Shown here in pieces: positions 1 to 64,000 of a stretch of 64,000 bases of DNA. Made by a program: the position numbers and the translations under genes. The notes beneath the pieces are model-generated. The model searched no databases. It was given only the letters and a program-made list of their open reading frames with translations, and had not been told where the DNA came from. The stretch is taken from the NCBI GenBank assembly GCA_964638415.1, contig CAZWYP010000002.1, positions 97,997-161,996 of the forward strand, written 5' to 3'. The stretch comes from an uncultured Gammaproteobacteria bacterium (lineage in GTDB: Bacteria; Patescibacteriota; Patescibacteriia; UBA1558; GWA2-36-10). Each line of letters starts with the position of its first letter. Positions within the stretch are counted from its first letter, which is position 1.

Positions 1-705
1 ATTATTATTGTAATCATTGTTATTTTAGCCGGTTGGTGGTTCGGTAAGGATTATATTTTCCCCGAAAAAGTCATTCCGGTTAGTAATGAACAAATTGAAG
101 ATCAGCAGAATAATAATCAGGTTAATAGTCAACAGAGCGTTTTTACTTTCGTAAATGGTTTATCAGAAGAAGATCAAGCCAAGGTGCGCAACTCTGAAGA
201 ATTTACTCTAATGTTGAAGACACAGCAAGTTTGTAGCCGTTTGTCAGAAGAGGATAAAAATGATTGTTTAGCAGATTTGCAAATCCAGCAGTTGATGGTA
301 GTTAATCGTTTAGATCTTTGCCCCCAGACAATAGCGGAAGATAGCTGTTATTACTATCTAGCGGTTAATAATTCTAACAGTCAAGGCTGCAATCAGATAG
401 CTGACCAGAGTTTAAAGAGTGACTGTTTAAATTCCGTATATCAGTCGCAAGCCAGCAGTCAGAAGAATATTAACAGCTGTGCCAGTATCAGTGATGAGTC
501 TTTAAAGGACAACTGCTATCAAAATATTTTCTACCAGCAGACTGATTTAGCTTTTTGTGACGAACAGGCAGTGGTTAATAATAATTTAAAAAATAAATGC
601 CAAAGCTTGATTTTATTTAATCAGGCAGTGAGACAGGGAGATTCAGCTATTTGTCAGCAAATCCCCCTGGATGAATATAAACAAAGTTGTTTGGCAGAGT
701 TATAA
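1..705 (+). CDS. 5'-truncated membrane-anchored Cys-rich repeat protein. A TM helix (IIIVIIVILAGWWF) is followed by roughly six ~23-aa units, each with two Cys (D/K-x-x-C ... C pattern).
   Basis: The frame is open from nt 1. The ORF track shows 184..705, but the same frame continues upstream without a stop. A hydrophobic helix is followed by Cys-paired repeats. No recognisable family. Confidence 0.45.
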   Translation: MIIVIIVILAGWWFGKDYIFPEKVIPVSNEQIEDQQNNNQVNSQQSVFTFVNGLSEEDQAKVRNSEEFTLMLKTQQVCSRLSEEDKNDCLADLQIQQLMVVNRLDLCPQTIAEDSCYYYLAVNNSNSQGCNQIADQSLKSDCLNSVYQSQASSQKNINSCASISDESLKDNCYQNIFYQQTDLAFCDEQAVVNNNLKNKCQSLILFNQAVRQGDSAICQQIPLDEYKQSCLAEL

Positions 706-720
706 TTAATTTTAAAAGCT

Positions 721-1536
721 ATGTTTGATGATCTAAAAAAAGATCAACAATTGAATAATACAGGACAAAATTCTTTTGGCAGCGATGCTAACAATGTTGC
801 ATCAGCACCAAAGAAATCTTTAGATGATATGTTTGGAGATGTTGACCCAGTGGCAGAAGCAGCGCCCAAACCCGCAGCGCCATTAATGGATAAACCCAGT
901 GCTGTGCAAACCGGAAAATTGCGGCCGGTCAGTGAGCAGAGCTATGGATCAATGGCAACTACGCCGGTTAATCAGTTGGCGGCTTCCCAGATGCTGATGG
1001 AAGAAGAACATGGACATGGCTCATTGCTTAAAAAATTATTAGTGGCTTTAGTTGGTTTGGTTTTAGTTGGTGTGGCAGCTACGATTACTTATTATTTGAT
1101 TATTAAAGATAAGCCGGAAGATAATCAGAATAATAATACGCCGGTAGTAGAAGAACAGCCGAAGCAAAACAATAATCAAAATAATAATGTTGTTACACCA
1201 CCAGAAAACAATAATCCCAGCATAGAAGACGACGATGCTGATGGCTTATCTAATGCTGATGAATTAATTTTTGGCACTAATCCCAATAAAGCAGATAGCG
1301 ATGAAGATGGTTTGTATGATCGGGAAGAAATCAAGACTTATAATACTGATCCTTTAGAGGCAGATTCAGATAATGACGGTTTAAATGACTGGGAAGAAAA
1401 ATTTAAATGGAATACTGATCCTTTAGATTCTGATTCCGACAATGATACTTACTTTGACGGAGTTGAGACTTCGCGAGGCTATAATCCTAATGGTCCAGGA
1501 TTATTACCAGAAGCAATTAATACGCCACAACCTTAA
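721..1536 (+). CDS. Single-pass membrane protein with an N/Q-rich linker and four thrombospondin-type-3-like Ca-binding repeats (D-x-D-x-D-G-x-x-D).
   Basis: TM helix LLKKLLVALVGLVLVGVAATITYYLII. Repeats DDDADGLSNADE, DSDEDGLYDREE, DSDNDGLNDWEE and DSDSDNDTYFDG. Confidence 0.55.
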   Translation: MFDDLKKDQQLNNTGQNSFGSDANNVASAPKKSLDDMFGDVDPVAEAAPKPAAPLMDKPSAVQTGKLRPVSEQSYGSMATTPVNQLAASQMLMEEEHGHGSLLKKLLVALVGLVLVGVAATITYYLIIKDKPEDNQNNNTPVVEEQPKQNNNQNNNVVTPPENNNPSIEDDDADGLSNADELIFGTNPNKADSDEDGLYDREEIKTYNTDPLEADSDNDGLNDWEEKFKWNTDPLDSDSDNDTYFDGVETSRGYNPNGPGLLPEAINTPQP

Positions 1537-1548
1537 GTTAAATAAATT

Positions 1549-2862
1549 ATGACTGACAATATCAGAGAACAAAATAATAATGCAGAGAAGCTGGAAAAAG
1601 AATCCCAGCAAGTTTCTAATGAGATTAATACCATAGTTAATCAGGAAATCGGTAAAAATAAAGAAAAGGAAGCTATTACCATAGATGCTGACAGTATACA
1701 TGTCATGCCTAAGAGATTTTTGCCGCAGTCTCCCAAGAAAAAACTGAGTAATAAGCAGAAATTCGTTTTAGCAATCATTGGCTTTGTTTTATTTCTAATT
1801 ATGGTAGTAGGGGTGATGTTGTGGTTTGCTGATAGGAGCATTAAGCAGTTGCCAAGTGAGCAGAATAATAGTAATAATCAACAGAATAGTAATCAGCAAG
1901 CTCAGCAGTTGACTCACGATGAGCAGATTATTAAAGACTTGGAAGAAATTAACAGCGCTTTAAGGAGATATTATACTGAATTTAAAGTGTATCCCAGCTC
2001 TTTATCAGTTTTGTCCGATTATTTTGATAATGGCGTGCCACGGGGACCCGACGGCTTAAATTATGATTATGAATTAACTGAACTTGGTAATAATTTTATT
2101 ATTTTGATTGATTTTGATGGTTCTGATCAAAAAAATCGAGTAGGCAAGTATCAATACACTAAGAATGGCTTAACTTATTATAATCCTGATCAGCCTCAAA
2201 ATAACAATCAGGTAATCACTCCACCACCGCCACCACCCAGTAATAACGCTACTTCCACCCCTATTACTCCACCACCGCCACCACCGACTGTAGCCAATCT
2301 CGATGTAGATGCTGATCAATTAACTGCTGATGAGGAAAATATTTATAATACTGATCCTAATGATGAAGATTCTGATAATGATGGTTTTAAGGACGGGGTA
2401 GAAATTACTAACTTGTACAATCCTTCTTCAACTTCTGGGCAATTATTAGATTCCGGTTTAGTCTCTATTTATAATAGTGCTGGTTACAGTTATAGCGTAT
2501 TTTATCCGACTTCTTGGGTAGTGGAAGCTATTGATGAAGAAGATAAACAAATAGTCTTCTTATCCGATACAGAAACTGGAGAATTTATTAGCGTTCAGAT
2601 TTTTACCAATGATTTTGCTTTGACTATGTCAGATTGGCGGGATAGGGTGGGCGTAGATAGCCAGTGGGTAGGATACACCTTAGGTAAAAAACAAAAATTG
2701 ACAGCTTACAAAACCACAGATGGTAATCATGTCTTATTTGTCAAAGATGGCAGCGGCAGCAGCGCTTATTTAATCTCTCACAATATTGAACAAGGAGAGC
2801 AAAAGCATTTTAATATTACTTTTGAAATGATGTTAAGCAGTTTTGAAATAACTAATGATTAG
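1549..2862 (+). CDS. Membrane-anchored protein with a pseudopilin/GspG-like domain, poly-Pro linkers, a TSP3-like repeat and a C-terminal globular domain.
   Basis: TM helix FVLAIIGFVLFLIMVVGVMLWFA. Segment IIKDLEEINSALRRYYTEFKVYPSSLSVL...PRGPDGLNYDYEL resembles type II secretion/type IV pseudopilin cores. There is no G/FTLIE prepilin cleavage site. PPPPPPS motif occurs twice. DEDSDNDGFKDG repeat. Confidence 0.5.
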   Translation: MTDNIREQNNNAEKLEKESQQVSNEINTIVNQEIGKNKEKEAITIDADSIHVMPKRFLPQSPKKKLSNKQKFVLAIIGFVLFLIMVVGVMLWFADRSIKQLPSEQNNSNNQQNSNQQAQQLTHDEQIIKDLEEINSALRRYYTEFKVYPSSLSVLSDYFDNGVPRGPDGLNYDYELTELGNNFIILIDFDGSDQKNRVGKYQYTKNGLTYYNPDQPQNNNQVITPPPPPPSNNATSTPITPPPPPPTVANLDVDADQLTADEENIYNTDPNDEDSDNDGFKDGVEITNLYNPSSTSGQLLDSGLVSIYNSAGYSYSVFYPTSWVVEAIDEEDKQIVFLSDTETGEFISVQIFTNDFALTMSDWRDRVGVDSQWVGYTLGKKQKLTAYKTTDGNHVLFVKDGSGSSAYLISHNIEQGEQKHFNITFEMMLSSFEITND

Positions 2863-3277
2863 GCAGCAATTTGAACTATTAATCAATAAGCGTAGCTTAT
2901 CTGCAGATTTTTCCTGGCTACCTGAATTAGCCAAAATAATTAATCGTAAATTTTCTTTGCAAAAAGAAATATCAGTAGCGTTGGCTTCAGAGGGGGAGAT
3001 TAAGAAACTAAACAAGATTTACCGTCATAAGAATAAAGTTACCGATGTTCTGTCTTTTATTATATCTTCACCGCAAATTTTAGGAGAAGTGATAATTTGT
3101 CTTTCGCAAGCTAAGCGTCAGGCAAAAGCCGCCGGCCATAGCTTGCGCCGAGAATTGCAGGTCTTGACCATTCACGGCATTTTGCACTTATTGGGGTATG
3201 ATCATGAGCGCAGTAAAGCAGAAGCCAAGCGGCAGGAAAAGTTGGAAAAAATAATATTAGCACAACTTAACAAATGA
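2855..3277 (+). CDS. ybeY: Endoribonuclease YbeY (rRNA maturation factor).
   Basis: H-x3-H-x5-H zinc motif HGILHLLGYDHE. Size about 140 aa. Confidence 0.85.
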   Translation: MIRQQFELLINKRSLSADFSWLPELAKIINRKFSLQKEISVALASEGEIKKLNKIYRHKNKVTDVLSFIISSPQILGEVIICLSQAKRQAKAAGHSLRRELQVLTIHGILHLLGYDHERSKAEAKRQEKLEKIILAQLNK

Positions 3278-3615
3278 GGCGTTGGTATAAGAGTTTTCAT
3301 CATGCAGTATTAGGCTTGAAAACGGTTTTTAAAACAGAAAAGAGTTTTAGATTCCATGTTTTAATTGCTGTTGCTGTTTTAATTGCTGCGGGGCTTTTTA
3401 AACTGGATGAGTTGCGTTTAATTATTATTTTTTTAACAATTGCTTTAGTTTTAGCCCTGGAGATAGTAAATTCAGCAGTAGAAAGACTAGTGGATATGTT
3501 GGCCCCGAAGACGCATTCCTTTGCCAAAGAAGTTAAGGATTTAATGGCAGCGGTGGTATTGGTTGCATCTATTTTCGCTCTCTTGATAGGATTGTTGATT
3601 TTTGTCATAAGATAG
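3274..3615 (+). CDS. dgkA: Diacylglycerol/undecaprenol kinase DgkA family (short form).
   Basis: LEIVNSAVERLVD motif. Three TM helices. Operonic with ybeY. Confidence 0.8.
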   Translation: MRRWYKSFHHAVLGLKTVFKTEKSFRFHVLIAVAVLIAAGLFKLDELRLIIIFLTIALVLALEIVNSAVERLVDMLAPKTHSFAKEVKDLMAAVVLVASIFALLIGLLIFVIR

Positions 3616-3702
3616 GTAATTTTATTTGGCAAATGATGGAATTTTAGCTATAATTAGTTTATAAAATTTATCAATTTTATTTTTTACACTTTTTTGTGAT
3701 TT

Positions 3703-4947
3703 ATGGCTAGTAATAAGGAAATAATTACTGGTTTAGACGTTGGTAGCAGCGCTATCCGCATTGTCATGGGCCAAAGATTGGCAAACGGCTCCCTGCAGAT
3801 AATTGGAGCAGCGGATACTCAGGCTGAAGGCGTCAGCAAAGGCAGTATTACTTCCATTGAGGAAGCGGTTTCTTGTATTTCAGAGACTGTGGAGAAGTGT
3901 GAAAGAATGACCGGTTTTACTATTGATAAAATGATTGTAGGCATTTCCGGTACGCATATTAAGACTTTAAATAGCCGGGGAGTAGTGGCAGTTGCTAAAG
4001 CCAATGAGCAGGTGCAAGAAACTGATATTGATCGAGCTTTGGAGGCTGCCCAAGCCATTGCTACGCCGCCTAATTATGAGATTTTACACGTATTACCAAC
4101 CAATTACCATTTGGATGATCAGAAAAACCTTAAGGATCCAGTAGGTATGTCCGGGGTGCGCTTGGAAGTTGAGACCCAGATTATTATGGGTTTGTCTTCC
4201 CAGATAAAAAATTTAACCAAGTGTATTTATCGTACTGGTATTGATATTGAAGATTTGGCTTTTTCCATTTTAGCTACTGCTGAAGCGGTTCTGACTAAAA
4301 AACAAAGAGATTTAGGCGTAGCGGTAGTTAATATTGGAGAAGCCACCACTTCTTTGGCGGTTTTTGAGGAAGGAGATATTTTACATACTGCTGTTTTACC
4401 AATTGGTGCTGGGCATGTTACTAATGATTTAGCTATTGGTTTACGCACTTCGGTGGAAACAGCGGAAATGGTAAAACTGGATCAAGCCCAAGCATTATCT
4501 GAGCCGATTTCTAAGCGTGATGAAGTGGATTTGAATAAATATTCCGATGAAGAGAAAAAAGGCACCTTTGTTTACAAAAAAGACATCGCTTCTATTGCCG
4601 AGGCTAGAATGGAAGAGATTTTTAGTTTAGTCAATAAAGAGTTGAAAACAATCGGCAGAGATGGTAAATTACCAGCAGGTTTGGTGCTTACCGGCGGCGG
4701 CGCTAAGCTACCCTTGGTGGTAGATTTAGCTAAAGAGGTTTTTAAACTTCCGGTTTTTCTAGGTTTACCCACAGAACGTAATTTTCCCATTGATAAGCTT
4801 AATGACCCTCAATTTACCACAGCTTTAGGGCTGGTAATTTGGGCGGAGCGCAATCTTAGTTCCCATCAGAATTTTTTATCTAACTTTTCTTCAATAAAAA
4901 ACACCACCAACAAAATGGTAGGCTGGTTTAAATCTTTATTACCTTAA
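3703..4947 (+). CDS. ftsA: Cell division protein FtsA.
   Basis: Actin-like ATPase motifs (GLDVGSS...). Located directly upstream of ftsZ. Confidence 0.9.
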
Positions 4948-4952
4948 ATAAC

Positions 4953-6128
4953 ATGTCCAAGAAAAACATTCAAGAAGTATCACCATCAGTGGAGACTTTT
5001 GCTAACATCAAAGTAGTAGGAGTCGGCGGTTCCGGCGGTTCAGCAATTAATCGAATGGTTAATTCCAATATTAGAGGAGTGGAATTTATTGCTGTTAATA
5101 CCGATGCCCAGGCCTTACATCATTCTGTTTCTCCTAATAAGATTCACATTGGCCGCAATACTACTAAGGGCTTAGGAGCGGGCATGGATCCTGATTTGGG
5201 ATCAAAATCAGCGGAAGAAAATGAAGCGGATATTGTTGGTACTTTGACTGGTGCCGATATGGTTTTTATTACCTGCGGCTTGGGCGGCGGTACTGGCACG
5301 GGAGCCGCGCCGATTATTGCCGATATTGCCAGAGAAGTGGGCGCTTTAACCGTAGCGGTAGTGACTAAGCCTTTTACTTTTGAAGGCGTGCAGCGACGGG
5401 AAATTGCCGAGCGCGGTTTAGATCGCTTAATAGATAAAGTAGATACCATTATTACTATACCCAATGACCGCTTGTTGCAAATTATTGATAAAAAAACATC
5501 TTTATTAGAAGCATTTTCCATTGTTGATGAAGTTTTAAAACAGGGTGTGCAGGGAATTTCCGAATTAATTACCGTGCCAGGTTTGGTGAATGTTGACTTT
5601 GCCGATGTTAAGGCAATTATGAAACAAGCGGGTTCCGCTTTGATGGGTATTGGTAAAGCCACTGGTGAAAACAGAGCGCAGGAGGCTGCTAAAGCCGCAA
5701 TTGACAGCCCCTTATTAGAGTTATCAATTAATGGTGCAACTGGAGTTTTGTTCACCATTGCCGGCAGTTCTGATTTGTCCATGTTTGAAGTTAATGAAGC
5801 AGCAGAGGTAATTACTGCTGCTTGTGATCCAGAGGCTAAAGTTATTTTTGGCGCCGTGATTGACGAAAGTTTAGGCGACGAAGTAAAGGTGACGGTTATT
5901 GCTACTGGTTTCCGTGAACATAATGAACGTCAGCCAGAAAGAGCGCCAGTACAACCAAATATTTCTTACCAGGAAACTTTTGCTAAAAAAGCAGAAGAGC
6001 GCACTATTAAAAAGGCTTTTAATAAGGAGAGGGAAGAAGTAGAAGAGGTGGAAGAATTACCAAAAACCAAGGAAGAAGAAGAATTAGATATTCCTGCTTT
6101 CTTGCGTAAAAAGCTAAAGAATCATTAA
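4953..6128 (+). CDS. ftsZ: Cell division GTPase FtsZ.
   Basis: Tubulin signature [23 protein letters not shown]. Confidence 0.95.
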
Positions 6129-6590
6129 ATGTATTGCCCATTTTGCAACAATAAGGAAACTAAAGTGATTGACTCTCGTCTTAGCGGCGAGGGTTTTAGC
6201 ATTAGGCGCCGTCGGGAATGTCTGAAATGCGAACAGAGGTTTTCTACTTTGGAAGAAGTAGAAATTCTTGATTTGATAGTCATTAAACGAGATGGCCGTC
6301 GAGAAAATTACAGCCGGGAAAAGCTGATGCGTGGTTTGCGCACTGCTTTGGAAAAAAGACCTTATTTGGAGGAAAATTTTCAGCGTCTATTGAGGGAGAT
6401 TGAAAGGGATATCCAAAAAAAAGCCAATCAGGAAATTACTTCCAAAGATTTAGGTGATATTGTCATGAAAAGATTAAAGAGTTTTGATCAGGTTGCTTAT
6501 ATTCGTTATGCTTCAGTCTATAGATCTTTTAAGGATGTTAATACTTTTCAGGCGGAGGTTAACCGCTTGATTAGGCAAAAGAATAAGTAA
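6129..6590 (+). CDS. nrdR: Transcriptional repressor NrdR (zinc ribbon plus ATP-cone).
   Basis: MYCPFCNNKETKVIDSR...CLKCEQRF N-terminal zinc ribbon. Size about 153 aa. Confidence 0.9.
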   Translation: MYCPFCNNKETKVIDSRLSGEGFSIRRRRECLKCEQRFSTLEEVEILDLIVIKRDGRRENYSREKLMRGLRTALEKRPYLEENFQRLLREIERDIQKKANQEITSKDLGDIVMKRLKSFDQVAYIRYASVYRSFKDVNTFQAEVNRLIRQKNK

Positions 6591-6604
6591 TTTTTATTAA
6601 TCTT

Positions 6605-6988
6605 ATGACTCCGGAAGAACTGGAAAAAATAGTTAAAGCGAATCAATTATCTTTAGCTAGAATTGAAGAGCAATTGGATAAAATTACCCGTAAGCTTTTA
6701 TGGAATAGAGTAGCGGGAATTTTAAAAATTATTTTAATTTTAGCACCTATTATCTTAGCTTATCTTTATCTGACTCCTTTATTGAGAAATACTTTAGGAG
6801 GATCCTGGGATACTTTATTTTCCGGTTTAAAAATTTATTCTACGAATCTAGATGATCTAGTAGCAGAACCTAGCAGCAGCACATCGCAAGATGCGGAAAA
6901 AACCAAAATTGATGCGGCTAATAGCCTGTTAAAAAACATTTGTGACCCAAACTTACGGGAAGTTTATGTAAGAAATTTATGTAAGTGA
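6605..6988 (+). CDS. Hypothetical small membrane protein.
   Basis: ORF with one or two hydrophobic helices. No family recognised. Confidence 0.4.
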   Translation: MTPEELEKIVKANQLSLARIEEQLDKITRKLLWNRVAGILKIILILAPIILAYLYLTPLLRNTLGGSWDTLFSGLKIYSTNLDDLVAEPSSSTSQDAEKTKIDAANSLLKNICDPNLREVYVRNLCK

Positions 6989-7010
6989 GCGTATAATAGT
7001 TAATAATGAT

Positions 7011-8198
7011 ATGAAGAAGACATTAGCTATTATTTTAGTGAGCACTTTTTTAGGCGGTTTATTCGGCTCTTATTTAACCATAAATTTTTTAGATAAATTA
7101 CCCTGGTCTCAAGGTAATAATTTGCAAAGCATTATTAAAGAGGAAGTTGTGCAGCTCACAGAAGAGTCGGCCGTTATTGAAGTAGTTAAAAAAGCTAGTC
7201 CTTCAGTGGTTTCTATTGTGATTAAGAAAAATGTTGCCAATAATTACAATTATCTTAGTCCTTTTGATTGGTTTTTTGGTACTCCTCAGGGTGTTCCGGA
7301 ACAAAATGATGAGCCAGATTACCAAAAAGTTGGTGGTGGCTCTGGCTTTATTATTTCTGCTGACGGACTTATTTTAACAAATAAACACGTAATTAATGAT
7401 GATTCGGCTCAATATTCGGTTGTTTTAAACGACGGCAAAGAGTATGATGCTGAGGTCATTGGCACGGACATATTTAATGATATTGGAGTTTTGAAGATTG
7501 AAGCTAAGGATTTGCCGGTCATAGAATTAGGCGACTCTGATAATTTAGTGATTGGCCAGCAGGTTGTAGCCATCGGCAATGCTTTAGCTGAATTTAGCAA
7601 TACCGTTACTTCTGGCGTAGTTTCCGGCATTGGGCGCAGTATTGTAGCCAGCAGTAATTTTGGCCAAGCGGAAAAATTAGAAGACGTGATTCAAACTGAT
7701 GCAGCGATTAACCCCGGTAATTCTGGCGGGCCTTTATTGAATTTATCCGGTCAGGTGATTGGTATCAACACCGCTATTTCCCAGCAAGGGCAGTTGATTG
7801 GTTTTGCTATTCCTATTAATTCAGCCAAGCAGATTATTGATAGCGTCAAGGCTACCGGTGAAATTGTCAGACCATATTTAGGCGTTCGTTATTTAATGCT
7901 TAGTCAAGCGATTGCTGAACAGAATAATTTAGAAATTTCCGAAGGAGCTTTAATAGTCCGTGGCGAGGATCGTACTCAATTGGCAGTTATACCTGGTTCA
8001 CCAGCAGATAAAGCCGGTTTGCAGGAGAATGACATCATTTTGGAAATTAATGGTGAGAAATTAACCGTAGACAATCATTTAGCTGAAGTTGTTAGCAGGT
8101 TCAAGCCGAATGAAACGATTAAGTTAAAAGTTTGGTCAAAGGGGGAAGAGAAGGAAATTTCTTTAACTTTGGCTAAATACGAGAATGTAAATAATTAA
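7011..8198 (+). CDS. htrA: HtrA/DegP-family serine protease with a C-terminal PDZ domain.
   Basis: TNKHVI (His), DIGVLKI (Asp) and GNSGGPLLN (Ser) triad motifs. A PDZ segment follows. Confidence 0.85.
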   Translation: MKKTLAIILVSTFLGGLFGSYLTINFLDKLPWSQGNNLQSIIKEEVVQLTEESAVIEVVKKASPSVVSIVIKKNVANNYNYLSPFDWFFGTPQGVPEQNDEPDYQKVGGGSGFIISADGLILTNKHVINDDSAQYSVVLNDGKEYDAEVIGTDIFNDIGVLKIEAKDLPVIELGDSDNLVIGQQVVAIGNALAEFSNTVTSGVVSGIGRSIVASSNFGQAEKLEDVIQTDAAINPGNSGGPLLNLSGQVIGINTAISQQGQLIGFAIPINSAKQIIDSVKATGEIVRPYLGVRYLMLSQAIAEQNNLEISEGALIVRGEDRTQLAVIPGSPADKAGLQENDIILEINGEKLTVDNHLAEVVSRFKPNETIKLKVWSKGEEKEISLTLAKYENVNN

Positions 8199-8206
8199 AA
8201 TTATTA

Positions 8207-9295
8207 TTGGTGGATAATCTTAAAAAACAGCTGGATGATTTTATAGAAAAAGTGGCGATAGCCATACAAGCTTTGCGTTTAAAAGAAAAAGAAGATAAAT
8301 TGGAATTTTTAAAACAACAAATGTCTGCTGTGGATTTTTGGCAAGATCAACAGCAAGCTAAAATGCTAACTACGGAATACCATAATTTAGAGACAGTGGT
8401 TAGTAATTGGCGTCAGTTGGAAAAAAATTTAACTGACTTAGCATCATTACTTCAAGAAAAACAGGCCGAAGAATTAGTTGATGAATTGGAACAAAACTTA
8501 TTGGAATTGCAGAAGATTTACGATGAATTGAAAGGCCAGCTTTATTTGCAGGGTAAGTATGACAACTTATCTGCTATTATTACCATTAATGCCGGTGCCG
8601 GCGGAGATGACGCTCAAGATTGGGCGCAGATGCTGGAGAGAATGTATCTGCGTTTTGCGGAAAAGCAGAACTGGCCAGTAACTTATCTATCTCGTTCATC
8701 AGGAGCAGAAGCGGGTATTAAATCTGCCACTTTTAAAGTTAATGGATTGGATGCTTTTGGCTATTTACAGGCAGAAGCGGGAGTTCATCGCTTGGTTAGA
8801 CTATCTCCGTATGATGCAGATCACGCTCGCCATACTTCTTTTGCTATGGTGGAAGTTTTACCGGCTTTGCCGGAGGCCGAAGTTAAAATTGATCCGACAG
8901 AATTAAAAATTGAAACTTATCGTTCTTCTGGTCATGGCGGGCAATCGGTTAATACTACAGATTCTGCGGTTAGAATCACTCATTTACCGACTGGTTTATC
9001 AGCGAGCTGCCAAAATGAGCGCTCACAACAGCAGAATAAAAGTCAGGCTTTAAGCTATCTTTACAGCAAGTTGCAGAAATACCAGGAAAGTAATAGAGAG
9101 GAGGAGCGCCGGGCGCTTAAGGGTGAATATACTGAAGCTGCTTGGGGTAATCAGATAAGATCTTATGTTCTGCACCCCTATAAAATGGTTAAAGATCATC
9201 GTACTAATTACCAAGTTAGTGACCCGGATAAGGTTTTAGACGGGGATATTATGGAATTTATTAAGGCTCGTTGGCAGCAGCAGGTAACCCAATAA
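8207..9295 (+). CDS. prfB: Peptide chain release factor 2.
   Basis: GGQ motif (SGHGGQSVNTTDSAVRITHLPTG). SPY tripeptide at the SPF position of RF2. Continuous ORF with no +1 frameshift site. Confidence 0.9.
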   Translation: MVDNLKKQLDDFIEKVAIAIQALRLKEKEDKLEFLKQQMSAVDFWQDQQQAKMLTTEYHNLETVVSNWRQLEKNLTDLASLLQEKQAEELVDELEQNLLELQKIYDELKGQLYLQGKYDNLSAIITINAGAGGDDAQDWAQMLERMYLRFAEKQNWPVTYLSRSSGAEAGIKSATFKVNGLDAFGYLQAEAGVHRLVRLSPYDADHARHTSFAMVEVLPALPEAEVKIDPTELKIETYRSSGHGGQSVNTTDSAVRITHLPTGLSASCQNERSQQQNKSQALSYLYSKLQKYQESNREEERRALKGEYTEAAWGNQIRSYVLHPYKMVKDHRTNYQVSDPDKVLDGDIMEFIKARWQQQVTQ

Positions 9296-9337
9296 ACCTA
9301 TTTAGATGTTTTTTCATTTTTATGCTATAATATAGCT

Positions 9338-10801
9338 ATGTTTGAGCATCTGAGTCCAAAAGTGAGACAGAGCAGCGGACAAAAAAGAGTTAAATTAAAA
9401 GTATACTCTTGGTTTTTACTGTCTGCTTTGTTTATTTTTGCTTCGGCCTGGGGATTAACCAGAGGCACGGGATCTAATGCCCAAAATAATCCGCAAATTA
9501 CCGCGGCGGTTTATACTACGGATAAATACTCTGATAATCAGGTGGTTTTAGACACTCCTAAGCTAACGGTTTTTGATTTTGTCATTAAAACTAATTCTTC
9601 CCAAATCTTTTTGAATCAGCTTAATATTCAAGTTAGCGGAGTTTATAATGAAGAATGGCTGGCAGATTTGTTGCTTTATAATCAAGGTACGCAATTGGGG
9701 CAGATTACCAACTTAGGAGACGGTCAGTTGCATTTTGACATTGGCCATTATCAGCTGCAGAATGGGGAGAACTATTTTCAATTACGCTTAAATCATTCTG
9801 ATAATTTATCTTTAGCTGATGCTGCTACTTTTACAATTAACAGCGCTCAGGATATTATTTTGTTTTATTTAGATCATCCTTTTACTCCTGAAGGGGTTTT
9901 CCCTATTTCTAGCCGCAAATTTTCTGTGATAGAACAAGGCCAATTATTAGCTTACAACAACTTAGTTCGCACGAATTTTTCTGTTCCAATAGAGAAAAAT
10001 GAATTATTAGCTGATTTTTCTTTTTCCAGCCAGAAGGAAACAGTCACCTTGAAGCAAGTGGTTATTAATGTAGAAAGTAATAATCCTTTATTGTCCGAAG
10101 AATTTTATTTGTCTTACCAAGGAGGAATAATAGCCAAGGCAGTGAGTGAGGATAACCAGTTGTCTTTTAGTTTTACTGAGCCGATAATTGTCAGGACTGA
10201 TCAGGATTTGAATTTATCTCTCTGGTCAAATTTAACTTCTGAAGGGGAATACTCATTTAAATTAGCTGAAGTTTTAGGCCAAGGATTTATTTCCGGCAAG
10301 GCAATAAGCTTAAATAATGAGTTGCTATTAAGTAAAGTAAAATCACTGGCTAATATGCCATACTTTACCGCTGATAAGCAAAGTAAATTATTATCTGACG
10401 GCTGGAACAGTTTGTATCAGCTGAAAGTTATTAATCCTGCTTCCCAAGCTTTAGTTATTGATAAATTAACCTGGCAATTGGATAATTTCGGTGTGCAGAT
10501 AACAGCTTTGGAATTATGGGTGGATAATGAACCTTACCAAGTCAATTTAACCCTTAATAATAATATAGTAACTGCTGATTTTACTGATCAGCCATTAAAG
10601 GTGGATTCAGCTAAAGAAGTATTGCTAATGGTTAAAGTCCAAAATTTAGCCGACAAGACCAGACTGCAGGCTAATCTGCTTAATGATAGTGTTCCCGACA
10701 AGGAACAGGGTGCTAATTTATTGTGGTCAATTGTTGACGAGCAATTTAACGGCTATTTATTGCCTAATTTTCCCTTAGCTCCCGCAATTTTGAGCAACTA
10801 G
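9338..10801 (+). CDS. Hypothetical N-terminally anchored secreted protein.
   Basis: N-terminal hydrophobic anchor (YSWFLLSALFIFASAWG). No recognisable domain. Confidence 0.4.
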   Translation: MFEHLSPKVRQSSGQKRVKLKVYSWFLLSALFIFASAWGLTRGTGSNAQNNPQITAAVYTTDKYSDNQVVLDTPKLTVFDFVIKTNSSQIFLNQLNIQVSGVYNEEWLADLLLYNQGTQLGQITNLGDGQLHFDIGHYQLQNGENYFQLRLNHSDNLSLADAATFTINSAQDIILFYLDHPFTPEGVFPISSRKFSVIEQGQLLAYNNLVRTNFSVPIEKNELLADFSFSSQKETVTLKQVVINVESNNPLLSEEFYLSYQGGIIAKAVSEDNQLSFSFTEPIIVRTDQDLNLSLWSNLTSEGEYSFKLAEVLGQGFISGKAISLNNELLLSKVKSLANMPYFTADKQSKLLSDGWNSLYQLKVINPASQALVIDKLTWQLDNFGVQITALELWVDNEPYQVNLTLNNNIVTADFTDQPLKVDSAKEVLLMVKVQNLADKTRLQANLLNDSVPDKEQGANLLWSIVDEQFNGYLLPNFPLAPAILSN

Positions 10802-10847
10802 TTGACGGCCGTAAGAATTTATTTTAAACTGCCAACAATAAAGCGAT

Positions 10848-12305
10848 TTGATGGGCAAAGCCAGATTCTTTCTGACAGGCAGTCTTCTTTTTTTATTGGT
10901 TAACTTCTATTTGAATTTTAACCAAGGTTTATTATCTTTACTGGATAATTATCTCTTAGAGGCTTGGTTGGTATTTGTTAGTTTATTATTTTTGACTTTT
11001 GTCGGTAAATATTTTTGGTGGCCGTTAATAGTCTTGGCGGCTATTTTACGTTTTTATTATTTTATCCAGCCGGAAGTCTTAACTCAAAATAATTTTGTTT
11101 ATGATCGTCAGTATTCTTTCATTGCGGAAATTATTGATTGGGATAAGAAGCTGAATGGCTGGCAATTGGTAGTTTTGCCCAAGGATTTAAATGATTTTTA
11201 TGGAAAAGTCCTAGTTAATGTTGAGCTTTATCCGGAATATGAACCGCAGCAGATTATTAGGATTAACTGCCGTCTGCGTCAGCCAGAACCGATTGCTAGC
11301 GATAATGGCCGTTTATTTTTCTATGATAAATATTTAGCCAAAGATGGAATTTTTGCTACTTGTTATTGGCCGCAAGTAGAGAGTATAGGCAAGAATAATA
11401 ATTTTTTAAGCCGATTGTGGTCAACTCAGGAATTTTTTCTTAATAATCTGAATAAAAATTTAGTAGAACCGGCTGGCAGTTTGGCTAAAGCGATGTTTTT
11501 TGACCAGCGGCGGGAAATGTCCAAAAGATTGCAGGTTGTATTTTCCCAGACCGGCTTAAGCCATGTAGTGGCTATTTCCGGGTCCCACATTGTAATTATT
11601 GTCTGGCTGTTGGAAATTTTCTTATTAACATTTTTTTACCGCCAGCAGGTAGTTTGGTTGATTGCCTCCATTATTATTATTTATTTATGGTTAATTGGTT
11701 TCCCTAGCGCGGCAGTCAGATCAGCTATTATGGTCGGCCTAATGATGCTTGGTCCTTATTTAGGAAGGCAGAGCGCTTCAATTTACGGTTTGCTGCTTAC
11801 GGCAGATATATTGGTTTGGTGGCATCCTTACGCTTTGATTTATGATATTGGTTTTCAGTTGTCATTTTTGGCTGTGGCTGGCTTGATTTTTTACAGCCGC
11901 TGGTGGGGAGACAAATTAAAATTTATTACTGAGCGCTGGAAATTACGCGAAATGGTTAGTGTTACTTTAGCCGCTCAGATGTTCGTCTGGCCTTTGATTG
12001 TCTACTACTTTGGCATTTTTTCTGTGGTGTCGGTTTTGGCTAATATTTTTATCTTGCCGCTCTTGCCAATGATTCTGCTCTTAGGCTTAAGCCTAGCCTT
12101 GTTGGGATCCTGGTGGTGGCTAGCGCCAGTTTTTAGCTGGCCTTTGTTCTTATTGCTGGAATTAATGATTTGGCTGTCAGAAAAATTTTCTCAAATTCCC
12201 TATGCTTATTTTTATTGGTCGGATTTTTCTTTAGGGCAGCTAGTGGTGATTGCTATTTTTATTATTATTTTTACTGCGATTATTAAACCCCATGAAGTCA
12301 GGTAA
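10848..12305 (+). CDS. comEC: ComEC/Rec2 DNA uptake channel (DUF4131 plus competence domain). It lacks the metallo-beta-lactamase domain.
   Basis: Motif QTGLSHVVAISGSHIVII. Polytopic membrane protein. Confidence 0.8.
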   Translation: MMGKARFFLTGSLLFLLVNFYLNFNQGLLSLLDNYLLEAWLVFVSLLFLTFVGKYFWWPLIVLAAILRFYYFIQPEVLTQNNFVYDRQYSFIAEIIDWDKKLNGWQLVVLPKDLNDFYGKVLVNVELYPEYEPQQIIRINCRLRQPEPIASDNGRLFFYDKYLAKDGIFATCYWPQVESIGKNNNFLSRLWSTQEFFLNNLNKNLVEPAGSLAKAMFFDQRREMSKRLQVVFSQTGLSHVVAISGSHIVIIVWLLEIFLLTFFYRQQVVWLIASIIIIYLWLIGFPSAAVRSAIMVGLMMLGPYLGRQSASIYGLLLTADILVWWHPYALIYDIGFQLSFLAVAGLIFYSRWWGDKLKFITERWKLREMVSVTLAAQMFVWPLIVYYFGIFSVVSVLANIFILPLLPMILLLGLSLALLGSWWWLAPVFSWPLFLLLELMIWLSEKFSQIPYAYFYWSDFSLGQLVVIAIFIIIFTAIIKPHEVR

Positions 12306-13131
12306 ATTAAAATTTTTCTTATTGTTCTCTTTAGCGATTATCTATCTTTTATTTGATATTTATTTTCCCCAAGCTAATTTGCAGGTAGATTTCCTAGCTA
12401 TTGGTCAGGGTAATGCAGTATTAATGCAGACGCCAAGTGGACAAACCATCTTATTTGACGGCGGACCAGATAATACACTGTTAACGGAGTTAGGCGAGGT
12501 ACTCCCTTGGTGGAAGCGCCGGATAGATTATGTGCTGATTAGTCATTACCATGCCGATCATTTTGCTGGTTTGCTGGAATTAGCCGAGCATTACCGTTTA
12601 GGAGAAGTAATTGTAACTGGCCATCAGCCAAGTAATGATCTGTTGTTTCAGCTTTGGCAGAACAAGATAGCAGAATATAATATTAAAGTGACAGTTGCTT
12701 ATCCCGGTGAAAAATGGGAGTTAGGTAATAATTTAAGCTGGCAGGTTTTATCTGCAGATGCCGGCCAGCAGGATTACAATGATAATTCTTTGGTAGTTAG
12801 GGTTTCTTATGGACAGATGGATTGGCTATTTCCCGGAGATCTAACTGCTCTTAAGGAAAAAGAAGTGTTGGCTAGCGGTTTCACTTTAGATTCGGAGGTG
12901 CTTAATGTTGGTCATCATGGCAGTAAATATTCTTCCTCTCCAGATTGGCTACAAGCCATTAGTCCGGAACTTTGCCTGATTCAATCTGAAGAGGGTAATT
13001 CTTTCGGTCATCCGCATCAGGAGCTGTTACAGAGGCTAGAAGAGGTTAATTGCCGGGTGGAAAGAAATGACCAACAGGGGAGAATTACCGTATTTTCCGA
13101 TGGCCAGGACTGGTGGATAAAGGCCAGGTAA
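12294..13131 (+). CDS. Membrane-anchored metallo-beta-lactamase-fold protein, equivalent to the ComEC C-terminal domain encoded separately.
   Basis: HxHxDH motif (ISHYHADHFAGL). ATG at 12294 overlaps the comEC stop in a different frame. N-terminal signal/TM segment. Confidence 0.75.
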
Positions 13132-13189
13132 AATACTTGCTTTCTGCTTAATTTTGCCCTATAATTAATACACTTAAGCAATAAAGATA

Positions 13190-13588
13190 TTGAATATTAT
13201 GAGCGACCAAAAAGTTAAAATTTTATTGATTGAAGATGAAGAAATGCTGGCCAATATGTATGAGGTTAAGTTCAAGAATGAAGGTTTTGAGCTGACCAAA
13301 GCTTTAGATGGTGCTTCCGGTTTGGAGCAGGCCAAAAAAATTAAGCCGGACTTTGTTTTGCTGGATGTTATTATGCCTAAAATGGATGGATTTTCCGTTT
13401 TGAAGTCTTTAAGGGAAGATCCTACTACTAAGGATCTGCCGGTAATGCTGCTTACTAATTTAGGTCAGGATGAAGATGTGAAGAAAGGTAAAGAATTAGG
13501 AGTAGTTGGTTATTTGGTTAAGGCTAATGTAACTCCATCAGAGGTGGTAGAAACCGTTAAGAAAGAATTAGCTAAATTAAATAAATAA
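13190..13588 (+). CDS. Stand-alone response-regulator receiver (CheY-like) protein.
   Basis: KILLIEDEE...LLDVIMPKMDGF...K motifs. No output domain. The start may be the ATG at 13199. Confidence 0.8.
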   Translation: MNIMSDQKVKILLIEDEEMLANMYEVKFKNEGFELTKALDGASGLEQAKKIKPDFVLLDVIMPKMDGFSVLKSLREDPTTKDLPVMLLTNLGQDEDVKKGKELGVVGYLVKANVTPSEVVETVKKELAKLNK

Positions 13589-13636
13589 TTTAATATTATT
13601 AAGCTAGCTTTACGGCTAGCTTTAGCGTAAGCAATT

Positions 13637-14146
13637 ATGAACGAGAATTTAGAGAGAAGTTTAATTTTACTCAAGCCAGATGCTATTGACCGAGGATTAA
13701 TCGGGGAGATTTTAAACAGATTTGAAAGAACTGGTTTAAAAGTTGTCGGCTTGAAAATGGTTTGGTCGGATAAGGATACGGCCTTAAAGCATTATACTGA
13801 AGATATTGCCCAGAGAAGGGGACAGCGCGTCAGAGATATTTTAATAGAAATGATCACTCAAGGCCCGATTGTGGCTATTGTCCTGGAGGGTATTGAGGTA
13901 GTAGAGGTTTGCCGTAAGTTAGTGGGGGAGACTGAACCCAAGTCTGCTGCTCCTGGTACCATAAGGGGAGATTATGCCCACTTGTCTTTTAAGTATGCAG
14001 ACAAAAAGGATGTGGCAGTATTTAATTTAATTCATGCTTCAGCCAATCCCACAGAAGCTAAGGCGGAAATTGCTGTCTGGTTCCAGGATTTTGAGCTTCA
14101 GAACCATAAACCTAGTTATACCAAACATACCTTATTGGAAGATTAA
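13637..14146 (+). CDS. ndk: Nucleoside diphosphate kinase.
   Basis: ERSLILLKPDAIDRGLIGEI... and NLIHASAN (catalytic His). AVWF motif. Confidence 0.85.
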   Translation: MNENLERSLILLKPDAIDRGLIGEILNRFERTGLKVVGLKMVWSDKDTALKHYTEDIAQRRGQRVRDILIEMITQGPIVAIVLEGIEVVEVCRKLVGETEPKSAAPGTIRGDYAHLSFKYADKKDVAVFNLIHASANPTEAKAEIAVWFQDFELQNHKPSYTKHTLLED

Positions 14147-14151
14147 ATAAT

Positions 14152-14180
14152 AAAACTCCCTAAAATTTAGGGAGTTTTTG
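14152..14180 (+). terminator. Rho-independent terminator after ndk.
   Basis: AAAACTCCCTAAAATTTAGGGAGTTTTT hairpin plus T-run. Confidence 0.7.
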
Positions 14181-14239
14181 CTAATCTTAGTCTATTTGAT
14201 TTTGGACTTTATCAGTGATAAAATTAAAGGGTTCAAGGA

Positions 14240-14443
14240 GTAAATATTTGCAATTCTACAATTGCGCTAACAGGGATCTCAATATTTACCAAAATCGTGG
14301 TTTTGGTGTGCGAGAACCCACCTGACTTTCAGGGGTTAGCAAATAATTTACTGGCTTGAACATCTAAGAAACCATAAGATAATTATGGGGAACAAGAAGT
14401 AAAAGCCTGCTCTTTGGCAACTAGCCAATCAGCGGGCTTTTTG
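14240..14443 (+). ncRNA. Candidate small RNA or leader of about 200 nt, of unknown class.
   Basis: ORF-free interval. Possible promoter TTGATT-17-TAAAAT (14204-14232). Ends in a hairpin AAGCCTGCT...AGCGGGCTTTTT (14402-14443). Relatively GC-rich internal hairpins (GGTGTGCGAGAACCCACC). Confidence 0.2.
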
Positions 14444-14476
14444 ATATGATAAAAATATAAAAATTAAATAAAAAAT

Positions 14477-14818
14477 ATGCAACTTATTATTCGTTGGTTA
14501 ATTAATGCTTTAATTTTATTATTAGCAGCTTATTTAATCCCGCAAATAACAGTAGAGAGCTTTTATGCCGCTTTGATGACGGCTCTGGTTTTGGGCATTG
14601 TCAATGCTTTAATCAGGCCGATTATTATTATCCTGACTTTGCCAATTAATATCTTAACACTGGGATTATTTACTTTAGTCATTAATGGTTTGCTAATAAT
14701 GTTTGTCGCTAGCTTTGTTAAAGGTTTTGCGGTAGCTGGATTTTGGCCGGCTGTCTTATTGTCCTTAATCCTATGGTTAGGCTCCTGGCTGACTAATGCT
14801 TTGTTGTCAGACAAATAA
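14477..14818 (+). CDS. DUF360 / phage-holin-family-4-like small membrane protein.
   Basis: 113 aa with four hydrophobic helices. Typical YvlD-like architecture. Confidence 0.5.
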   Translation: MQLIIRWLINALILLLAAYLIPQITVESFYAALMTALVLGIVNALIRPIIIILTLPINILTLGLFTLVINGLLIMFVASFVKGFAVAGFWPAVLLSLILWLGSWLTNALLSDK

Positions 14819-14820
14819 AA

Positions 14821-14858
14821 AATCCCCGCTTGAAATTTAATCCGGCGGGAATTTTTAA
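14821..14858. terminator. Bidirectional terminator hairpin between the DUF360 gene and rpmB.
   Basis: A-run, TCCCCGC...GCGGGAA hairpin, then T-run. Confidence 0.6.
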
Positions 14859-14864
14859 TAGTAG

Positions 14865-15044
14865 TTATTTGACGTTAGAATTTTTGAATGCTTTAAGGCA
14901 GGACGTGCAGATAGTGATTCTGCGTCCGTCAACCTTTTTGCTTTGCAGGTTGATGTGCATGCGGCGCTTACTGGCAATATTAGAGTGGGAGCGGCTGTTG
15001 CCGACCACGGCCTTGCGCTGACAGATTGAACATACTTTGGCCAT
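14865..15044 (-). CDS. rpmB: 50S ribosomal protein L28, the zinc-binding (C+) form.
   Basis: Hand translation of the minus strand gives MAKVCSICQRKAVVGNSRSHSNIASKRRMHINLQSKKVDGRRITICTSCLKAFKNSNVK (59 aa). Not in the ORF track because it is under 60 aa. The plus-strand ORF 14830..15021 is its antisense artefact. Confidence 0.8.
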   Translation of the reverse strand: MAKVCSICQRKAVVGNSRSHSNIASKRRMHINLQSKKVDGRRITICTSCLKAFKNSNVK

Positions 15045-15139
15045 ATCCTTGATTTTTTAACTTAATTTTTCTATACTTAGCAGACTAATGAAAATAGTGT
15101 TTATGAGTTTAGCATAGATAATTAATTTTGTAAAGACTG

Positions 15140-15769
15140 ATGTTATTTGAGTTATTATTTAAAAACCAAGAGCTGTTTTTGACCATTATTTTATCCATTA
15201 TTTACGCTTTGACCATTCATGAGTTTGCCCATGCCTGGGCCGCAACCGCTTTAGGCGACCAAACAGCAAAATATGCCGGTCGCTTATCTCTTAATCCTTT
15301 GCGCCATTTGGATTTTTTTGGAACCCTGATGCTGGTTTTTGCTGGATTTGGCTGGGGCAAGCCAGTTCCGGTTAATGTTTATAATTTACGCTGGAGCCGG
15401 TGGGGGGAGGCGGTTGTTTCACTCGCTGGGCCAGTTAGTAATTTTTTAAGCGTTATTTTTTTTATTATTCTATTCTCTTGGATCGGGCCCTTACTGCCGC
15501 CTAATAATTTATTATTCATTTTCCTTTCCAGTTTGATTATTGTTAATGCTATTTTGGGAATTTTTAACCTCATACCGATTCCGCCGCTGGATGGCTCTAA
15601 GATCTTATTTGCTTTCTTGCCGGATAGATTTAATCATCTCAAGCAGCAATTGTCTGTTAATGGTATCTGGATCCTCCTGGCATTATTAATCTTGGACGAT
15701 TTGACTCGTATTAATATTTTCGGACGGATAATAGATGGTTTTCTCAATATCATCTATTACTTCCTTTAA
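15140..15769 (+). CDS. Site-2 protease family (peptidase M50) membrane metalloprotease.
   Basis: HEFAHAWAA HExxH motif within a TM helix. Polytopic. About 209 aa. Confidence 0.7.
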   Translation: MLFELLFKNQELFLTIILSIIYALTIHEFAHAWAATALGDQTAKYAGRLSLNPLRHLDFFGTLMLVFAGFGWGKPVPVNVYNLRWSRWGEAVVSLAGPVSNFLSVIFFIILFSWIGPLLPPNNLLFIFLSSLIIVNAILGIFNLIPIPPLDGSKILFAFLPDRFNHLKQQLSVNGIWILLALLILDDLTRINIFGRIIDGFLNIIYYFL

Positions 15770-15781
15770 TTAATAATTATA

Positions 15782-15813
15782 ATAAGCCGGTTGCTTGACA
15801 AACCGGCTTTTTT
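15782..15813 (+). terminator. Rho-independent terminator after the M50 protease gene.
   Basis: AAGCCGGTT-gcttgaca-AACCGGCTTTTTT. Confidence 0.7.
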
Positions 15814-16380
15814 ATATTATGGTGAGAATATAAAGCGTTCTTTGCACGTAATTCACCTGAAAGCGCTGCTGCTTACATGCTAAGTGTAAGGTCAGGATTA
15901 GTCCCCTGGCCAAAGCAATTACCATGTCTATGCGTGGAGCACTTTCCTTGGCGCTTGCCTTGGTAGTACTAAAAATCTTTTTTCCAGAGGTTTCCGAACT
16001 TCTGTTGAAAATTATTATTAGTGCCCTAGGCATTCTCCTAGAAGCTATTGATCAAATACAGCTAACCTCAGGTTAGCACCACCATATTTAGACTTCTGCT
16101 CCGGCAGAAGTCTTTTCTTGACAAAAACAATATTTATCTGTATTTTAGTATAGATATATGAGTTCCAATTAAATTTGACTATAGTCAGCAATCCGTCGCT
16201 TACAGTTTGGGTATGGCCAAAAGTTCAGTCTATACTGGTCAAAATTTAGATCTGACTTACCTCCTCACTGTCCTCGGCGCGCCCGCCTTGATGTAGATTG
16301 CCTGCTGGCAATTCTGATTTGAACGCTGACTTAGTCATTAGCCCCTCTTGTGTTATGGCAGGAGGGGTGTTTTTTATCTC
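15814..16380 (+). other. ORF-poor, GC-enriched segment with two terminator-like hairpins (16090-16118 and about 16340-16378). It may hold one or two small RNAs of unknown class.
   Basis: No ORF of 60 aa or more on the plus strand. The only minus-strand ORF (15812..16033) has atypical composition. Hairpins AGACTTCTGC-tccg-GCAGAAGTCTTTT and GCCCCTC...GGAGGGGTGTTTTTT. Local GC is well above neighbouring genes. Confidence 0.25.
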
Positions 16381-16408
16381 TTGACAAAGTTTTTATTTTT
16401 TGTATAAT
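16381..16408 (+). promoter_or_regulatory. Near-consensus sigma70 promoter (TTGACA-16-TATAAT).
   Basis: ttgacaaagtttttattttttgtataat. It drives the ORF-free transcript below. Confidence 0.55.
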
Positions 16409-16414
16409 ACTATG

Positions 16415-16940
16415 GTTACCTCATGGTACGTCCTCTAAAATATTTGATTTGAAGTCAGCTCAATTCTTCAAAATTCTTGCCACATCAGGCTCACAGCTGT
16501 CCGCGCGTTGGTCCACCTCCTTATGAGGATATTGCACCACAAGCCGGAATTACAGACCTGAAACGTGCTCATGATGTGATTGTGAGGTTTTGAGCAATTG
16601 CTTGTTCGGTAATGACAGGAATTCTGTCGTCTTGCACTGGCAACGGTAGTAAGCCTACAAACAAACTGTCATTGATTAGAACCCGTCTCCGCTGAAAGGA
16701 GGGAGACAAAACGATTGTATTTCAATCTAGGATTAGCCAGCTAATATGAGTCATTTGGAGTATTCCGAAGTGGCCGCACACTATAGGCTGAGCATTTTGG
16801 GCATTTTACATGGCGCCCTATTTTCCTGATTGAAGTAGTTGAGCTGACTCATTTTTTTGAAAGTCTGCCGGCATTTTCTCCGGTGTTGGTGATGTTGCCA
16901 AGCAGACTTGCCAAAACCCGATAGCGTTTACGCCATCGGG
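16415..16940 (+). ncRNA. Candidate large structured ncRNA of about 525 nt, class unknown. Alternatively a MITE-like element.
   Basis: It lies between a consensus promoter and an intrinsic terminator (AAAACCCGAT...ATCGGGTTTTCTTTTT at 16904-16940). No ORF of 60 aa or more on either strand. GC-rich stems. An 11-bp long-range complement pairs 16453-16463 (AGTCAGCTCAA) with 16839-16849 (TTGAGCTGACT). No clear RNase P, tmRNA or SRP signature was found. Confidence 0.35.
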
Positions 16941-17021
16941 TTTTCTTTTTGACAATATTTTTTAATTAAATTAAGCTTAATTTCAGTCCATAGTTCTTAT
17001 TATTTTTGCAAGGAGACAGTT

Positions 17022-17558
17022 ATGCGTAGCTGGTTTTTGGCTTTGATCATGTTGGTTGTTGCTCTTCCATGTTTCGCTCAGATTAATGTGGATTTCAACA
17101 TTGGTAGCCAGTTTTCTTGGGTAGAGCAAGGTACGGAAGTATCAATTACTGTCCGTTCTGCCTATTGGCGGCCATATCTGGATTCGGTGGAAGTAATTTT
17201 GGATCCTGATCCTGATCCTGTGTTTGCAGACTTAGCTCCCAGTTTAGGGTATTTGGATCCTGATCAATATCCGGTGATACAGATCAATTGTGCATCTGGC
17301 CCCAGTGATTTTGGCTACGAAATGAATGTGATGATCAATGAAGATCTTGGCTTGGCTGGGCATGCTCCTGATTCCGCTCTGGTTATAGCTACCGTTGACT
17401 TTGTTGTACCCTATAGCCTGCAGCCAGAAACTGAATTCATTTTAGGCATTGTATTTTTTGGCTGGTCAAATAGTCCACCGGTCAATTGCTACCCAAGTGT
17501 TTGTTTTGATGTCGGGTGCACAGTGGTAACTCCTAGTTACCAAGCTATGCTCAGATAG
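17022..17558 (+). CDS. Secreted hypothetical protein with a signal peptide, DPDPDP motif and Cys pairs.
   Basis: MRSWFLALIMLVVALPCFAQ signal peptide. Codon usage is more GC-rich than the ribosomal genes. Confidence 0.45.
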   Translation: MRSWFLALIMLVVALPCFAQINVDFNIGSQFSWVEQGTEVSITVRSAYWRPYLDSVEVILDPDPDPVFADLAPSLGYLDPDQYPVIQINCASGPSDFGYEMNVMINEDLGLAGHAPDSALVIATVDFVVPYSLQPETEFILGIVFFGWSNSPPVNCYPSVCFDVGCTVVTPSYQAMLR

Positions 17559-17576
17559 AGCTCCTTTTTACCGCTT

Positions 17577-17610
17577 GCCCGCTTAAACCTATGGTTTAGG
17601 CGGGCTTTTT
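17577..17610 (+). terminator. Rho-independent terminator.
   Basis: GCCCGCTTAAACC-tatgg-GGTTTAGGCGGGCTTTTT. Confidence 0.7.
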
Positions 17611-17612
17611 GC

Positions 17613-17640
17613 TTGACAAACTTAGATACAGTAATATAAT
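17613..17640 (+). promoter_or_regulatory. Consensus-like sigma70 promoter (TTGACA-16-TATAAT, with a second TATAAT 5 nt downstream).
   Basis: cttgacaaacttagatacagtaatataattaatataatt. Confidence 0.5.
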
Positions 17641-17736
17641 TAATATAATTATTGTTCAATTATTTACGCCGTCTGCCTGCATAGGGCGACTATACTTGTT
17701 GGAAAACAGCCACCCCAAACCTCGGAGGAATCCTCT

Positions 17737-17820
17737 ATGATTGTGACGTCCAAGACGAACAAGAACACGACGGCCAAGAAGAAGAACGGCAATTTCGGCG
17801 CCAGCGCGGCCATCACCTAG
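17737..17820 (+). CDS. 27-codon GC3-rich small ORF (MIVTSKTNKNTTAKKKNGNFGASAAIT) with a GGAGGA Shine-Dalgarno sequence and its own terminator.
   Basis: GGAGGA lies 7 nt upstream of the ATG. Codons acg/tcc/aag/aac/gcc/ggc are atypical for this AT-rich genome. Followed by a GGTACG-tcag-CGTACC hairpin and terminator 17872-17909. Confidence 0.3.
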   Translation: MIVTSKTNKNTTAKKKNGNFGASAAIT

Positions 17821-17871
17821 TCGGCGCGCCAGCCGGCAAAAGTGGTACGTCAGCGTACCAAACCTTAACCA

Positions 17872-17909
17872 AGCCCCCTGAAGCTTCACCTTTTGGGGGC
17901 TTCATTTTG
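17872..17909 (+). terminator. Rho-independent terminator upstream of the rpsL promoter.
   Basis: AGCCCCC-tgaagcttcacctttt-GGGGGCTTCATTTT. Confidence 0.6.
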
Positions 17910-18015
17910 CTCTAAGTATTGACTTACTAAATTTAATATGCTACTTTATGGTAGCAATTTAAGGCAAAATTTGCTTTTTTATTTAATTTAAAAATTTACT
18001 AATCGGCACATCAAT

Positions 18016-18435
18016 ATGCCAACAGTCAATCAATTATTAAAAAAACCAAGAAAAACCGTTAAGGTTAAGACTAAAACCCCAGCTTTACGTGTGGTTTTAA
18101 ACAGCTTGAGACGTCGTCGTCATGAGTTGCCTAAAGGCGCTCCGTTTAAGCGTGGTGTTTGCGTCAAGGTTACTACTGTCACTCCTAAGAAGCCTAACTC
18201 CGCTTTGCGTAAAATCGCCCGTGTCCGTTTGTCCAATGGCATGGAAGTTACTGCTTACATTCCCGGCGAAGGCCACAATCTGCAGGAACACAGCATTGTG
18301 CTTATCCGTGGCGGTCGTGTTAAAGACTTGCCTGGCGTGCGTTACCATGTAGTCAGAGGAGTATATGACACTCAAGGAGTACAAAACCGCAAACAGGGAC
18401 GCTCCTTGTATGGTGCTAAAAAAGACAAGAAATAA
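18016..18435 (+). CDS. rpsL: 30S ribosomal protein S12, with an insertion of about 15 aa near the N-terminus.
   Basis: PTVNQL...[22 protein letters not shown]... Confidence 0.95.
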
Positions 18436-18444
18436 TTTTAAGCT

Positions 18445-18909
18445 ATGAGAGGAAAACAAGCTCCGAAAAGAGTAATTAAAGCTGATCCAAAGTTCAATCG
18501 TTTGGATATTGCCAAATTTATTAACAAGATCATGAAAGGCGGCAAGAAGACTACTGCTCAAAAAGTAGTTTATGGCGCTTTTGCTTATATCTCCAATAAA
18601 ACCAAGCAGGATCCGCTGGAAATTTATGATGGTGCTATCCGCAATGTTTCTCCAACTTTGGAAGTAAAGGGTAAGAGAATTGGCGGTGCTAATTACCAGG
18701 TGCCGATTGTGGTCAGTGGTGAGCGCCGCTTGATTTTAGCTCATCGCTGGTTAATTGAAGCCGCACAGAATCGCAAGGGAGCAGCTATGGCTACCCGTTT
18801 GGGAGAAGAGCTGATGGCGGCTGCAAAAGGCGAAGGCAATGCCATGAAGAAACGGGAAGATGTGCAGAAGATGGCAGAAGCCAATAAAGCCTTTGCTCAC
18901 TTCGCTTAA
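18445..18909 (+). CDS. rpsG: 30S ribosomal protein S7.
   Basis: Typical S7 sequence. str operon order. Confidence 0.95.
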   Translation: MRGKQAPKRVIKADPKFNRLDIAKFINKIMKGGKKTTAQKVVYGAFAYISNKTKQDPLEIYDGAIRNVSPTLEVKGKRIGGANYQVPIVVSGERRLILAHRWLIEAAQNRKGAAMATRLGEELMAAAKGEGNAMKKREDVQKMAEANKAFAHFA

Positions 18910-18995
18910 TTAAAAATGTTTAATTATTATAAAATGCAGGGCTTTATTATCTAGTCTGCATTTTATTGTTTTAAAAGTTAATATTATATAATTTT

Positions 18996-21092
18996 ATGCC
19001 GCGTAAGCATCCTTTAGAGAAAGTAAGAAACATTGGCATTATTGCCCATATTGATGCCGGTAAGACTACCGTTACCGAGCGTATTTTGTTCTATACCGGT
19101 AAAAAGCACAAAATTGGCGAAGTCCATGAAGGACAGGCTGAAATGGACTGGATGGAACAGGAAAAAGAGCGCGGTATTACTATTACTTCCGCCGCTACTA
19201 CTTGTTTCTGGCCTATTGCTGACTGGTTAGGCGGCGGCGAGGCTAATATTAATATTATTGACACTCCCGGCCACGTTGACTTTACCGTGGAAGTAGAGCG
19301 CTCTTTGCGTGTCTTGGATGGCGGCGTTATTGTCTTTGATGGAGTAGCCGGCGTAGAGCCGCAGTCAGAAACTGTCTGGAGACAGGCAGATAAATACCAT
19401 GTGCCTCGTTTGGCTTTCATCAACAAAATGGACCGCATGGGTGCTGACTTTTACTTTGACCTTAAGACTATCCATGAGCGCTTAACTAAAAACGCTTATC
19501 CGGTACAGCTGCCCATTGGTGCTGCCGAAACCTTTGAAGGAATTATTAACTTATTTGAACGGGAAGCTTGGTATTATCTGGATGCAGAAGGCAAGCAGTA
19601 TGAAAAGCGGGAAATTCCTGCTGATATGAAAGATAAGGTAGAGGAATATCGCGCCAGATTAGTGGAAGCGATTGCGGAAAATGACGAAGCCTTGATGGAT
19701 AAATATCTAAACGGCCAGGAGATTGAAATGAATGAATTAAAGAAGGGTTTGCGTCAGGCCGTAGTGAATAACAAATTGGTGCCGGTTTTTTGCGGTTCCG
19801 CTTTGAAGAATAAAGGCGTGCAGTTTTTGTTGGACGCTATTACTTCCTATTTACCGTCACCATTAGATGTGCCGTCTATGAAAGGCCATGATCCGCGTGA
19901 TGAGGAAAAAATTATTGAAGTCCATGCCAGCGATGATGAACCGTTTGTCGGCTTAGCTTTTAAAGTCGCTACCGATCCTTATGTTGGTAAATTGACTTTT
20001 GTCCGCGTTTATTCCGGTCATTTGGAAGCTGGTTCTTATGTCTATAATGTCAATTCAGAAAATAAAGAGAGAATTGGCAGAATTGTTAGAATGCATGCTA
20101 ATTCTAGAGAAGAGGTGACGGAAGTCTATGCTGGAGATATCATTGCTGTGGTTGGCTTAAAGGCGACTACTACCGGACATACTTTAGCCGCAGAAAACCA
20201 TAAAGTTATCTTGGAAAGCATGGACTTTCCTGATCCGGTTATCCATGTGGCAGTGGAGCCTAAGACTAAGGCTGACCAGGAAAAGATGGGCATGGCTTTA
20301 GCTAAGCTTACCGAAGAAGATCCTACCTTTACTGTCAGAACCGATGAAGAAACCAACCAAACAATTATTGGCGGTATGGGAGAATTGCACTTGGAAATCA
20401 TTGTGGATCGTATGAAGAGAGAGTTTTCTGTAGAAGCCAATGTTGGTGCTCCCCAGGTGGCTTACAAGGAAACCATTACTGCTGGTGCTGAAGGTGAAGG
20501 TAAATACATCAAGCAATCTGGCGGCCGCGGTCAATATGGACATTGCTGGTTGCGCTTGGCTCCTAAGGAAAGAGGAACTGGCTTTGAATTCGTGGATGAA
20601 ATTAAGGGTGGTGCTATTCCTAAGGAATATGTGCCGGCTATTGAAAAAGGTATTAAAGAAACCATGGATAATGGTATTTTAGCTGGTTTCAAGATTGAAG
20701 ATATTGAAGCTACTGTCTATGATGGTACTTACCATGATGTTGACTCTTCCGAAGCAGCCTTCAAGATGGCTGGTTCTATGGCCTTTAAAGAAGCTTTCAA
20801 TAAAGCTAAACCGGTTATTTTAGAGCCGATCATGAAAGTGGAAGTAGTGACTCCAGAACAGTATATGGGTGATGTAATTGGCGACCTGAATTCTAAGAGA
20901 GGACAGATTAATGAAATGACCGATAGAGCTGGTGCTAAAGTTATTCATGCTGATGTGCCTTTGTCTGAAATGTTTGGTTATGCTACTGGTTTGCGCAGTA
21001 TGACTCAGGGCAGAGCCAGCTACAGCATGGAGTTTAACCGTTACCAGGAAGCTCCTAAGAATATTGCTGAAGGTATAATTAAGAAGAAATAG
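18996..21092 (+). CDS. fusA: Elongation factor G.
   Basis: [17 protein letters not shown] and NKMD GTPase motifs. 698 aa. Confidence 0.97.
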
Positions 21093-21183
21093 TTAATTAA
21101 AGCCGCTCCTTTGTTGGGAGCGGTTTTTTATTTGACAAAAACCCATATTTTCCATAAGATACCGGTGCATAAAGCTATATTTT

Positions 21184-21552
21184 ATGGCCAAATTTAAAGA
21201 TATAGATAAAGTTTTGGAGCTAGTTGCCAAAACCGGGGATAAGGTAATTATTATGTCGGAAACTCAGGAACCAATGGTAATTATGGGTTTTCGGGATTAT
21301 GATCACTTATTAATCTCCGCCGCTGGCGTCAATCATCTGACCGAAGCTCAGTTGATGGACAAAATTAACCGAGATATTGCTATCTGGAAGGCAGCTCAGC
21401 CTGATGCCAATTATAACTTAGATGAATTCCGAGTAGATGAATTGGCTAAAAAGTGGGTAGATTCGCCCAAAACAGAGCCAAAAGTTGAGGAAAATACTAC
21501 TGATTTACCAGCAGAAGAGGAAGATAAGTACTATATTGAGCCAGTAGATTAA
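21184..21552 (+). CDS. Hypothetical protein inserted between fusA and tuf. The N-terminal part weakly resembles the Phd/YefM antitoxin fold.
   Basis: Segment VIIMSETQEPMVIMGFRDYDHLL is like the YefM pattern [22 protein letters not shown]. Acidic C-terminal tail. Confidence 0.35.
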   Translation: MAKFKDIDKVLELVAKTGDKVIIMSETQEPMVIMGFRDYDHLLISAAGVNHLTEAQLMDKINRDIAIWKAAQPDANYNLDEFRVDELAKKWVDSPKTEPKVEENTTDLPAEEEDKYYIEPVD

Positions 21553-21626
21553 AGTGGCTTAAAAAGTAATATTTTGGCTAAAATTAGCATAAAATTGCCA
21601 AAGCAAGGCAAGGGTCTTTAATGGTC

Positions 21627-21655
21627 TTGCCAAAAATAAATTTGTTTGCTATAAT
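21627..21655 (+). promoter_or_regulatory. Sigma70-like promoter upstream of tuf (TTGCCA-17-TATAAT).
   Basis: cttgccaaaaataaatttgtttgctataatc. Confidence 0.5.
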
Positions 21656-21768
21656 CTTTGTGTTTTATAAAAACAATTAATTAACCAAATAATTTAATTT
21701 AAAAGATAGCTGGGTAACAAAAATCCTTTGCTTTTAAAGGGTTGCTATCACGAGGAGAAAATATAAAA

Positions 21769-22956
21769 ATGGCAGAAGCATTCAATCGATCAAAACCACA
21801 CGTAAACATTGGTACGATCGGACACGTCGATCACGGTAAAACTACCTTGACCGCTGCTATCCTTAAGGTTTTAAGGGCTCATGGTGGCGTTGCTCAGGAT
21901 AAAAATGTTGACCAGATTGATGGAGCTCCTGAAGAAAGAGAGCGCGGTATTACTATCGCGACTGCTCATGTGGAGTATGAAACAGAAAAGCGTCACTATG
22001 CTCACGTTGACTGTCCCGGTCACGCTGACTATGTGAAGAACATGATTACCGGTGCTGCTCAGATGGACGGTGCGATTTTGGTCGTGTCTGCTGCTGACGG
22101 TCCGATGCCACAGACTCGCGAGCACATTTTATTAGCTCGTCAGGTCGGTGTGCCTTATATCGTTGTTTTCTTAAATAAAGTTGATCAGGTAGATGATCCG
22201 GAATTAGTTGATTTAGTTGAGGAAGAAATTCGCGACTTATTGAAGAAATATGAATTCCCTGGTGATCAGACCCCGATTATCCGCGGTTCTGCCTTAAAAG
22301 CCTTGGAAGATCCTTCTGGTGAAGCTTCCAAAGCAGTGATGGAATTATTGGCTAAGGTTGATGAATACATCCCAGAGCCAGTTCGCGATATTGACCATCC
22401 ATTCTTGATGCCAATTGAAGATATCTTCTCCATTGAAGGTCGTGGTACTGTTATTACCGGACGTATTGAGCGCGGTATCGTTAAATTGAATGAAGAAGTG
22501 GAATTAGTCGGTTTGAAGCCAACTGCTAAAACTACCATTACTGGTATTGAAATGTTTAACAAGCAGTTAGACGAAGGCCGGGCTGGCGATAACGCTGGTT
22601 TACTGTTGCGTGGTACCAAGAAAGAAGAAGTAGAGCGCGGTCAGGTAGTTGCCAAGCCAGGCACTATTACTCCTCACACTGAGTTTGAAGCGGAAGTTTA
22701 CGTTTTAAGCAAGGATGAAGGCGGACGCCATACTCCATTCTTCAAGGGTTACAAGCCCCAGTTCTATATCCGGACTACTGATGTGACCGGTGAAGTTACT
22801 TTGCCGGAAGGCACTGAAATGGTTATGCCGGGAGATACCACCAGATTGGTAATTAAATTAATTGCTCCAGTTGCTTTGGAAGAGAAGTCTCGCTTTGCTA
22901 TTCGCGAAGGTGGACGCACTGTCGCTTCTGGCGTAGTTACCAAAATTCTTAAATAA
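21769..22956 (+). CDS. tuf: Elongation factor Tu.
   Basis: [18 protein letters not shown] and NKVD motifs. AGGAG RBS. The ORF-track start at 21742 is an upstream TTG. The ATG at 21769 matches the canonical N-terminus. Confidence 0.97.
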
Positions 22957-23037
22957 ATTATTTAGCTCCACTCTGACTTCAATCAGGGTGGAGCTGAATA
23001 TTGAAATTAATTAGTAATTTAACATAGTACCTTATCC

Positions 23038-23361
23038 ATGAAGGCCAAAGAAGAAACTCAGTCAAGAATTCGTATTAAGATCCGAGCCTATGACCACAAG
23101 ATCATTGATCAGTCTACCAAGACGATCATTGAGACGGTTGAACGCAGCGGCGCCAAAGTAGTCGGTCCGATTCCTTTGCCCACCGAAAAGAAGAAATTCA
23201 CGGTTTTACGCTCAACTTTTGTTCATAAAAATTCCCGGGATCAGTATGAAATGAGAACCCACAAGCGAATGTTGGACATTATTAATCCAACTCCGCAAAC
23301 CGTGGATTCTTTGATGAATTTAAGTTTGCCAGCCGGCGTGGATATTGAAATTAAAATGTAA
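23038..23361 (+). CDS. rpsJ: 30S ribosomal protein S10.
   Basis: Typical S10 sequence. Confidence 0.95.
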
Positions 23362-23476
23362 ATTAGAGGTTGATCGATTCGCATAACCCCCAGGGAAGTG
23401 TGTGGAAAGATTAATGCTTTATTAAGGATAAATCAGCAAGATAATTTTTTTCAAAATTAAGATCAAATTTCTAAAG

Positions 23477-23529
23477 ATCGTGATTTTGTCCTTAAAAAGT
23501 ATTTTTGAGTATAGAATCACGATTTTTAT
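23477..23529 (+). promoter_or_regulatory. 9-bp stem hairpin plus T-run in the unusual 180-nt rpsJ-rplC spacer. Attenuator or terminator-like.
   Basis: ATCGTGATT-28 nt loop-AATCACGATTTTT. Confidence 0.4.
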
Positions 23530-23542
23530 TTAACTTAAGACC

Positions 23543-24259
23543 ATGGCCAAGTTTATTTTAGGAAAAAAGATAGAAATGACCCAGAAGTTCTTGGAAGACG
23601 GAACAGTGGTGCCAGTAACGGTGGTTAAAGCCGGTCCCTGCACTATTACACAGGTCAAAAAAGACAGTCCTGACGGTTATACCGCCTTGCAGGTTGGTTT
23701 TGCTAAAACCAAGAAATTAACCAAGAGTTTAGCCGGCCATTTGCAGGGTTTGGACAATTTCCGCTATTTGCAGGAATTTAGAATGGATAAAGTGGACGGT
23801 TTTAAACGAGGTAAGGTTTTTGATGTCACCAGTTTTACCCCTGGAGATATGCTGTCGGTAACCGCTACTTCCAAAGGTAAGGGTTTTCAGGGTGTAGTTA
23901 GACGCCATGGTTTTGCCGGTTCACCAGCTACCCATGGTCATAAAGATCAGTTGCGTATGCCTGGTTCTATTGGTTCTACTGGACCACAGCGCGTATTTAA
24001 AGGTACTCGCATGGGTGGCCATATGGGAGATGAAACTGTAACAGTTCATAATTTAGAGTTAATTGAAGTTGATGCTGCTAATAATTTGTTGTACATCAAA
24101 GGAGCAGTGCCAGGAGCTAGAAATACTTTGGTCACGGTTGCCGCTGACGGTGAATTGAAATTATTAGAAGCTAAGGCTGAAGCCAAGCCAATAGAAACTA
24201 AGATCGAAGATGCTCCAGAAGCTGAAGCTAAGGCAGAGGATCAAGTTAAACAAGAGTAA
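23543..24259 (+). CDS. rplC: 50S ribosomal protein L3, with an acidic/Lys-rich C-terminal extension.
   Basis: L3 core sequence. Operon position. Confidence 0.93.
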   Translation: MAKFILGKKIEMTQKFLEDGTVVPVTVVKAGPCTITQVKKDSPDGYTALQVGFAKTKKLTKSLAGHLQGLDNFRYLQEFRMDKVDGFKRGKVFDVTSFTPGDMLSVTATSKGKGFQGVVRRHGFAGSPATHGHKDQLRMPGSIGSTGPQRVFKGTRMGGHMGDETVTVHNLELIEVDAANNLLYIKGAVPGARNTLVTVAADGELKLLEAKAEAKPIETKIEDAPEAEAKAEDQVKQE

Positions 24260-24261
24260 TT

Positions 24262-24897
24262 ATGTCAGACAGAAAAGTAAAATTATATAGTTTTGACGGC
24301 AAGGAAATCGGCGAAGAAAAATTAGACGCTGATTTGTTTGGCGTTAAAGTTGATCCCCGTGTTATTTACGAAGTAGCCATTGCTCAGCGCCATAATTCTC
24401 GTGAAGTATTAGCGCATGCCAAGGGCCGCAGTGAAGTGCGCGGTGGTGGCCGCAAGCCTTGGAAACAAAAAGGCACTGGCCAGGCTCGCCATGGCTCTAT
24501 CCGTTCTCCATTGTGGGTCGGTGGTGGTATTACTTTTGGTCCGACTCGCGAAAGGAATTTTTCCGTCAAGGTCAATAAGAAATTGAAAGTTAAAGCTTTG
24601 ACTATGGTCTTGAGCGATCGGGTAGCGGAAAATAAATTGGTCTTAGTTGATGGATATAATCTGCCGGAAGCTAAAACCAAAGCTTTGAACAAGTTTTTGA
24701 GCAAATTGCCAGGTTATGGCAAGAAGATGATGATTGTCACCAAGAGCGCCAAAGATAGCCTGGTATTGGCTAGCCGTAATTTGCCGAAAGTGGCTACTAT
24801 TAACTACGCTAGTTTGAATGTTTTGGATTTATTGAAATACGAATATTTGCTGTTAAACAAAGAGTTAATTGAAAAGATCAAGCAACATTATTTATAA
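24262..24897 (+). CDS. rplD: 50S ribosomal protein L4.
   Basis: L4 core. Operon position. Confidence 0.93.
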   Translation: MSDRKVKLYSFDGKEIGEEKLDADLFGVKVDPRVIYEVAIAQRHNSREVLAHAKGRSEVRGGGRKPWKQKGTGQARHGSIRSPLWVGGGITFGPTRERNFSVKVNKKLKVKALTMVLSDRVAENKLVLVDGYNLPEAKTKALNKFLSKLPGYGKKMMIVTKSAKDSLVLASRNLPKVATINYASLNVLDLLKYEYLLLNKELIEKIKQHYL

Positions 24898-24901
24898 AAT
24901 T

Positions 24902-25297
24902 ATGAAATTATTTGGTCGAAAAACTAAAGAAGGTAAGGATGCTAAAACAGTAGCTCCAGTTAAAGCTGTTAGTAAATCAGCAGAAACCAAACCGGTTGTT
25001 GTTAATTTATCTATGGGCAGCCATCGCATTTTAATTAAGCCCTTAGTGTCAGAAAAGGCTACCATGGCTAATGCTTTGAATAAGTATGTTTTTGTCGTCA
25101 GCCGTTCTGCTAATAAGGTGGAAATTAAAAAAGCGGTTAAAGAGATTTATGGTGTCATGCCTCAGGCAGTTAATATCATTAATAAAATGGGCAAGTACAC
25201 TTTTTTGCGCGGCCGTTTAGGCAAAACCAAAGATTTTAAAAAAGCTATTGTTACTTTGAAAAAAGGCGATAGCATTAAGATTTACGAAGGTATTTAA
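24902..25297 (+). CDS. rplW: 50S ribosomal protein L23, with an N-terminal extension of about 35 aa.
   Basis: ILIKPLVSEKAT L23 core. The ATG at 24902 is 4 nt after the rplD stop. The ORF-track alternative start at 24869 overlaps rplD. Confidence 0.85.
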   Translation: MKLFGRKTKEGKDAKTVAPVKAVSKSAETKPVVVNLSMGSHRILIKPLVSEKATMANALNKYVFVVSRSANKVEIKKAVKEIYGVMPQAVNIINKMGKYTFLRGRLGKTKDFKKAIVTLKKGDSIKIYEGI

Positions 25298-25303
25298 ACC
25301 ACT

Positions 25304-26143
25304 ATGGCTATTAAACTTTACAAACCAACTACTCCTTCCCGACGCCGCACCAGCGTTTTGGTTAATCGGAATTTGAGTAAGCAAAGACCTCATAAATCTT
25401 TGTTAGTGATCAAAAAGAAGAATGCTGGCAGAAACAATCAGGGTAAGATTACTGTTCGCCATCAAGGCGGCGGTGTTAAACGATATATCCGTTTGGTAGA
25501 TTTTATCCGCAATAAATTTGACGTGCCAGCCAAGGTAGAGAGATTAGAATATGATCCGAATCGTAATTCCAATGTCGCTTTATTGCTTTACGCTGATGGC
25601 GAAAGACGCTATATTGTGGCGCCGGAAGAATTAAAGGTTGGTGATCAGGTTTTATCTTCAACCAAGAAAGTTCCAGTTAAGCCAGGTAATCATACTTCTT
25701 TAAAGAATATTCCGGTTAGTACCATGGTGTATAATGTGGAATTGCAGCCTGGCAAGGGCGGCCAATTGGCTCGCGCTGCCGGCAACGGCATTATCTTGAT
25801 GGGCTTAGATAACGGCATGGCACAGTTAAAGATGCCTAGCGGTGAAGTTCGCTTGGTGGCTGAAAATTGCATGGCTACTATTGGCATGCCTAGTAATGCT
25901 GAATACCGCAATATCCGTTGGGGAAGCGCTGGACGTATGCGCCATCGTGGTATTAGACCGACAGTTAGAGGTAAGGTAATGAATCCAGTGGATCACCCGC
26001 ATGGCGGTGGTGAAGGTTCAAATCCAATCGGTTTGAAGCATCCCAAGACTTATACTGGTAAACGCGCTTACGGTGTTAAAACTCGTAAAGGCAATAAGCC
26101 GTCAGATAAGTTTATTATTAAGCGTCGTAAGATTAGAAGCTAA
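25304..26143 (+). CDS. rplB: 50S ribosomal protein L2.
   Basis: Typical L2 sequence including GGGEG. Confidence 0.97.
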
Positions 26144-26148
26144 AATAT

Positions 26149-26436
26149 ATGTCAAGAAGTTTAAAAAAAGGTCCTTATACCGATCCTAAATTATTGAAGA
26201 AGGTAATGAATCTGAAGCCGGAAGATCGCCGGGTAATTAAAACCTGGTCACGCTCTTCAGTGATTACCCCGGCTATGGTTGGCTATACTTTTGGCGTGCA
26301 TAACGGCAAGGCCCATACTCCGGTTTATGTGGTGGAAAACATGGTTGGCCATCGTTTAGGAGAATTTGCACCAACCCGTAAATTCGTTGCCCATGGCGGT
26401 AAGATGGCCAAGGGTCAGAAGGAAGAAGGAAAATAA
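26149..26436 (+). CDS. rpsS: 30S ribosomal protein S19.
   Basis: S19 sequence. Confidence 0.95.
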
Positions 26437-26458
26437 ACAAGAAGAGTAAGTAAATTAT

Positions 26459-26983
26459 ATGATTGAAACTAGAGCAAAATTAACCAATGTCAAAGTTTCG
26501 CCTAAGAAAGCGAGATTAATTGCTGATGCTGTGCGCGGCCTAACGGTGGCGGAGGCTTTGGTTCGTTTGCCAGTGATGTATAAAACCACTGCTCCGCTTA
26601 TGCTGAAGCTAATCAAGTCAGCGGCCGCTAATGCTTATGATCAGTATGAAGTAGCGATTGATGATTTGGTTATTAAAAGCGTTATTGTCAACAAAGGCTT
26701 GGATTTGAAGCGCTGGCAGCCAGCTGCCTTTGGTCGCGCTCATCCTTTCAAGCGCCATTTTTCCCATATTGAAGTAGTTTTAGCAGCTAAAGAAGGCGTT
26801 AAAGCCGTTAAAAAGGAGAAAATCAAGGAAGTGGAAACTGTAAAATTGAGTGAAGTAGCTGATGCTGCCAAAAAAGACAAAACTGACAAGAAATCAGACA
26901 AAAAAGCTGACAGTAAAGCTTCTTTGAAATCTACCGCCAACAGACAGGCAACACGCATAGATAAACATACGACTAATAAATAA
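26459..26983 (+). CDS. rplV: 50S ribosomal protein L22, with a Lys-rich C-terminal extension.
   Basis: L22 core. Operon position. Confidence 0.9.
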   Translation: MIETRAKLTNVKVSPKKARLIADAVRGLTVAEALVRLPVMYKTTAPLMLKLIKSAAANAYDQYEVAIDDLVIKSVIVNKGLDLKRWQPAAFGRAHPFKRHFSHIEVVLAAKEGVKAVKKEKIKEVETVKLSEVADAAKKDKTDKKSDKKADSKASLKSTANRQATRIDKHTTNK

Positions 26984-26986
26984 ATT

Positions 26987-27721
26987 ATGGGACGAAAGAT
27001 CAATCCAAAATTATTCAGATTAGGCTTGAGCGAAAGCTGGAATTCCCGCTGGTATGCCAGCAAGGATTATGTTGATTTTCTGCGATCAGATGTTACTATC
27101 CGGAATTTCTTGAAGAAGAAATTAAAAGAAGCCAGCTTGGAAAGCATTAATATTGAGCGTAATCGCGGAGAAATTGTCATTAATATTACCGCTGCCAAAC
27201 CGGGTATTATCATCGGCCGCGGCGGCGCTGGTATTGAAGATTTAAAGAAAGAGATTATCCGTAAATTCTTAGGCACTGGCACCAAAATCCAGGTCAATGT
27301 AACGGAAGTTGCCAAGCCTAATTTATCTGCTCCGGTTATTGTTCAGGCGATTATTGAAGATATTGAGAAGCGTATTCCTTTCCGCCGGGTTATGAAACAG
27401 AATATTGAAAAAGTAATGAAAGCAGGCGCTCAGGGTGTAAAGATAATTATTGGTGGACGCTTAAATGGCGTAGACATTGCCCGCACTGAGAAATTAGTCA
27501 AAGGTAAAATTCCCGTTGGTACTCTGCGTTCGGATATCAGCTACAGCCGGGGAGCTGCTCATACCACTTATGGCGTGATCGGCATCAAGGTCTGGATTTA
27601 CAAAGGAGAGTATTTCGGCAATGTTAATAAGAAAAAGACTGAAAAGAAAGCCGAAGTGAAATCAGTTAAATTATTCGGCAAAGAAAGACCGACTATTCAA
27701 AAAATTGAAAAGAGTAAATAA
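26987..27721 (+). CDS. rpsC: 30S ribosomal protein S3.
   Basis: KH-domain S3 sequence. Confidence 0.95.
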   Translation: MGRKINPKLFRLGLSESWNSRWYASKDYVDFLRSDVTIRNFLKKKLKEASLESINIERNRGEIVINITAAKPGIIIGRGGAGIEDLKKEIIRKFLGTGTKIQVNVTEVAKPNLSAPVIVQAIIEDIEKRIPFRRVMKQNIEKVMKAGAQGVKIIIGGRLNGVDIARTEKLVKGKIPVGTLRSDISYSRGAAHTTYGVIGIKVWIYKGEYFGNVNKKKTEKKAEVKSVKLFGKERPTIQKIEKSK

Positions 27722-27726
27722 ATAAT

Positions 27727-28143
27727 ATGTTATCACCAAAAAAAGTAAAACATAAAAAGTGGCAGCGCGGCGATAAGATCAGAGGCAAAGCCACCAGAAT
27801 GACCAAGCTAAGCTTTGGTGATTATGGTTTGAAGAGTTTGCAGGCTGGTTGGATTAGTTCCCGTCAGATTGAAGCTGCTCGCCGAGCGATTACCGGTCAT
27901 GTCCAGCGTGGTGCCCAGGTCTTTATCCGCATTTTCCCTGACAAGCCAATTACCGCTAAAGGCAGTGAAATGCCAATGGGTAAAGGTAAGGGTGCGGTAG
28001 ATCATTATGTGGCAGTAGTTAAACCGGGCACGATTATGTTTGAAATTAATGGTGCTGATGAAGCGACAGCTAAGCGCTCTTTGCAGTTAGCTGCTTACAA
28101 ATTATCAGTTAAAAGCAAGATTGTTAGTAAAGAGTTAGTATAA
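27727..28143 (+). CDS. rplP: 50S ribosomal protein L16.
   Basis: L16 sequence. Confidence 0.95.
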
Positions 28144-28147
28144 AATT

Positions 28148-28345
28148 ATGAAAGCTAGTGAATTAAGAAATATGGCAGCAGAAGATCTGCGGAAGAAGTT
28201 AGCTGAATTACGCAAGAAAGTTCAGGAGTTTAATTTTAGCATTGCCAACAATCAATTAGCTAAGGTACGGGAAGTGCGTCAGGCCAAGAAAGATATTGCC
28301 CGTATTTTAACCATTTTAAATTCAGGTAAAGATCAGAATAAATAA
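28148..28345 (+). CDS. rpmC: 50S ribosomal protein L29.
   Basis: Size and position. Confidence 0.9.
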
Positions 28346-28350
28346 TTTTT

Positions 28351-28611
28351 ATGAATCAGACAGCAATTAAAAGAAAATTAGAAGGTGAAGTCGTCAGTGA
28401 TAAAATGGATAAGACGGTGGTGGTTAAAGTTACCACGATCAAGACTCACCCTAAGTATAAAAAACAGTACAAAGTCAGCAAGAAGTACAAGGCTCATGAT
28501 GAAAAGAATGAGTATAAAGCTGGAGATAAAGTAGTAATTGCCGCTTCCCGCCCGATTTCCAAAGACAAACGCTGGTATGTAGTTAAGAAAGTAGCGGTTA
28601 TTACCCAGTAA
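28351..28611 (+). CDS. rpsQ: 30S ribosomal protein S17.
   Basis: Size and position. Confidence 0.9.
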
Positions 28612-28637
28612 TTCATTAGCAGAATAATCAAATCAAT

Positions 28638-29009
28638 ATGATCCAAGATCGTTCCATGTTACAAGTAGCCGACAACTCTGGTGCCAAGCTAGTGCAGTGC
28701 ATCAAGGTTTTAGGTGGTCATAAAAAGCGCTATGCTCGCATTGGCGATGTGATTACCGTGGCCGTCAAAGTTGCTCAGCCGCATGCTACCGTTAAGAAAG
28801 GACAGGTTGAACAGGCAGTGATTGTCAGACAGCGCAAGGAAATCAGGAGAGATAACGGCATTTATGTTCGTTTTGACGATAATGCTGTGGTAATTATTGA
28901 TACCAAGAACAAAGAGCCTAAAGGCACTCGTATCTTTGGCCCAGTGGCCAGGGAGTTAAGAGCTAAAGGCTTCAATAAGATTATTTCATTAGCTCCGGAA
29001 GTATTATAA
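28638..29009 (+). CDS. rplN: 50S ribosomal protein L14.
   Basis: [17 protein letters not shown]. Confidence 0.95.
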
Positions 29010-29014
29010 ATATT

Positions 29015-29329
29015 ATGAAAATCAGAATCAACGACAAAGTGCAAATAATGAAAGGCAAAGATCAGGGCAAGTCAGGCAAGGTGATCCAGGTTTTTGCTGG
29101 CATGAATAAAATCGTAGTAGAAGGCGTTAATACCATGTATAAGCATATCCGTTCCAATAAGCGGGGAGAGAAGGGACAGCGCGTGGAATTTAATGGGCCG
29201 ATTGCCATTAGCAATGTCGCTTTGATTTGCCCTAAATGTGGCAGAGCATCACGTTTAGGATATAAATTATTGGAAGAAGGAAAACAAAAAGCTAGAATGT
29301 GTAAAAAATGTAAAGAGGTAATTGATTAA
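29015..29329 (+). CDS. rplX: 50S ribosomal protein L24. Its C-terminal tail is replaced by a CxxC-x17-CxxC zinc-ribbon-like segment.
   Basis: KOW core plus CPKCGRASRLGYKLLEEGKQKARMCKKCKEV. Confidence 0.9.
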   Translation: MKIRINDKVQIMKGKDQGKSGKVIQVFAGMNKIVVEGVNTMYKHIRSNKRGEKGQRVEFNGPIAISNVALICPKCGRASRLGYKLLEEGKQKARMCKKCKEVID

Positions 29330-29343
29330 TTTTACCAAAAAAT

Positions 29344-29895
29344 ATGAAAGGTTTAGGAGAAAAATATCAAAAAGAGCTGAGAGCTAAGATCCAAAAAGAG
29401 TTGGGCTTGGATAATGTTATGTCAGTGCCCAAAGTACAAAAGGTGGTATTGAATGTTGGTTTAGGCAAAGCTCGTCAGAATAAGGAATGGATTGAAATTG
29501 TGCGTTCAATCTTGGAAAGAATTACCGGACAGAAGCCGGTGATGACCAAGGCGCGTAAATCTATTTCCAACTTCAAAATCCGCGAAGGCATGATTGTCGG
29601 CTCCAAAGTAACTTTACGCGGACAGAGGATGTATGATTTTTTGGAAAAATTAGTCAATATTACTTTTCCCCGTTTCCGGGATTTTCACGGCTTGGATCCG
29701 AAAAAAGGTTTTGATAAGCGCGGTGGTTATATCCTAGGCATTAAAGAGCATATTGTTTTTCCGGAAATCGGCATGGAAGATGTAGATAAAATCCATGGTT
29801 TGGAAATCTGTGTTACCACTTCTGCTGCTAATGATGAACAAGCGAGAGTTTTGTTGACCACTTTGGGTTTTCCTTTTAAAAAAAGTAAGAAATAA
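29344..29895 (+). CDS. rplE: 50S ribosomal protein L5.
   Basis: L5 sequence. Confidence 0.95.
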   Translation: MKGLGEKYQKELRAKIQKELGLDNVMSVPKVQKVVLNVGLGKARQNKEWIEIVRSILERITGQKPVMTKARKSISNFKIREGMIVGSKVTLRGQRMYDFLEKLVNITFPRFRDFHGLDPKKGFDKRGGYILGIKEHIVFPEIGMEDVDKIHGLEICVTTSAANDEQARVLLTTLGFPFKKSKK

Positions 29896-29901
29896 ATAAT
29901 T

Positions 29902-30096
29902 ATGGCTACTGAAGCACAAATTGCAAAAAGTAATAAATCACTGATTCGTCCCAAGTATTCCACCAGAGTAGTCAGACGCTGTTGGCGTTGCGGCAAGAAA
30001 AGAGCGTATATGCGCCAATTCGGCATTTGCCGCATCTGTTTCCGTGAATTAGCCTCCAAAGGTGAATTGCCGGGAGTTAAGAAATCAAGTTGGTAA
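29902..30096 (+). CDS. rpsZ: 30S ribosomal protein S14 type Z (zinc-binding).
   Basis: 61 aa. [23 protein letters not shown]. Confidence 0.9.
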
Positions 30097-30131
30097 ATTT
30101 AACTATCTAAAATAATACCTAGTAAAATATT

Positions 30132-30521
30132 ATGACAGATCCTATCGCAGACATGTTAACAAGAATCAGAAATGCCGTCGCCGTAAAGAAGGCGGAGGTA
30201 TTACTGCCTTTTTCCAAGGTTAAGTTTAATATTGCCAAAGTTTTGGAAAAGGAAAATTATGTCAGCCGGGTAGAAAAAACCAATCAAGGTAAGCTGCCAG
30301 TAATTAAGATTGTTTTAAAATATGAAGACGGTCGTCCGGCGATTACTCACTTGAAGAGGATTTCTAAACCAGGTCAGAAGATTTATGTAAATAATCAGGA
30401 GATTAAGAAAGTTTTGAACGGTTATGGTTTGTCTATTATTTCTACTTCCCGCGGCCTATTAACTGACCAAGAAGCTCGCCAGCAGAAATTAGGCGGGGAA
30501 TTAATGTGTGAAATTTGGTAA
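30132..30521 (+). CDS. rpsH: 30S ribosomal protein S8.
   Basis: S8 sequence. Confidence 0.95.
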   Translation: MTDPIADMLTRIRNAVAVKKAEVLLPFSKVKFNIAKVLEKENYVSRVEKTNQGKLPVIKIVLKYEDGRPAITHLKRISKPGQKIYVNNQEIKKVLNGYGLSIISTSRGLLTDQEARQQKLGGELMCEIW

Positions 30522-30525
30522 ATAT

Positions 30526-31077
30526 ATGTCTAGAGTTGGTAAAAAACCTATTATTATACCCACCGGAGTAGAAGTTAAAATTGCTTCCGCTAATGGCCAT
30601 TTTTCGGTGTCGGTTAAAGGGCCTAAAGGTAATTTGCAAGTTGATCTTCCCCGGGAAGTTTCGGTTGCAGAACAAGACAAGCAATTGGTTTTTTCAGTTA
30701 AGAACCAAGAGAATAAGGATGAAAAAGCCTTGTGGGGTTTGGCTAGAAATTTAGTCAATAATGCTGTTTTAGGTGTCACTGGCGGTTATGTTAAGAATTT
30801 AGAGATTAATGGCGTTGGTTTTAAAGCAGCGGTGCAGGGCAAGAATCTAGTATTAAATGTCGGCTTTTCCCATCCGGTTAATTTCCCTATTCCTGAAGGC
30901 ATTAATATTACGGTAGAGAAAAACCAGATTTCAATTAGTGGTATTGATAAACAATTAGTAGGACAGACTGCGGCGGAAATCAGGCATATTAAAAAACCGG
31001 AGCCATATAAAGGCAAGGGCATTAAATATGCTGATGAAGTTATTAGACGCAAGGCCGGCAAGGTGGTCAAAGCTTAA
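30526..31077 (+). CDS. rplF: 50S ribosomal protein L6.
   Basis: MSRVGKKPIIIP. The ATG at 30526 is 4 nt after the rpsH stop. Confidence 0.93.
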   Translation: MSRVGKKPIIIPTGVEVKIASANGHFSVSVKGPKGNLQVDLPREVSVAEQDKQLVFSVKNQENKDEKALWGLARNLVNNAVLGVTGGYVKNLEINGVGFKAAVQGKNLVLNVGFSHPVNFPIPEGINITVEKNQISISGIDKQLVGQTAAEIRHIKKPEPYKGKGIKYADEVIRRKAGKVVKA

Positions 31078-31087
31078 TTTAAAACAT

Positions 31088-31444
31088 ATGAAAGATTTTA
31101 ATAAAATTAAAAAAGCCAAAGCAGTTCGCCGCCAACGCCGGACTAGAGCCAAGATTACTGGCACGGCCAATAAGCCGCGCTTGTCAGTATTCAAGAGCTT
31201 GCGCCATATTTATGTCCAGGCCATTGATGATGTTAACGGTAAGACTTTAGCGGCAGCTTCAGATAAGGAAATAAAAGCTAAAGCCAAGCCTTTAGCTTTG
31301 GCTTCCCAGGTCGGCGAATTATTAGGCGCTAAGCTTAAAGAGAAGAAGATTAGCTTTGGCATTTTTGACAAGGGCGCTTATAAATACCACGGCCGGGTGA
31401 AAGCTTTAGCCGATGGCATTAGAAAAAGCGGAATAAATTTTTAA
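31088..31444 (+). CDS. rplR: 50S ribosomal protein L18.
   Basis: L18 core. ATG at 31088 follows rplF. Confidence 0.9.
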   Translation: MKDFNKIKKAKAVRRQRRTRAKITGTANKPRLSVFKSLRHIYVQAIDDVNGKTLAAASDKEIKAKAKPLALASQVGELLGAKLKEKKISFGIFDKGAYKYHGRVKALADGIRKSGINF

Positions 31445-31453
31445 ATCAAAGTC

Positions 31454-32077
31454 ATGGATAAAGTGAAAGAATTTAAAAAACCAATGGCCGGTCCAGAAGG
31501 TAATCAGGACCGCAAGCCAAGGCCAAAAGGCCGTGGCCGCAGGCCGCAGGGCAGTAAGCCGGAGATTGCTGAAGATTTTCAGCAGCGCTTGGTTGATTTA
31601 GCCAGAGTGACTCGTGTGATGGCCGGCGGTAAGCGCATGAAATTCCGCGCCTGCTTGGTAATTGGTGACGGCAAGGGAAGAGTAGGGGCAGCGGTTGCTA
31701 AAGGTGCTGATGTTTCTGATGCTATTGCCAAGGCAGTGATTAAAGCTAAAAAGCACATGATTAAAGTGCCGATTATTGACGGCACCATTCCCCATGATAT
31801 TTATATCAAATTTAAAGCGGCTAAGTTGTTAATTAAACCCGCCCGCAAGGGTAGCGGTATTAAAGCTGGTGGCGTCGTCAGAATTATTCTGGATTTGGCC
31901 GGCGTTAAAGACGCAGTAGGCAAGATTTTAGGTGGCAGCAACAAGTTAAACAATGTAGAAGCTACTCTGGAAGCCTTGCGGTCTTTCAAGACTTCCGCTA
32001 TTAGAAAACTAGAGAAAAAATCTGCTGAACAGGTTGATAAAATTCAGCCGGTTGCTAAAGAAGAGAGAAAGTCATAA
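31454..32077 (+). CDS. rpsE: 30S ribosomal protein S5, with a basic N-terminal extension of about 30 aa.
   Basis: S5 core VTRVMAGGKRMKFRA...GDGKGRVG. Confidence 0.93.
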   Translation: MDKVKEFKKPMAGPEGNQDRKPRPKGRGRRPQGSKPEIAEDFQQRLVDLARVTRVMAGGKRMKFRACLVIGDGKGRVGAAVAKGADVSDAIAKAVIKAKKHMIKVPIIDGTIPHDIYIKFKAAKLLIKPARKGSGIKAGGVVRIILDLAGVKDAVGKILGGSNKLNNVEATLEALRSFKTSAIRKLEKKSAEQVDKIQPVAKEERKS

Positions 32078-32086
32078 AATAAACTT

Positions 32087-32566
32087 ATGTTAACTTTACA
32101 CAGTTTAAAACCAGCTAAAGGAGCTACTAAAACTAGCAAGCGTCGCGGTCGCGGTAATTCTTCTGGTCGCGGTAATTATTCTACTCGTGGCTTGAAAGGA
32201 CAGCGCGCTCGCTCTGGCGGCCGTTCTGGCCTACAATCCCGCAGTATTAAGGGATATTTATTGCGTATTCCTAAGAATAGGGGATTCCAGTCAATTAAAC
32301 AGGGATTGGTAACTATTAATCTGCAGGATTTAGAGAATAATTTTACCAATGGTGCCAAAGTAAATGCCAGAGAGTTATTGAAGAAAAAATTGATCCGCAC
32401 CACTATGTCTGGTTTGAAAATATTATCTGCCGGCAAATTAACTAAAAAATTAATTGTAGAGGCTGATGCTTTTTCCAAGCTGGCCATGGAGCAGATTAAA
32501 CAGGCCGGCGGCCAAGCTATCTTAATTACTCGCAAAAAAGTAGAGAAAGCTACTGCTAAAAAATAA
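32087..32566 (+). CDS. rplO: 50S ribosomal protein L15. It follows S5 after a 9-nt gap, so there is no rpmD/L30.
   Basis: L15 sequence. No room for L30. Confidence 0.9.
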   Translation: MLTLHSLKPAKGATKTSKRRGRGNSSGRGNYSTRGLKGQRARSGGRSGLQSRSIKGYLLRIPKNRGFQSIKQGLVTINLQDLENNFTNGAKVNARELLKKKLIRTTMSGLKILSAGKLTKKLIVEADAFSKLAMEQIKQAGGQAILITRKKVEKATAKK

Positions 32567-32568
32567 CT

Positions 32569-33846
32569 ATGCTTAAAAAATTACAACAAATTTGGAAAGC
32601 TAAAGATATTCGTAATAACATTTTTTATGTTTTAGCTTTGCTGGTTGTATTCAGAATTGCCGCTCATATTCCCATTCCGGGAGTTGATCCTAGCGGGTTG
32701 AAGGAGATTTTTGCTAATAATCAAGTCTTGGGCTTTATTGATTTATTTGCCGGCGGCGGTTTTAGCAATTTTTCCATTGTGATGTTAGGCGTTGGTCCCT
32801 ATATTACCGCTTCTATTATTTTCCAATTATTGCAGATGATTGTTCCTTCCCTGGAGGCAATGTCTAAAGAAGGAGAGCAGGGACAGCAGCGGATTAACCA
32901 ATATACCAGACGCTTAACCGTTCCCTTAGCGGCTCTGCAAGGCTGGGGCTTTATTAATTTATTAAACCAGCAAACCGGTGGTCAGTTATTAGGTAATATT
33001 TCCACTTTTCAGTTTATTACCTCAGTTTTGGTGGTAACCGCCGGATCTATTTTCTTAATGTGGCTGGGCGAATTAATTACCGAAAAGAAGATCGGTAATG
33101 GCATTTCCCTTTTGATTTTCGCCGGTATTGTGGCGCAATTACCACAGACTTTCGGTAATACCTTATTTGCTTTTGACAGCTCCCAAGTTTTGAATTTGAT
33201 TATCTTTATCTTGATTGCCTTATTGACCATTGCGGTAATTGTTATTATTACCGAAGGACAGAGAAATATTCCGGTCTCTTATGCTCGCCATATTGTCGGG
33301 CAGCGCAGCATGGGTGGCGTGCGCACTCACTTGCCGTTAAGAGTTAATCAAGCGGGAGTTATTCCAATTATCTTTGCTATTTCCGTGGTATTGTTTCCGC
33401 CGATGATTGCTCAGTTTTTCCTGCATTCCGATATTGCTTGGGTGGCTAGCGGCTCCCAATCTGTTATTGATTTGTTTAATAATCGGGTTTTCTACGGAGT
33501 ATTTTACTTTTTAGCCGTAGTGATCTTTACTTATTTCTATACTTCAATTATTTTCAAGCCCATTCAGATCTCCGAGAATCTGCAGAAGCAGGGCGGCTTC
33601 ATTCCCGGCATTCGTCCCGGCAGACATACTGCCGAATATTTGAATGCAGTGATGATGAGGATTATCTTAGCGGGAGCTCTGTTTTTGGGATTAGTAGCCG
33701 TTTTACCCTTAATTGTTTCGCCGATTACCGGAATAACCACCATGTCTTTGGGAGGTACTAGTATTCTAATTACCGTGGCTGTAGTTATTGAGACCGTGAA
33801 GCAAATTGACGCGCAATTGGTTATGCGCGATTATGAAGGGTTTTAA
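32569..33846 (+). CDS. secY: Preprotein translocase subunit SecY.
   Basis: Ten TM helices with SecY motifs. Confidence 0.95.
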   Translation: MLKKLQQIWKAKDIRNNIFYVLALLVVFRIAAHIPIPGVDPSGLKEIFANNQVLGFIDLFAGGGFSNFSIVMLGVGPYITASIIFQLLQMIVPSLEAMSKEGEQGQQRINQYTRRLTVPLAALQGWGFINLLNQQTGGQLLGNISTFQFITSVLVVTAGSIFLMWLGELITEKKIGNGISLLIFAGIVAQLPQTFGNTLFAFDSSQVLNLIIFILIALLTIAVIVIITEGQRNIPVSYARHIVGQRSMGGVRTHLPLRVNQAGVIPIIFAISVVLFPPMIAQFFLHSDIAWVASGSQSVIDLFNNRVFYGVFYFLAVVIFTYFYTSIIFKPIQISENLQKQGGFIPGIRPGRHTAEYLNAVMMRIILAGALFLGLVAVLPLIVSPITGITTMSLGGTSILITVAVVIETVKQIDAQLVMRDYEGF

Positions 33847-33900
33847 GCAGTATTTTCTGAAGCCCCTTAAATAGGGGCTTTTAATATTGTCTGGATAAAA

Positions 33901-33929
33901 TTGAGAAAAACCAACTATTTTGCTATAAT
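33901..33929 (+). promoter_or_regulatory. Sigma70-like promoter upstream of adk (TTGAGA-17-TATAAT), preceded by a weak hairpin at 33859-33884.
   Basis: ttgagaaaaaccaactattttgctataat. Confidence 0.4.
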
Positions 33930-33952
33930 TTTTATATTAGTTATTAATTAAA

Positions 33953-34600
33953 ATGCTGAAGAAAATAAAAAGCAGGATTATTCTTATCGGGCCGCAAGGT
34001 TCTGGTAAAAGCACACAAAGCCAGGTTATTGCCAATGTCCTGGATATTGTGATTATCGCCACGGGAGATATTTTACGGGAAGAGATCAAGCAAGGAACGG
34101 AATTAGGTGAGAAGCTTAAGCAGTATGTTAATAATGGTTTGTTAGCTCCAGATGAGCTCATCATTGACCTAATGATCAGTCATTTGCCAAAAGACAGCGA
34201 TGGTTTTTTATTAGACGGTTTTCCCCGCGATTTGCATCAAGCTAAGATTTTTCACGCTAAGCAACCGATAGATCACGTCTTTAACATTGAGATTTCAGAC
34301 AAAGTGGCGGTAGATAGAATTATTGGCCGGCGGATGTGCCCCAATGGCCATCTTTGGCACATTCAATACCGTCCAACAAAGCAAGAAGGTATTTGTGATA
34401 TTTGCGGAGAGAAATTAAGGCAGCGGCAGGATGATCAGGAAGAGATCGTTCGTAAGAGATTAAGTATTTATCGCCAGGAAACTAGTAAATTACTGGATTA
34501 TTACAAAGAAATGGGAAAATTAGTGGTATTTAACGGCGAACAGGCAATTGAGCAGGTAAGTAAAGATATTTTTGATTTTCTAAATAAAAATGCTAGATAA
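33953..34600 (+). CDS. adk: Adenylate kinase with a Zn-binding lid.
   Basis: P-loop GPQGSGKST. Lid CPNGH...CDICG. Confidence 0.93.
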   Translation: MLKKIKSRIILIGPQGSGKSTQSQVIANVLDIVIIATGDILREEIKQGTELGEKLKQYVNNGLLAPDELIIDLMISHLPKDSDGFLLDGFPRDLHQAKIFHAKQPIDHVFNIEISDKVAVDRIIGRRMCPNGHLWHIQYRPTKQEGICDICGEKLRQRQDDQEEIVRKRLSIYRQETSKLLDYYKEMGKLVVFNGEQAIEQVSKDIFDFLNKNAR

Positions 34601-35345
34601 AAAAACAACTGAGGAAATAGAAATTCTACGGGAAGGAGGAAGAATCCTGGGCCAGATTTTGCAGCAATTAGCTAGTGAAGTGAAGCCGGGCATGACCGGT
34701 TGGCAGCTGGATGAATTAGCGGAGAAATTGATTCTTCAGGCAGGGGGTGAACCGGCTTTTTTGCATTTTCACGGTTTTCCTAACAGTTTATGCGTGTCAA
34801 TAAATGAAACGGTAGTTCATGGCATTCCTACTAAAAAGCCTTTTGAAGAAGGGGATATTGTCGGCCTAGATTTAGGTTTGAAGTATAAAGGGTTATTTAC
34901 TGACGCTGCTTTAACCGTGCCAGTAGGTAAAATTGATGCTGAAACAGAGAAATTTATTAACATCACCAAAGAATCATTAGAAATAGCAATTAGCCAGGTT
35001 AGTCCCGATGGCTATATTGGAGATATTGGTCGGGCGATTGAAAAATTTGTTAAGCCCCATGGTTATGGCATAGTAAAGGATTTGTCTGGACACGGAGTCG
35101 GCAGGCAGGTTCATGAAGACCCTTATATTCCCAATTTTGACGTGGGAAGAAAATTGCAGAAAATGTTTCCTGGTTTAGTCTTAGCTATTGAACCAATGCT
35201 GGTTATGGGTGGTAATGATGAAATTAAGATCAGCCACAATGGCTGGGATGCTCAAGCTAAAGATGGCAGTTTGACCGCTCATTTTGAGCATACCATTGCT
35301 GTGACTGAAGATGGTTATTTAATCTTAACTGATCCAGCCCAATGA
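34590..35345 (+). CDS. map: Methionine aminopeptidase type I.
   Basis: MetAP pita-bread fold motifs. Confidence 0.93.
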   Translation: MLDKKTTEEIEILREGGRILGQILQQLASEVKPGMTGWQLDELAEKLILQAGGEPAFLHFHGFPNSLCVSINETVVHGIPTKKPFEEGDIVGLDLGLKYKGLFTDAALTVPVGKIDAETEKFINITKESLEIAISQVSPDGYIGDIGRAIEKFVKPHGYGIVKDLSGHGVGRQVHEDPYIPNFDVGRKLQKMFPGLVLAIEPMLVMGGNDEIKISHNGWDAQAKDGSLTAHFEHTIAVTEDGYLILTDPAQ

Positions 35346-35719
35346 AAATCTTAGGCATTGATTATGGTGATAAAAGAATCGGCTTAGCTTTAGCAGAAAG
35401 CAATAGTATTGCTGTGCCTTATATGGTTTTGGAGAATAATCATCGCTTAATTGATCAATTGAAAGACGTAGTAGCTAAAGAGAATATTGATTTAATTGTT
35501 GTTGGCTTGCCTTATAGCTTATCTGGAAAAATTAATGAAAGATTAACGCTAACTAAAGAATTTATAGCTAAAATTAGCCAAAATATAGCTATACCAGTAG
35601 AGACGGTTAATGAGCAGTTTACTTCCAAGATTTACACTAAGCTGGGAGTAAAAAAAGATTTAGACAAGCATGCCGCTACCGCTATTTTAGAAACTTGGCT
35701 GCAGAAAAAACATGATTGA
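35342..35719 (+). CDS. ruvX: Holliday-junction resolvase-like RuvX/YqgF.
   Basis: MKILGIDYGDKRIGLALAE. Confidence 0.85.
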   Translation: MKILGIDYGDKRIGLALAESNSIAVPYMVLENNHRLIDQLKDVVAKENIDLIVVGLPYSLSGKINERLTLTKEFIAKISQNIAIPVETVNEQFTSKIYTKLGVKKDLDKHAATAILETWLQKKHD

Positions 35720-36776
35720 TTACCAATTAAAATTTATTTTAGTTTTTTTTAGCAGTTTGGCGATAGCGATAATCCTAACTAAGATTTTTATTGGCTTAGC
35801 CAAACGCTGGCAGATTGTTGATAAGCCCGGCTTGGACAGAAAAATTCATAGCCAGCCTATACCATTATTGGGCGGCTGGCCGATTTTTTTAACGGTATTG
35901 ATTATGACTGGCTTGTTGTTTTTTAAGGGACAGTTATTAGATCCGCGTATTTCCAGTACGGCGGTGTTATTTTTTTTATTAGCCGGTTTAGTTTTAGTGA
36001 TTAACGGGTATTTTGATGATAAGTTCTCCTGGCCAGCTAAGTATAGTATCTGGGGTCCAATTATTGCTACTATCTTAGTTTTAGCTTCTGGTCTAAGAAT
36101 TACCTATGTAACTGCTTGGGATGGCGGGGTTTTTTATTTGGATAATTTATTAGCTGGGGATTTTATTATTCTCATTTTAACCGCTTTATGGCTGTTAGGA
36201 ATGACTTATACTACCAAATTGCTGGACGGATTAGACGGTTTGACCTCGAGCATTGGCTTAGTGGCTAGCTTTATTATTTTTATTGTAAGCTTGTCTTGGG
36301 ATGTAGTTGGTTCCACCACTTCTCTATTGGCGATTATTTTGGCCGGCAGTTTGGCGGGATTCTTGCTATGGAATTGGCAGCCAGCTAAGATTTTTTTAGG
36401 CGAAGGCGGCAGTACTTTTATTGGTTTTTCTTTGGGTGTTTTAGCTATTATTTCCGGCAGTAAGATTGCCACCGCTTTACTGGTGATGGGCTTGCCGGTA
36501 CTGGATGTGGTTTTAGTAATTATTAACCGCTGGCGCCGCCGCCAGCCGATTTGGCACGGTGATCAGGAGCATTTGCATTTCCGTCTATTGCACTTAGGTT
36601 TAACCCAGTGGCAAGTAGTGCTCTTTTTGTCTTTAGTAAGCCTGTTATTCGGTTCAGTTTCTCTGTTTTTTACCACTAAGGCTAAATTAGCCGCTTTATC
36701 TTTGTTATTATTACTGATGCTGGCTTTAAGCTTATGGCTTAATTGGCGTTTGCGGAAGCCTTCCAAATCAGCATGA
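35712..36776 (+). CDS. Glycosyltransferase family 4 polyprenyl-phosphate sugar-1-phosphate transferase (WecA/TagO/MraY-like).
   Basis: Polytopic membrane protein. DDxxD-like FDDKFS motif and LDGLDGL motif. Confidence 0.7.
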   Translation: MIDYQLKFILVFFSSLAIAIILTKIFIGLAKRWQIVDKPGLDRKIHSQPIPLLGGWPIFLTVLIMTGLLFFKGQLLDPRISSTAVLFFLLAGLVLVINGYFDDKFSWPAKYSIWGPIIATILVLASGLRITYVTAWDGGVFYLDNLLAGDFIILILTALWLLGMTYTTKLLDGLDGLTSSIGLVASFIIFIVSLSWDVVGSTTSLLAIILAGSLAGFLLWNWQPAKIFLGEGGSTFIGFSLGVLAIISGSKIATALLVMGLPVLDVVLVIINRWRRRQPIWHGDQEHLHFRLLHLGLTQWQVVLFLSLVSLLFGSVSLFFTTKAKLAALSLLLLLMLALSLWLNWRLRKPSKSA

Positions 36777-37225
36777 AAAAAATCTTTGGCATTTTAATAT
36801 TATTAGCCGTTATTCTGTCTTATTTTTTATTGAGCAATACAACAGAAAGCGGAGTAAGTATAAATGGAAAGGTTTTTGAGGTAAGCTTGGCTGTTTCCCA
36901 AGCAGAGCAGATTAAAGGATTGTCAGGAAGGGAAAGTTTATCTTTTGATGAAGGTATGCTGTTTGTTTATCCAGACAGAGCAGAGCGCCAGTTTTGGATG
37001 AAGGATATGAATTTTAATATTGATATTATCTGGATTGAGGGAGAGACAGTAGTTGGCTGGGTAAAGGATGTGCCAAAACCGCTGCCTAACACTCCAGAGT
37101 CAGAAATTCCAAAGGTTAATTCCAGAGCTAAGGTTGATAAAGTGCTGGAATTGGCCGCCGGCGCTATAGATAGTCTTAATTTACAGGTGGGCGATAAGGT
37201 AAAATTTGAGAATATTAAATACTAG
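36773..37225 (+). CDS. DUF192 (COG1430) secreted or anchored protein.
   Basis: MLFVYPDRAERQFWMKDMNFNIDIIWIEGE motif. N-terminal hydrophobic helix. Confidence 0.6.
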   Translation: MKKIFGILILLAVILSYFLLSNTTESGVSINGKVFEVSLAVSQAEQIKGLSGRESLSFDEGMLFVYPDRAERQFWMKDMNFNIDIIWIEGETVVGWVKDVPKPLPNTPESEIPKVNSRAKVDKVLELAAGAIDSLNLQVGDKVKFENIKY

Positions 37226-37261
37226 AATTATTATTTTGATAGTGCTAAGATATAGTCAATT

Positions 37262-37990
37262 ATGAGGAATTTATTGCCATTTATAGTGCCTTTTTTGCTG
37301 GCCGTTGGCTGGTGGCAGATATTGGATAATCCCGATCTTGTTTTTTGGGTCAGCGTTTTGTCAGTGGCTTTAATTTGGCTGACCGGCCGCAGTTTAGCTC
37401 GCCGTCATTTTTGGCAGTATCTTCGCTTATGGATTAATTTATCTTTAGTATATTTAGCTCAAGGTGCTTTCTTGATTTTATTGCTTTCTAATTCCGCTAA
37501 ATATTGGTTATTGGTTTTGTGGGTGGTTATTTGGCTAGCGGTTTTTTGGCTATTAAAGAATTATTTCCAAAAGTTAAAGAATATCACTGATACTGACTAT
37601 TTGTCATTTAATCGTTTTTTGTATTATTTAGCTTTCTGGTTGTTAACCACCAGCATATTTTATTGGATTATTTTTATCCAGTTCTCCTTATGGTATGGCT
37701 TAGGCTTGGTTTTAGTTGCTGGTTATTTGTGGACCAGGGAATTATTATTGCTAGCAGAAGAGGAAGTTAGCCCTTATTTTATCTGGCTGCTGCTATTATT
37801 AACTGCTCAAGTATTTTTGGCTGCCTATCTTTTGCCGTTAAGCTTTTTATTGGGAGGCACTATTGTATCTTTGTGGTATTATTTTATTGTAGATTTTGTT
37901 ATTAACCGTGAAAGAAAATTTAAGAAATACTTATTTTTTTTCCTGGGAGGATTAGTAATAATTCTCATCAGCTCATTTATTAATTATTAG
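37262..37990 (+). CDS. Hypothetical polytopic membrane protein.
   Basis: Multiple Trp/Leu-rich TM helices. No family. Confidence 0.4.
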   Translation: MRNLLPFIVPFLLAVGWWQILDNPDLVFWVSVLSVALIWLTGRSLARRHFWQYLRLWINLSLVYLAQGAFLILLLSNSAKYWLLVLWVVIWLAVFWLLKNYFQKLKNITDTDYLSFNRFLYYLAFWLLTTSIFYWIIFIQFSLWYGLGLVLVAGYLWTRELLLLAEEEVSPYFIWLLLLLTAQVFLAAYLLPLSFLLGGTIVSLWYYFIVDFVINRERKFKKYLFFFLGGLVIILISSFINY

Positions 37991-37997
37991 AAAATTT

Positions 37998-39080
37998 ATG
38001 GAAGAAAGACAGAAGCATTTTGAGCGGCCAACCACTGAAAGACCGCAGTCATTGCTAAATTTGACCCTGCTAGCGGCTTTATTTGGCCTCTTAAGCGGTT
38101 TTATCGGTTATGTTATAGCCCATAAGGCAAATGTAGTCGGTATTGATAGCCCGGACAACAGAGGAGGCTTAAATATTAATATTGAACAGCCCATAGTTAA
38201 CATTGCTCGTAAATACCAGCAGAGCATTGCGGGAGTGTATGCCCATAAGGCAGCAGGTTCTGCAAATATTCCGGTTTTATATGATCAGGATGATTATTTA
38301 GGTTCAGCAGTAGCAGTAACCAGCGATGGCTGGATGATGTCTACTGATCAGGTGATTAAGGATAATAAAGCGGATATTGTTTTTGGCGGCAAAGTTTATG
38401 CTATACAGGAAATTAAGCAGGATGCTTTCACTGGTTTGGTATTCTTTAAAATAGAGGCAAATAATATTCAGCCGGTGGATTTCCAACTGACCGATGATTT
38501 ATCCGTTGGGGAAAGGTTGTTTGCTAATTTGGATTTTGCTAACAGTTTGGATCATCTCTACCAATCCGTTTATATGGCGCATGATCATTATGTGGTTAAT
38601 AAATTCTTGTCCAGTGATCAGGCGGACTATTTTATTAAAGTGAGCAGCCCAGTAGGGGAGGTTAATTTCTTAGGATCGGCTTTCTTCAATACCAATGGTG
38701 ATGTAATTGGTGTTTATTACCGACTTAATGATGAGCAAACTTTAGTGCCCGCTGAATATATCCGACAGGCAGTAAAGCATCTATTAGATGGCACAGAGCG
38801 GGTTTTATTAGGTGTGCATTATATTGATGCGGAAAATAATCCAGAGTTAGGATTAAGGGGCAATCAATTATATAATCCGACTGTCAGAGCGGTTGATCAG
38901 AATTCTATTGCCGCTAAAGCTGGCTTATTGGTTAATGACCAGATTATTGCTGTTAATAATGATAGAGTATCTGCTAAAAGGACTTTAACTTCGCTTCTAC
39001 AGGATTATCGGGTGGGTGATAAAGTAATTTTCAAAGTGATTCGCGGCGGATCTGAATTGGATATTGAAGTCCAGCTATAG
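37998..39080 (+). CDS. Membrane-anchored HtrA-like protein with a PDZ domain. The catalytic triad appears degenerate, so it is probably a pseudo-protease.
   Basis: TM anchor and C-terminal PDZ. TNKHV is replaced by MSTDQV. GNSGGP is replaced by GSAFFN. Confidence 0.5.
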   Translation: MEERQKHFERPTTERPQSLLNLTLLAALFGLLSGFIGYVIAHKANVVGIDSPDNRGGLNINIEQPIVNIARKYQQSIAGVYAHKAAGSANIPVLYDQDDYLGSAVAVTSDGWMMSTDQVIKDNKADIVFGGKVYAIQEIKQDAFTGLVFFKIEANNIQPVDFQLTDDLSVGERLFANLDFANSLDHLYQSVYMAHDHYVVNKFLSSDQADYFIKVSSPVGEVNFLGSAFFNTNGDVIGVYYRLNDEQTLVPAEYIRQAVKHLLDGTERVLLGVHYIDAENNPELGLRGNQLYNPTVRAVDQNSIAAKAGLLVNDQIIAVNNDRVSAKRTLTSLLQDYRVGDKVIFKVIRGGSELDIEVQL

Positions 39081-39094
39081 ATAAATTAATTTAA

Positions 39095-39127
39095 TAAACC
39101 CCATACTTGATATGGGGTTTATTTTAT
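39095..39127. terminator. Bidirectional terminator between convergent genes.
   Basis: AAACCCCATA-cttga-TATGGGGTTTATTTT. Confidence 0.7.
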
Positions 39128-39405
39128 TCTGGTTCAACTAATTTAAAACTGGGACTGTATTTTTTATTGCTTATTTTCCATTTATCTACATATTGGCCTA
39201 GCCCTTGTTTGTGGAATTGATTACGGCGTCTGGTGGATAATTGCGACCATTCCACCAAGGATGAGAAATTTATTTTATATCTTCCTTTTACAACAACATA
39301 ACGAACCTCTTCTTTGCGAATAGCTTCCCTAATAGCCTTTTGGGAAACGCCGAATAACTTAGCTGCTTCAGAAACGGAAACTCTAATTATATTTTCCATA
39401 ATCAT
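39124..39405 (-). CDS. Small helix-turn-helix DNA-binding protein (excisionase/MerR-like HTH_17 type).
   Basis: VSEAAKLFGVSQKAIREAIRK HTH segment. Lone minus-strand gene. Confidence 0.5.
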   Translation of the reverse strand: MIMENIIRVSVSEAAKLFGVSQKAIREAIRKEEVRYVVVKGRYKINFSSLVEWSQLSTRRRNQFHKQGLGQYVDKWKISNKKYSPSFKLVEPE

Positions 39406-39757
39406 TAAAATATCAATTTAAGTATAGAATATTCTACACCTTAAGGCAAATATGTGGATAAATATGGTTGTGTATAAAGTCAATGTATGGCTATTTATAA
39501 GATATTGGATTGATCTAAGTGTATAGAACAATAGTTGTTGATAAATTAATCCTGTTTTTTAGAAAAAATTGTGCTATAATCTTTACATTAAATAAAGGTT
39601 ATTATTATTTACAAATCAGGCATAATATTATATAATATTAGTCATTAAGCTGATTATTTAATAACAACCTTTAATTTATATAGTTTTTTTGGCTAATTTT
39701 AGCCAATTAATTTTTTTATAAAACTGTAACATTTTTGACGTTTATTCGTCTTTAACT

Positions 39758-40312
39758 ATGCAAAGCATTAAAAGCAATTTGAAAGAAAAAATCTCATTTT
39801 TACGCTTGAAATCAGGAGATGTGGAGGCTTTTGGCTTTTTTTATGACAAATACGTTAAGCAGATTTATCGGTTTATACTGATTAAAGTATCCAATAAAGA
39901 AGTAGCCGAAGACTTAACGCAAGAAGTTTTTTTAAAAACTTGGCAGCATTTAGTGGATCAGAAATCCCTAAGCAATTTCCGCGCTTTCATTTTCCGCATT
40001 GCTCATAATATCGTAGTGGACCATTACCGGAAATTGAACATCCAGTCTTTGCCGCTTGATTCCGCTGATGAAGTGGAAGAAGAAGTGGTCTTTGTCGACA
40101 AGATAGAATTAGCGCTGGATACCGAAGGATTAATTAAGTATCTGCGCCAGCTTAAGCCGGAATACCAGGAAGCCTTAGTCTTGCGTTATGTAGAAGAGCT
40201 CAGTTTGGATGAAATTGCCGAAGTGCTGCAGAAGGATAAGAATAATGTTCGGGTAATTCTGCACCGGGCCATCAATAAATTAAAAACGATTATCAATAAT
40301 AAAGTTAAATAA
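39758..40312 (+). CDS. ECF-type RNA polymerase sigma-70 family factor.
   Basis: Region 2 (FYDKYVKQIYRFILIKV...DLTQEVFLKTW) and region 4 (ALVLRYVEELSLDEIAEVL...VRVILHRAINKLK). Confidence 0.85.
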   Translation: MQSIKSNLKEKISFLRLKSGDVEAFGFFYDKYVKQIYRFILIKVSNKEVAEDLTQEVFLKTWQHLVDQKSLSNFRAFIFRIAHNIVVDHYRKLNIQSLPLDSADEVEEEVVFVDKIELALDTEGLIKYLRQLKPEYQEALVLRYVEELSLDEIAEVLQKDKNNVRVILHRAINKLKTIINNKVK

Positions 40313-40316
40313 TCTT

Positions 40317-41576
40317 ATGAGTTTAGAAAGAAAATTTTCCCAACTGAAGAATGCTCCCGAGTTTTCTTTGGATAATAATTGGGAAAAGACTACTAAACAC
40401 AACTTGCTTTCAGAGCTCCATGCGCAAAATCGTCTGATGAAGATCCAGAAATTAACTACTGGTGAGAAAATGGATTTGCTGGTGATGAGTTTTATGCGTC
40501 GGCTGGTGCCCTCAACCGCTAAGATAGTGGCGGCTTTTTTGATCGTTATGATGGGAGCTGGTACTAGTTTGGCGGCGCAAGCGGCTGTGCCTGGTGAACC
40601 GCTTTGGCCGGTAAAGCGGTCTATTGAAAAAGCGGAAATCACCCTGGCTATGAATCCGGTCAAGGAAGCGGAGATCCACATCAAGCATATTAATAATAGA
40701 TTGAGCGAGATAGATAAAATTGTCGGCAGTGCTAAAAATGAAGTTTCACCGGATAAAGTTGCTAAAAAAGAAAAGGCCATTAAGCAGGTAGTCAGGCATT
40801 TGGAAAAAGATGTGGCAGCCGTTGACAGCACTTTAAAGATTGTTAAAGAAGAAAAAAAGCCAATGGAGACTGTGAATCTGGTAAAGAAAGTGAAAGATGT
40901 GGCCAAAGAAACTAAGCAGAAAGCTAATTCTTTAGCTAATGAAGTACCGAAAGAAAAGAGCGAAGTGATTGGCGAAGCATTGACTAGCGTAGCGGCGATA
41001 AACAATGCGGTGACGGAAACAGTGGTAAATATCGCTGTAGAGCTTCATCAGGAAGCAGTAGCACAAGAAGCGCAGGCTGAGACTACCGCAGAAAATTCGC
41101 CAGCACCAGTTGATGAAGCAACTAAGACAGAATTAGAAGCAGTTAAAACTGCCGCGGTAGAAATTCTAAATGATGAAATTAACCAAATTTCCTCGGAAAT
41201 CCAGGAATCCAAAGATAAAGTAGTGACTAGTGAGACTGTTGATGCAGCGCCTAGCGAGCAGACTAAGCAGGAAATTTCTGAAGTAAAAGGAAAGACTGAA
41301 CAGGCGGAAAGCGTTTTAGGCGAAGCCAAAGCCTTATTGGATGGCGGATCAATCAAAGACGCGGCCGATAAAGTCTTGGTCAGCAAAGAAATCAACAAAC
41401 AAGCGGAAGCCGGCTTGCAGCAGTTAACCAAGCCTATTAACACCATTCCAGTCAATAATACTTCTACAGATCCGGTTATTCCTACTGAAAACAACACCAC
41501 CACGATTGAATCAGCCGCCTTACCGAATACGGAAATTGATTTAATTGAAGGCAAGGAAGTAGAAGAGGTTAAATAA
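40317..41576 (+). CDS. Membrane-anchored DUF5667-type protein, a probable anti-sigma factor partner of the upstream ECF sigma. Long helical/coiled extracytoplasmic region.
   Basis: TM helix (VAAFLIVMMGAGTSLAAQAAV) followed by PGEPLWPVKRSIEKAEI, the hallmark PGxPLYxVKR motif of DUF5667. Confidence 0.6.
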   Translation: MSLERKFSQLKNAPEFSLDNNWEKTTKHNLLSELHAQNRLMKIQKLTTGEKMDLLVMSFMRRLVPSTAKIVAAFLIVMMGAGTSLAAQAAVPGEPLWPVKRSIEKAEITLAMNPVKEAEIHIKHINNRLSEIDKIVGSAKNEVSPDKVAKKEKAIKQVVRHLEKDVAAVDSTLKIVKEEKKPMETVNLVKKVKDVAKETKQKANSLANEVPKEKSEVIGEALTSVAAINNAVTETVVNIAVELHQEAVAQEAQAETTAENSPAPVDEATKTELEAVKTAAVEILNDEINQISSEIQESKDKVVTSETVDAAPSEQTKQEISEVKGKTEQAESVLGEAKALLDGGSIKDAADKVLVSKEINKQAEAGLQQLTKPINTIPVNNTSTDPVIPTENNTTTIESAALPNTEIDLIEGKEVEEVK

Positions 41577-41666
41577 TTTTAAATATAAGTTTTGAAAATT
41601 TATATTACCATCCTAATTTAGCGCGAAAGATAGGTTGTGGGTACATAGCTTTTCTCCTTGAGGAAA

Positions 41667-41711
41667 GCTATAATCCCTAACTTATCGCTATAATCGCGCG
41701 CGATTAGGGAT
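41667..41711. promoter_or_regulatory. Composite operator-like element upstream of the giant surface-protein gene. A perfect 16-bp palindrome TAATCGCGCGCGATTA (41691-41706) is flanked by ATCCCTAA/TTAGGGAT arms and a duplicated GCTATAATC (-10-like) box.
   Basis: Read directly. The palindrome overlaps a TATAAT. Confidence 0.5.
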
Positions 41712-41934
41712 GGTATGTTCCTAGAAAATTAAATTGTGTTTTTTGAGCCTAAAGAACTCAAAACTTATTTGTGGCCTATAAGTCCAATGTCCAGAAAGGT
41801 CGACGCCGTTAAGGGGTTGGGAATTGGAGATTATAGTTTAGTCCGTTATTCTTGCAAAAGAATAAGGATGCTCGCAGATAGGACCGCACATTTATGTTCT
41901 AGCGTAACATCTTATAATTAATAAAAACGAATAC

Positions 41935-44900
41935 ATGAATTTAGTAAAGAAGTTTTTTGTCTTTGCTTTAATGCTGACCACTGTAACCACATTGTCAGTT
42001 ACCCCAGCTTTTAAGGTAGAAGCTGCTGGTAGCTATGGCACTGGCTCACTCTTGGCCTTACAAGGTGCGTCCGATGCCGCAGTGTACTACATTGGTTCAG
42101 ATGGAAAGAAATATGTCTTTCCAGATGCGAAAACATATTTCACCTGGTACGAAAACTTTGACAATGTTGTCCGAGTCCCAGTATCAGAATTAGATATGTA
42201 CCCAGATGGCGGAGCGGTTACCTACCGTGCCGGTACCAAATTGGTAAAGCATATCAATACTGCTAAAGTGTATGCCGTTGAACCAGGCGGAGTCGTCCGC
42301 TGGATCACCGACGAAGCTACTGCTATCTCCTTGTTTGGAGCTAACTGGGCTTCTCGCGTCCAGGACGTTATCCCAGGTTACTTCTCATCCAGCTATACAG
42401 TTGGTGATGATATGGGCAACACTTTACCAACCGGTTCTTTAGTCATGGAACCAGGTGGCAGCACTTACTACTACATTGAAAATGGCACCAAGAGACCATT
42501 TGCTTCCGCTGATGCGTTTGAAGCTAACGGTTTTGACTATGACAATGTATTGACTATGAGTTTATCAGGTTACACCGAAGGTGATTCTATCACCGGTGAG
42601 GAAGCTGAATTGTCAGGCTTTATGCCAGGCGAAGGCGGCCAGACTCCAGTCGGTGGTGACTTGAATGTTTCTTTGGCCTCAGACACTCCAGCTGTTGGTG
42701 TAGCTGTTACTGGAGCCGCTCGCTTACCTTTTACCAAGGTTAGATTGCAGACTGGTGCTTTGGGTGTGACCATTGATTCTATTGTTGTTGAGCGTGGCGG
42801 ATTAGGTCAGGATGGCGCTTTTACTAGCGTTGATATCTTAGATTCTAATATGTTGCCTTTTGACAACAACTCTAAGAGTTTTAATTCTACTCATCAGGCT
42901 ACCTTCACCAAGGATATTACTATCCCTGCTAACACCACTATGTATATTTACTTAGCTGGTAATATGGGAACTATTGGTAACACCTATGCCGGTGAATATC
43001 CAACTTTGGGTATTTCCAGCATTACTTTAGCTGGCGGTGGTTCAGTGATTGGTTCTTTGCCAATTTTCGGTAACTACATGACTACCAATGGCACTTTAGC
43101 TATTGGTTCAGCAACAGTTTCCCGTGGTTCTTACACCAACTCTACTTCTTCAACTTTGGAAGTCGGTCGCACTGATTACAGCTTCTTCTCCTTCCAGGTA
43201 GAAAATACCGGAAATGAAGACTTATCTTTGCGCCAACTGAGCGTGTACCAACAAGGTACCGCTGATCCAGACACTGATTTATCTGATTTTGAGTTGTTTA
43301 GAGACGGTACTAAGTTAGCTGATGGTATGGTTAATGGTGATTACATTAATTTTGTATTAACTTCACCATTGCTTATTCCTGAAGATCAGATTTACCAATT
43401 CCAGGTAAAAGCTGATATTGTTGACGGTTCTGCTAGAACAATAGATTTAGGTGTTTACCGTGCCACTGACCTATTATTTATGGGTCAGACCTATGGTTAC
43501 AATGTAACTCCTACCTATTCTGGAACTGGTTATTCAACAAACTCACCAGTTTTAAGTGATAATGAATTCACTATTTCTACTGGTACTTTGACTGTTGAAC
43601 GGAGCACCACTGTTGGTTCTGAAAATATTTCCATTGGAAATAATCAGGTCTTAGGTGCTTTCAAATTCACTGTTAAAGGTGAGCCAATTAGTATTACCGA
43701 TTTAACTTTGGCCATTGCGTCTACTACAGGTGCAACCACACAGAAGGTGGGCGCTTTGGAGGCAGTAAAATTAGTAAATGCTACTTCAAATACAACCTTG
43801 GCTGGCCCAACAGATCATCTTGATGGTTCTACTAACATTGTCTTCTCTGACACCTTTACTTTGCCAGTAGGAGATACAGTAGTGAAAGTGGTTGGTAATT
43901 TACGTGTCAACAAGGGTTGGGATACTGATGATACAATTTATGCCAGTATTGCTGCTCCAGAAACAGATATTACTGCCGAAGGAGAAGTTACTGGTAATAA
44001 TTTAACTGCGGCTGAAATTACTCCAACCGCAGCTGTTTCTACCAATACCCAAACTGTTAAAGGAGCTTACTTAGCTGTTACCCGCAACACTTTACCAGCT
44101 TCTGGTACAGTAATTGCCGGTCAGCAGGATGTAGAATTAGGTTCTTGGACCTTTAACGCCACTAACTCTGGTGAAGATGTTCGCGTAACCACTATTGCTT
44201 TTGCAGCCTCTTCCTCAGCAGCTACCAATTTAACTGTGTTTGACGGTACTACCGCCTTAACGCCAGTTAATGATGCTCCAGATTCAACAGTTGACGGTGC
44301 AACCACTACATTTAATTTTGATTCACCAATCATTATTACCAAGGGTACTTCCAAGACTATTAAATTAGTTGGTGACATTAACACTAATGCCACCGCTGAT
44401 CAGTCCTCACAGTTTGGTATTACTGATGCTTCTACTTACGACAATCCATCGGTACAGGCTTATGGTGTTTCCACCAATGCCCGCGCCTACACAGCAATTA
44501 CTGCTGATAACGGCGCTATCTTTACCTACTCTGGTACTGGTACTGTAACTGTCAGCAACAACAATAATCCAAACAATGGATTTGTTCGCGCTGGTTCAAC
44601 CGGTAATATCTTCGGTTATATCAAGATTGATGCTTTGAATGAAGATTTAGATCTTGATGAATTACATGTCTTTGTAGCGGATGGCGGTGTTACTGGTACT
44701 GCTACTGGTAACTATCAAGATGTTGCTATGTTATACATCTACGATGGTTCAACCTTATTAGGCAGCGCTTCCAGTCCAACTGACCAATCTACTGGTATGT
44801 ATGATTTCGACTTCCCGAATGGTACTTTGACTGTCGCCAAAGATAGTTACAAGACTTTGACTGTCAAGGCTGACATGGCTACTATCAGCCAAACTGTTGA

Positions 44901-45708
44901 TAATGCCCCTGGTACTCCGGGAGTTGACATCAAGTTCGGCTTAGGCGGAACTGATGGCTTCAAGTTCACTGGTAACGCTTCTAACAGCACTATTACCTCT
45001 GAAACTTACAATGGTTCTACCACTTCTGCTATGGTCTTGCACAAAGCTATCCCAACCGTAACCTTCTCAACTACTTCTAATCGTTTGGGTGCCGCTTCTG
45101 CTTTGACTAACGGCGCGGTGGATCTGTATGCCTTCAATGTTGCTGCCGACAATGGTGGTAACGAAGTGTTGCTCTATCGAGCCACCTTTGAAGTTGCTAC
45201 TTCTGGTGCCGGTGCTTGGGGTCTAACTAACTGTATTTTGAAAGACGGTTCTGGCAACACTGTTGGTGCTGCCACTACCCCAACTGGCGCGGATGCAACT
45301 GCTATGAACTTGTTGACTTATACTTTCAATAATCCAAATATTTCTGCCGGTGATGCACAAGAAGCCTTGACTATTGCTACTGGAAGTTCAGCTACTTATA
45401 CCTTGAATTGTCAGGTATCTGGCGCTGATTCTGGAGACGTTGTCAGTGTTGCCTTAGTTGGTGATGCTGCTTCATCCACCCCAGCTGCCAGTCATGGTAC
45501 TCCAGCTGCCGCTGGTCAGAATACCGCCGCTGCTTGGTCTGCTTATGACAAGGGTAACTTTGTCTGGTCAGACAACTTCAAGAATCGTGGTTTAGCTACC
45601 GACGGTGCTAATGCTACCGCTTACGGTCAATGGTATAATGGTTACTTAGTGCCAGGTATTGGTACTGTAGGAACCACTTCTGCCTACACTGTTGGTTGGT
45701 CAAGCTAA
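41935..45708 (+). CDS. Giant (1257 aa) secreted cell-surface protein, S-layer or adhesin-like. Signal peptide, then three tandem aromatic-rich repeats of about 55 aa, then a long Thr/Ser/Gly/Asn-rich beta-rich region.
   Basis: MNLVKKFFVFALMLTTVTTLSVTPAFKVEAAG signal. Repeats VYYIGSDGKKYVFPDAKTYFTW, KVYAVEPGGVVRWITDEATAISLFG and TYYYIENGTKRPFASADAFEANGF. The remainder is more than 30% T+S+G+N. Confidence 0.7.
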   Translation: MNLVKKFFVFALMLTTVTTLSVTPAFKVEAAGSYGTGSLLALQGASDAAVYYIGSDGKKYVFPDAKTYFTWYENFDNVVRVPVSELDMYPDGGAVTYRAGTKLVKHINTAKVYAVEPGGVVRWITDEATAISLFGANWASRVQDVIPGYFSSSYTVGDDMGNTLPTGSLVMEPGGSTYYYIENGTKRPFASADAFEANGFDYDNVLTMSLSGYTEGDSITGEEAELSGFMPGEGGQTPVGGDLNVSLASDTPAVGVAVTGAARLPFTKVRLQTGALGVTIDSIVVERGGLGQDGAFTSVDILDSNMLPFDNNSKSFNSTHQATFTKDITIPANTTMYIYLAGNMGTIGNTYAGEYPTLGISSITLAGGGSVIGSLPIFGNYMTTNGTLAIGSATVSRGSYTNSTSSTLEVGRTDYSFFSFQVENTGNEDLSLRQLSVYQQGTADPDTDLSDFELFRDGTKLADGMVNGDYINFVLTSPLLIPEDQIYQFQVKADIVDGSARTIDLGVYRATDLLFMGQTYGYNVTPTYSGTGYSTNSPVLSDNEFTISTGTLTVERSTTVGSENISIGNNQVLGAFKFTVKGEPISITDLTLAIASTTGATTQKVGALEAVKLVNATSNTTLAGPTDHLDGSTNIVFSDTFTLPVGDTVVKVVGNLRVNKGWDTDDTIYASIAAPETDITAEGEVTGNNLTAAEITPTAAVSTNTQTVKGAYLAVTRNTLPASGTVIAGQQDVELGSWTFNATNSGEDVRVTTIAFAASSSAATNLTVFDGTTALTPVNDAPDSTVDGATTTFNFDSPIIITKGTSKTIKLVGDINTNATADQSSQFGITDASTYDNPSVQAYGVSTNARAYTAITADNGAIFTYSGTGTVTVSNNNNPNNGFVRAGSTGNIFGYIKIDALNEDLDLDELHVFVADGGVTGTATGNYQDVAMLYIYDGSTLLGSASSPTDQSTGMYDFDFPNGTLTVAKDSYKTLTVKADMATISQTVDNAPGTPGVDIKFGLGGTDGFKFTGNASNSTITSETYNGSTTSAMVLHKAIPTVTFSTTSNRLGAASALTNGAVDLYAFNVAADNGGNEVLLYRATFEVATSGAGAWGLTNCILKDGSGNTVGAATTPTGADATAMNLLTYTFNNPNISAGDAQEALTIATGSSATYTLNCQVSGADSGDVVSVALVGDAASSTPAASHGTPAAAGQNTAAAWSAYDKGNFVWSDNFKNRGLATDGANATAYGQWYNGYLVPGIGTVGTTSAYTVGWSS

Positions 45709-45747
45709 AATTTACTTTCAGTAAATTAAGCTTTCAAGCTAACAAGT

Positions 45748-45780
45748 CAGCCCCCGCAATAATTTTGCGGGGGCTGCTTG
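45748..45780 (+). terminator. Strong GC hairpin after the giant gene (weak T-run).
   Basis: CAGCCCCCGC-aataatttt-GCGGGGGCTG. Confidence 0.45.
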
Positions 45781-45831
45781 TCAAAAGGGGATAAATATAA
45801 TAGAATTAGCAGGTATTTATTATTTTAAATT

Positions 45832-46521
45832 ATGAAAAAAGAAGGCAAAAAATATACAATTATTATCCTTATTGTGGTGGTTATTGGCATAGTGGCTATT
45901 GTTATTTTTAATAGTCTTGACAATAAAGATAATAAGCCAAAGGTAGTTGATATCAGCCATGTTTATGTGGCCGCGGATTTTCCCAACAGTACTTTGGATG
46001 AGAAGAATTTAAATGTTTTTTTAGAAAAATTGAACCGCAATTATGATTTTCTGCGCCAGGACTCCGGCTTTGATCCTTATGACCTGTGGGTAGATATTGG
46101 CAATACCAAGTTAGGACTTAATGATTATAATGGAGCTATTGAAGCCTGGGAGCAGGCGATTAGCTTAAACGAGCTTAATCCCTTGGCTTATGCTAATTTA
46201 GCCAATCTCTACAAGGATTTTGTTAAGGATTACGCTCAGGCGGAAAAATATTATGATTTGGCGATTAGCAAGGATAATATTGGTTATTTTCCGGACTACC
46301 AGTCTTTTGCTGAATTGCACATTCATTATTTGCCGGAAAACAGCGGTAAGGTAGAAGCGATTATGCTTTCCGGCGCGGAAGTGGCCCAAGGTAATAATAA
46401 AATTCCTTTTTATTACTACCTTTATGATTATTTTAAAGAAAAAGACAAGTCTAAAGTGGACTACTACCGTCAGCAGATATTAACGGTTGACCCCAATTTT
46501 GACTGGTCTCAATATGAATAG
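45832..46521 (+). CDS. N-terminally anchored TPR-repeat protein.
   Basis: TM helix then TPR-like AWEQAISLNELNPLAYANLANLY. Confidence 0.5.
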   Translation: MKKEGKKYTIIILIVVVIGIVAIVIFNSLDNKDNKPKVVDISHVYVAADFPNSTLDEKNLNVFLEKLNRNYDFLRQDSGFDPYDLWVDIGNTKLGLNDYNGAIEAWEQAISLNELNPLAYANLANLYKDFVKDYAQAEKYYDLAISKDNIGYFPDYQSFAELHIHYLPENSGKVEAIMLSGAEVAQGNNKIPFYYYLYDYFKEKDKSKVDYYRQQILTVDPNFDWSQYE

Positions 46522-46529
46522 ATAACAAC

Positions 46530-48872
46530 ATGCTAGTGAATAAAAAAATATTAAGTCGTTTTATTTGGGTATTGTTGGGGTTAATAATGTTAACTCCACT
46601 GTATGTTAATAGCGACTGGTTTTTCCCTTATATTTTTTCTAAGACTTTAGCCTTTAGAATTCTGGTTGAAGTCTTATTTTTAGTCTGGCTAGCCTGGCTT
46701 TATACTGCTAGAGAAAAAATAAAAATAGACTGGTTGACTATTATCTTTACTGTCTTCATGTTAACCATGTTTATTTCTTCGCTATTCGGCCCTTATTTTT
46801 ATTTCAGTTTTTGGAGCAATATTGAGCGCAGCGAAGGTTTGTTACTCTGGTTGCACTTATTTGCTTTATTCTTAGTCCTGCGCAATTTTATTGTCGGCCG
46901 TAATCAGTGGAAAATTTTGATAAACATATTCTTTGCTTCCGCCCAGATTGTCGCCTTAATCGGATTATTGCAGTATTTTAACGTGGATTTTATTAATCAT
47001 GGAGCTGCTAGTGATGAACGAGTTTCTTCCACTATTGGTAATGCCGCTTATTTAGCTGGATATTTATTATTTGCCGCTTACTTTGGCTTGTATTTATTAT
47101 TTAAGCACCGCCAGAACATTTATCTGAAGGCTTATTATCTTGCTTTTGTCTTGATGGATCTTTTTGTAATGGCGCAGACCGGTACTAGAGGAGCTTTTTT
47201 GGCCTTAATTATTACCGCTTTTTTATTCTTAGTTTACAATGTTATCCAGTTAAAAAATAGAAAGTTTAAATACTCCTTACTATTAGTCGGAGTTTTAATT
47301 GCTTTAAGTATTGTTTTAGTTTATTTAAATAAAGATAGTAATTTTGTAAAAAACAGTCTGCCTCTGCAGCGCTTAGCTAACATTTCTTTTAGTGAGAGGA
47401 CCGCTCAAACTCGCTTAATGGCCTGGAATGCGGCCTGGCAGGGCTTTTTAGATAGGCCACTGTTAGGCTGGGGCAATGAGAATTATTATATTGTATTCAA
47501 TAGGTATTTTGATCCGGAGATTTATTCCCATGCTGGGTCTCGCGTTTGGTTTGATCGGGCGCATAATATTTTCTTGGATCATTTGGTGAACGGAGGAATA
47601 ATTGGTTTTATTGCTTATTTATTTTTCCTTTTCGGTCCGATCTGGATTTTATTTAAAAGGGGAGTCTGGTCTAATTCTTTATGGTCTAAATTTAGGAAAA
47701 AATTGCCAATAGGAGCTCCGGTTAAAATGAATTTTGGTAATCAGATGCTGTTGTTGTCTACGCTTGCTTTCGTGATTCAAGGATTATTAGTATTTGAAGC
47801 TCTGGTTACTTATCTTCCCTTACTGATAATCTGGGCTATGATTGGCGAGAAGTATTTTAAGACCAAGTGGGAAATAGGTAGTCGTAATATATTCTTATGG
47901 ACTACAGTTGTTTATTTACTGGCCCTTTTTCCTATTATGTATTATGTAAATTACCGCGAAGCCAAGGCTAGTGGTGCGGTCATTGAAGCTTTGCGTTTAG
48001 AAAACGCTGATTATGCCGCTTCCAAGGAAATTACCAGTAATAATTATATTAAAGCTATTGAGACCTACTACCAAGCTATTAATTACAACAGTTCAGGGAC
48101 CAATGAATATCGCCGTAGATTAGCAGAGTATGTTGATGGACTAGTGGTTGGCCGGAATATTACTCCTTATGAGGCTTTGAAATACGTAGAGGAATTAGAT
48201 AAGGAATTATATAAGCGTTTGGAGGAAAATCCTTATGATGCCGCTAATTTAATACTGCTAATGCGCCATTATAATTATACTTATATTTTAAATTATAACC
48301 GCTTGTATGAAGTCGCTAAAATTGGAGAATTATTAAAAGCCTTAAGTCCAACTAGACCCCAGCTTTATCATGAATTAGGCTATGCCGATCTTTATTTATA
48401 CCAGCATTTTAGGGACGCCGGCGATACAGTGCAAGCAGAAAAATACCAGAAATCATTGTTAGATAATTTCCAATACGCTATTGATTTGAACAATGACGTA
48501 GTGGAATCTTATGTTAATATGATTATGTCTTTAATTGCTTCTGATCAGCCGGATAAGGTACAAGGTTATTTAGATATTATGGATCAGATGCAGCTCAATT
48601 ATTACCGGGAAGATTATCTGAACCGTATGGTTAATTCCGCTATTAATGCCAAGGATTATTTTTGGATGGAGAAACTGTTGAATGTTCTTATTGAAAAATA
48701 CCCAGAGAACCCTAACTATTTAATCCGTTTAGCTGTTGCTTATGCTTCCCAGGATAAGGATGATTTAGCCATTTCCACAGCAGAGAGAGTAAAAAGTTTT
48801 GGCGCCCAGTATAATTCTCAAGTAGATGAATTTGTCAGGCAAGTTCGAGCAGGAACTTTCCAGATTGAATAA
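46530..48872 (+). CDS. O-antigen ligase/polymerase (Wzy_C) family polytopic membrane protein fused to a TPR-like C-terminal domain of about 350 aa. Candidate O-oligosaccharyltransferase.
   Basis: About 12 TM helices. Wzy_C-like region with GTRGAFLAL...AHNIFLDHLVNGGIIG. Long TPR-like tail. Confidence 0.65.
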   Translation: MLVNKKILSRFIWVLLGLIMLTPLYVNSDWFFPYIFSKTLAFRILVEVLFLVWLAWLYTAREKIKIDWLTIIFTVFMLTMFISSLFGPYFYFSFWSNIERSEGLLLWLHLFALFLVLRNFIVGRNQWKILINIFFASAQIVALIGLLQYFNVDFINHGAASDERVSSTIGNAAYLAGYLLFAAYFGLYLLFKHRQNIYLKAYYLAFVLMDLFVMAQTGTRGAFLALIITAFLFLVYNVIQLKNRKFKYSLLLVGVLIALSIVLVYLNKDSNFVKNSLPLQRLANISFSERTAQTRLMAWNAAWQGFLDRPLLGWGNENYYIVFNRYFDPEIYSHAGSRVWFDRAHNIFLDHLVNGGIIGFIAYLFFLFGPIWILFKRGVWSNSLWSKFRKKLPIGAPVKMNFGNQMLLLSTLAFVIQGLLVFEALVTYLPLLIIWAMIGEKYFKTKWEIGSRNIFLWTTVVYLLALFPIMYYVNYREAKASGAVIEALRLENADYAASKEITSNNYIKAIETYYQAINYNSSGTNEYRRRLAEYVDGLVVGRNITPYEALKYVEELDKELYKRLEENPYDAANLILLMRHYNYTYILNYNRLYEVAKIGELLKALSPTRPQLYHELGYADLYLYQHFRDAGDTVQAEKYQKSLLDNFQYAIDLNNDVVESYVNMIMSLIASDQPDKVQGYLDIMDQMQLNYYREDYLNRMVNSAINAKDYFWMEKLLNVLIEKYPENPNYLIRLAVAYASQDKDDLAISTAERVKSFGAQYNSQVDEFVRQVRAGTFQIE

Positions 48873-48885
48873 TTAATTATTAGTA

Positions 48886-50586
48886 ATGAAATTAGCCATT
48901 GGTTTGTCAAAAATTAAGTGGCCGCAAATCGCTATAGTAGCTATATTATTATTAGCTACTATTTTGCGTTTTTACGCGCTGGATCGGGCTGATGTCTTGA
49001 CTGACGAAGCTTCAGTCAGCTTCCGCTCCATTGGCTATTTTGACTGGCTGGCTACTCCTTACCAAACTACGCCCTTAGAGTGGCTGTCTAGCCGTCCCAC
49101 TTGGACTTATTTATCTTTTCATGATCATCCTCCTTTCAGCTTTTTGCTGCAATTCTTGCAATTTAAAATTACTGGCGTTTCCATTTTAACTATGCGGTTC
49201 TGGCCGGCTCTCTATGGCGTATTAAGCGTTTGGCTGGTTTATTTAATTGGCCGCCGTTTATTCTCCAACAGCCTTGGTCTATTAGCAGCTGGGTTATTAG
49301 CTGTTAACAATCTGCATATCTGGATCTCTCGTTTAGCTTTGCAGGAGTCATTGGTTGTCTTATTGATTTTAACCAGCTTTTACTGGTGGCTGAAATTTTT
49401 GGAAAATAGGAAGTATTTTTATTGGTTGGGGTTATTCATAGGTTTAAGCTTATTGGCCAAATTAACAGCCATTATTTTACTGCCGATAATCTTTGGCTAT
49501 CTTATTTTCTGGCGGAAAGATATTCTACGCTGGCGGGAATTTTACTGGGCAGTAATTATTGCACTGGCCGTCTGGTCGCCTTATTGGGTTTATAATATTA
49601 TTTTGTATCAGAATTTCGGCCATTTTGATTTCCAATTATCCTGGCTTTTAGGACAGCCGGTAGAAGCTTGGCAACAGCGCCCCGGGCGTACGGAAGTGCC
49701 TAATAAGTCATCAGCTTTGTTTTTTATCTTTGGCGGCCTTAAGTATAGCTTGTCTCCAATATTCTTTTGGCTGGTTAATTTGAGCTTAGTGGCAGGGATA
49801 ATTAAGTTATTTAAGGATAAATTCAGCGATAAGAATTTTTCTTATTTACTATGGATAATTTTATCTCATCTTATCCTTTTGATTTTTATCGGCAGCAGCG
49901 CCAGATTTCTTGCTCTGCTCACCCCTTGGCTGTGCTTATTGTTAGCCTATGCTTTATTAATTTGGCATCGTTATTTTTCCCAGGTCTTCATGATTATTAT
50001 TTTATGCTTGATATTTGTGGTCGAAGTTTTTTATAGCTATAATACCAATATTAATTATGTTTTTTGGGGCAAGAAGAATATTACTTATTCGCCGTTGAAG
50101 AGCCAGGCTTATCCTTATGGCTATAACCAGCTAGAAAATTATTTTGATAATCTGTTATCCAACCAGAAACCAGCTGTGCTGTTATCTGTAGTGAATCCAA
50201 ACATTAATAATTTTATTAAAGAGCAAGTTGCTAAAAATACCGGACAGCCGCAAGCTAAGATGGTCATTTATGACCAGCGCTTGCAAGGGGAGAGCTTACT
50301 GTGGTTTTTTACCAGAAGATTTTTTTACCAAGGCTGGCCTATGCTGCCCTATGATACTTACCAGCAGGCCCTATCTTTGCAAGGCGAGGATTTATTTCGC
50401 CAGTTGGGAATCAAAGACTTTTACTATGTGATGCCCACTGATGTGCTGCCGCTGGATTTAACTAATGAGGCGGCTAATAATGAGCTTGTTAATTTTGTTT
50501 CTCGTTTACAAGAACAGGGGATACAGCCGCAAAAAATATTTAATCATCAGGGGAAATTAATATTTGAAGTTTACCATTTTAATTAA
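48886..50586 (+). CDS. GT-C fold glycosyltransferase of the PMT/ArnT (GT39/GT83-like) family.
   Basis: Polytopic N-terminus with a first-loop DE motif (LTDEASVSF). HDHPPFSFLL motif. Large C-terminal soluble domain. Confidence 0.7.
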   Translation: MKLAIGLSKIKWPQIAIVAILLLATILRFYALDRADVLTDEASVSFRSIGYFDWLATPYQTTPLEWLSSRPTWTYLSFHDHPPFSFLLQFLQFKITGVSILTMRFWPALYGVLSVWLVYLIGRRLFSNSLGLLAAGLLAVNNLHIWISRLALQESLVVLLILTSFYWWLKFLENRKYFYWLGLFIGLSLLAKLTAIILLPIIFGYLIFWRKDILRWREFYWAVIIALAVWSPYWVYNIILYQNFGHFDFQLSWLLGQPVEAWQQRPGRTEVPNKSSALFFIFGGLKYSLSPIFFWLVNLSLVAGIIKLFKDKFSDKNFSYLLWIILSHLILLIFIGSSARFLALLTPWLCLLLAYALLIWHRYFSQVFMIIILCLIFVVEVFYSYNTNINYVFWGKKNITYSPLKSQAYPYGYNQLENYFDNLLSNQKPAVLLSVVNPNINNFIKEQVAKNTGQPQAKMVIYDQRLQGESLLWFFTRRFFYQGWPMLPYDTYQQALSLQGEDLFRQLGIKDFYYVMPTDVLPLDLTNEAANNELVNFVSRLQEQGIQPQKIFNHQGKLIFEVYHFN

Positions 50587-50592
50587 AATCTT

Positions 50593-52341
50593 ATGGAATT
50601 CATGCAAAAATTTTGGCGCAAATTAAATCAGCGGGAATTGATTTTATTAGGGATTATTTTATTATTCGGCGCTTGGTTAAGATTAGTCAATCTGGACCGT
50701 GCTGACATGCTGTCTGATCCGGCAATTAACGCTTTTCGCGCTATTGGCTTGACTGACTTCCTAACTTCTCCGACGCAAACCACGCCTATGCAGTGGTTTG
50801 ATACTAAGCAATGGTGGCAGAATTTATCTTTTCATGACCACCCAATCCTGACTTTTTTAACCGAGCACATTTTCTTTAAAGCTTTTGGCGTTTCCGTCAC
50901 CGTCGCGCGTCTGCCCTTTGCGCTATTAGGAGCTTTAAGCATTTGGCTTATTTATTTATTAGCCAGTAGAGTTTTTAACAAGCAGATTGGTTTATTGTCT
51001 GCCGGATTATTGGCAGTAGTCAATTTCCATGTTTGGCTTTCCCGTTCCGGTTATTTGGAGTCATTTGTCATTGTTTTTATCCTGTTGTCATTATTTTTTG
51101 CTTACCAAGCCAGGAAAGAAAGAAAACATCTGTATTGGGCTGCATTATTTTTAGGCTTGGGATTATTGTCTAAATACACAATAATGTTTATCATTCCGTC
51201 TTTAATTATTTGGTGGCTTATTTATGACCGTAAGATTTTTGTTAATAAGCATTTTTATTTATCCATAGCTTTATTATTGTTAGTTATTAGCCCGATCATT
51301 ATCTACAATCTTAATATGTTTTGGACCAGGGGGCATTTTGATGCTGCTTTATCCAGTATGGTCGGACAAACCCCTGATGATTTTAAATTACTACAAAGGT
51401 CATTAGCTTCAGATTATCTAGGCAATATCTTGCTGCAGCTTAAAGAATTATCTCGAATTTTTAGTCCTGCTTCTATTATTGCCTTCATTCTAGGTTTAGC
51501 ATATTTTTTACTGCGCTGGTGGAAAACTAGCGATACCAAGCGCTTTGCTATTATACTCATACCATTAGCTTTCCTTTTCCTGCAAAATATATTTTTAGGC
51601 AATATCTGGTTTTTTAGCTTATACATTCCATTCTTGGTGATCATCTTATCTTACGGAATATACAAGCTAGCCATTTTTGTTAATAGGAAATTCAAGAAGT
51701 TTAGTGGTATTTTAATTATCCTCTTATTTGTTTTCTTTGTTTATGAAGCATTTTACAGTATTAATACCAATGTATTGTATCGGACAGTGGGTAGCAGCCC
51801 CTGGCTTTATTCTGAACACCGGCAAGAAAATTTCGGGTATAATCGTCTAGATAAGTATTTAAATAATGTTTTAGCAGATTACCATGGTAGCCTATTCTTA
51901 GATTACTACAAGGATTATCCCCAGGTTTCTAGTTATTATGCAAGATTACAAGAGCAGCCATTGAATTATTTGCCTAGGGGAGAAAAGCAGACTGACGTGG
52001 TATATATTTATGATCCGCGGGTAGATTGGTTTGCTCAGATGTGGATTTTTGAGCGCAGAAAAATTTATCAGCAATTTACTATGCTGACCGTTGACCAATT
52101 CGCTTTCCTTTTAGGTAATAACGGATTTAAGCCTTTTGAGGAAAGCGGCTTGACCAAGTATTATTTTATTAACACTACGGATAAGGTTACCAGAGATAGT
52201 AAATTGACAACCGCTCAGGGAGATATATTAGCTAATTATTTAGCAGAGAAAAATATACAACCGATTGATGAGATATATAATAACCGCAATGAAATTGCTT
52301 TTGTGATTTATGAGATACCGCCAGAAGTGCTGTTGAAGTAA
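50593..52341 (+). CDS. Second PMT/ArnT-like GT-C glycosyltransferase, a tandem paralog.
   Basis: Same architecture (LSDPAINAFRAIGLTDF...HDHPILTFL). Clearly homologous to the upstream gene. Confidence 0.7.
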   Translation: MEFMQKFWRKLNQRELILLGIILLFGAWLRLVNLDRADMLSDPAINAFRAIGLTDFLTSPTQTTPMQWFDTKQWWQNLSFHDHPILTFLTEHIFFKAFGVSVTVARLPFALLGALSIWLIYLLASRVFNKQIGLLSAGLLAVVNFHVWLSRSGYLESFVIVFILLSLFFAYQARKERKHLYWAALFLGLGLLSKYTIMFIIPSLIIWWLIYDRKIFVNKHFYLSIALLLLVISPIIIYNLNMFWTRGHFDAALSSMVGQTPDDFKLLQRSLASDYLGNILLQLKELSRIFSPASIIAFILGLAYFLLRWWKTSDTKRFAIILIPLAFLFLQNIFLGNIWFFSLYIPFLVIILSYGIYKLAIFVNRKFKKFSGILIILLFVFFVYEAFYSINTNVLYRTVGSSPWLYSEHRQENFGYNRLDKYLNNVLADYHGSLFLDYYKDYPQVSSYYARLQEQPLNYLPRGEKQTDVVYIYDPRVDWFAQMWIFERRKIYQQFTMLTVDQFAFLLGNNGFKPFEESGLTKYYFINTTDKVTRDSKLTTAQGDILANYLAEKNIQPIDEIYNNRNEIAFVIYEIPPEVLLK

Positions 52342-52344
52342 AAT

Positions 52345-52380
52345 AAAAACGCCTGGACTATTATTCCAGGCGTTTTGTTT
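52345..52380. terminator. Bidirectional terminator between convergent genes.
   Basis: AAAACGCCTGGA-ctattat-TCCAGGCGTTTTGTTT. Confidence 0.75.
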
Positions 52381-52386
52381 AGAAGT

Positions 52387-52782
52387 TTATATTTTAGCAA
52401 ACGGCTCCATAGACATGATTATTTGACTTTCTTGGTGGCTGATTAGTTTTCTATTTTCAACAGTTTCTACCAGTTTGAGTAATTTATTATCCTCTTTGCG
52501 GATCATGACGATGAGATCACCGCGTAGATCCATTAGCTTTTCATCTAAGTAATCCTTGGTGACTATTTTATTTTGGATGATGCTTTCAACATTAGTTAAT
52601 CTTTGATCTAAACCATCGAATCTGTTCTCCAGGCCATCGAACCTGTTTTCTAAACCATCGAATCTGTTTTCCAGTGTATTAAACCTATTTTCCATATGTT
52701 CCGCAAAAGTATTAACTGCTGACAATACAGTATCAATAGATTGTTGTAAATCCTCCTTAGTTAAATAATCGTTTTTCTTCAT
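52387..52782 (-). CDS. Coiled-coil protein with tandem heptad repeats (ENRFDGL x3-4).
   Basis: Repeats NRFNTLENRFDGLENRFDGLENRFDGLDQRL. Encoded by 21-nt tandem DNA repeats. Confidence 0.45.
   Translation of the reverse strand: MKKNDYLTKEDLQQSIDTVLSAVNTFAEHMENRFNTLENRFDGLENRFDGLENRFDGLDQRLTNVESIIQNKIVTKDYLDEKLMDLRGDLIVMIRKEDNKLLKLVETVENRKLISHQESQIIMSMEPFAKI
52608..52693. repeat. Four tandem 21-nt repeats (consensus AAACCATCGAATCTGTTTTCC on the plus strand) inside the coiled-coil gene.
   Basis: Direct reading. The units are in frame and encode the ENRFDGL heptads on the minus strand. Confidence 0.7.
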
Positions 52783-52839
52783 ATTTTCTTCTTAATTTAT
52801 TAGATTTTAATTATATTCCAGCTTATTTTATTAGTCAAA

Positions 52840-54027
52840 TTAAAATAGTTTACAGTATAATTTTTCCGTTTCTGCTAGAGTTTTATTTAAAGAAAATCTG
52901 GTGCGGATATTGTGTTCGTTGTTTTCAATAAGTTTTTTACTTAAAATCTGGTTATTAGCAAGAGTTTCCATAGCCTTCAGCAAGGAAAGAGGATTAGCGG
53001 GAGTGGTTAATAATCCAGTTTCATTATCGGTTAAGATTTCCGGAATGCCGCCAACGCGGGAAGCAATGGTGGGAATTCCTGCTAGTCCTGCTTCCAGAAT
53101 AGTATAGGGCAACCCTTCTTTGACGGAGGGGAGGATAAAGTAGTCAAAAGCTTTTAAAAATTTCCAGTCATTATTTTTAGCTGGTACTATTTTAATATAC
53201 TCCTGCAGATTATTGCGTTCTATTTTCCCTTTAATATTATTTTCTTCCGGACCTTCGCCAATAAAAATCCAACGATGATTTTGTAATAATGGTGACTTTT
53301 GCTCAACTAAGCTTTTTATTGCTTCAATTAAATAGGGATAGCCTTTAGTCTCATAGAAACTGGCGATGGTGCCAAAGTATTTTTTATCTTCAGACAAGCC
53401 AAGCTCTTGTTTGGCTTCGGCTTTGGACAAGAAATCGTATTCAGAAAAATCCAGTCCATTATGAATAGTGATCATTTTCCTGGCTGGGCAGATCTTATTA
53501 TCTAAAGCGCTTTGCTTGTCAAAGTCAGAAACAGTAATAATAGCAGTCTGCAGCCCAGTAGAGAATTTCTCTGACATTTTATAGATCAACTTCTGCAGTT
53601 TATTTAGCGGCTCATTAAAGACAAAGCCGTGCGCAGTATAGACTATTCTGGTTCTGACATTGAGAGGATTCATATTGTATCCTTGGGCGGCTAAAGTGCC
53701 TAATAGGCCGACCTTAGAGCTGTTAAGATGAATTAAATTATATTGCCCTTGCTTAATAATCTTACTTAAGTCTCTAATAGCGGACAGCTCTTTGGCTGGT
53801 TCAATGTTGCGCATTAAGTTTTTAACAGGAATAGTTTTAATGCCTAATTTATCTGCTTGGTCAAGAAAAGTCTGATCAAGATTGGCAATTTCCCCATAAG
53901 CAATTTCTACTTGATTATCTTTGGCAAAATATTTAGCCAATTGCCAGACATACTTTTGCGCGCCACCCCATTTAGTTTGAGTGACTATGTAGAGAATTTT
54001 TTTACCTGATAGTTTATTTTCTGGCAT
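52840..54027 (-). CDS. Glycosyltransferase family 4 (GT-B, RfaB-like).
   Basis: C-terminal EGLPYTILEAGLAGIPTIASRVGGIPEI motif. Confidence 0.8.
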   Translation of the reverse strand: MPENKLSGKKILYIVTQTKWGGAQKYVWQLAKYFAKDNQVEIAYGEIANLDQTFLDQADKLGIKTIPVKNLMRNIEPAKELSAIRDLSKIIKQGQYNLIHLNSSKVGLLGTLAAQGYNMNPLNVRTRIVYTAHGFVFNEPLNKLQKLIYKMSEKFSTGLQTAIITVSDFDKQSALDNKICPARKMITIHNGLDFSEYDFLSKAEAKQELGLSEDKKYFGTIASFYETKGYPYLIEAIKSLVEQKSPLLQNHRWIFIGEGPEENNIKGKIERNNLQEYIKIVPAKNNDWKFLKAFDYFILPSVKEGLPYTILEAGLAGIPTIASRVGGIPEILTDNETGLLTTPANPLSLLKAMETLANNQILSKKLIENNEHNIRTRFSLNKTLAETEKLYCKLF

Positions 54028-54056
54028 ATTTTGGCTAAAATTAGCTATATTTTAGA

Positions 54057-54085
54057 TTGACTTTTTACTTGATTATTGGTATAAT
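54057..54085 (+). promoter_or_regulatory. Sigma70-like promoter (TTGACT-17-TATAAT) for the downstream glycosyltransferase operon.
   Basis: ttgactttttacttgattattggtataat. Confidence 0.5.
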
Positions 54086-54125
54086 TTTATAGAATTTAAG
54101 AAGATAAATCAAGAGCAGCGGAAGC

Positions 54126-55253
54126 ATGAAAATATTAATTGCTACAGGAATATTTAAACCGGAAATCGGCGGGCCGGCTACTTATGTGGATAAGATAGCT
54201 AAGGAATTTTTGCGCTTAGGACATCAAGTGTCGGTTTTAACCTACAGTGATCAATATTTTCCAGAATTAGATAAACAATTGGATTATCCTGTTAAAAGAG
54301 TGATTAGAACTAATAAGCTGCAGAATTATTGGCGGTATTACCAGGCAGTCAAAGAAATTAGCCAGCAGAACAATTTTGATTTGCTTTATTGTTTTGATCA
54401 TTTCAGCGCCGGTTTACCTGTTGCTATGGCTAATTTAAAATTACACCGGCCTTTATTTATCCGCGTCGGCGGAGATTTTATCTGGGAAAGATATTTAGAG
54501 CAGTCTGGAAATTTAGTCACTTTGCGTCAATTCTATTTGCAGAAACTCCATTTAAAAACAGAAGCTTGGCGCTTTAAAATTATTAAGTGGGTTTTTAGTA
54601 AGGCCACCAAAATAATTTTTACTACGGAATTTCAAGCCAATATCTTTATTAAGAATTATAAATTAAAGTCAGATAAGCTGGCAATAATTAAAAATCCAGT
54701 GGAGAATAATTTAGTAATTAATGAAGATCATCAAAGGAGTAAGGAAATAGTTTTTATTGGCAGGTTGATTAATAACAGTAATTTAAAAAATTTAATTACA
54801 GCTTTTGACAAGATTAAAGATAAAAGTTTTTCTTTACATATAATCGGTGAAGGTCCATTGTGGAATAAGCTGCAGAATTTGATATTAAAATATGAAAATG
54901 TTTATTTAGAGCATAAGGTATTAGATCAGGAATTATTAGAGAGATTGCAACGGGCTTACCTGGTTGTTTTTCCCCAATTGACGAATATTAGCCCTAACAC
55001 CATGCTAGAATGTTTAAAGTTACAGACCCCTTTTATTAGCACTCAGGAAATAGGCTTTAACTGGTTAAAAGATAGCATTATTACTTTTAATCCACTGGAT
55101 ATTGATGACATGTCAAATAAGATTAGTTATTTGACTGATACTAACCATTATACTGAATATTGTAAAAAATTGTCGCAAATTGAATATTCTTATGACTACC
55201 AGCAAGCAGCGGACGATACGCTGAAGTTATTTAAAGAGCGGTCACCAAAATAA
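54126..55253 (+). CDS. GT4-like glycosyltransferase.
   Basis: N-terminal KILIATGIFKPEIGGPATYV GT4 N-domain. GT-B C-terminal domain. Confidence 0.65.
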   Translation: MKILIATGIFKPEIGGPATYVDKIAKEFLRLGHQVSVLTYSDQYFPELDKQLDYPVKRVIRTNKLQNYWRYYQAVKEISQQNNFDLLYCFDHFSAGLPVAMANLKLHRPLFIRVGGDFIWERYLEQSGNLVTLRQFYLQKLHLKTEAWRFKIIKWVFSKATKIIFTTEFQANIFIKNYKLKSDKLAIIKNPVENNLVINEDHQRSKEIVFIGRLINNSNLKNLITAFDKIKDKSFSLHIIGEGPLWNKLQNLILKYENVYLEHKVLDQELLERLQRAYLVVFPQLTNISPNTMLECLKLQTPFISTQEIGFNWLKDSIITFNPLDIDDMSNKISYLTDTNHYTEYCKKLSQIEYSYDYQQAADDTLKLFKERSPK

Positions 55254-55258
55254 TCAAT

Positions 55259-56383
55259 ATGAATATAGTTAATATTGGCATAGATAAAAGTTTGGTCGGC
55301 GGCCGACAATTAGGTGATGCGGTGGCCAGGCATAAAAAGTATGGTGAATATACCGATCATCTGGATATTATCGTTTATACCGATCAGGAAGATAAGCTGG
55401 AAAAATATTATATTTCAGATAAGGTTTTAGGCCATCCTACCAATTCCCGGTCAAAATTGAATTTCTTTTTTGATACCCAAGAGATTTTTAAGAAGATAAA
55501 TGAACAGCATCCGGTAGATATTATTGTCTGCCAAGATCCATTTATTTGCGGTTTAATCGGCATTTGGCTGAAAAAGAAATTTCCCGTCAAAGTGCAAATA
55601 AATTTCCACGGCGATTTCTGGCAGAATACCAATTGGCTCAAAGAGCGCTGGTTAAATTTTATCTTTCTATTAGTTTCCAAATACACAGTATTTAAAGCTG
55701 ACGCCATTAGGGTGATGAGCGAAGGGCAGAAAGAAAAATTAATTAAAGCCGGCATTAAAGCCAATAAGATTAGAGTAATTTCTACGCCGGTTAATATCGA
55801 CAATTTCCTTGCTAAACAACCTTTACCAGCAGAATTAAAGACAGAAAAAAAGGTAATATTAATGGTAGGAAGAAAAGATAAGGTTAAAGATTTTTCAACC
55901 CTATTTAAAGCTATTTGTTTGGTCTATGAAAAGTTTGTTAATCTAGAATTTTGGTTAGTAGGCAATTACACAGAAGAGGAAAAATCAAAATTGCCACTCC
56001 CACCAAAATTAACTGTTAAGCTTTTTGGCAGAACAGATATTAATGACTTGCCAAAGTATTACCAAGCAGCTGATTTAACAGTCTTATCGTCCACTTCAGA
56101 AAGTTTCGGCAAAGTTTTGGTAGAAGCTAATGCTGCCGGGAAACCGGTTATTGCTACTACTACCACCGGCGCTAAAGAAATAATTCAGGATGGGCACAAT
56201 GGATACTTGGTGCCCATTAAGGATTACCAGGCTTTGGCAGATAAGGTTCTTTATTTATTAAACAATCCAGATCAGGCTAAAAAGATGGGCGAGAATGGCT
56301 TAACTTTAGTTAAGGAAAGGTTTTCGGATAATACGGATAAAATAATTAATTTCTGGCAGGATATTATTAATAATAAGTTGTGA
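55259..56383 (+). CDS. Glycosyltransferase family 4.
   Basis: ESFGKVLVEANAAGKPVIATTTTGAKEII motif. Confidence 0.8.
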   Translation: MNIVNIGIDKSLVGGRQLGDAVARHKKYGEYTDHLDIIVYTDQEDKLEKYYISDKVLGHPTNSRSKLNFFFDTQEIFKKINEQHPVDIIVCQDPFICGLIGIWLKKKFPVKVQINFHGDFWQNTNWLKERWLNFIFLLVSKYTVFKADAIRVMSEGQKEKLIKAGIKANKIRVISTPVNIDNFLAKQPLPAELKTEKKVILMVGRKDKVKDFSTLFKAICLVYEKFVNLEFWLVGNYTEEEKSKLPLPPKLTVKLFGRTDINDLPKYYQAADLTVLSSTSESFGKVLVEANAAGKPVIATTTTGAKEIIQDGHNGYLVPIKDYQALADKVLYLLNNPDQAKKMGENGLTLVKERFSDNTDKIINFWQDIINNKL

Positions 56384-57078
56384 AATACTTAGTAGTAGTT
56401 CCCACATATAATGAAGCGGAAAATATCGTTAAACTAATTGACGAGATTTTTGCTTTAGCAATTGAGCAGTTATCTATTTTAGTGGTGGATGATAATTCTC
56501 CTGACCATACTGCTGAATTAGTTGAGGAATTAAAAAATAAATATCCAGATAAATTATTTTTAGCCAAACGCTCTGGGAAGCTGGGTTTGGGTTCAGCTTA
56601 CCAGTTCGGCTTTGCCTGGGCATTGGATCATGGTTATAACTTTGCTTTTTCCATGGATGCAGATTTTTCTCATAATCCCCAGGATTTGGTAAAATTAATG
56701 GAGGTTAGTAAGGATTATGATATTGTCTTAGCTTCGCGCAAAATTCCTGGTGGCAAAATTATTGGTTGGAATTGGCGCCGTTATTTAGCCAGTCATGGTG
56801 CGATGGCTTTATCCCGCTTGATTCTTTGGCTTAAAACCCACGATGTAACCGCTGGCTTTAAATGCTATAGCCGCAGATATTTGGAATTTTTGTTGAGTAA
56901 GAACATTAAGAGTAATGGCTATGCTTTCCAGATTGAGACTATATATCTGGCAGAAAAAAATAAATTTACTGTCAAAGAAATTCCTACTACTTTTGTGGAT
57001 CGCAAGTTTGGACAATCTAAATTATCTAGTAAGGACATTATTGAATTCTTTATTAATGTTATTAAATTAAGGTTTTAG
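56380..57078 (+). CDS. GT2 polyprenyl-phosphate glycosyltransferase (Dpm1/GtrB-like).
   Basis: VVVPTYNEAENI, VDDNSPDHT and DADFSHNPQD motifs. Confidence 0.8.
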   Translation: MKYLVVVPTYNEAENIVKLIDEIFALAIEQLSILVVDDNSPDHTAELVEELKNKYPDKLFLAKRSGKLGLGSAYQFGFAWALDHGYNFAFSMDADFSHNPQDLVKLMEVSKDYDIVLASRKIPGGKIIGWNWRRYLASHGAMALSRLILWLKTHDVTAGFKCYSRRYLEFLLSKNIKSNGYAFQIETIYLAEKNKFTVKEIPTTFVDRKFGQSKLSSKDIIEFFINVIKLRF

Positions 57079-57080
57079 GG

Positions 57081-58124
57081 ATGAAGCTGTTGATGATCAC
57101 TAGAAAAGTTGACAGAGCAGACGGTTTAGCCGGCTTCACTTATAATTGGATAAAAAAGCTGTCTCAGCATTTGGATCAACTATATGTTATCTGCTTAGAG
57201 AAGGGTGATGCTGATAACCTACCTCCTAATGTAGAAATATTTTCCTTAGGCAAGGAAAAAGGAAAGAACAAAATTAGAGAATTTATTAATTTTCATAAAT
57301 TTGCTGCTAAATTAGTTCCTAAAGTTGACGGCATTTTTGCCCATCAAAATCCGGAGTATGGTATTTTAATATCTCCCTGGGCCAAGATTCACCGCAAAAA
57401 ACTGATTGCCTGGTATGTGCATAAGCAAGTCGGTTTTAAATTAAAACTTCTTAATATTTTGGTAGATAAAATAATTTCTATTAATAAACAGAGTTTGCGT
57501 TTAGCAAGCAAGAAAGTAGTTTGGTTACATCACGGTATTGATACTGATATTTTTTCTTTTCAAAATAGAACCCACCATGAAGAAACACGCTTATTAACTG
57601 TAGGTAGAATTTCACCAACTAAAAGGATTGATCTAATGATTGATTTATTGAGCATTTTAAAGAAAAAATTGACTGGAAGAATAATTTTTAAAATAGCTGG
57701 TGAGCCAACATTATTAATTGATCATGATTATTTATCAAGTTTAAAGAATAAGGTAAAAGAACTTAATTTAGAAGAAAATGTTATTTTTTTAGGGTCGGTA
57801 GCCAATGATCAAGTGCCTGTTGTATATCAATGGGCTGATATTTTTTTTAATTTTAGTAAAACAGGCAGCGTAGATAAAAATGTGCTGGAAGCAGCTAGTT
57901 GTGGTAATTTGATTTTAACCAATAATCCGGCTTTTGATTTTTTACCTGGAATTTGCCGAGCGGAAAATGATAATATTGAACAGTTGCTTGCTAAACTTGA
58001 AAAACTAATTAATTTACCAGATAGCGAGCGCGAAGCTTTATCCCGACAGTTAAGATTAATTGTTGTTAGAGAACATAATTTAGATAACTTAGTAGAAAAA
58101 ATTATTGATCAATTTTATGGATAA
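57081..58124 (+). CDS. Glycosyltransferase family 4.
   Basis: GT-B C-terminal domain pattern. About 347 aa. Confidence 0.7.
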   Translation: MKLLMITRKVDRADGLAGFTYNWIKKLSQHLDQLYVICLEKGDADNLPPNVEIFSLGKEKGKNKIREFINFHKFAAKLVPKVDGIFAHQNPEYGILISPWAKIHRKKLIAWYVHKQVGFKLKLLNILVDKIISINKQSLRLASKKVVWLHHGIDTDIFSFQNRTHHEETRLLTVGRISPTKRIDLMIDLLSILKKKLTGRIIFKIAGEPTLLIDHDYLSSLKNKVKELNLEENVIFLGSVANDQVPVVYQWADIFFNFSKTGSVDKNVLEAASCGNLILTNNPAFDFLPGICRAENDNIEQLLAKLEKLINLPDSEREALSRQLRLIVVREHNLDNLVEKIIDQFYG

Positions 58125-58737
58125 ACAGGTTAATAAAAGTCATTATAATTTCGGTAAATATTGTTTTTATGAGCGTTGGGCCAGTTATTGGTATCAGTTG
58201 GGTGAGATTTTTAAATTACAGCCGCAGTCAATTTTGGAAGTGGGAGTGGGCGACAAAGTCATCAAAAATTATCTGCAAACCAATACTAATATATCTTATC
58301 AAAGTGTTGATATTGCTGAGGATTTACAGCCGGACATTATCAGCAATGTTAATGATTTGAAAATTTCCGATAACAGCTTTGATGTGGTTTGCGCTTTTGA
58401 AGTTTTGGAACATTTGCCATTTGAGCAATTTGCCAGGTCTTTAAAGGAAATGAGGCGAGTAGCTAAAAAAAATATATTAATTAGCTTACCTCACTGGGGA
58501 CGACATTTTTCCTTGACTATGTGGCTGCCTGGATTGAAAAAAATTACCTGGCAGAAAAAACTCTCCTTATTGCCAGTTGAACATAAGTTTAACGGCCAGC
58601 ATTATTGGGAGATTGGTAAACAGGGATATGAATTAAAAAAAATCAGGCAGATAATAAAAGATTGTAATTTAAAGATAGTTAGGGATTATATTGCCCATGA
58701 ATCGCCTTATCATCATTTCTTTGTTTTGGAAAAGTAG
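58117..58737 (+). CDS. Class I SAM-dependent methyltransferase.
   Basis: ILEVGVGDKV (motif I) and FDVVCAFEVLEHL. The ATG at 58117 overlaps the upstream stop (ATGGATAA). Confidence 0.65.
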   Translation: MDKQVNKSHYNFGKYCFYERWASYWYQLGEIFKLQPQSILEVGVGDKVIKNYLQTNTNISYQSVDIAEDLQPDIISNVNDLKISDNSFDVVCAFEVLEHLPFEQFARSLKEMRRVAKKNILISLPHWGRHFSLTMWLPGLKKITWQKKLSLLPVEHKFNGQHYWEIGKQGYELKKIRQIIKDCNLKIVRDYIAHESPYHHFFVLEK

Positions 58738-58740
58738 GCT

Positions 58741-60588
58741 ATGTGTGGAATTAACGGATTTAATTTTAAAAACGAGCAGCTGATTCAGGCTATGAATCAA
58801 GCAATTCAACACCGCGGCCCGGATGATCAGGGAGTTTATGCTGATGATAATTTTACTTTTGGACATTTGCGTTTGAGTATTATTGATTTATCCGCTGCTG
58901 GCCATCAACCGATGTTTAGCGCTGACGGAAACTTGGTGATTATTTATAACGGTGAGCTGTACAATTTTTTGGAAATTAAAAAGGATCTACTTCTCAAGGG
59001 ATATAATTTTCGCTCCAAATCCGATACTGAGGTCATTCTTTGCGCTTATCAGGAATACGGAGAAAATTGTTTGCAAAAGTTCAACGGCATTTTTTCTTTT
59101 GCCATCTGGAATAAAAAAACTAAAGAACTATTTGCCGCTCGTGATCATTTGGGAATCAAACCGTTTTTTTATTATTATCACCAAAATAAATTTATTTTTT
59201 CTTCAGAAATAAAAGGAATTTTAGCCCACCCCATTGATCGATCAATGAATTTTGACGCTTTGAATCTGTATTTTAGATTTTTGTATATTCCCGGTTTACA
59301 AACTCCTTTCCAGTATATAAAAAAATTACCACCGGCTTCTTATTTGAGATTTAAGGATAACAAACTGGAAATAAAAAAATACTGGCAGGCGGAAGTAAAA
59401 CCGGAAATTTTTTCTTTTGTCGAGGCCAAAGAGCAATTGAGAAAAACGTTTGATCAGTCGGTCAAGCGCCAGCTAATTTCCGATCGTCCACTAGGGTTGT
59501 TTTTGAGCGGCGGAATTGATTCTACAGCAGTGCTGGGAGCGATGTCGCAAGCGGCGGCAGGGCGGATAAAAACTTTTTCCGTCGGTTTTGACGTGGACGT
59601 GCAACAGGACAAGTTTAACCTGGATAGCATTTTGGCCAAAAAAACTAGCCAACACTATCATACCGAGCATCATGAGTTGATTCTTAAGCCTAGAGATATT
59701 CTAGATAATTTGGAAATGGTTGTTTACCATATGGACGATTTGGTATCAAACCATATTCAAACGGCAATGTATTTGCTGTCCAAAATGACCAAACAAACTG
59801 TTGATGTGGTATTGTCCGGCGATGGCGGTGATGAAATTTTTGGCGGTTATGATCGATACTATTATTATAATATTATTGAAAAATGGCAGAAATTTCCGAA
59901 AATTTTAAGAAAAAATTTTATCAGCCAAGGTTTATTTCAAATTCTTGGTAAACAGGATTGGTATCAAAAATTAAATGCCGATGATGTCCTTGGTGTTTAC
60001 TGGCAATTCAGAGCTCAACCGAAAGAGGAATTAGCTAGATTTTTGAAACCGGAATTTAATCGTCAAATATCAGCCGAGAGAATAGTCAACGATAGTTTTT
60101 TTACCGGCGATCATAAAAATTTAACGGACTATTTGATGCAAGTGGACCGAGACAATTGGCTGATTGACGAAGCATTGGCTAAAGCTGATCGAATGACCAT
60201 GGCGCATGCATTAGAGCAGCGTGTGCCTATTTTGGATAGAGAGTTAGTTGAATTGGCAGCTAAGATACCAAATAAGTTTAAGATTCACAGTTCCAGCCAG
60301 GGAAAATACGTTTTTAAAGAAGCGGTAAAGAACTACTTGCCAGAGTATATTTATCACAAGCCGAAAACCGGTTGGTTTTCACCGGCATCCAAGTGGCTCA
60401 GGACCGATTTAAAAGATATGGCTTATCAAGTCCTATCGCCGGATTATAATCAAGACACAGATAAATTTTTTGACTTCAAGGAAATTAGAAAAATTTTAGA
60501 CAGTCATATCAGCCAAGAGTATTATGCCTTGAACACTGTTTGGTCGTTGATTATTTTCCAAATCTGGTATAAAATGCAGAAACAATAA
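58741..60588 (+). CDS. asnB: Asparagine synthetase B-family glutamine amidotransferase.
   Basis: N-terminal MCGI (Ntn Cys2). SGGIDS PP-loop. Confidence 0.85.
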   Translation: MCGINGFNFKNEQLIQAMNQAIQHRGPDDQGVYADDNFTFGHLRLSIIDLSAAGHQPMFSADGNLVIIYNGELYNFLEIKKDLLLKGYNFRSKSDTEVILCAYQEYGENCLQKFNGIFSFAIWNKKTKELFAARDHLGIKPFFYYYHQNKFIFSSEIKGILAHPIDRSMNFDALNLYFRFLYIPGLQTPFQYIKKLPPASYLRFKDNKLEIKKYWQAEVKPEIFSFVEAKEQLRKTFDQSVKRQLISDRPLGLFLSGGIDSTAVLGAMSQAAAGRIKTFSVGFDVDVQQDKFNLDSILAKKTSQHYHTEHHELILKPRDILDNLEMVVYHMDDLVSNHIQTAMYLLSKMTKQTVDVVLSGDGGDEIFGGYDRYYYYNIIEKWQKFPKILRKNFISQGLFQILGKQDWYQKLNADDVLGVYWQFRAQPKEELARFLKPEFNRQISAERIVNDSFFTGDHKNLTDYLMQVDRDNWLIDEALAKADRMTMAHALEQRVPILDRELVELAAKIPNKFKIHSSSQGKYVFKEAVKNYLPEYIYHKPKTGWFSPASKWLRTDLKDMAYQVLSPDYNQDTDKFFDFKEIRKILDSHISQEYYALNTVWSLIIFQIWYKMQKQ

Positions 60589-60592
60589 ATTC

Positions 60593-61279
60593 ATGGAATT
60601 ACGTAGTATTAGCAACAATCTGGGGTTATGGAAAGATATCTGGCGGGAGTCAATTAAAGGTAAGACTGTTGACCGAATTTTACTTAACCACGGTTTGCGC
60701 CAAATTAAATTAAGCGGGGAAGTTTTAGATTTGGGCTCGGGCGGCAAAGCGGGCAGTTACCATCGGTTTATAGATTATCAGAAACCTTATCATGTTTATT
60801 GTACCGATTTATATCGTCGTCCGGACAGTCAAGATATAATTGAGTTGGATTTGGAAAAGAAATTTGATTTACCGGAGGCGCAATATGACGCTGTGACTTG
60901 TTTCAATGTTTTGGAGCATATTTATGATCACCATAATTTAATTGCTGAATCAACTAGAGTTTTAAAGCCCGGTGGTAAATTTATCGGCAGTGTTCCGTTT
61001 TTGGTTGGTTATCATGCTGATCCCAATGATTATTGGCGCTATACTCATCAGAGTTTGGAACGCTTGTTTAACCAGCACGGATTACAAGTGGAGAAAATGT
61101 TTGTTTTGGCTTTTGGTCCGCTGACGGCAGCTTGGATTCAATGGGAGTTTGTTTGGCCTGGATTTTTGAAGCCGATTTTTTTGTTTTTTATCATCAATAT
61201 AGATATCTGGCTTATAAAGTGGAAAAAATTTTTGCAGCATAAATTTGTTTTGGGGTATTTATTTGTAGCTAGGAAATAA
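60593..61279 (+). CDS. Class I SAM-dependent methyltransferase.
   Basis: VLDLGSGGKAG, VTCFNVLEHI and LKPGGKFIGSVP. Confidence 0.65.
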   Translation: MELRSISNNLGLWKDIWRESIKGKTVDRILLNHGLRQIKLSGEVLDLGSGGKAGSYHRFIDYQKPYHVYCTDLYRRPDSQDIIELDLEKKFDLPEAQYDAVTCFNVLEHIYDHHNLIAESTRVLKPGGKFIGSVPFLVGYHADPNDYWRYTHQSLERLFNQHGLQVEKMFVLAFGPLTAAWIQWEFVWPGFLKPIFLFFIINIDIWLIKWKKFLQHKFVLGYLFVARK

Positions 61280-61282
61280 TGT

Positions 61283-62377
61283 ATGAAAGTTTTTTATGTT
61301 ATTTATGAAGATTTTGGAGACAGCCGTGCTAGTAATTGGCAGATAGTGAATACGGCTAATCATTTAGAGCGGGAGGGCTTAAGTGTAGAATTGATCTTTC
61401 CTTATGAATTTTCTACTGACAAGTATCAGATAAAAAATAAAACATTTTTTTTATTTAATAAGCCAATAAACATTTTCAGTAAATTTAATTTATTAAAATT
61501 TAATTTTAAACTTTTTTTATTTTTAAAAAGTAAAACCCAAGAAGGTGATATTATTTATTTTCGGCATTTATTATTACTCCCCGGCATTTTTTTAATCAGC
61601 CGATTATTGCCGAAAATAAAAGTTGTTTACGAAGTTCATCGTGAAGTTAATAGTGCCATAGGAAGATTTTTTGAAAAGAAATTAGTATTAAAAAATACTA
61701 AAGTTATTACAATTTCAGAAAAACTAAAGAAAATTTATCAGCGCAGTTATTCATTATCCCCAAAACAGATAGAAGTGATTCATGATGCTGTTGATTTTCA
61801 AAAATTCAGCGTAAACTTAACTAAAGAAGAGGCAAAAAAGCAGTTAAATATAAATTTTGATCGCCCGGTTGTTATGTATTTGGGCACATTATGGTCAGTT
61901 AAAGGAGTAGAGTTACTGTTTAATGCTGCCGTAAAGATGCCTGAATATAACTTTTATTTTATTGGTAAAATTCATCCAGAATTTCATGAGATAGTCAAAA
62001 AGTATCAAGGTATTCCGAATATTTTTATTCTGCCAGCGGTAGTCCAGACAGAGGTTGCAGTTTATCAACGGGCCGCTGATCTATTAGTTATTCCGCATTT
62101 GGATAATAACTTATCGCAGTCACCATTAAAATTATTTGAATATTTAGCTTCCGGTACTCCTATTTTAGCCGCTAAACTAGAAAATTTAGAGGAAGTATTG
62201 CCGCTGGAAAATTTGTATTTTTCTCCAGGATCAATTGAAGACTTAATTGATAAAATAAAAATATTTTTTGCTGAATCTGTGAAATATCAACAACAGGCCA
62301 AAAACAACCCGATGATTGCTCAAAAATACTCCTGGCAGAATCGAGCGCAATTAATAAAAGAATTTATTTTTAGATAA
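61283..62377 (+). CDS. Glycosyltransferase family 4.
   Basis: GT-B architecture with E-x7-E-like C-terminal motif region. Confidence 0.65.
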   Translation: MKVFYVIYEDFGDSRASNWQIVNTANHLEREGLSVELIFPYEFSTDKYQIKNKTFFLFNKPINIFSKFNLLKFNFKLFLFLKSKTQEGDIIYFRHLLLLPGIFLISRLLPKIKVVYEVHREVNSAIGRFFEKKLVLKNTKVITISEKLKKIYQRSYSLSPKQIEVIHDAVDFQKFSVNLTKEEAKKQLNINFDRPVVMYLGTLWSVKGVELLFNAAVKMPEYNFYFIGKIHPEFHEIVKKYQGIPNIFILPAVVQTEVAVYQRAADLLVIPHLDNNLSQSPLKLFEYLASGTPILAAKLENLEEVLPLENLYFSPGSIEDLIDKIKIFFAESVKYQQQAKNNPMIAQKYSWQNRAQLIKEFIFR

Positions 62378-62378
62378 T

Positions 62379-63407
62379 ATGGATTTTATTTGTCCCAAAG
62401 ATAGTAATATTTTAAGTCGCGAAACATCAGGCTTCCTTTGTGCTAAATGTTCGTCATTCTACCCATTGATTGATGGAGTTCCCAATTTTGTCAAAAAAGA
62501 TTTTTATTGGGGAGAGATACCCCAGGCTGGTATGGAATCTTTATTAGCAATAATCAAACAAGATGGCTACCAAGCAGGCTTAGATTATTTAGATAAGAAT
62601 TTTCCCGGCCGGTCAAAGTTTGTTTTTGATGTCACGCGCTCTGATTGGCGTTGGCCAATTGATATACAACCCGGAATGAAAATATTGGATCTTGGTTGTG
62701 GTTGGGGGACACATACATTTCCTTTAGCTAATTTAGATACAGAAGTATACGCCGTAGATTTAACTAAACAACGGGTTGATTTTGTGGAAGCCAGGAAAAG
62801 ATTTGAAAATAGAAATAACATTTTCCCCTTGGTGGCCAATGTTATGGAATTGCCTTTTTCGGGGGAAAGTTTTGATTTGATTGTAAGTAATGGCGTATTG
62901 GAATGGGTTGGTTTGCAAACCGAATTCGGTGGACCAGTAGAGGTACAAATCAAGTTCTTGCAAAAAATGAGAAATTTATTAAAACCAGGTGGAGTTTTGT
63001 ATATAGGTATTGAAAATCGTTACGCTCAAGCATATTTTTACAAAGGCATTGACCATTCAGGAATTAAATATACTAGTTTATTACCTCGTTTTTTGGCCAA
63101 TTTGTATACTAAATGGAAAATAAAAAAACCATATATTACTTATACTTATTCCCATACTGGATTTATAAACTTATTTAAAAAAAGCGGATTTACTAAAGTA
63201 GAAACCTATCTGCCATTTCCTGGGTACAATAATCCCATTTCTTTAGTTCCTTATGACGATTTTAATTCTTTTAAATTTTTTCTAAAAACCCGGGGGAGAA
63301 TTGCCAAGATCAAACCCGAGTGGCTCAAGAATTTACTGCTTAATAAATTTTTTGTTAAGTTGTATCGTTTTTTTATTTACAGTTTTGCTTTTTATTTAAA
63401 GAAATAG
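62379..63407 (+). CDS. Methyltransferase with an N-terminal Trm112-like zinc ribbon.
   Basis: CPKDSNILSR...CAKCSSFYPLIDGVPNF ribbon. ILDLGCGWG motif I. LKPGGVLYIG. Confidence 0.6.
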   Translation: MDFICPKDSNILSRETSGFLCAKCSSFYPLIDGVPNFVKKDFYWGEIPQAGMESLLAIIKQDGYQAGLDYLDKNFPGRSKFVFDVTRSDWRWPIDIQPGMKILDLGCGWGTHTFPLANLDTEVYAVDLTKQRVDFVEARKRFENRNNIFPLVANVMELPFSGESFDLIVSNGVLEWVGLQTEFGGPVEVQIKFLQKMRNLLKPGGVLYIGIENRYAQAYFYKGIDHSGIKYTSLLPRFLANLYTKWKIKKPYITYTYSHTGFINLFKKSGFTKVETYLPFPGYNNPISLVPYDDFNSFKFFLKTRGRIAKIKPEWLKNLLLNKFFVKLYRFFIYSFAFYLKK

Positions 63408-63408
63408 A

Positions 63409-64000
63409 ATGATAAATTTTCTTAAAAAATATATAGCCAAAAATTATTTAGATATTCAGGCTGAATCCGATCAATTAAGTATCATTAAAACTCAAAACGG
63501 ACTAGGACAATGGGATCGCAAGATAGTTTTTTATGTTATGAAAAAAAATTTAAATCACCCGTCTTTAGTGGTCTATTCAGCCAGGAGTCAGTCGGCTAAC
63601 GAGGTTTTGATAAACTCCATATCGTCATTAGAACTTAACCAACAATTTGGGCCAAAATTATTATTTAAAGATTATTATCAAGATATTATATTTTGGGGTG
63701 TTGAATTTTTAAATGGTCGAAAACTTAATTTAGAAAATAAAGTAGATATGAACCTGTCTTGGGAATACTTAATGCAAACTTTTAGCCAGACAGATCTGCT
63801 GCAAAAAACACTGGAAGATTTTTATCAAGAGCTCAAGAAAAAGTTTTTACAATTGGGTTTAAATATTAATTCTTTCCTTTCACCTTTACCGGATAATGTT
63901 GGCTCATTGTCATTACCAATTATTCCTCAACATGGAGATTTTCAGGATAATAACCTTTTTATCGTTGATAAAAGACTAAAAATAATAGATTGGGATGATT
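63409..64000 (+). CDS. 3'-truncated kinase of the aminoglycoside/choline-kinase phosphotransferase (APH) fold.
   Basis: QHGDFQDNNLFI...IIDWDD catalytic/Brenner-like motifs. Open to the window end. Confidence 0.45.
   Translation, partial: MINFLKKYIAKNYLDIQAESDQLSIIKTQNGLGQWDRKIVFYVMKKNLNHPSLVVYSARSQSANEVLINSISSLELNQQFGPKLLFKDYYQDIIFWGVEFLNGRKLNLENKVDMNLSWEYLMQTFSQTDLLQKTLEDFYQELKKKFLQLGLNINSFLSPLPDNVGSLSLPIIPQHGDFQDNNLFIVDKRLKIIDWDD

Follow-up and report, generated by a model that had tools for sequence, protein, structure and literature searches.

Two adjacent genes of an ultra-small Patescibacteria bacterium raise the question of what a pair of related membrane glycosyltransferases might glycosylate, and whether both members do so. 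Within the window, i.e., the whole analysed stretch of 64,000 nucleotides, genes A (48886..50586, plus strand) and B (50593..52341, plus strand) are open reading frames of exactly the 566 and 582 aa noted in the original prediction and are separated by 6 nt. Their products are homologous along the full length (BLASTP, 33% identity and 55% positives over 554 aa, E=6e-81), a similarity that, as judged by sequence comparison, is far above chance. We propose that A and B most likely move a sugar from a lipid carrier onto the extracellular coat around a neighbouring giant protein. Enzymes of this kind are commonplace, and greater interest attaches to the conservation of their gene neighbourhood.

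A and B have a GT-C fold and belong to the PMT/ArnT/STT3 superfamily, and the predicted PMT/ArnT-type assignment was borne out by Pfam, Foldseek and AlphaFold2 (AF2) models alike. Pfam PMT_2 was matched with 80.8 bits by A and 96.1 bits by B (cutoff 26.1) and outscored Pfam PMT in both (47.2 and 38.9 bits, respectively; cutoff 22.7), the PMT match covering profile positions 68-235 of 245 only. NCBIfam gave no ArnT match for either protein at E<=0.01. Neither PMT_4TMC (Pfam) nor MIR domains were present. Strict membership in GT39 (PMT), GT83 (ArnT) or GT66 (STT3) was each contradicted by at least one test, and the 'GT39' label on homologs is an NCBI annotation only. Comparison of a profile with PDB sequences returned Pmt4 (3.6e-7), Pmt1 (4.9e-7) and ArnT (1.8e-6). 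The AF2 models are confident (pLDDT 96.1 for A, 94.4 for B) and show a GT-C fold of ~13 transmembrane (TM) helices, with the predicted large soluble domain, of alpha/beta type, after the last TM helix (residues ~389-566 in A, ~394-582 in B). This C-terminal domain is conserved and has no Pfam match. Foldseek aligned the A model with STT3/AglB/ArnT/Pmt4 and ranked ArnT 5f15 first for B, with E values of 1e-8 to 1e-5 for the two models against ArnT, STT3/AglB/PglB, Pmt4 and ALG9/12; the best full-length TM-scores were ArnT-like (TMt 0.52-0.54).

This resemblance invites the reading that A and B act like ArnT (GT83; C. metallidurans structures 5ezm/5f15) and attach an (amino)sugar to the phosphate of a membrane lipid or lipoglycan, not to protein or polysaccharide. 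Shared with ArnT are the GT-C fold, the TM helix number, a C-terminal domain (periplasmic in ArnT) and a conserved loop-1 Asp, and the HDHPP motif aligns with ArnT YFEKPP, so that E84-K85-P-P of ArnT equals D80-H81-P-P here. Sequence identity to ArnT is, however, 12-14%, and at the K85 position type A has His and type B mostly Ala. In addition to the missing NCBIfam match, the window holds no lipid A pathway genes, the GT2 encoded nearby is nearer to DPMS than to ArnC (see below), and linkage to a surface-protein cassette favours a surface protein or glycan as acceptor. Patescibacteria are reported to lack LPS, and lipid A is not a plausible acceptor for enzymes of this lineage. We therefore regard an ArnT-type role as very unlikely, and the lipid A modification originally mentioned found no support.

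The tandem arrangement does not reflect local or recent duplication. The two genes are homologous and adjacent, as predicted, but their divergence is ancient and each belongs to a different clade, as derived from a neighbour-joining tree, clade HMMs and leave-one-out scoring of the sequences. A falls into the type-A clade (DE / HDHPP) and B into the type-B clade (D-x / HD-x-PP), B scoring 597 bits with the leave-one-out HMM for type B versus 529 for type A. Orthologs of A in the same cassette share 51-56% identity, whereas the best homolog of B reaches 38% only. The family was found here only in Patescibacteria. Pairs of A and B occur in at least eight other genomes (L010, 12, 14, 15, 16, 17, 20, 74), type A without B in five loci (L003, L007, L013, L018, L087) and type B without A in one (L006), which argues against an obligate A-B heteromer.

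Are both copies active? The family has a specific long loop 1 (D36, D40-E41, R47, D53, Q60, W73, SFHDHPP), and the loop-1 strings LTDEAS (A) and LSDPAI (B) as well as the HDHP(P/I) motifs were present as described. The proposed change of the dyad in B from DE to SD proved to be a register error: in register, the catalytic-type D40-E41 of A (49003..49008, plus strand), identified by family conservation and profile alignment, pairs with D42-P43 of B (50716..50721, plus strand), i.e., Asp is kept and Glu is replaced by Pro. In the A-seeded set, Asp is found in 121/121 and Glu in 119/121 sequences; in the combined 182-sequence alignment, Asp occupies this position in all but a few rows (2 Glu, 3 gapped). 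The second residue varies throughout the type-B clade (D/A/G/L/P/N/H). The family profile aligns D-E with the PMT 'FDEVH' motif, albeit in weak segments of 6.0 and -2.4 bits.

Three further motifs may line the active site. HDHPP of A (H79-P83; 49120..49134, plus strand) lies at the start of TM2, with D80 and P82 invariant, and corresponds to Y-F-E84-K85-P-P of CmArnT and VHPP of PMTs; HDHPI of B (H81-I85; 50833..50847, plus strand) deviates from the type-B consensus by the change of the second Pro to Ile and keeps the His at the K85 position. G245-H246-F247-D248 of A (49618..49629, plus strand; 51331..51342, plus strand, in B) is located by DSSP of the AF2 model in an external loop after a juxtamembrane helix. 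Its H246 and D248 are invariant among 138 sequences, and it might correspond to the PL4 His/His site of ArnT. Finally, R340-F341 of A (49903..49908, plus strand) belongs to a G-x3-R-F motif, a putative donor-phosphate motif with an Arg conserved in at least 90% of sequences. HMMER pairs its Arg with STT3A R405 and its Phe with ArnT Y345, and these motif-to-structure correspondences rely partly on weak segments. In B, the equivalent W339-F340 (51607..51612, plus strand) carries an unusual R-to-W change, with His, Trp or Lys in place of this Arg also in P0122, P0131, P0135 and P0136.

In an alternative view, catalysis is left to A: without Glu43 and Arg339, B would be impaired and would play a structural or regulatory part in an A-B heteromer comparable to Pmt1-Pmt2, or would be a decaying gene. 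PMTs act as dimers (PMC12705809), A and B co-occur in at least nine cassettes including the window, A orthologs reach a level of identity that no B homolog attains, and B differs at otherwise conserved positions (E to P, P85I, Q91E, R339W). Within the type-B clade, however, B departs from the consensus at just 4 of 60 conserved positions, and all 11 invariant family residues are retained, including D42, D55, D82, H248 and D250. The reading frame of B is intact and its fold confidently modelled, and both A and B occur without the other. In S. coelicolor Pmt, complementation is retained in an E114A mutant, equivalent to the second loop-1 residue, and lost in D113A (PMC8698208). Loss of B function in this form is improbable, and the originally suggested partial inactivation is unlikely as stated; given two atypical putative active-site residues and a distant closest homolog, B may possibly have a reduced or altered activity.

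The most likely donor of both enzymes is a polyprenyl-phosphate monosaccharide, because a DPM1-like GT2 is clustered with them and natural GT2+GT-C fusions exist. This 232-aa GT2 (56380..57078, plus strand), a candidate polyprenyl-phosphate-sugar synthase, matches P. furiosus DPMS 5mlz with E=2.8e-30 and ArnC with 6e-9, has weak NCBIfam matches of PpgS/ArnC/AglJ type, lacks TM segments and is the only DPM1-like GT2 for two GT-Cs in the window. Fusions occur in both clades, and in P0035 and P0152 the GT2 half shares 41-43% identity with the GT2 of the window. In 23 related loci, a DPM1-like GT2 is encoded no more than ~10 kb from a GT-C, and in several, e.g., L026, L058, L059 and L060, the two genes are direct neighbours. 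The polyprenyl-phosphate-sugar donor that had been predicted thereby gains strong backing. Multi-component systems of monoderms likewise consist of a GT-A C55-P-sugar synthase, a flippase and a PMT_2-type GT-C, as in GtlA/GtcA/GtlB, GacI/J/K/L, GtsA/B/C and CsdC/D (PMC8035078). Shared features are the encoding of PMT_2 GT-Cs with a DPM1/GtrB-like GT2, the presence in one genome of several GT-C paralogs that differ in target and, presumably, extracytoplasmic transfer of single sugars. Unlike these systems, the window has a GT2 without TM segments and, among the part of its ORFs scanned with Pfam, no GtrA- or Wzx-type flippase; A and B also have their long loop 1 and conserved alpha/beta domain, and their genes sit inside a surface-protein cassette.

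A and B close their operon (gene gaps of 8, 13 and 6 nt), which is followed by a strong bidirectional hairpin terminator (52346..52376; 12-bp stem, 6 GC pairs, flanking A-run and T-run). Upstream, all on the plus strand, are an ECF sigma factor (39758..40312) and a DUF5667 membrane protein (40317..41576), both identified by Pfam, the secreted 1257-aa giant protein (41935..45708), a 229-aa TPR protein with one TM helix (45832..46521; Pfam TPR), and a 780-aa Wzy_C membrane protein with a C-terminal TPR-like domain (46530..48872; Pfam Wzy_C 71.8 bits; WaaL 7tpg E=5e-5) of the O-antigen ligase/polymerase/O-OTase superfamily. The giant protein has a signal peptide, is acidic and Thr/Ser/Gly/Ala-rich (T 13.4%, S 8.4%) and has no Pfam or PDB match; its Ser and Thr are scattered through beta-rich sequence without mucin-like tracts. 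Every named one of its 258 homologs is from a Patescibacteria MAG (one just 'bacterium'), most full-length ones among the matches listed have ~1150-1400 aa, and some carry dockerin or PG_binding_1. We consider it a candidate wall-anchored or S-layer-like protein and a candidate acceptor. Further upstream, a MraY/WecA-family polyprenyl-phosphate sugar-phosphate transferase (35712..36776, plus strand; Pfam Glycos_transf_4 PF00953, 89 bits), with the same position in L088 and L089, is a candidate glycan initiator. Downstream, a glycan-synthesis cluster (52840..63407; Pfam, NCBIfam) comprises two GT4, the GT2, a GT1-type enzyme, three methyltransferases, an AsnB-type amidotransferase and a GT4; in related cassettes, the gene immediately after the GT-C is an ortholog of the first gene of this cluster, a GT4 (52840..54027, minus strand).

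The order ECF sigma, DUF5667, ~1250-aa Thr/Ser-rich protein, TPR, Wzy_C, GT-C(s) and GT4 cluster is conserved, with the cassette from sigma factor to GT-C in L001-4, 6, 7, 9, 10, 12-20, 37, 46, 61, 74-77 and 87, and the sigma/DUF5667 pair in 16 loci, also L087-L089. Most related cassettes having downstream sequence encode 1-3 Wzy_C proteins, and in several Buchananbacteria-type cassettes Wzy_C was not found; GT-Cs number 0-3 per cassette. No PMT_2 gene lies within 10 kb in L088 and L089, despite giant protein, Wzy_C and GT4s. A/B-type enzymes thus look like optional decorators, and, as most of the 80 family loci do not adjoin a giant-protein homolog, the family is not dedicated to this protein. 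The suspected link to the Ser/Thr-rich giant holds as synteny across many Patescibacteria, and direct Ser/Thr glycosylation of this protein is hypothetical.

As a whole, we favour with reasonable, not high, confidence that A and B are anciently diverged GT-Cs that use a polyprenyl-phosphate sugar and take the surface glycoconjugate of the cassette as acceptor. Briefly, the DPM1-like GT2 would put a monosaccharide on polyprenyl phosphate at the cytoplasmic face, and the lipid-linked sugar would be flipped across the membrane. It would bind to the membrane-embedded site of each GT-C, formed by loop 1 (D36, D40, R47, D53), HDHPP at TM2, the GHFD loop and G-x3-R-F, and the sugar would be transferred with inversion to the acceptor at the outer face of the membrane. 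This could be either Ser/Thr of the wall-associated giant protein or a glycan or wall polymer, made by the WecA-like, GT4 and Wzy_C enzymes for or around it. Type A and type B would differ in the position or linkage of the sugar that they add, as optional decorating enzymes outside the pathway core. Precedents are the C55-P-sugar/GT-C systems with PMT_2 enzymes (PMC8035078) and, in C. bescii, a GT39 enzyme encoded beside its protein acceptor CelA (PMC6151902).

Comparable gene arrangements are known from S-layer loci, such as the G. stearothermophilus slg cluster with WsaB and the C. difficile SLCT-11 S-layer glycan locus (PMC6254364). There, too, GT genes and a gene for a membrane protein of the Wzy_C family come directly after the surface-protein gene, and methyltransferases belong to the cluster; unlike the window, these loci typically lack paired PMT_2 GT-Cs, a TPR membrane protein and an ECF sigma/DUF5667 pair. 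S-layer status and glycosylation of the Patescibacteria protein are putative. WsaB of the slg cluster is a Wzy_C-type transferase and, like PglL, one of the O-OTases in the Wzy_C superfamily.

Tentatively, the cluster could instead make a secondary cell-wall polysaccharide (SCWP) from a WecA-like initiator, GT4s and a Wzy_C polymerase or ligase, to which A and B add side-branch sugars outside the membrane, like GtsC, GacL and GtlB; the giant protein would merely be anchored to, or co-regulated with, this polymer. The WecA/MraY-family gene, GT4s, methyltransferases, AsnB-type amidotransferase and Wzy_C fit pathways of B. anthracis / S. pyogenes type with PMT_2 GT-Cs (PMC8035078). GT-C and Wzy_C numbers vary as strain-variable decoration would, family members outside the cassette bring their own GT2, and PG_binding_1 or dockerin N-termini on giant variants suggest a wall-anchoring module. 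However, the part of the window ORFs scanned with Pfam contained neither an LCP ligase nor a Wzx or ABC exporter, and the tight, position-conserved link to one protein gene plus a sigma/anti-sigma pair is atypical of SCWP loci. We know of no wall polymer of these organisms.

A more specific case of our preferred explanation, possible yet doubtful, is that A, and perhaps B, puts hexose from polyprenyl-P-hexose on Ser/Thr of the 1257-aa protein, recruited by the TPR protein. Like GT39 PMTs (yeast Pmt1/2/4, M. tuberculosis and S. coelicolor Pmt, C. bescii Cbes_1864), A and B match Pfam PMT above cutoff, have a (V)HPP-like motif and would use a polyprenyl-P-monosaccharide, and A has the loop-1 D-E, in a weakly scoring alignment. 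As for Cbes_1864 and CelA (PMC6151902), their genes are near that of a secreted protein with 22% Ser+Thr, and this adjacency is conserved. They differ in the absence of PMT_4TMC, MIR and the 11-TM PMT topology, the higher PMT_2 score, the added C-terminal soluble domain and, in B, the lack of the loop-1 Glu. The giant protein has no mucin-like tracts, some of its cassettes have no GT-C, and Wzy_C proteins are its more constant partners; characterised monoderm PMT_2 GT-Cs mostly decorate wall polymers (LTA, WTA, SCWP; PMC8035078) and not proteins. The arrangement would amount to a split version of the eukaryotic O-mannosyltransferases TMTC1-4, which combine a PMT_2-like GT-C of the PMT/ArnT clan with TPR repeats (PMC7801869). 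In the window, unlike in TMTCs, TPR and GT-C are on separate polypeptides. In the related cassettes, a TPR protein always accompanies the GT-C at a conserved position, and cassette L006 encodes a PMT_2+TPR fusion.

The two adjacent glycosyltransferase genes, gene A (48886..50586, 566 aa) and gene B (50593..52341, 582 aa), form the end of an operon. They follow ORFs on the same strand at 41935..45708 (1257 aa), 45832..46521 (229 aa) and 46530..48872 (780 aa). A and B are considered the last two operon genes because the gaps among the last four ORFs up to B are only 8, 13 and 6 nt and a terminator lies just 3' of B. This strong, bidirectional hairpin (52346..52376), a perfect, GC-rich stem of 12 bp with an A-run and a T-run on either side, separates B from a convergent gene for a 131-aa coiled-coil protein (52387..52782). 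The original prediction of a tandem paralogous pair with common architecture was borne out beyond chance by 33% identity over 554 residues (E=6e-81) and by the likeness of the predicted structures. The motif strings quoted for the two proteins are present in their sequences, and the assignment to the GT-C superfamily was right, as seen from Pfam PMT_2 matches, Foldseek and the models.

Judged by their profile matches, A and B are GT-C class-A (STT3/ArnT/PMT-like) enzymes and members of Pfam PMT_2 (PF13231), which scored 80.8 bits with A and 96.1 bits with B (cutoff 26.1) over its entire length (profile positions 1-160 of 160). Pfam PMT (PF02366) was also above its cutoff of 22.7 (A 47.2, B 38.9 bits), with scores below those of PMT_2 and with coverage of profile positions 68-235 of 245 only, and STT3 matched marginally in B only (26.5 bits, cutoff 24.5, residues 68-243). 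Single-sequence phmmer searches of A, B and the 1257-aa protein against PDB sequences returned nothing at E<=1. Only the family profile reached Pmt4 (3.6e-7), Pmt1 (4.9e-7), ArnT (1.8e-6) and STT3A (9e-5). In the AlphaFold2 models (A pLDDT 96.1, pTM 0.94; B pLDDT 94.4, pTM 0.93), an N-terminal TM helix is followed by a first external loop of ~55 residues with short helices, ~12 more TM helices (~13 in total), a juxtamembrane helix and loop at 231-273, and a C-terminal alpha/beta domain of 170-190 aa (A ~389-566, B ~394-582). Foldseek matches in the PDB at prob 1.00 were GT-C enzymes only, i.e., STT3, AglB, PglB, ArnT, Pmt4, and ALG9/12 (E 1e-8 to 1e-5). ArnT (TMt 0.52-0.54) was the best match for B, and by these models none of the solved GT-C families appears clearly closest to A and B.

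Comparison with GT39 and GT83, to which the pair had been likened, gave a divided result. The PMT match is above cutoff but partial. In the strict sense, A and B do not belong to GT39/PMT, because they lack the C-terminal PMT_4TMC module and differ in topology, and B additionally lacks the Glu of the first loop. Neither PMT_4TMC nor MIR domains matched A or B at E<=0.01 in Pfam, and the ~13 TM helices plus alpha/beta domain differ from the 11-TM topology of PMT with its PMT_4TMC module and, in eukaryotes, MIR domains. ArnT is architecturally similar (13 TM helices and a C-terminal periplasmic domain), but its Y-F-E-K-P-P motif is changed to F-H-D-H-P-P. GT83/ArnT membership fails on the curated models: no NCBIfam family scored above cutoff for A or B, and no ArnT family matched at E<=0.01. 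A lipid A acceptor is also implausible; LPS is reportedly absent from the Patescibacteria lineage. The NCBIfam matches that were obtained, to Agl23 and archaeal STT3, were weak and far under cutoff (archaeo_STT3 21-23 bits, cutoff 450). An STT3-like oligosaccharyltransferase (GT66) was ruled out, as neither a WWD nor a W-x-D-x-G motif occurs in A or B.

In the original prediction, the acidic DE dyad of the first loop was changed to SD in B, possibly with partial inactivation. The register had been misread. L-T-D40-E41-A-S of A is in register with L-S-D42-P43-A-I of B, so that the change is from DE to DP, with the Asp kept and only the Glu lost. In the A-seeded set no sequence deviates from this Asp, and in the combined alignment only a few rows lack it. 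The family profile places the D-E on the DE motif in 'FDEVH' of PMT, through weak segments of 6.0 and -2.4 bits. The S. coelicolor Pmt variant E114A complements, whereas D113A and H159A do not (PMC8698208). Given the conserved Asp, a second position that varies throughout the clade of B, and the tolerance of E114A in S. coelicolor Pmt, B is probably not inactivated by its loop-1 change.

Alignment of 138 sequences revealed 11 invariant positions (D53, Q60, W73, S77, F78, D80, P82, P232, N237, H246, D248), all 11 of which are retained in B, and the residues conserved in >=90% of the sequences include D36, D40, R47, H79, R104, R149, E154, K192, and R340. As judged from the topology of the models, the invariant residues would cluster in space. 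F-H-D80-H81-P-P was aligned by the family profile to Y-F-E84-K85-P-P of CmArnT, in which E84 and K85 contact the metal (PMC7801869). ArnT mutants in D55, K85, and K203 lose function (PMC8698208). Further downstream, G-x3-R340-F341 was aligned, in weak HMMER segments, to R405 of STT3A and Y345 of ArnT; arginines of the R405 class and Y345 sit at the donor phosphate (PMC7801869). R340-F341 of A (49903..49908) corresponds to W339-F340 of B (51607..51612). Compared with its own clade, B differs at four of 60 strongly conserved positions: P85I, Q91E, G335L (alignment-dependent), and R339W. The last is notable for the putative phosphate-binding role of the Arg in G-x3-R-F. In the nearest relatives of B (P0122, P0131, P0135, P0136) this position is occupied by H, H, W, and K, respectively. 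The donor site may be altered in the sub-clade of B, and these data do not point to a dead enzyme.

A and B belong to two deep clades of one GT-C family, which clade HMMs divide cleanly. Type A is marked by the D-E of loop 1 and by HDHPP, type B by HD-x-PP, mostly HDAPP, and by a variable residue after the Asp (D 28, A 5, G 4, L 4, P 3, N 3, H 2). Leave-one-out scoring assigned A to type A (681 vs 452 bits) and B to type B (597 vs 529 bits). Orthologs of A are 51-56% identical, and the best homolog of B is 38% identical. A recent tandem duplication, as the adjacency of the paralogs might suggest, was ruled out by their placement in separate clades and by the loci most closely related to A (L001-L004, L007), which have no B copy; the next gene there is a second Wzy_C gene (L001/L002) or a reverse-strand GT4 gene (L003/L007). 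Clade placement and the lack of a B ortholog beside these genes therefore show that two old subfamilies were juxtaposed.

All homologs of A and B derive from Patescibacteria/CPR metagenome-assembled genomes, with named lineages including Doudna-, Buchanan-, Ryan-, Niyogi-, Harrison-, Sungii-, Giovannoni-, and Paceibacteria, and their label, where a name exists, is 'glycosyltransferase family 39 protein'. Among 185,579 species-representative genomes, a pattern scan yielded 274 relatives; of the best 80, almost all bear the title of a Patescibacteria MAG or clearly look like one. Obviously automatic titles ('uncultured Gammaproteobacteria' or 'Saccharibacteria') stand on several of these 80, and one is titled 'Micrarchaeota'. 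The titles 'uncultured Gammaproteobacteria bacterium' or 'Micrarchaeota archaeon' on TPA MAG records with this Patescibacteria-type locus (L009, L011, L034, L037, L046, L072, L075) are probably taxonomic mislabels.

The best-supported functional inference concerns the donor, which is most likely a polyprenyl-monophosphate sugar according to three lines of evidence. First, the window encodes a DPM1-like GT2 (56380..57078, 232 aa) that aligns along its entire length with the catalytic domain of dolichol-phosphate mannose synthase from Pyrococcus furiosus (5mlz, E=2.8e-30) and more weakly with ArnC. Second, jackhmmer found such a GT2 near the GT-C in 23 of 86 related loci, often directly adjacent (e.g., L026, L058, L059, L060). 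Third, the GT2 is naturally fused to the GT-C N-terminus in both clades (type A, P0035, 808 aa; type B, P0152/P0154, ~805 aa), with 41-43% identity between the fused GT2 halves and the window GT2. The topology of these fusions is sensible, with a cytoplasmic GT2 ahead of TM1, and in the Rosetta-stone manner they link the donor synthase to the transferase. One such fusion lies at L019 (9239..11662). Polyprenyl-monophosphate sugars also serve as donors for PMT, for ArnT, and for the PMT_2 GT-Cs in multi-component glycosylation systems (PMC8035078). The GT2 and GT-C parts of a multi-component (three-component) transmembrane glycosylation system fit the A/B locus. None of the window ORFs scanned encodes a GtrA- or Wzx-type flippase, which may be located elsewhere in the genome or in unscanned ORFs.

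The operon is part of a cassette whose gene content and chromosomal position are both conserved and which lies immediately 3' of a block of ribosomal-protein, secY, adk, map, and ruvX genes. In the window it spans 35712..63407. The cassette order begins with a MraY/WecA-family gene (35712..36776), followed by DUF192, a 242-aa gene, a PDZ protease, optionally HTH_17, an ECF sigma factor (39758), a DUF5667 membrane protein (40317), and the ~1250-aa secreted protein (41935). Downstream are a single-TM TPR protein, one or more Wzy_C+TPR proteins (one to three paralogs in related cassettes), the GT-C(s), a reverse-strand GT4, and a cluster of GT4, GT2, methyltransferase, and amidotransferase or radical-SAM genes. 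The cassette recurs at L001-L004, L006, L007, L009-L020, L037, L046, L061, L074-L077, and L087-L089. Our literature searches on DUF5667 and on Patescibacteria/CPR with S-layer or glycosylation returned no description of it. Reciprocal jackhmmer hits show homology between the single-TM TPR protein (45832..46521) and the TPR region at the C-terminus of the Wzy_C protein (46530..48872).

The secreted protein is acidic and rich in Thr (13.4%), Ser (8.4%), Gly (10.9%), and Ala (10.4%), contains two Cys, and has no match in Pfam or the PDB. The listed full-length members of its family (P0186-P0304) are mostly ~1150-1400 aa long, and all named matches are Patescibacteria MAGs, with one bearing just the label 'bacterium'. 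Dockerin (P0202, P0204) or PG_binding_1 (P0285) domains in a few members suggest a wall- or partner-anchoring module. We infer that these features fit a wall-associated, possibly S-layer-like protein.

The proximity of the GT-C pair to a Ser/Thr-rich giant protein had been considered suggestive. The conserved cassette supports this association, but the majority of the 80 family loci lie away from any homolog of the giant protein, and of three cassettes found via divergent giant homologs, only L087 encodes a GT-C, while L088 and L089 encode only Wzy_C. Because such cassettes without GT-C exist and most family loci lie elsewhere, the GT-Cs are frequent yet optional components. Their complement also varies: type B, TPR, and type A occur together at L010, L012, L014, L015, L016, L017, and L020, two type-B genes and one type-A gene at L074, type A alone at L003/L007, L013, L018, and L087, and type B together with a PMT_2+TPR fusion at L006. 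An obligate A-B heterodimer as a requirement was ruled out, as each type stands alone in some cassettes. The surface protein is accompanied more steadily by Wzy_C proteins and GT4s than by GT-Cs, which fits a role of the GT-Cs in decorating a glycoconjugate rather than in a core pathway.

By analogy, candidate acceptors would be protein Ser/Thr, as for PMT, or else a glycan or wall polymer, as for GtsC and GacL. The GT39 gene of C. bescii that adjoins CelA is a precedent for the former (PMC6151902), and PMT_2 enzymes of monoderm bacteria for the latter (PMC8035078). A bolder proposal is that the cassette is the long-sought Patescibacteria envelope (S-layer-like) glycoprotein locus, with A/B-type GT-Cs as lineage-specific protein O-glycosylation machinery in the form of a split TMTC-like GT-C+TPR system, and with the B-type, altered at its DE and Arg sites, using another lipid-linked donor or acting as a specificity partner; we consider it rather unlikely that this proposal holds.

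Patescibacteria are abundant, mostly uncultured, and dependent on host-cell contact, and to our knowledge their envelope biochemistry is almost unknown. As enzymes, A and B are ordinary representatives of a familiar superfamily; what is added here are the two-clade structure, the GT2 Rosetta-stone link, the operon boundary, and the conserved surface-protein cassette. Two 'GT39-annotated' genes are now framed as members of two clades that likely use a polyprenyl-P sugar as donor and would act as optional decorators, and the reading of B as an inactivated paralog is corrected. In the cassette, a ~1250-aa surface protein is encoded at a conserved position together with glycosylation genes and a sigma/anti-sigma pair of its own. 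The giant protein is a concrete candidate for a cell-surface glycoprotein that could mediate host attachment and phage recognition.

Scans of the whole 64 kb for tRNAs and Rfam families gave no match. The upstream part of the window encodes DAG kinase, FtsA, and FtsZ (3274..6128). Also encoded in the window are a peptide release factor (PCRF/RF-1, 8207..9295), a 113-aa Phage_holin_4_2-family protein with four TM helices (14477..14818), and SecY (32569); ORF sizes and synteny with L088 point to a ribosomal-protein operon at ~18-33 kb. At L001, the Wzy_C gene (7698..9989) is split into ORFs of 274 and 485 aa, while it is intact (764 aa) at the same coordinates of L002; the two sequences are otherwise identical, and the split reflects either a misassembly or a frameshift at the strain level.
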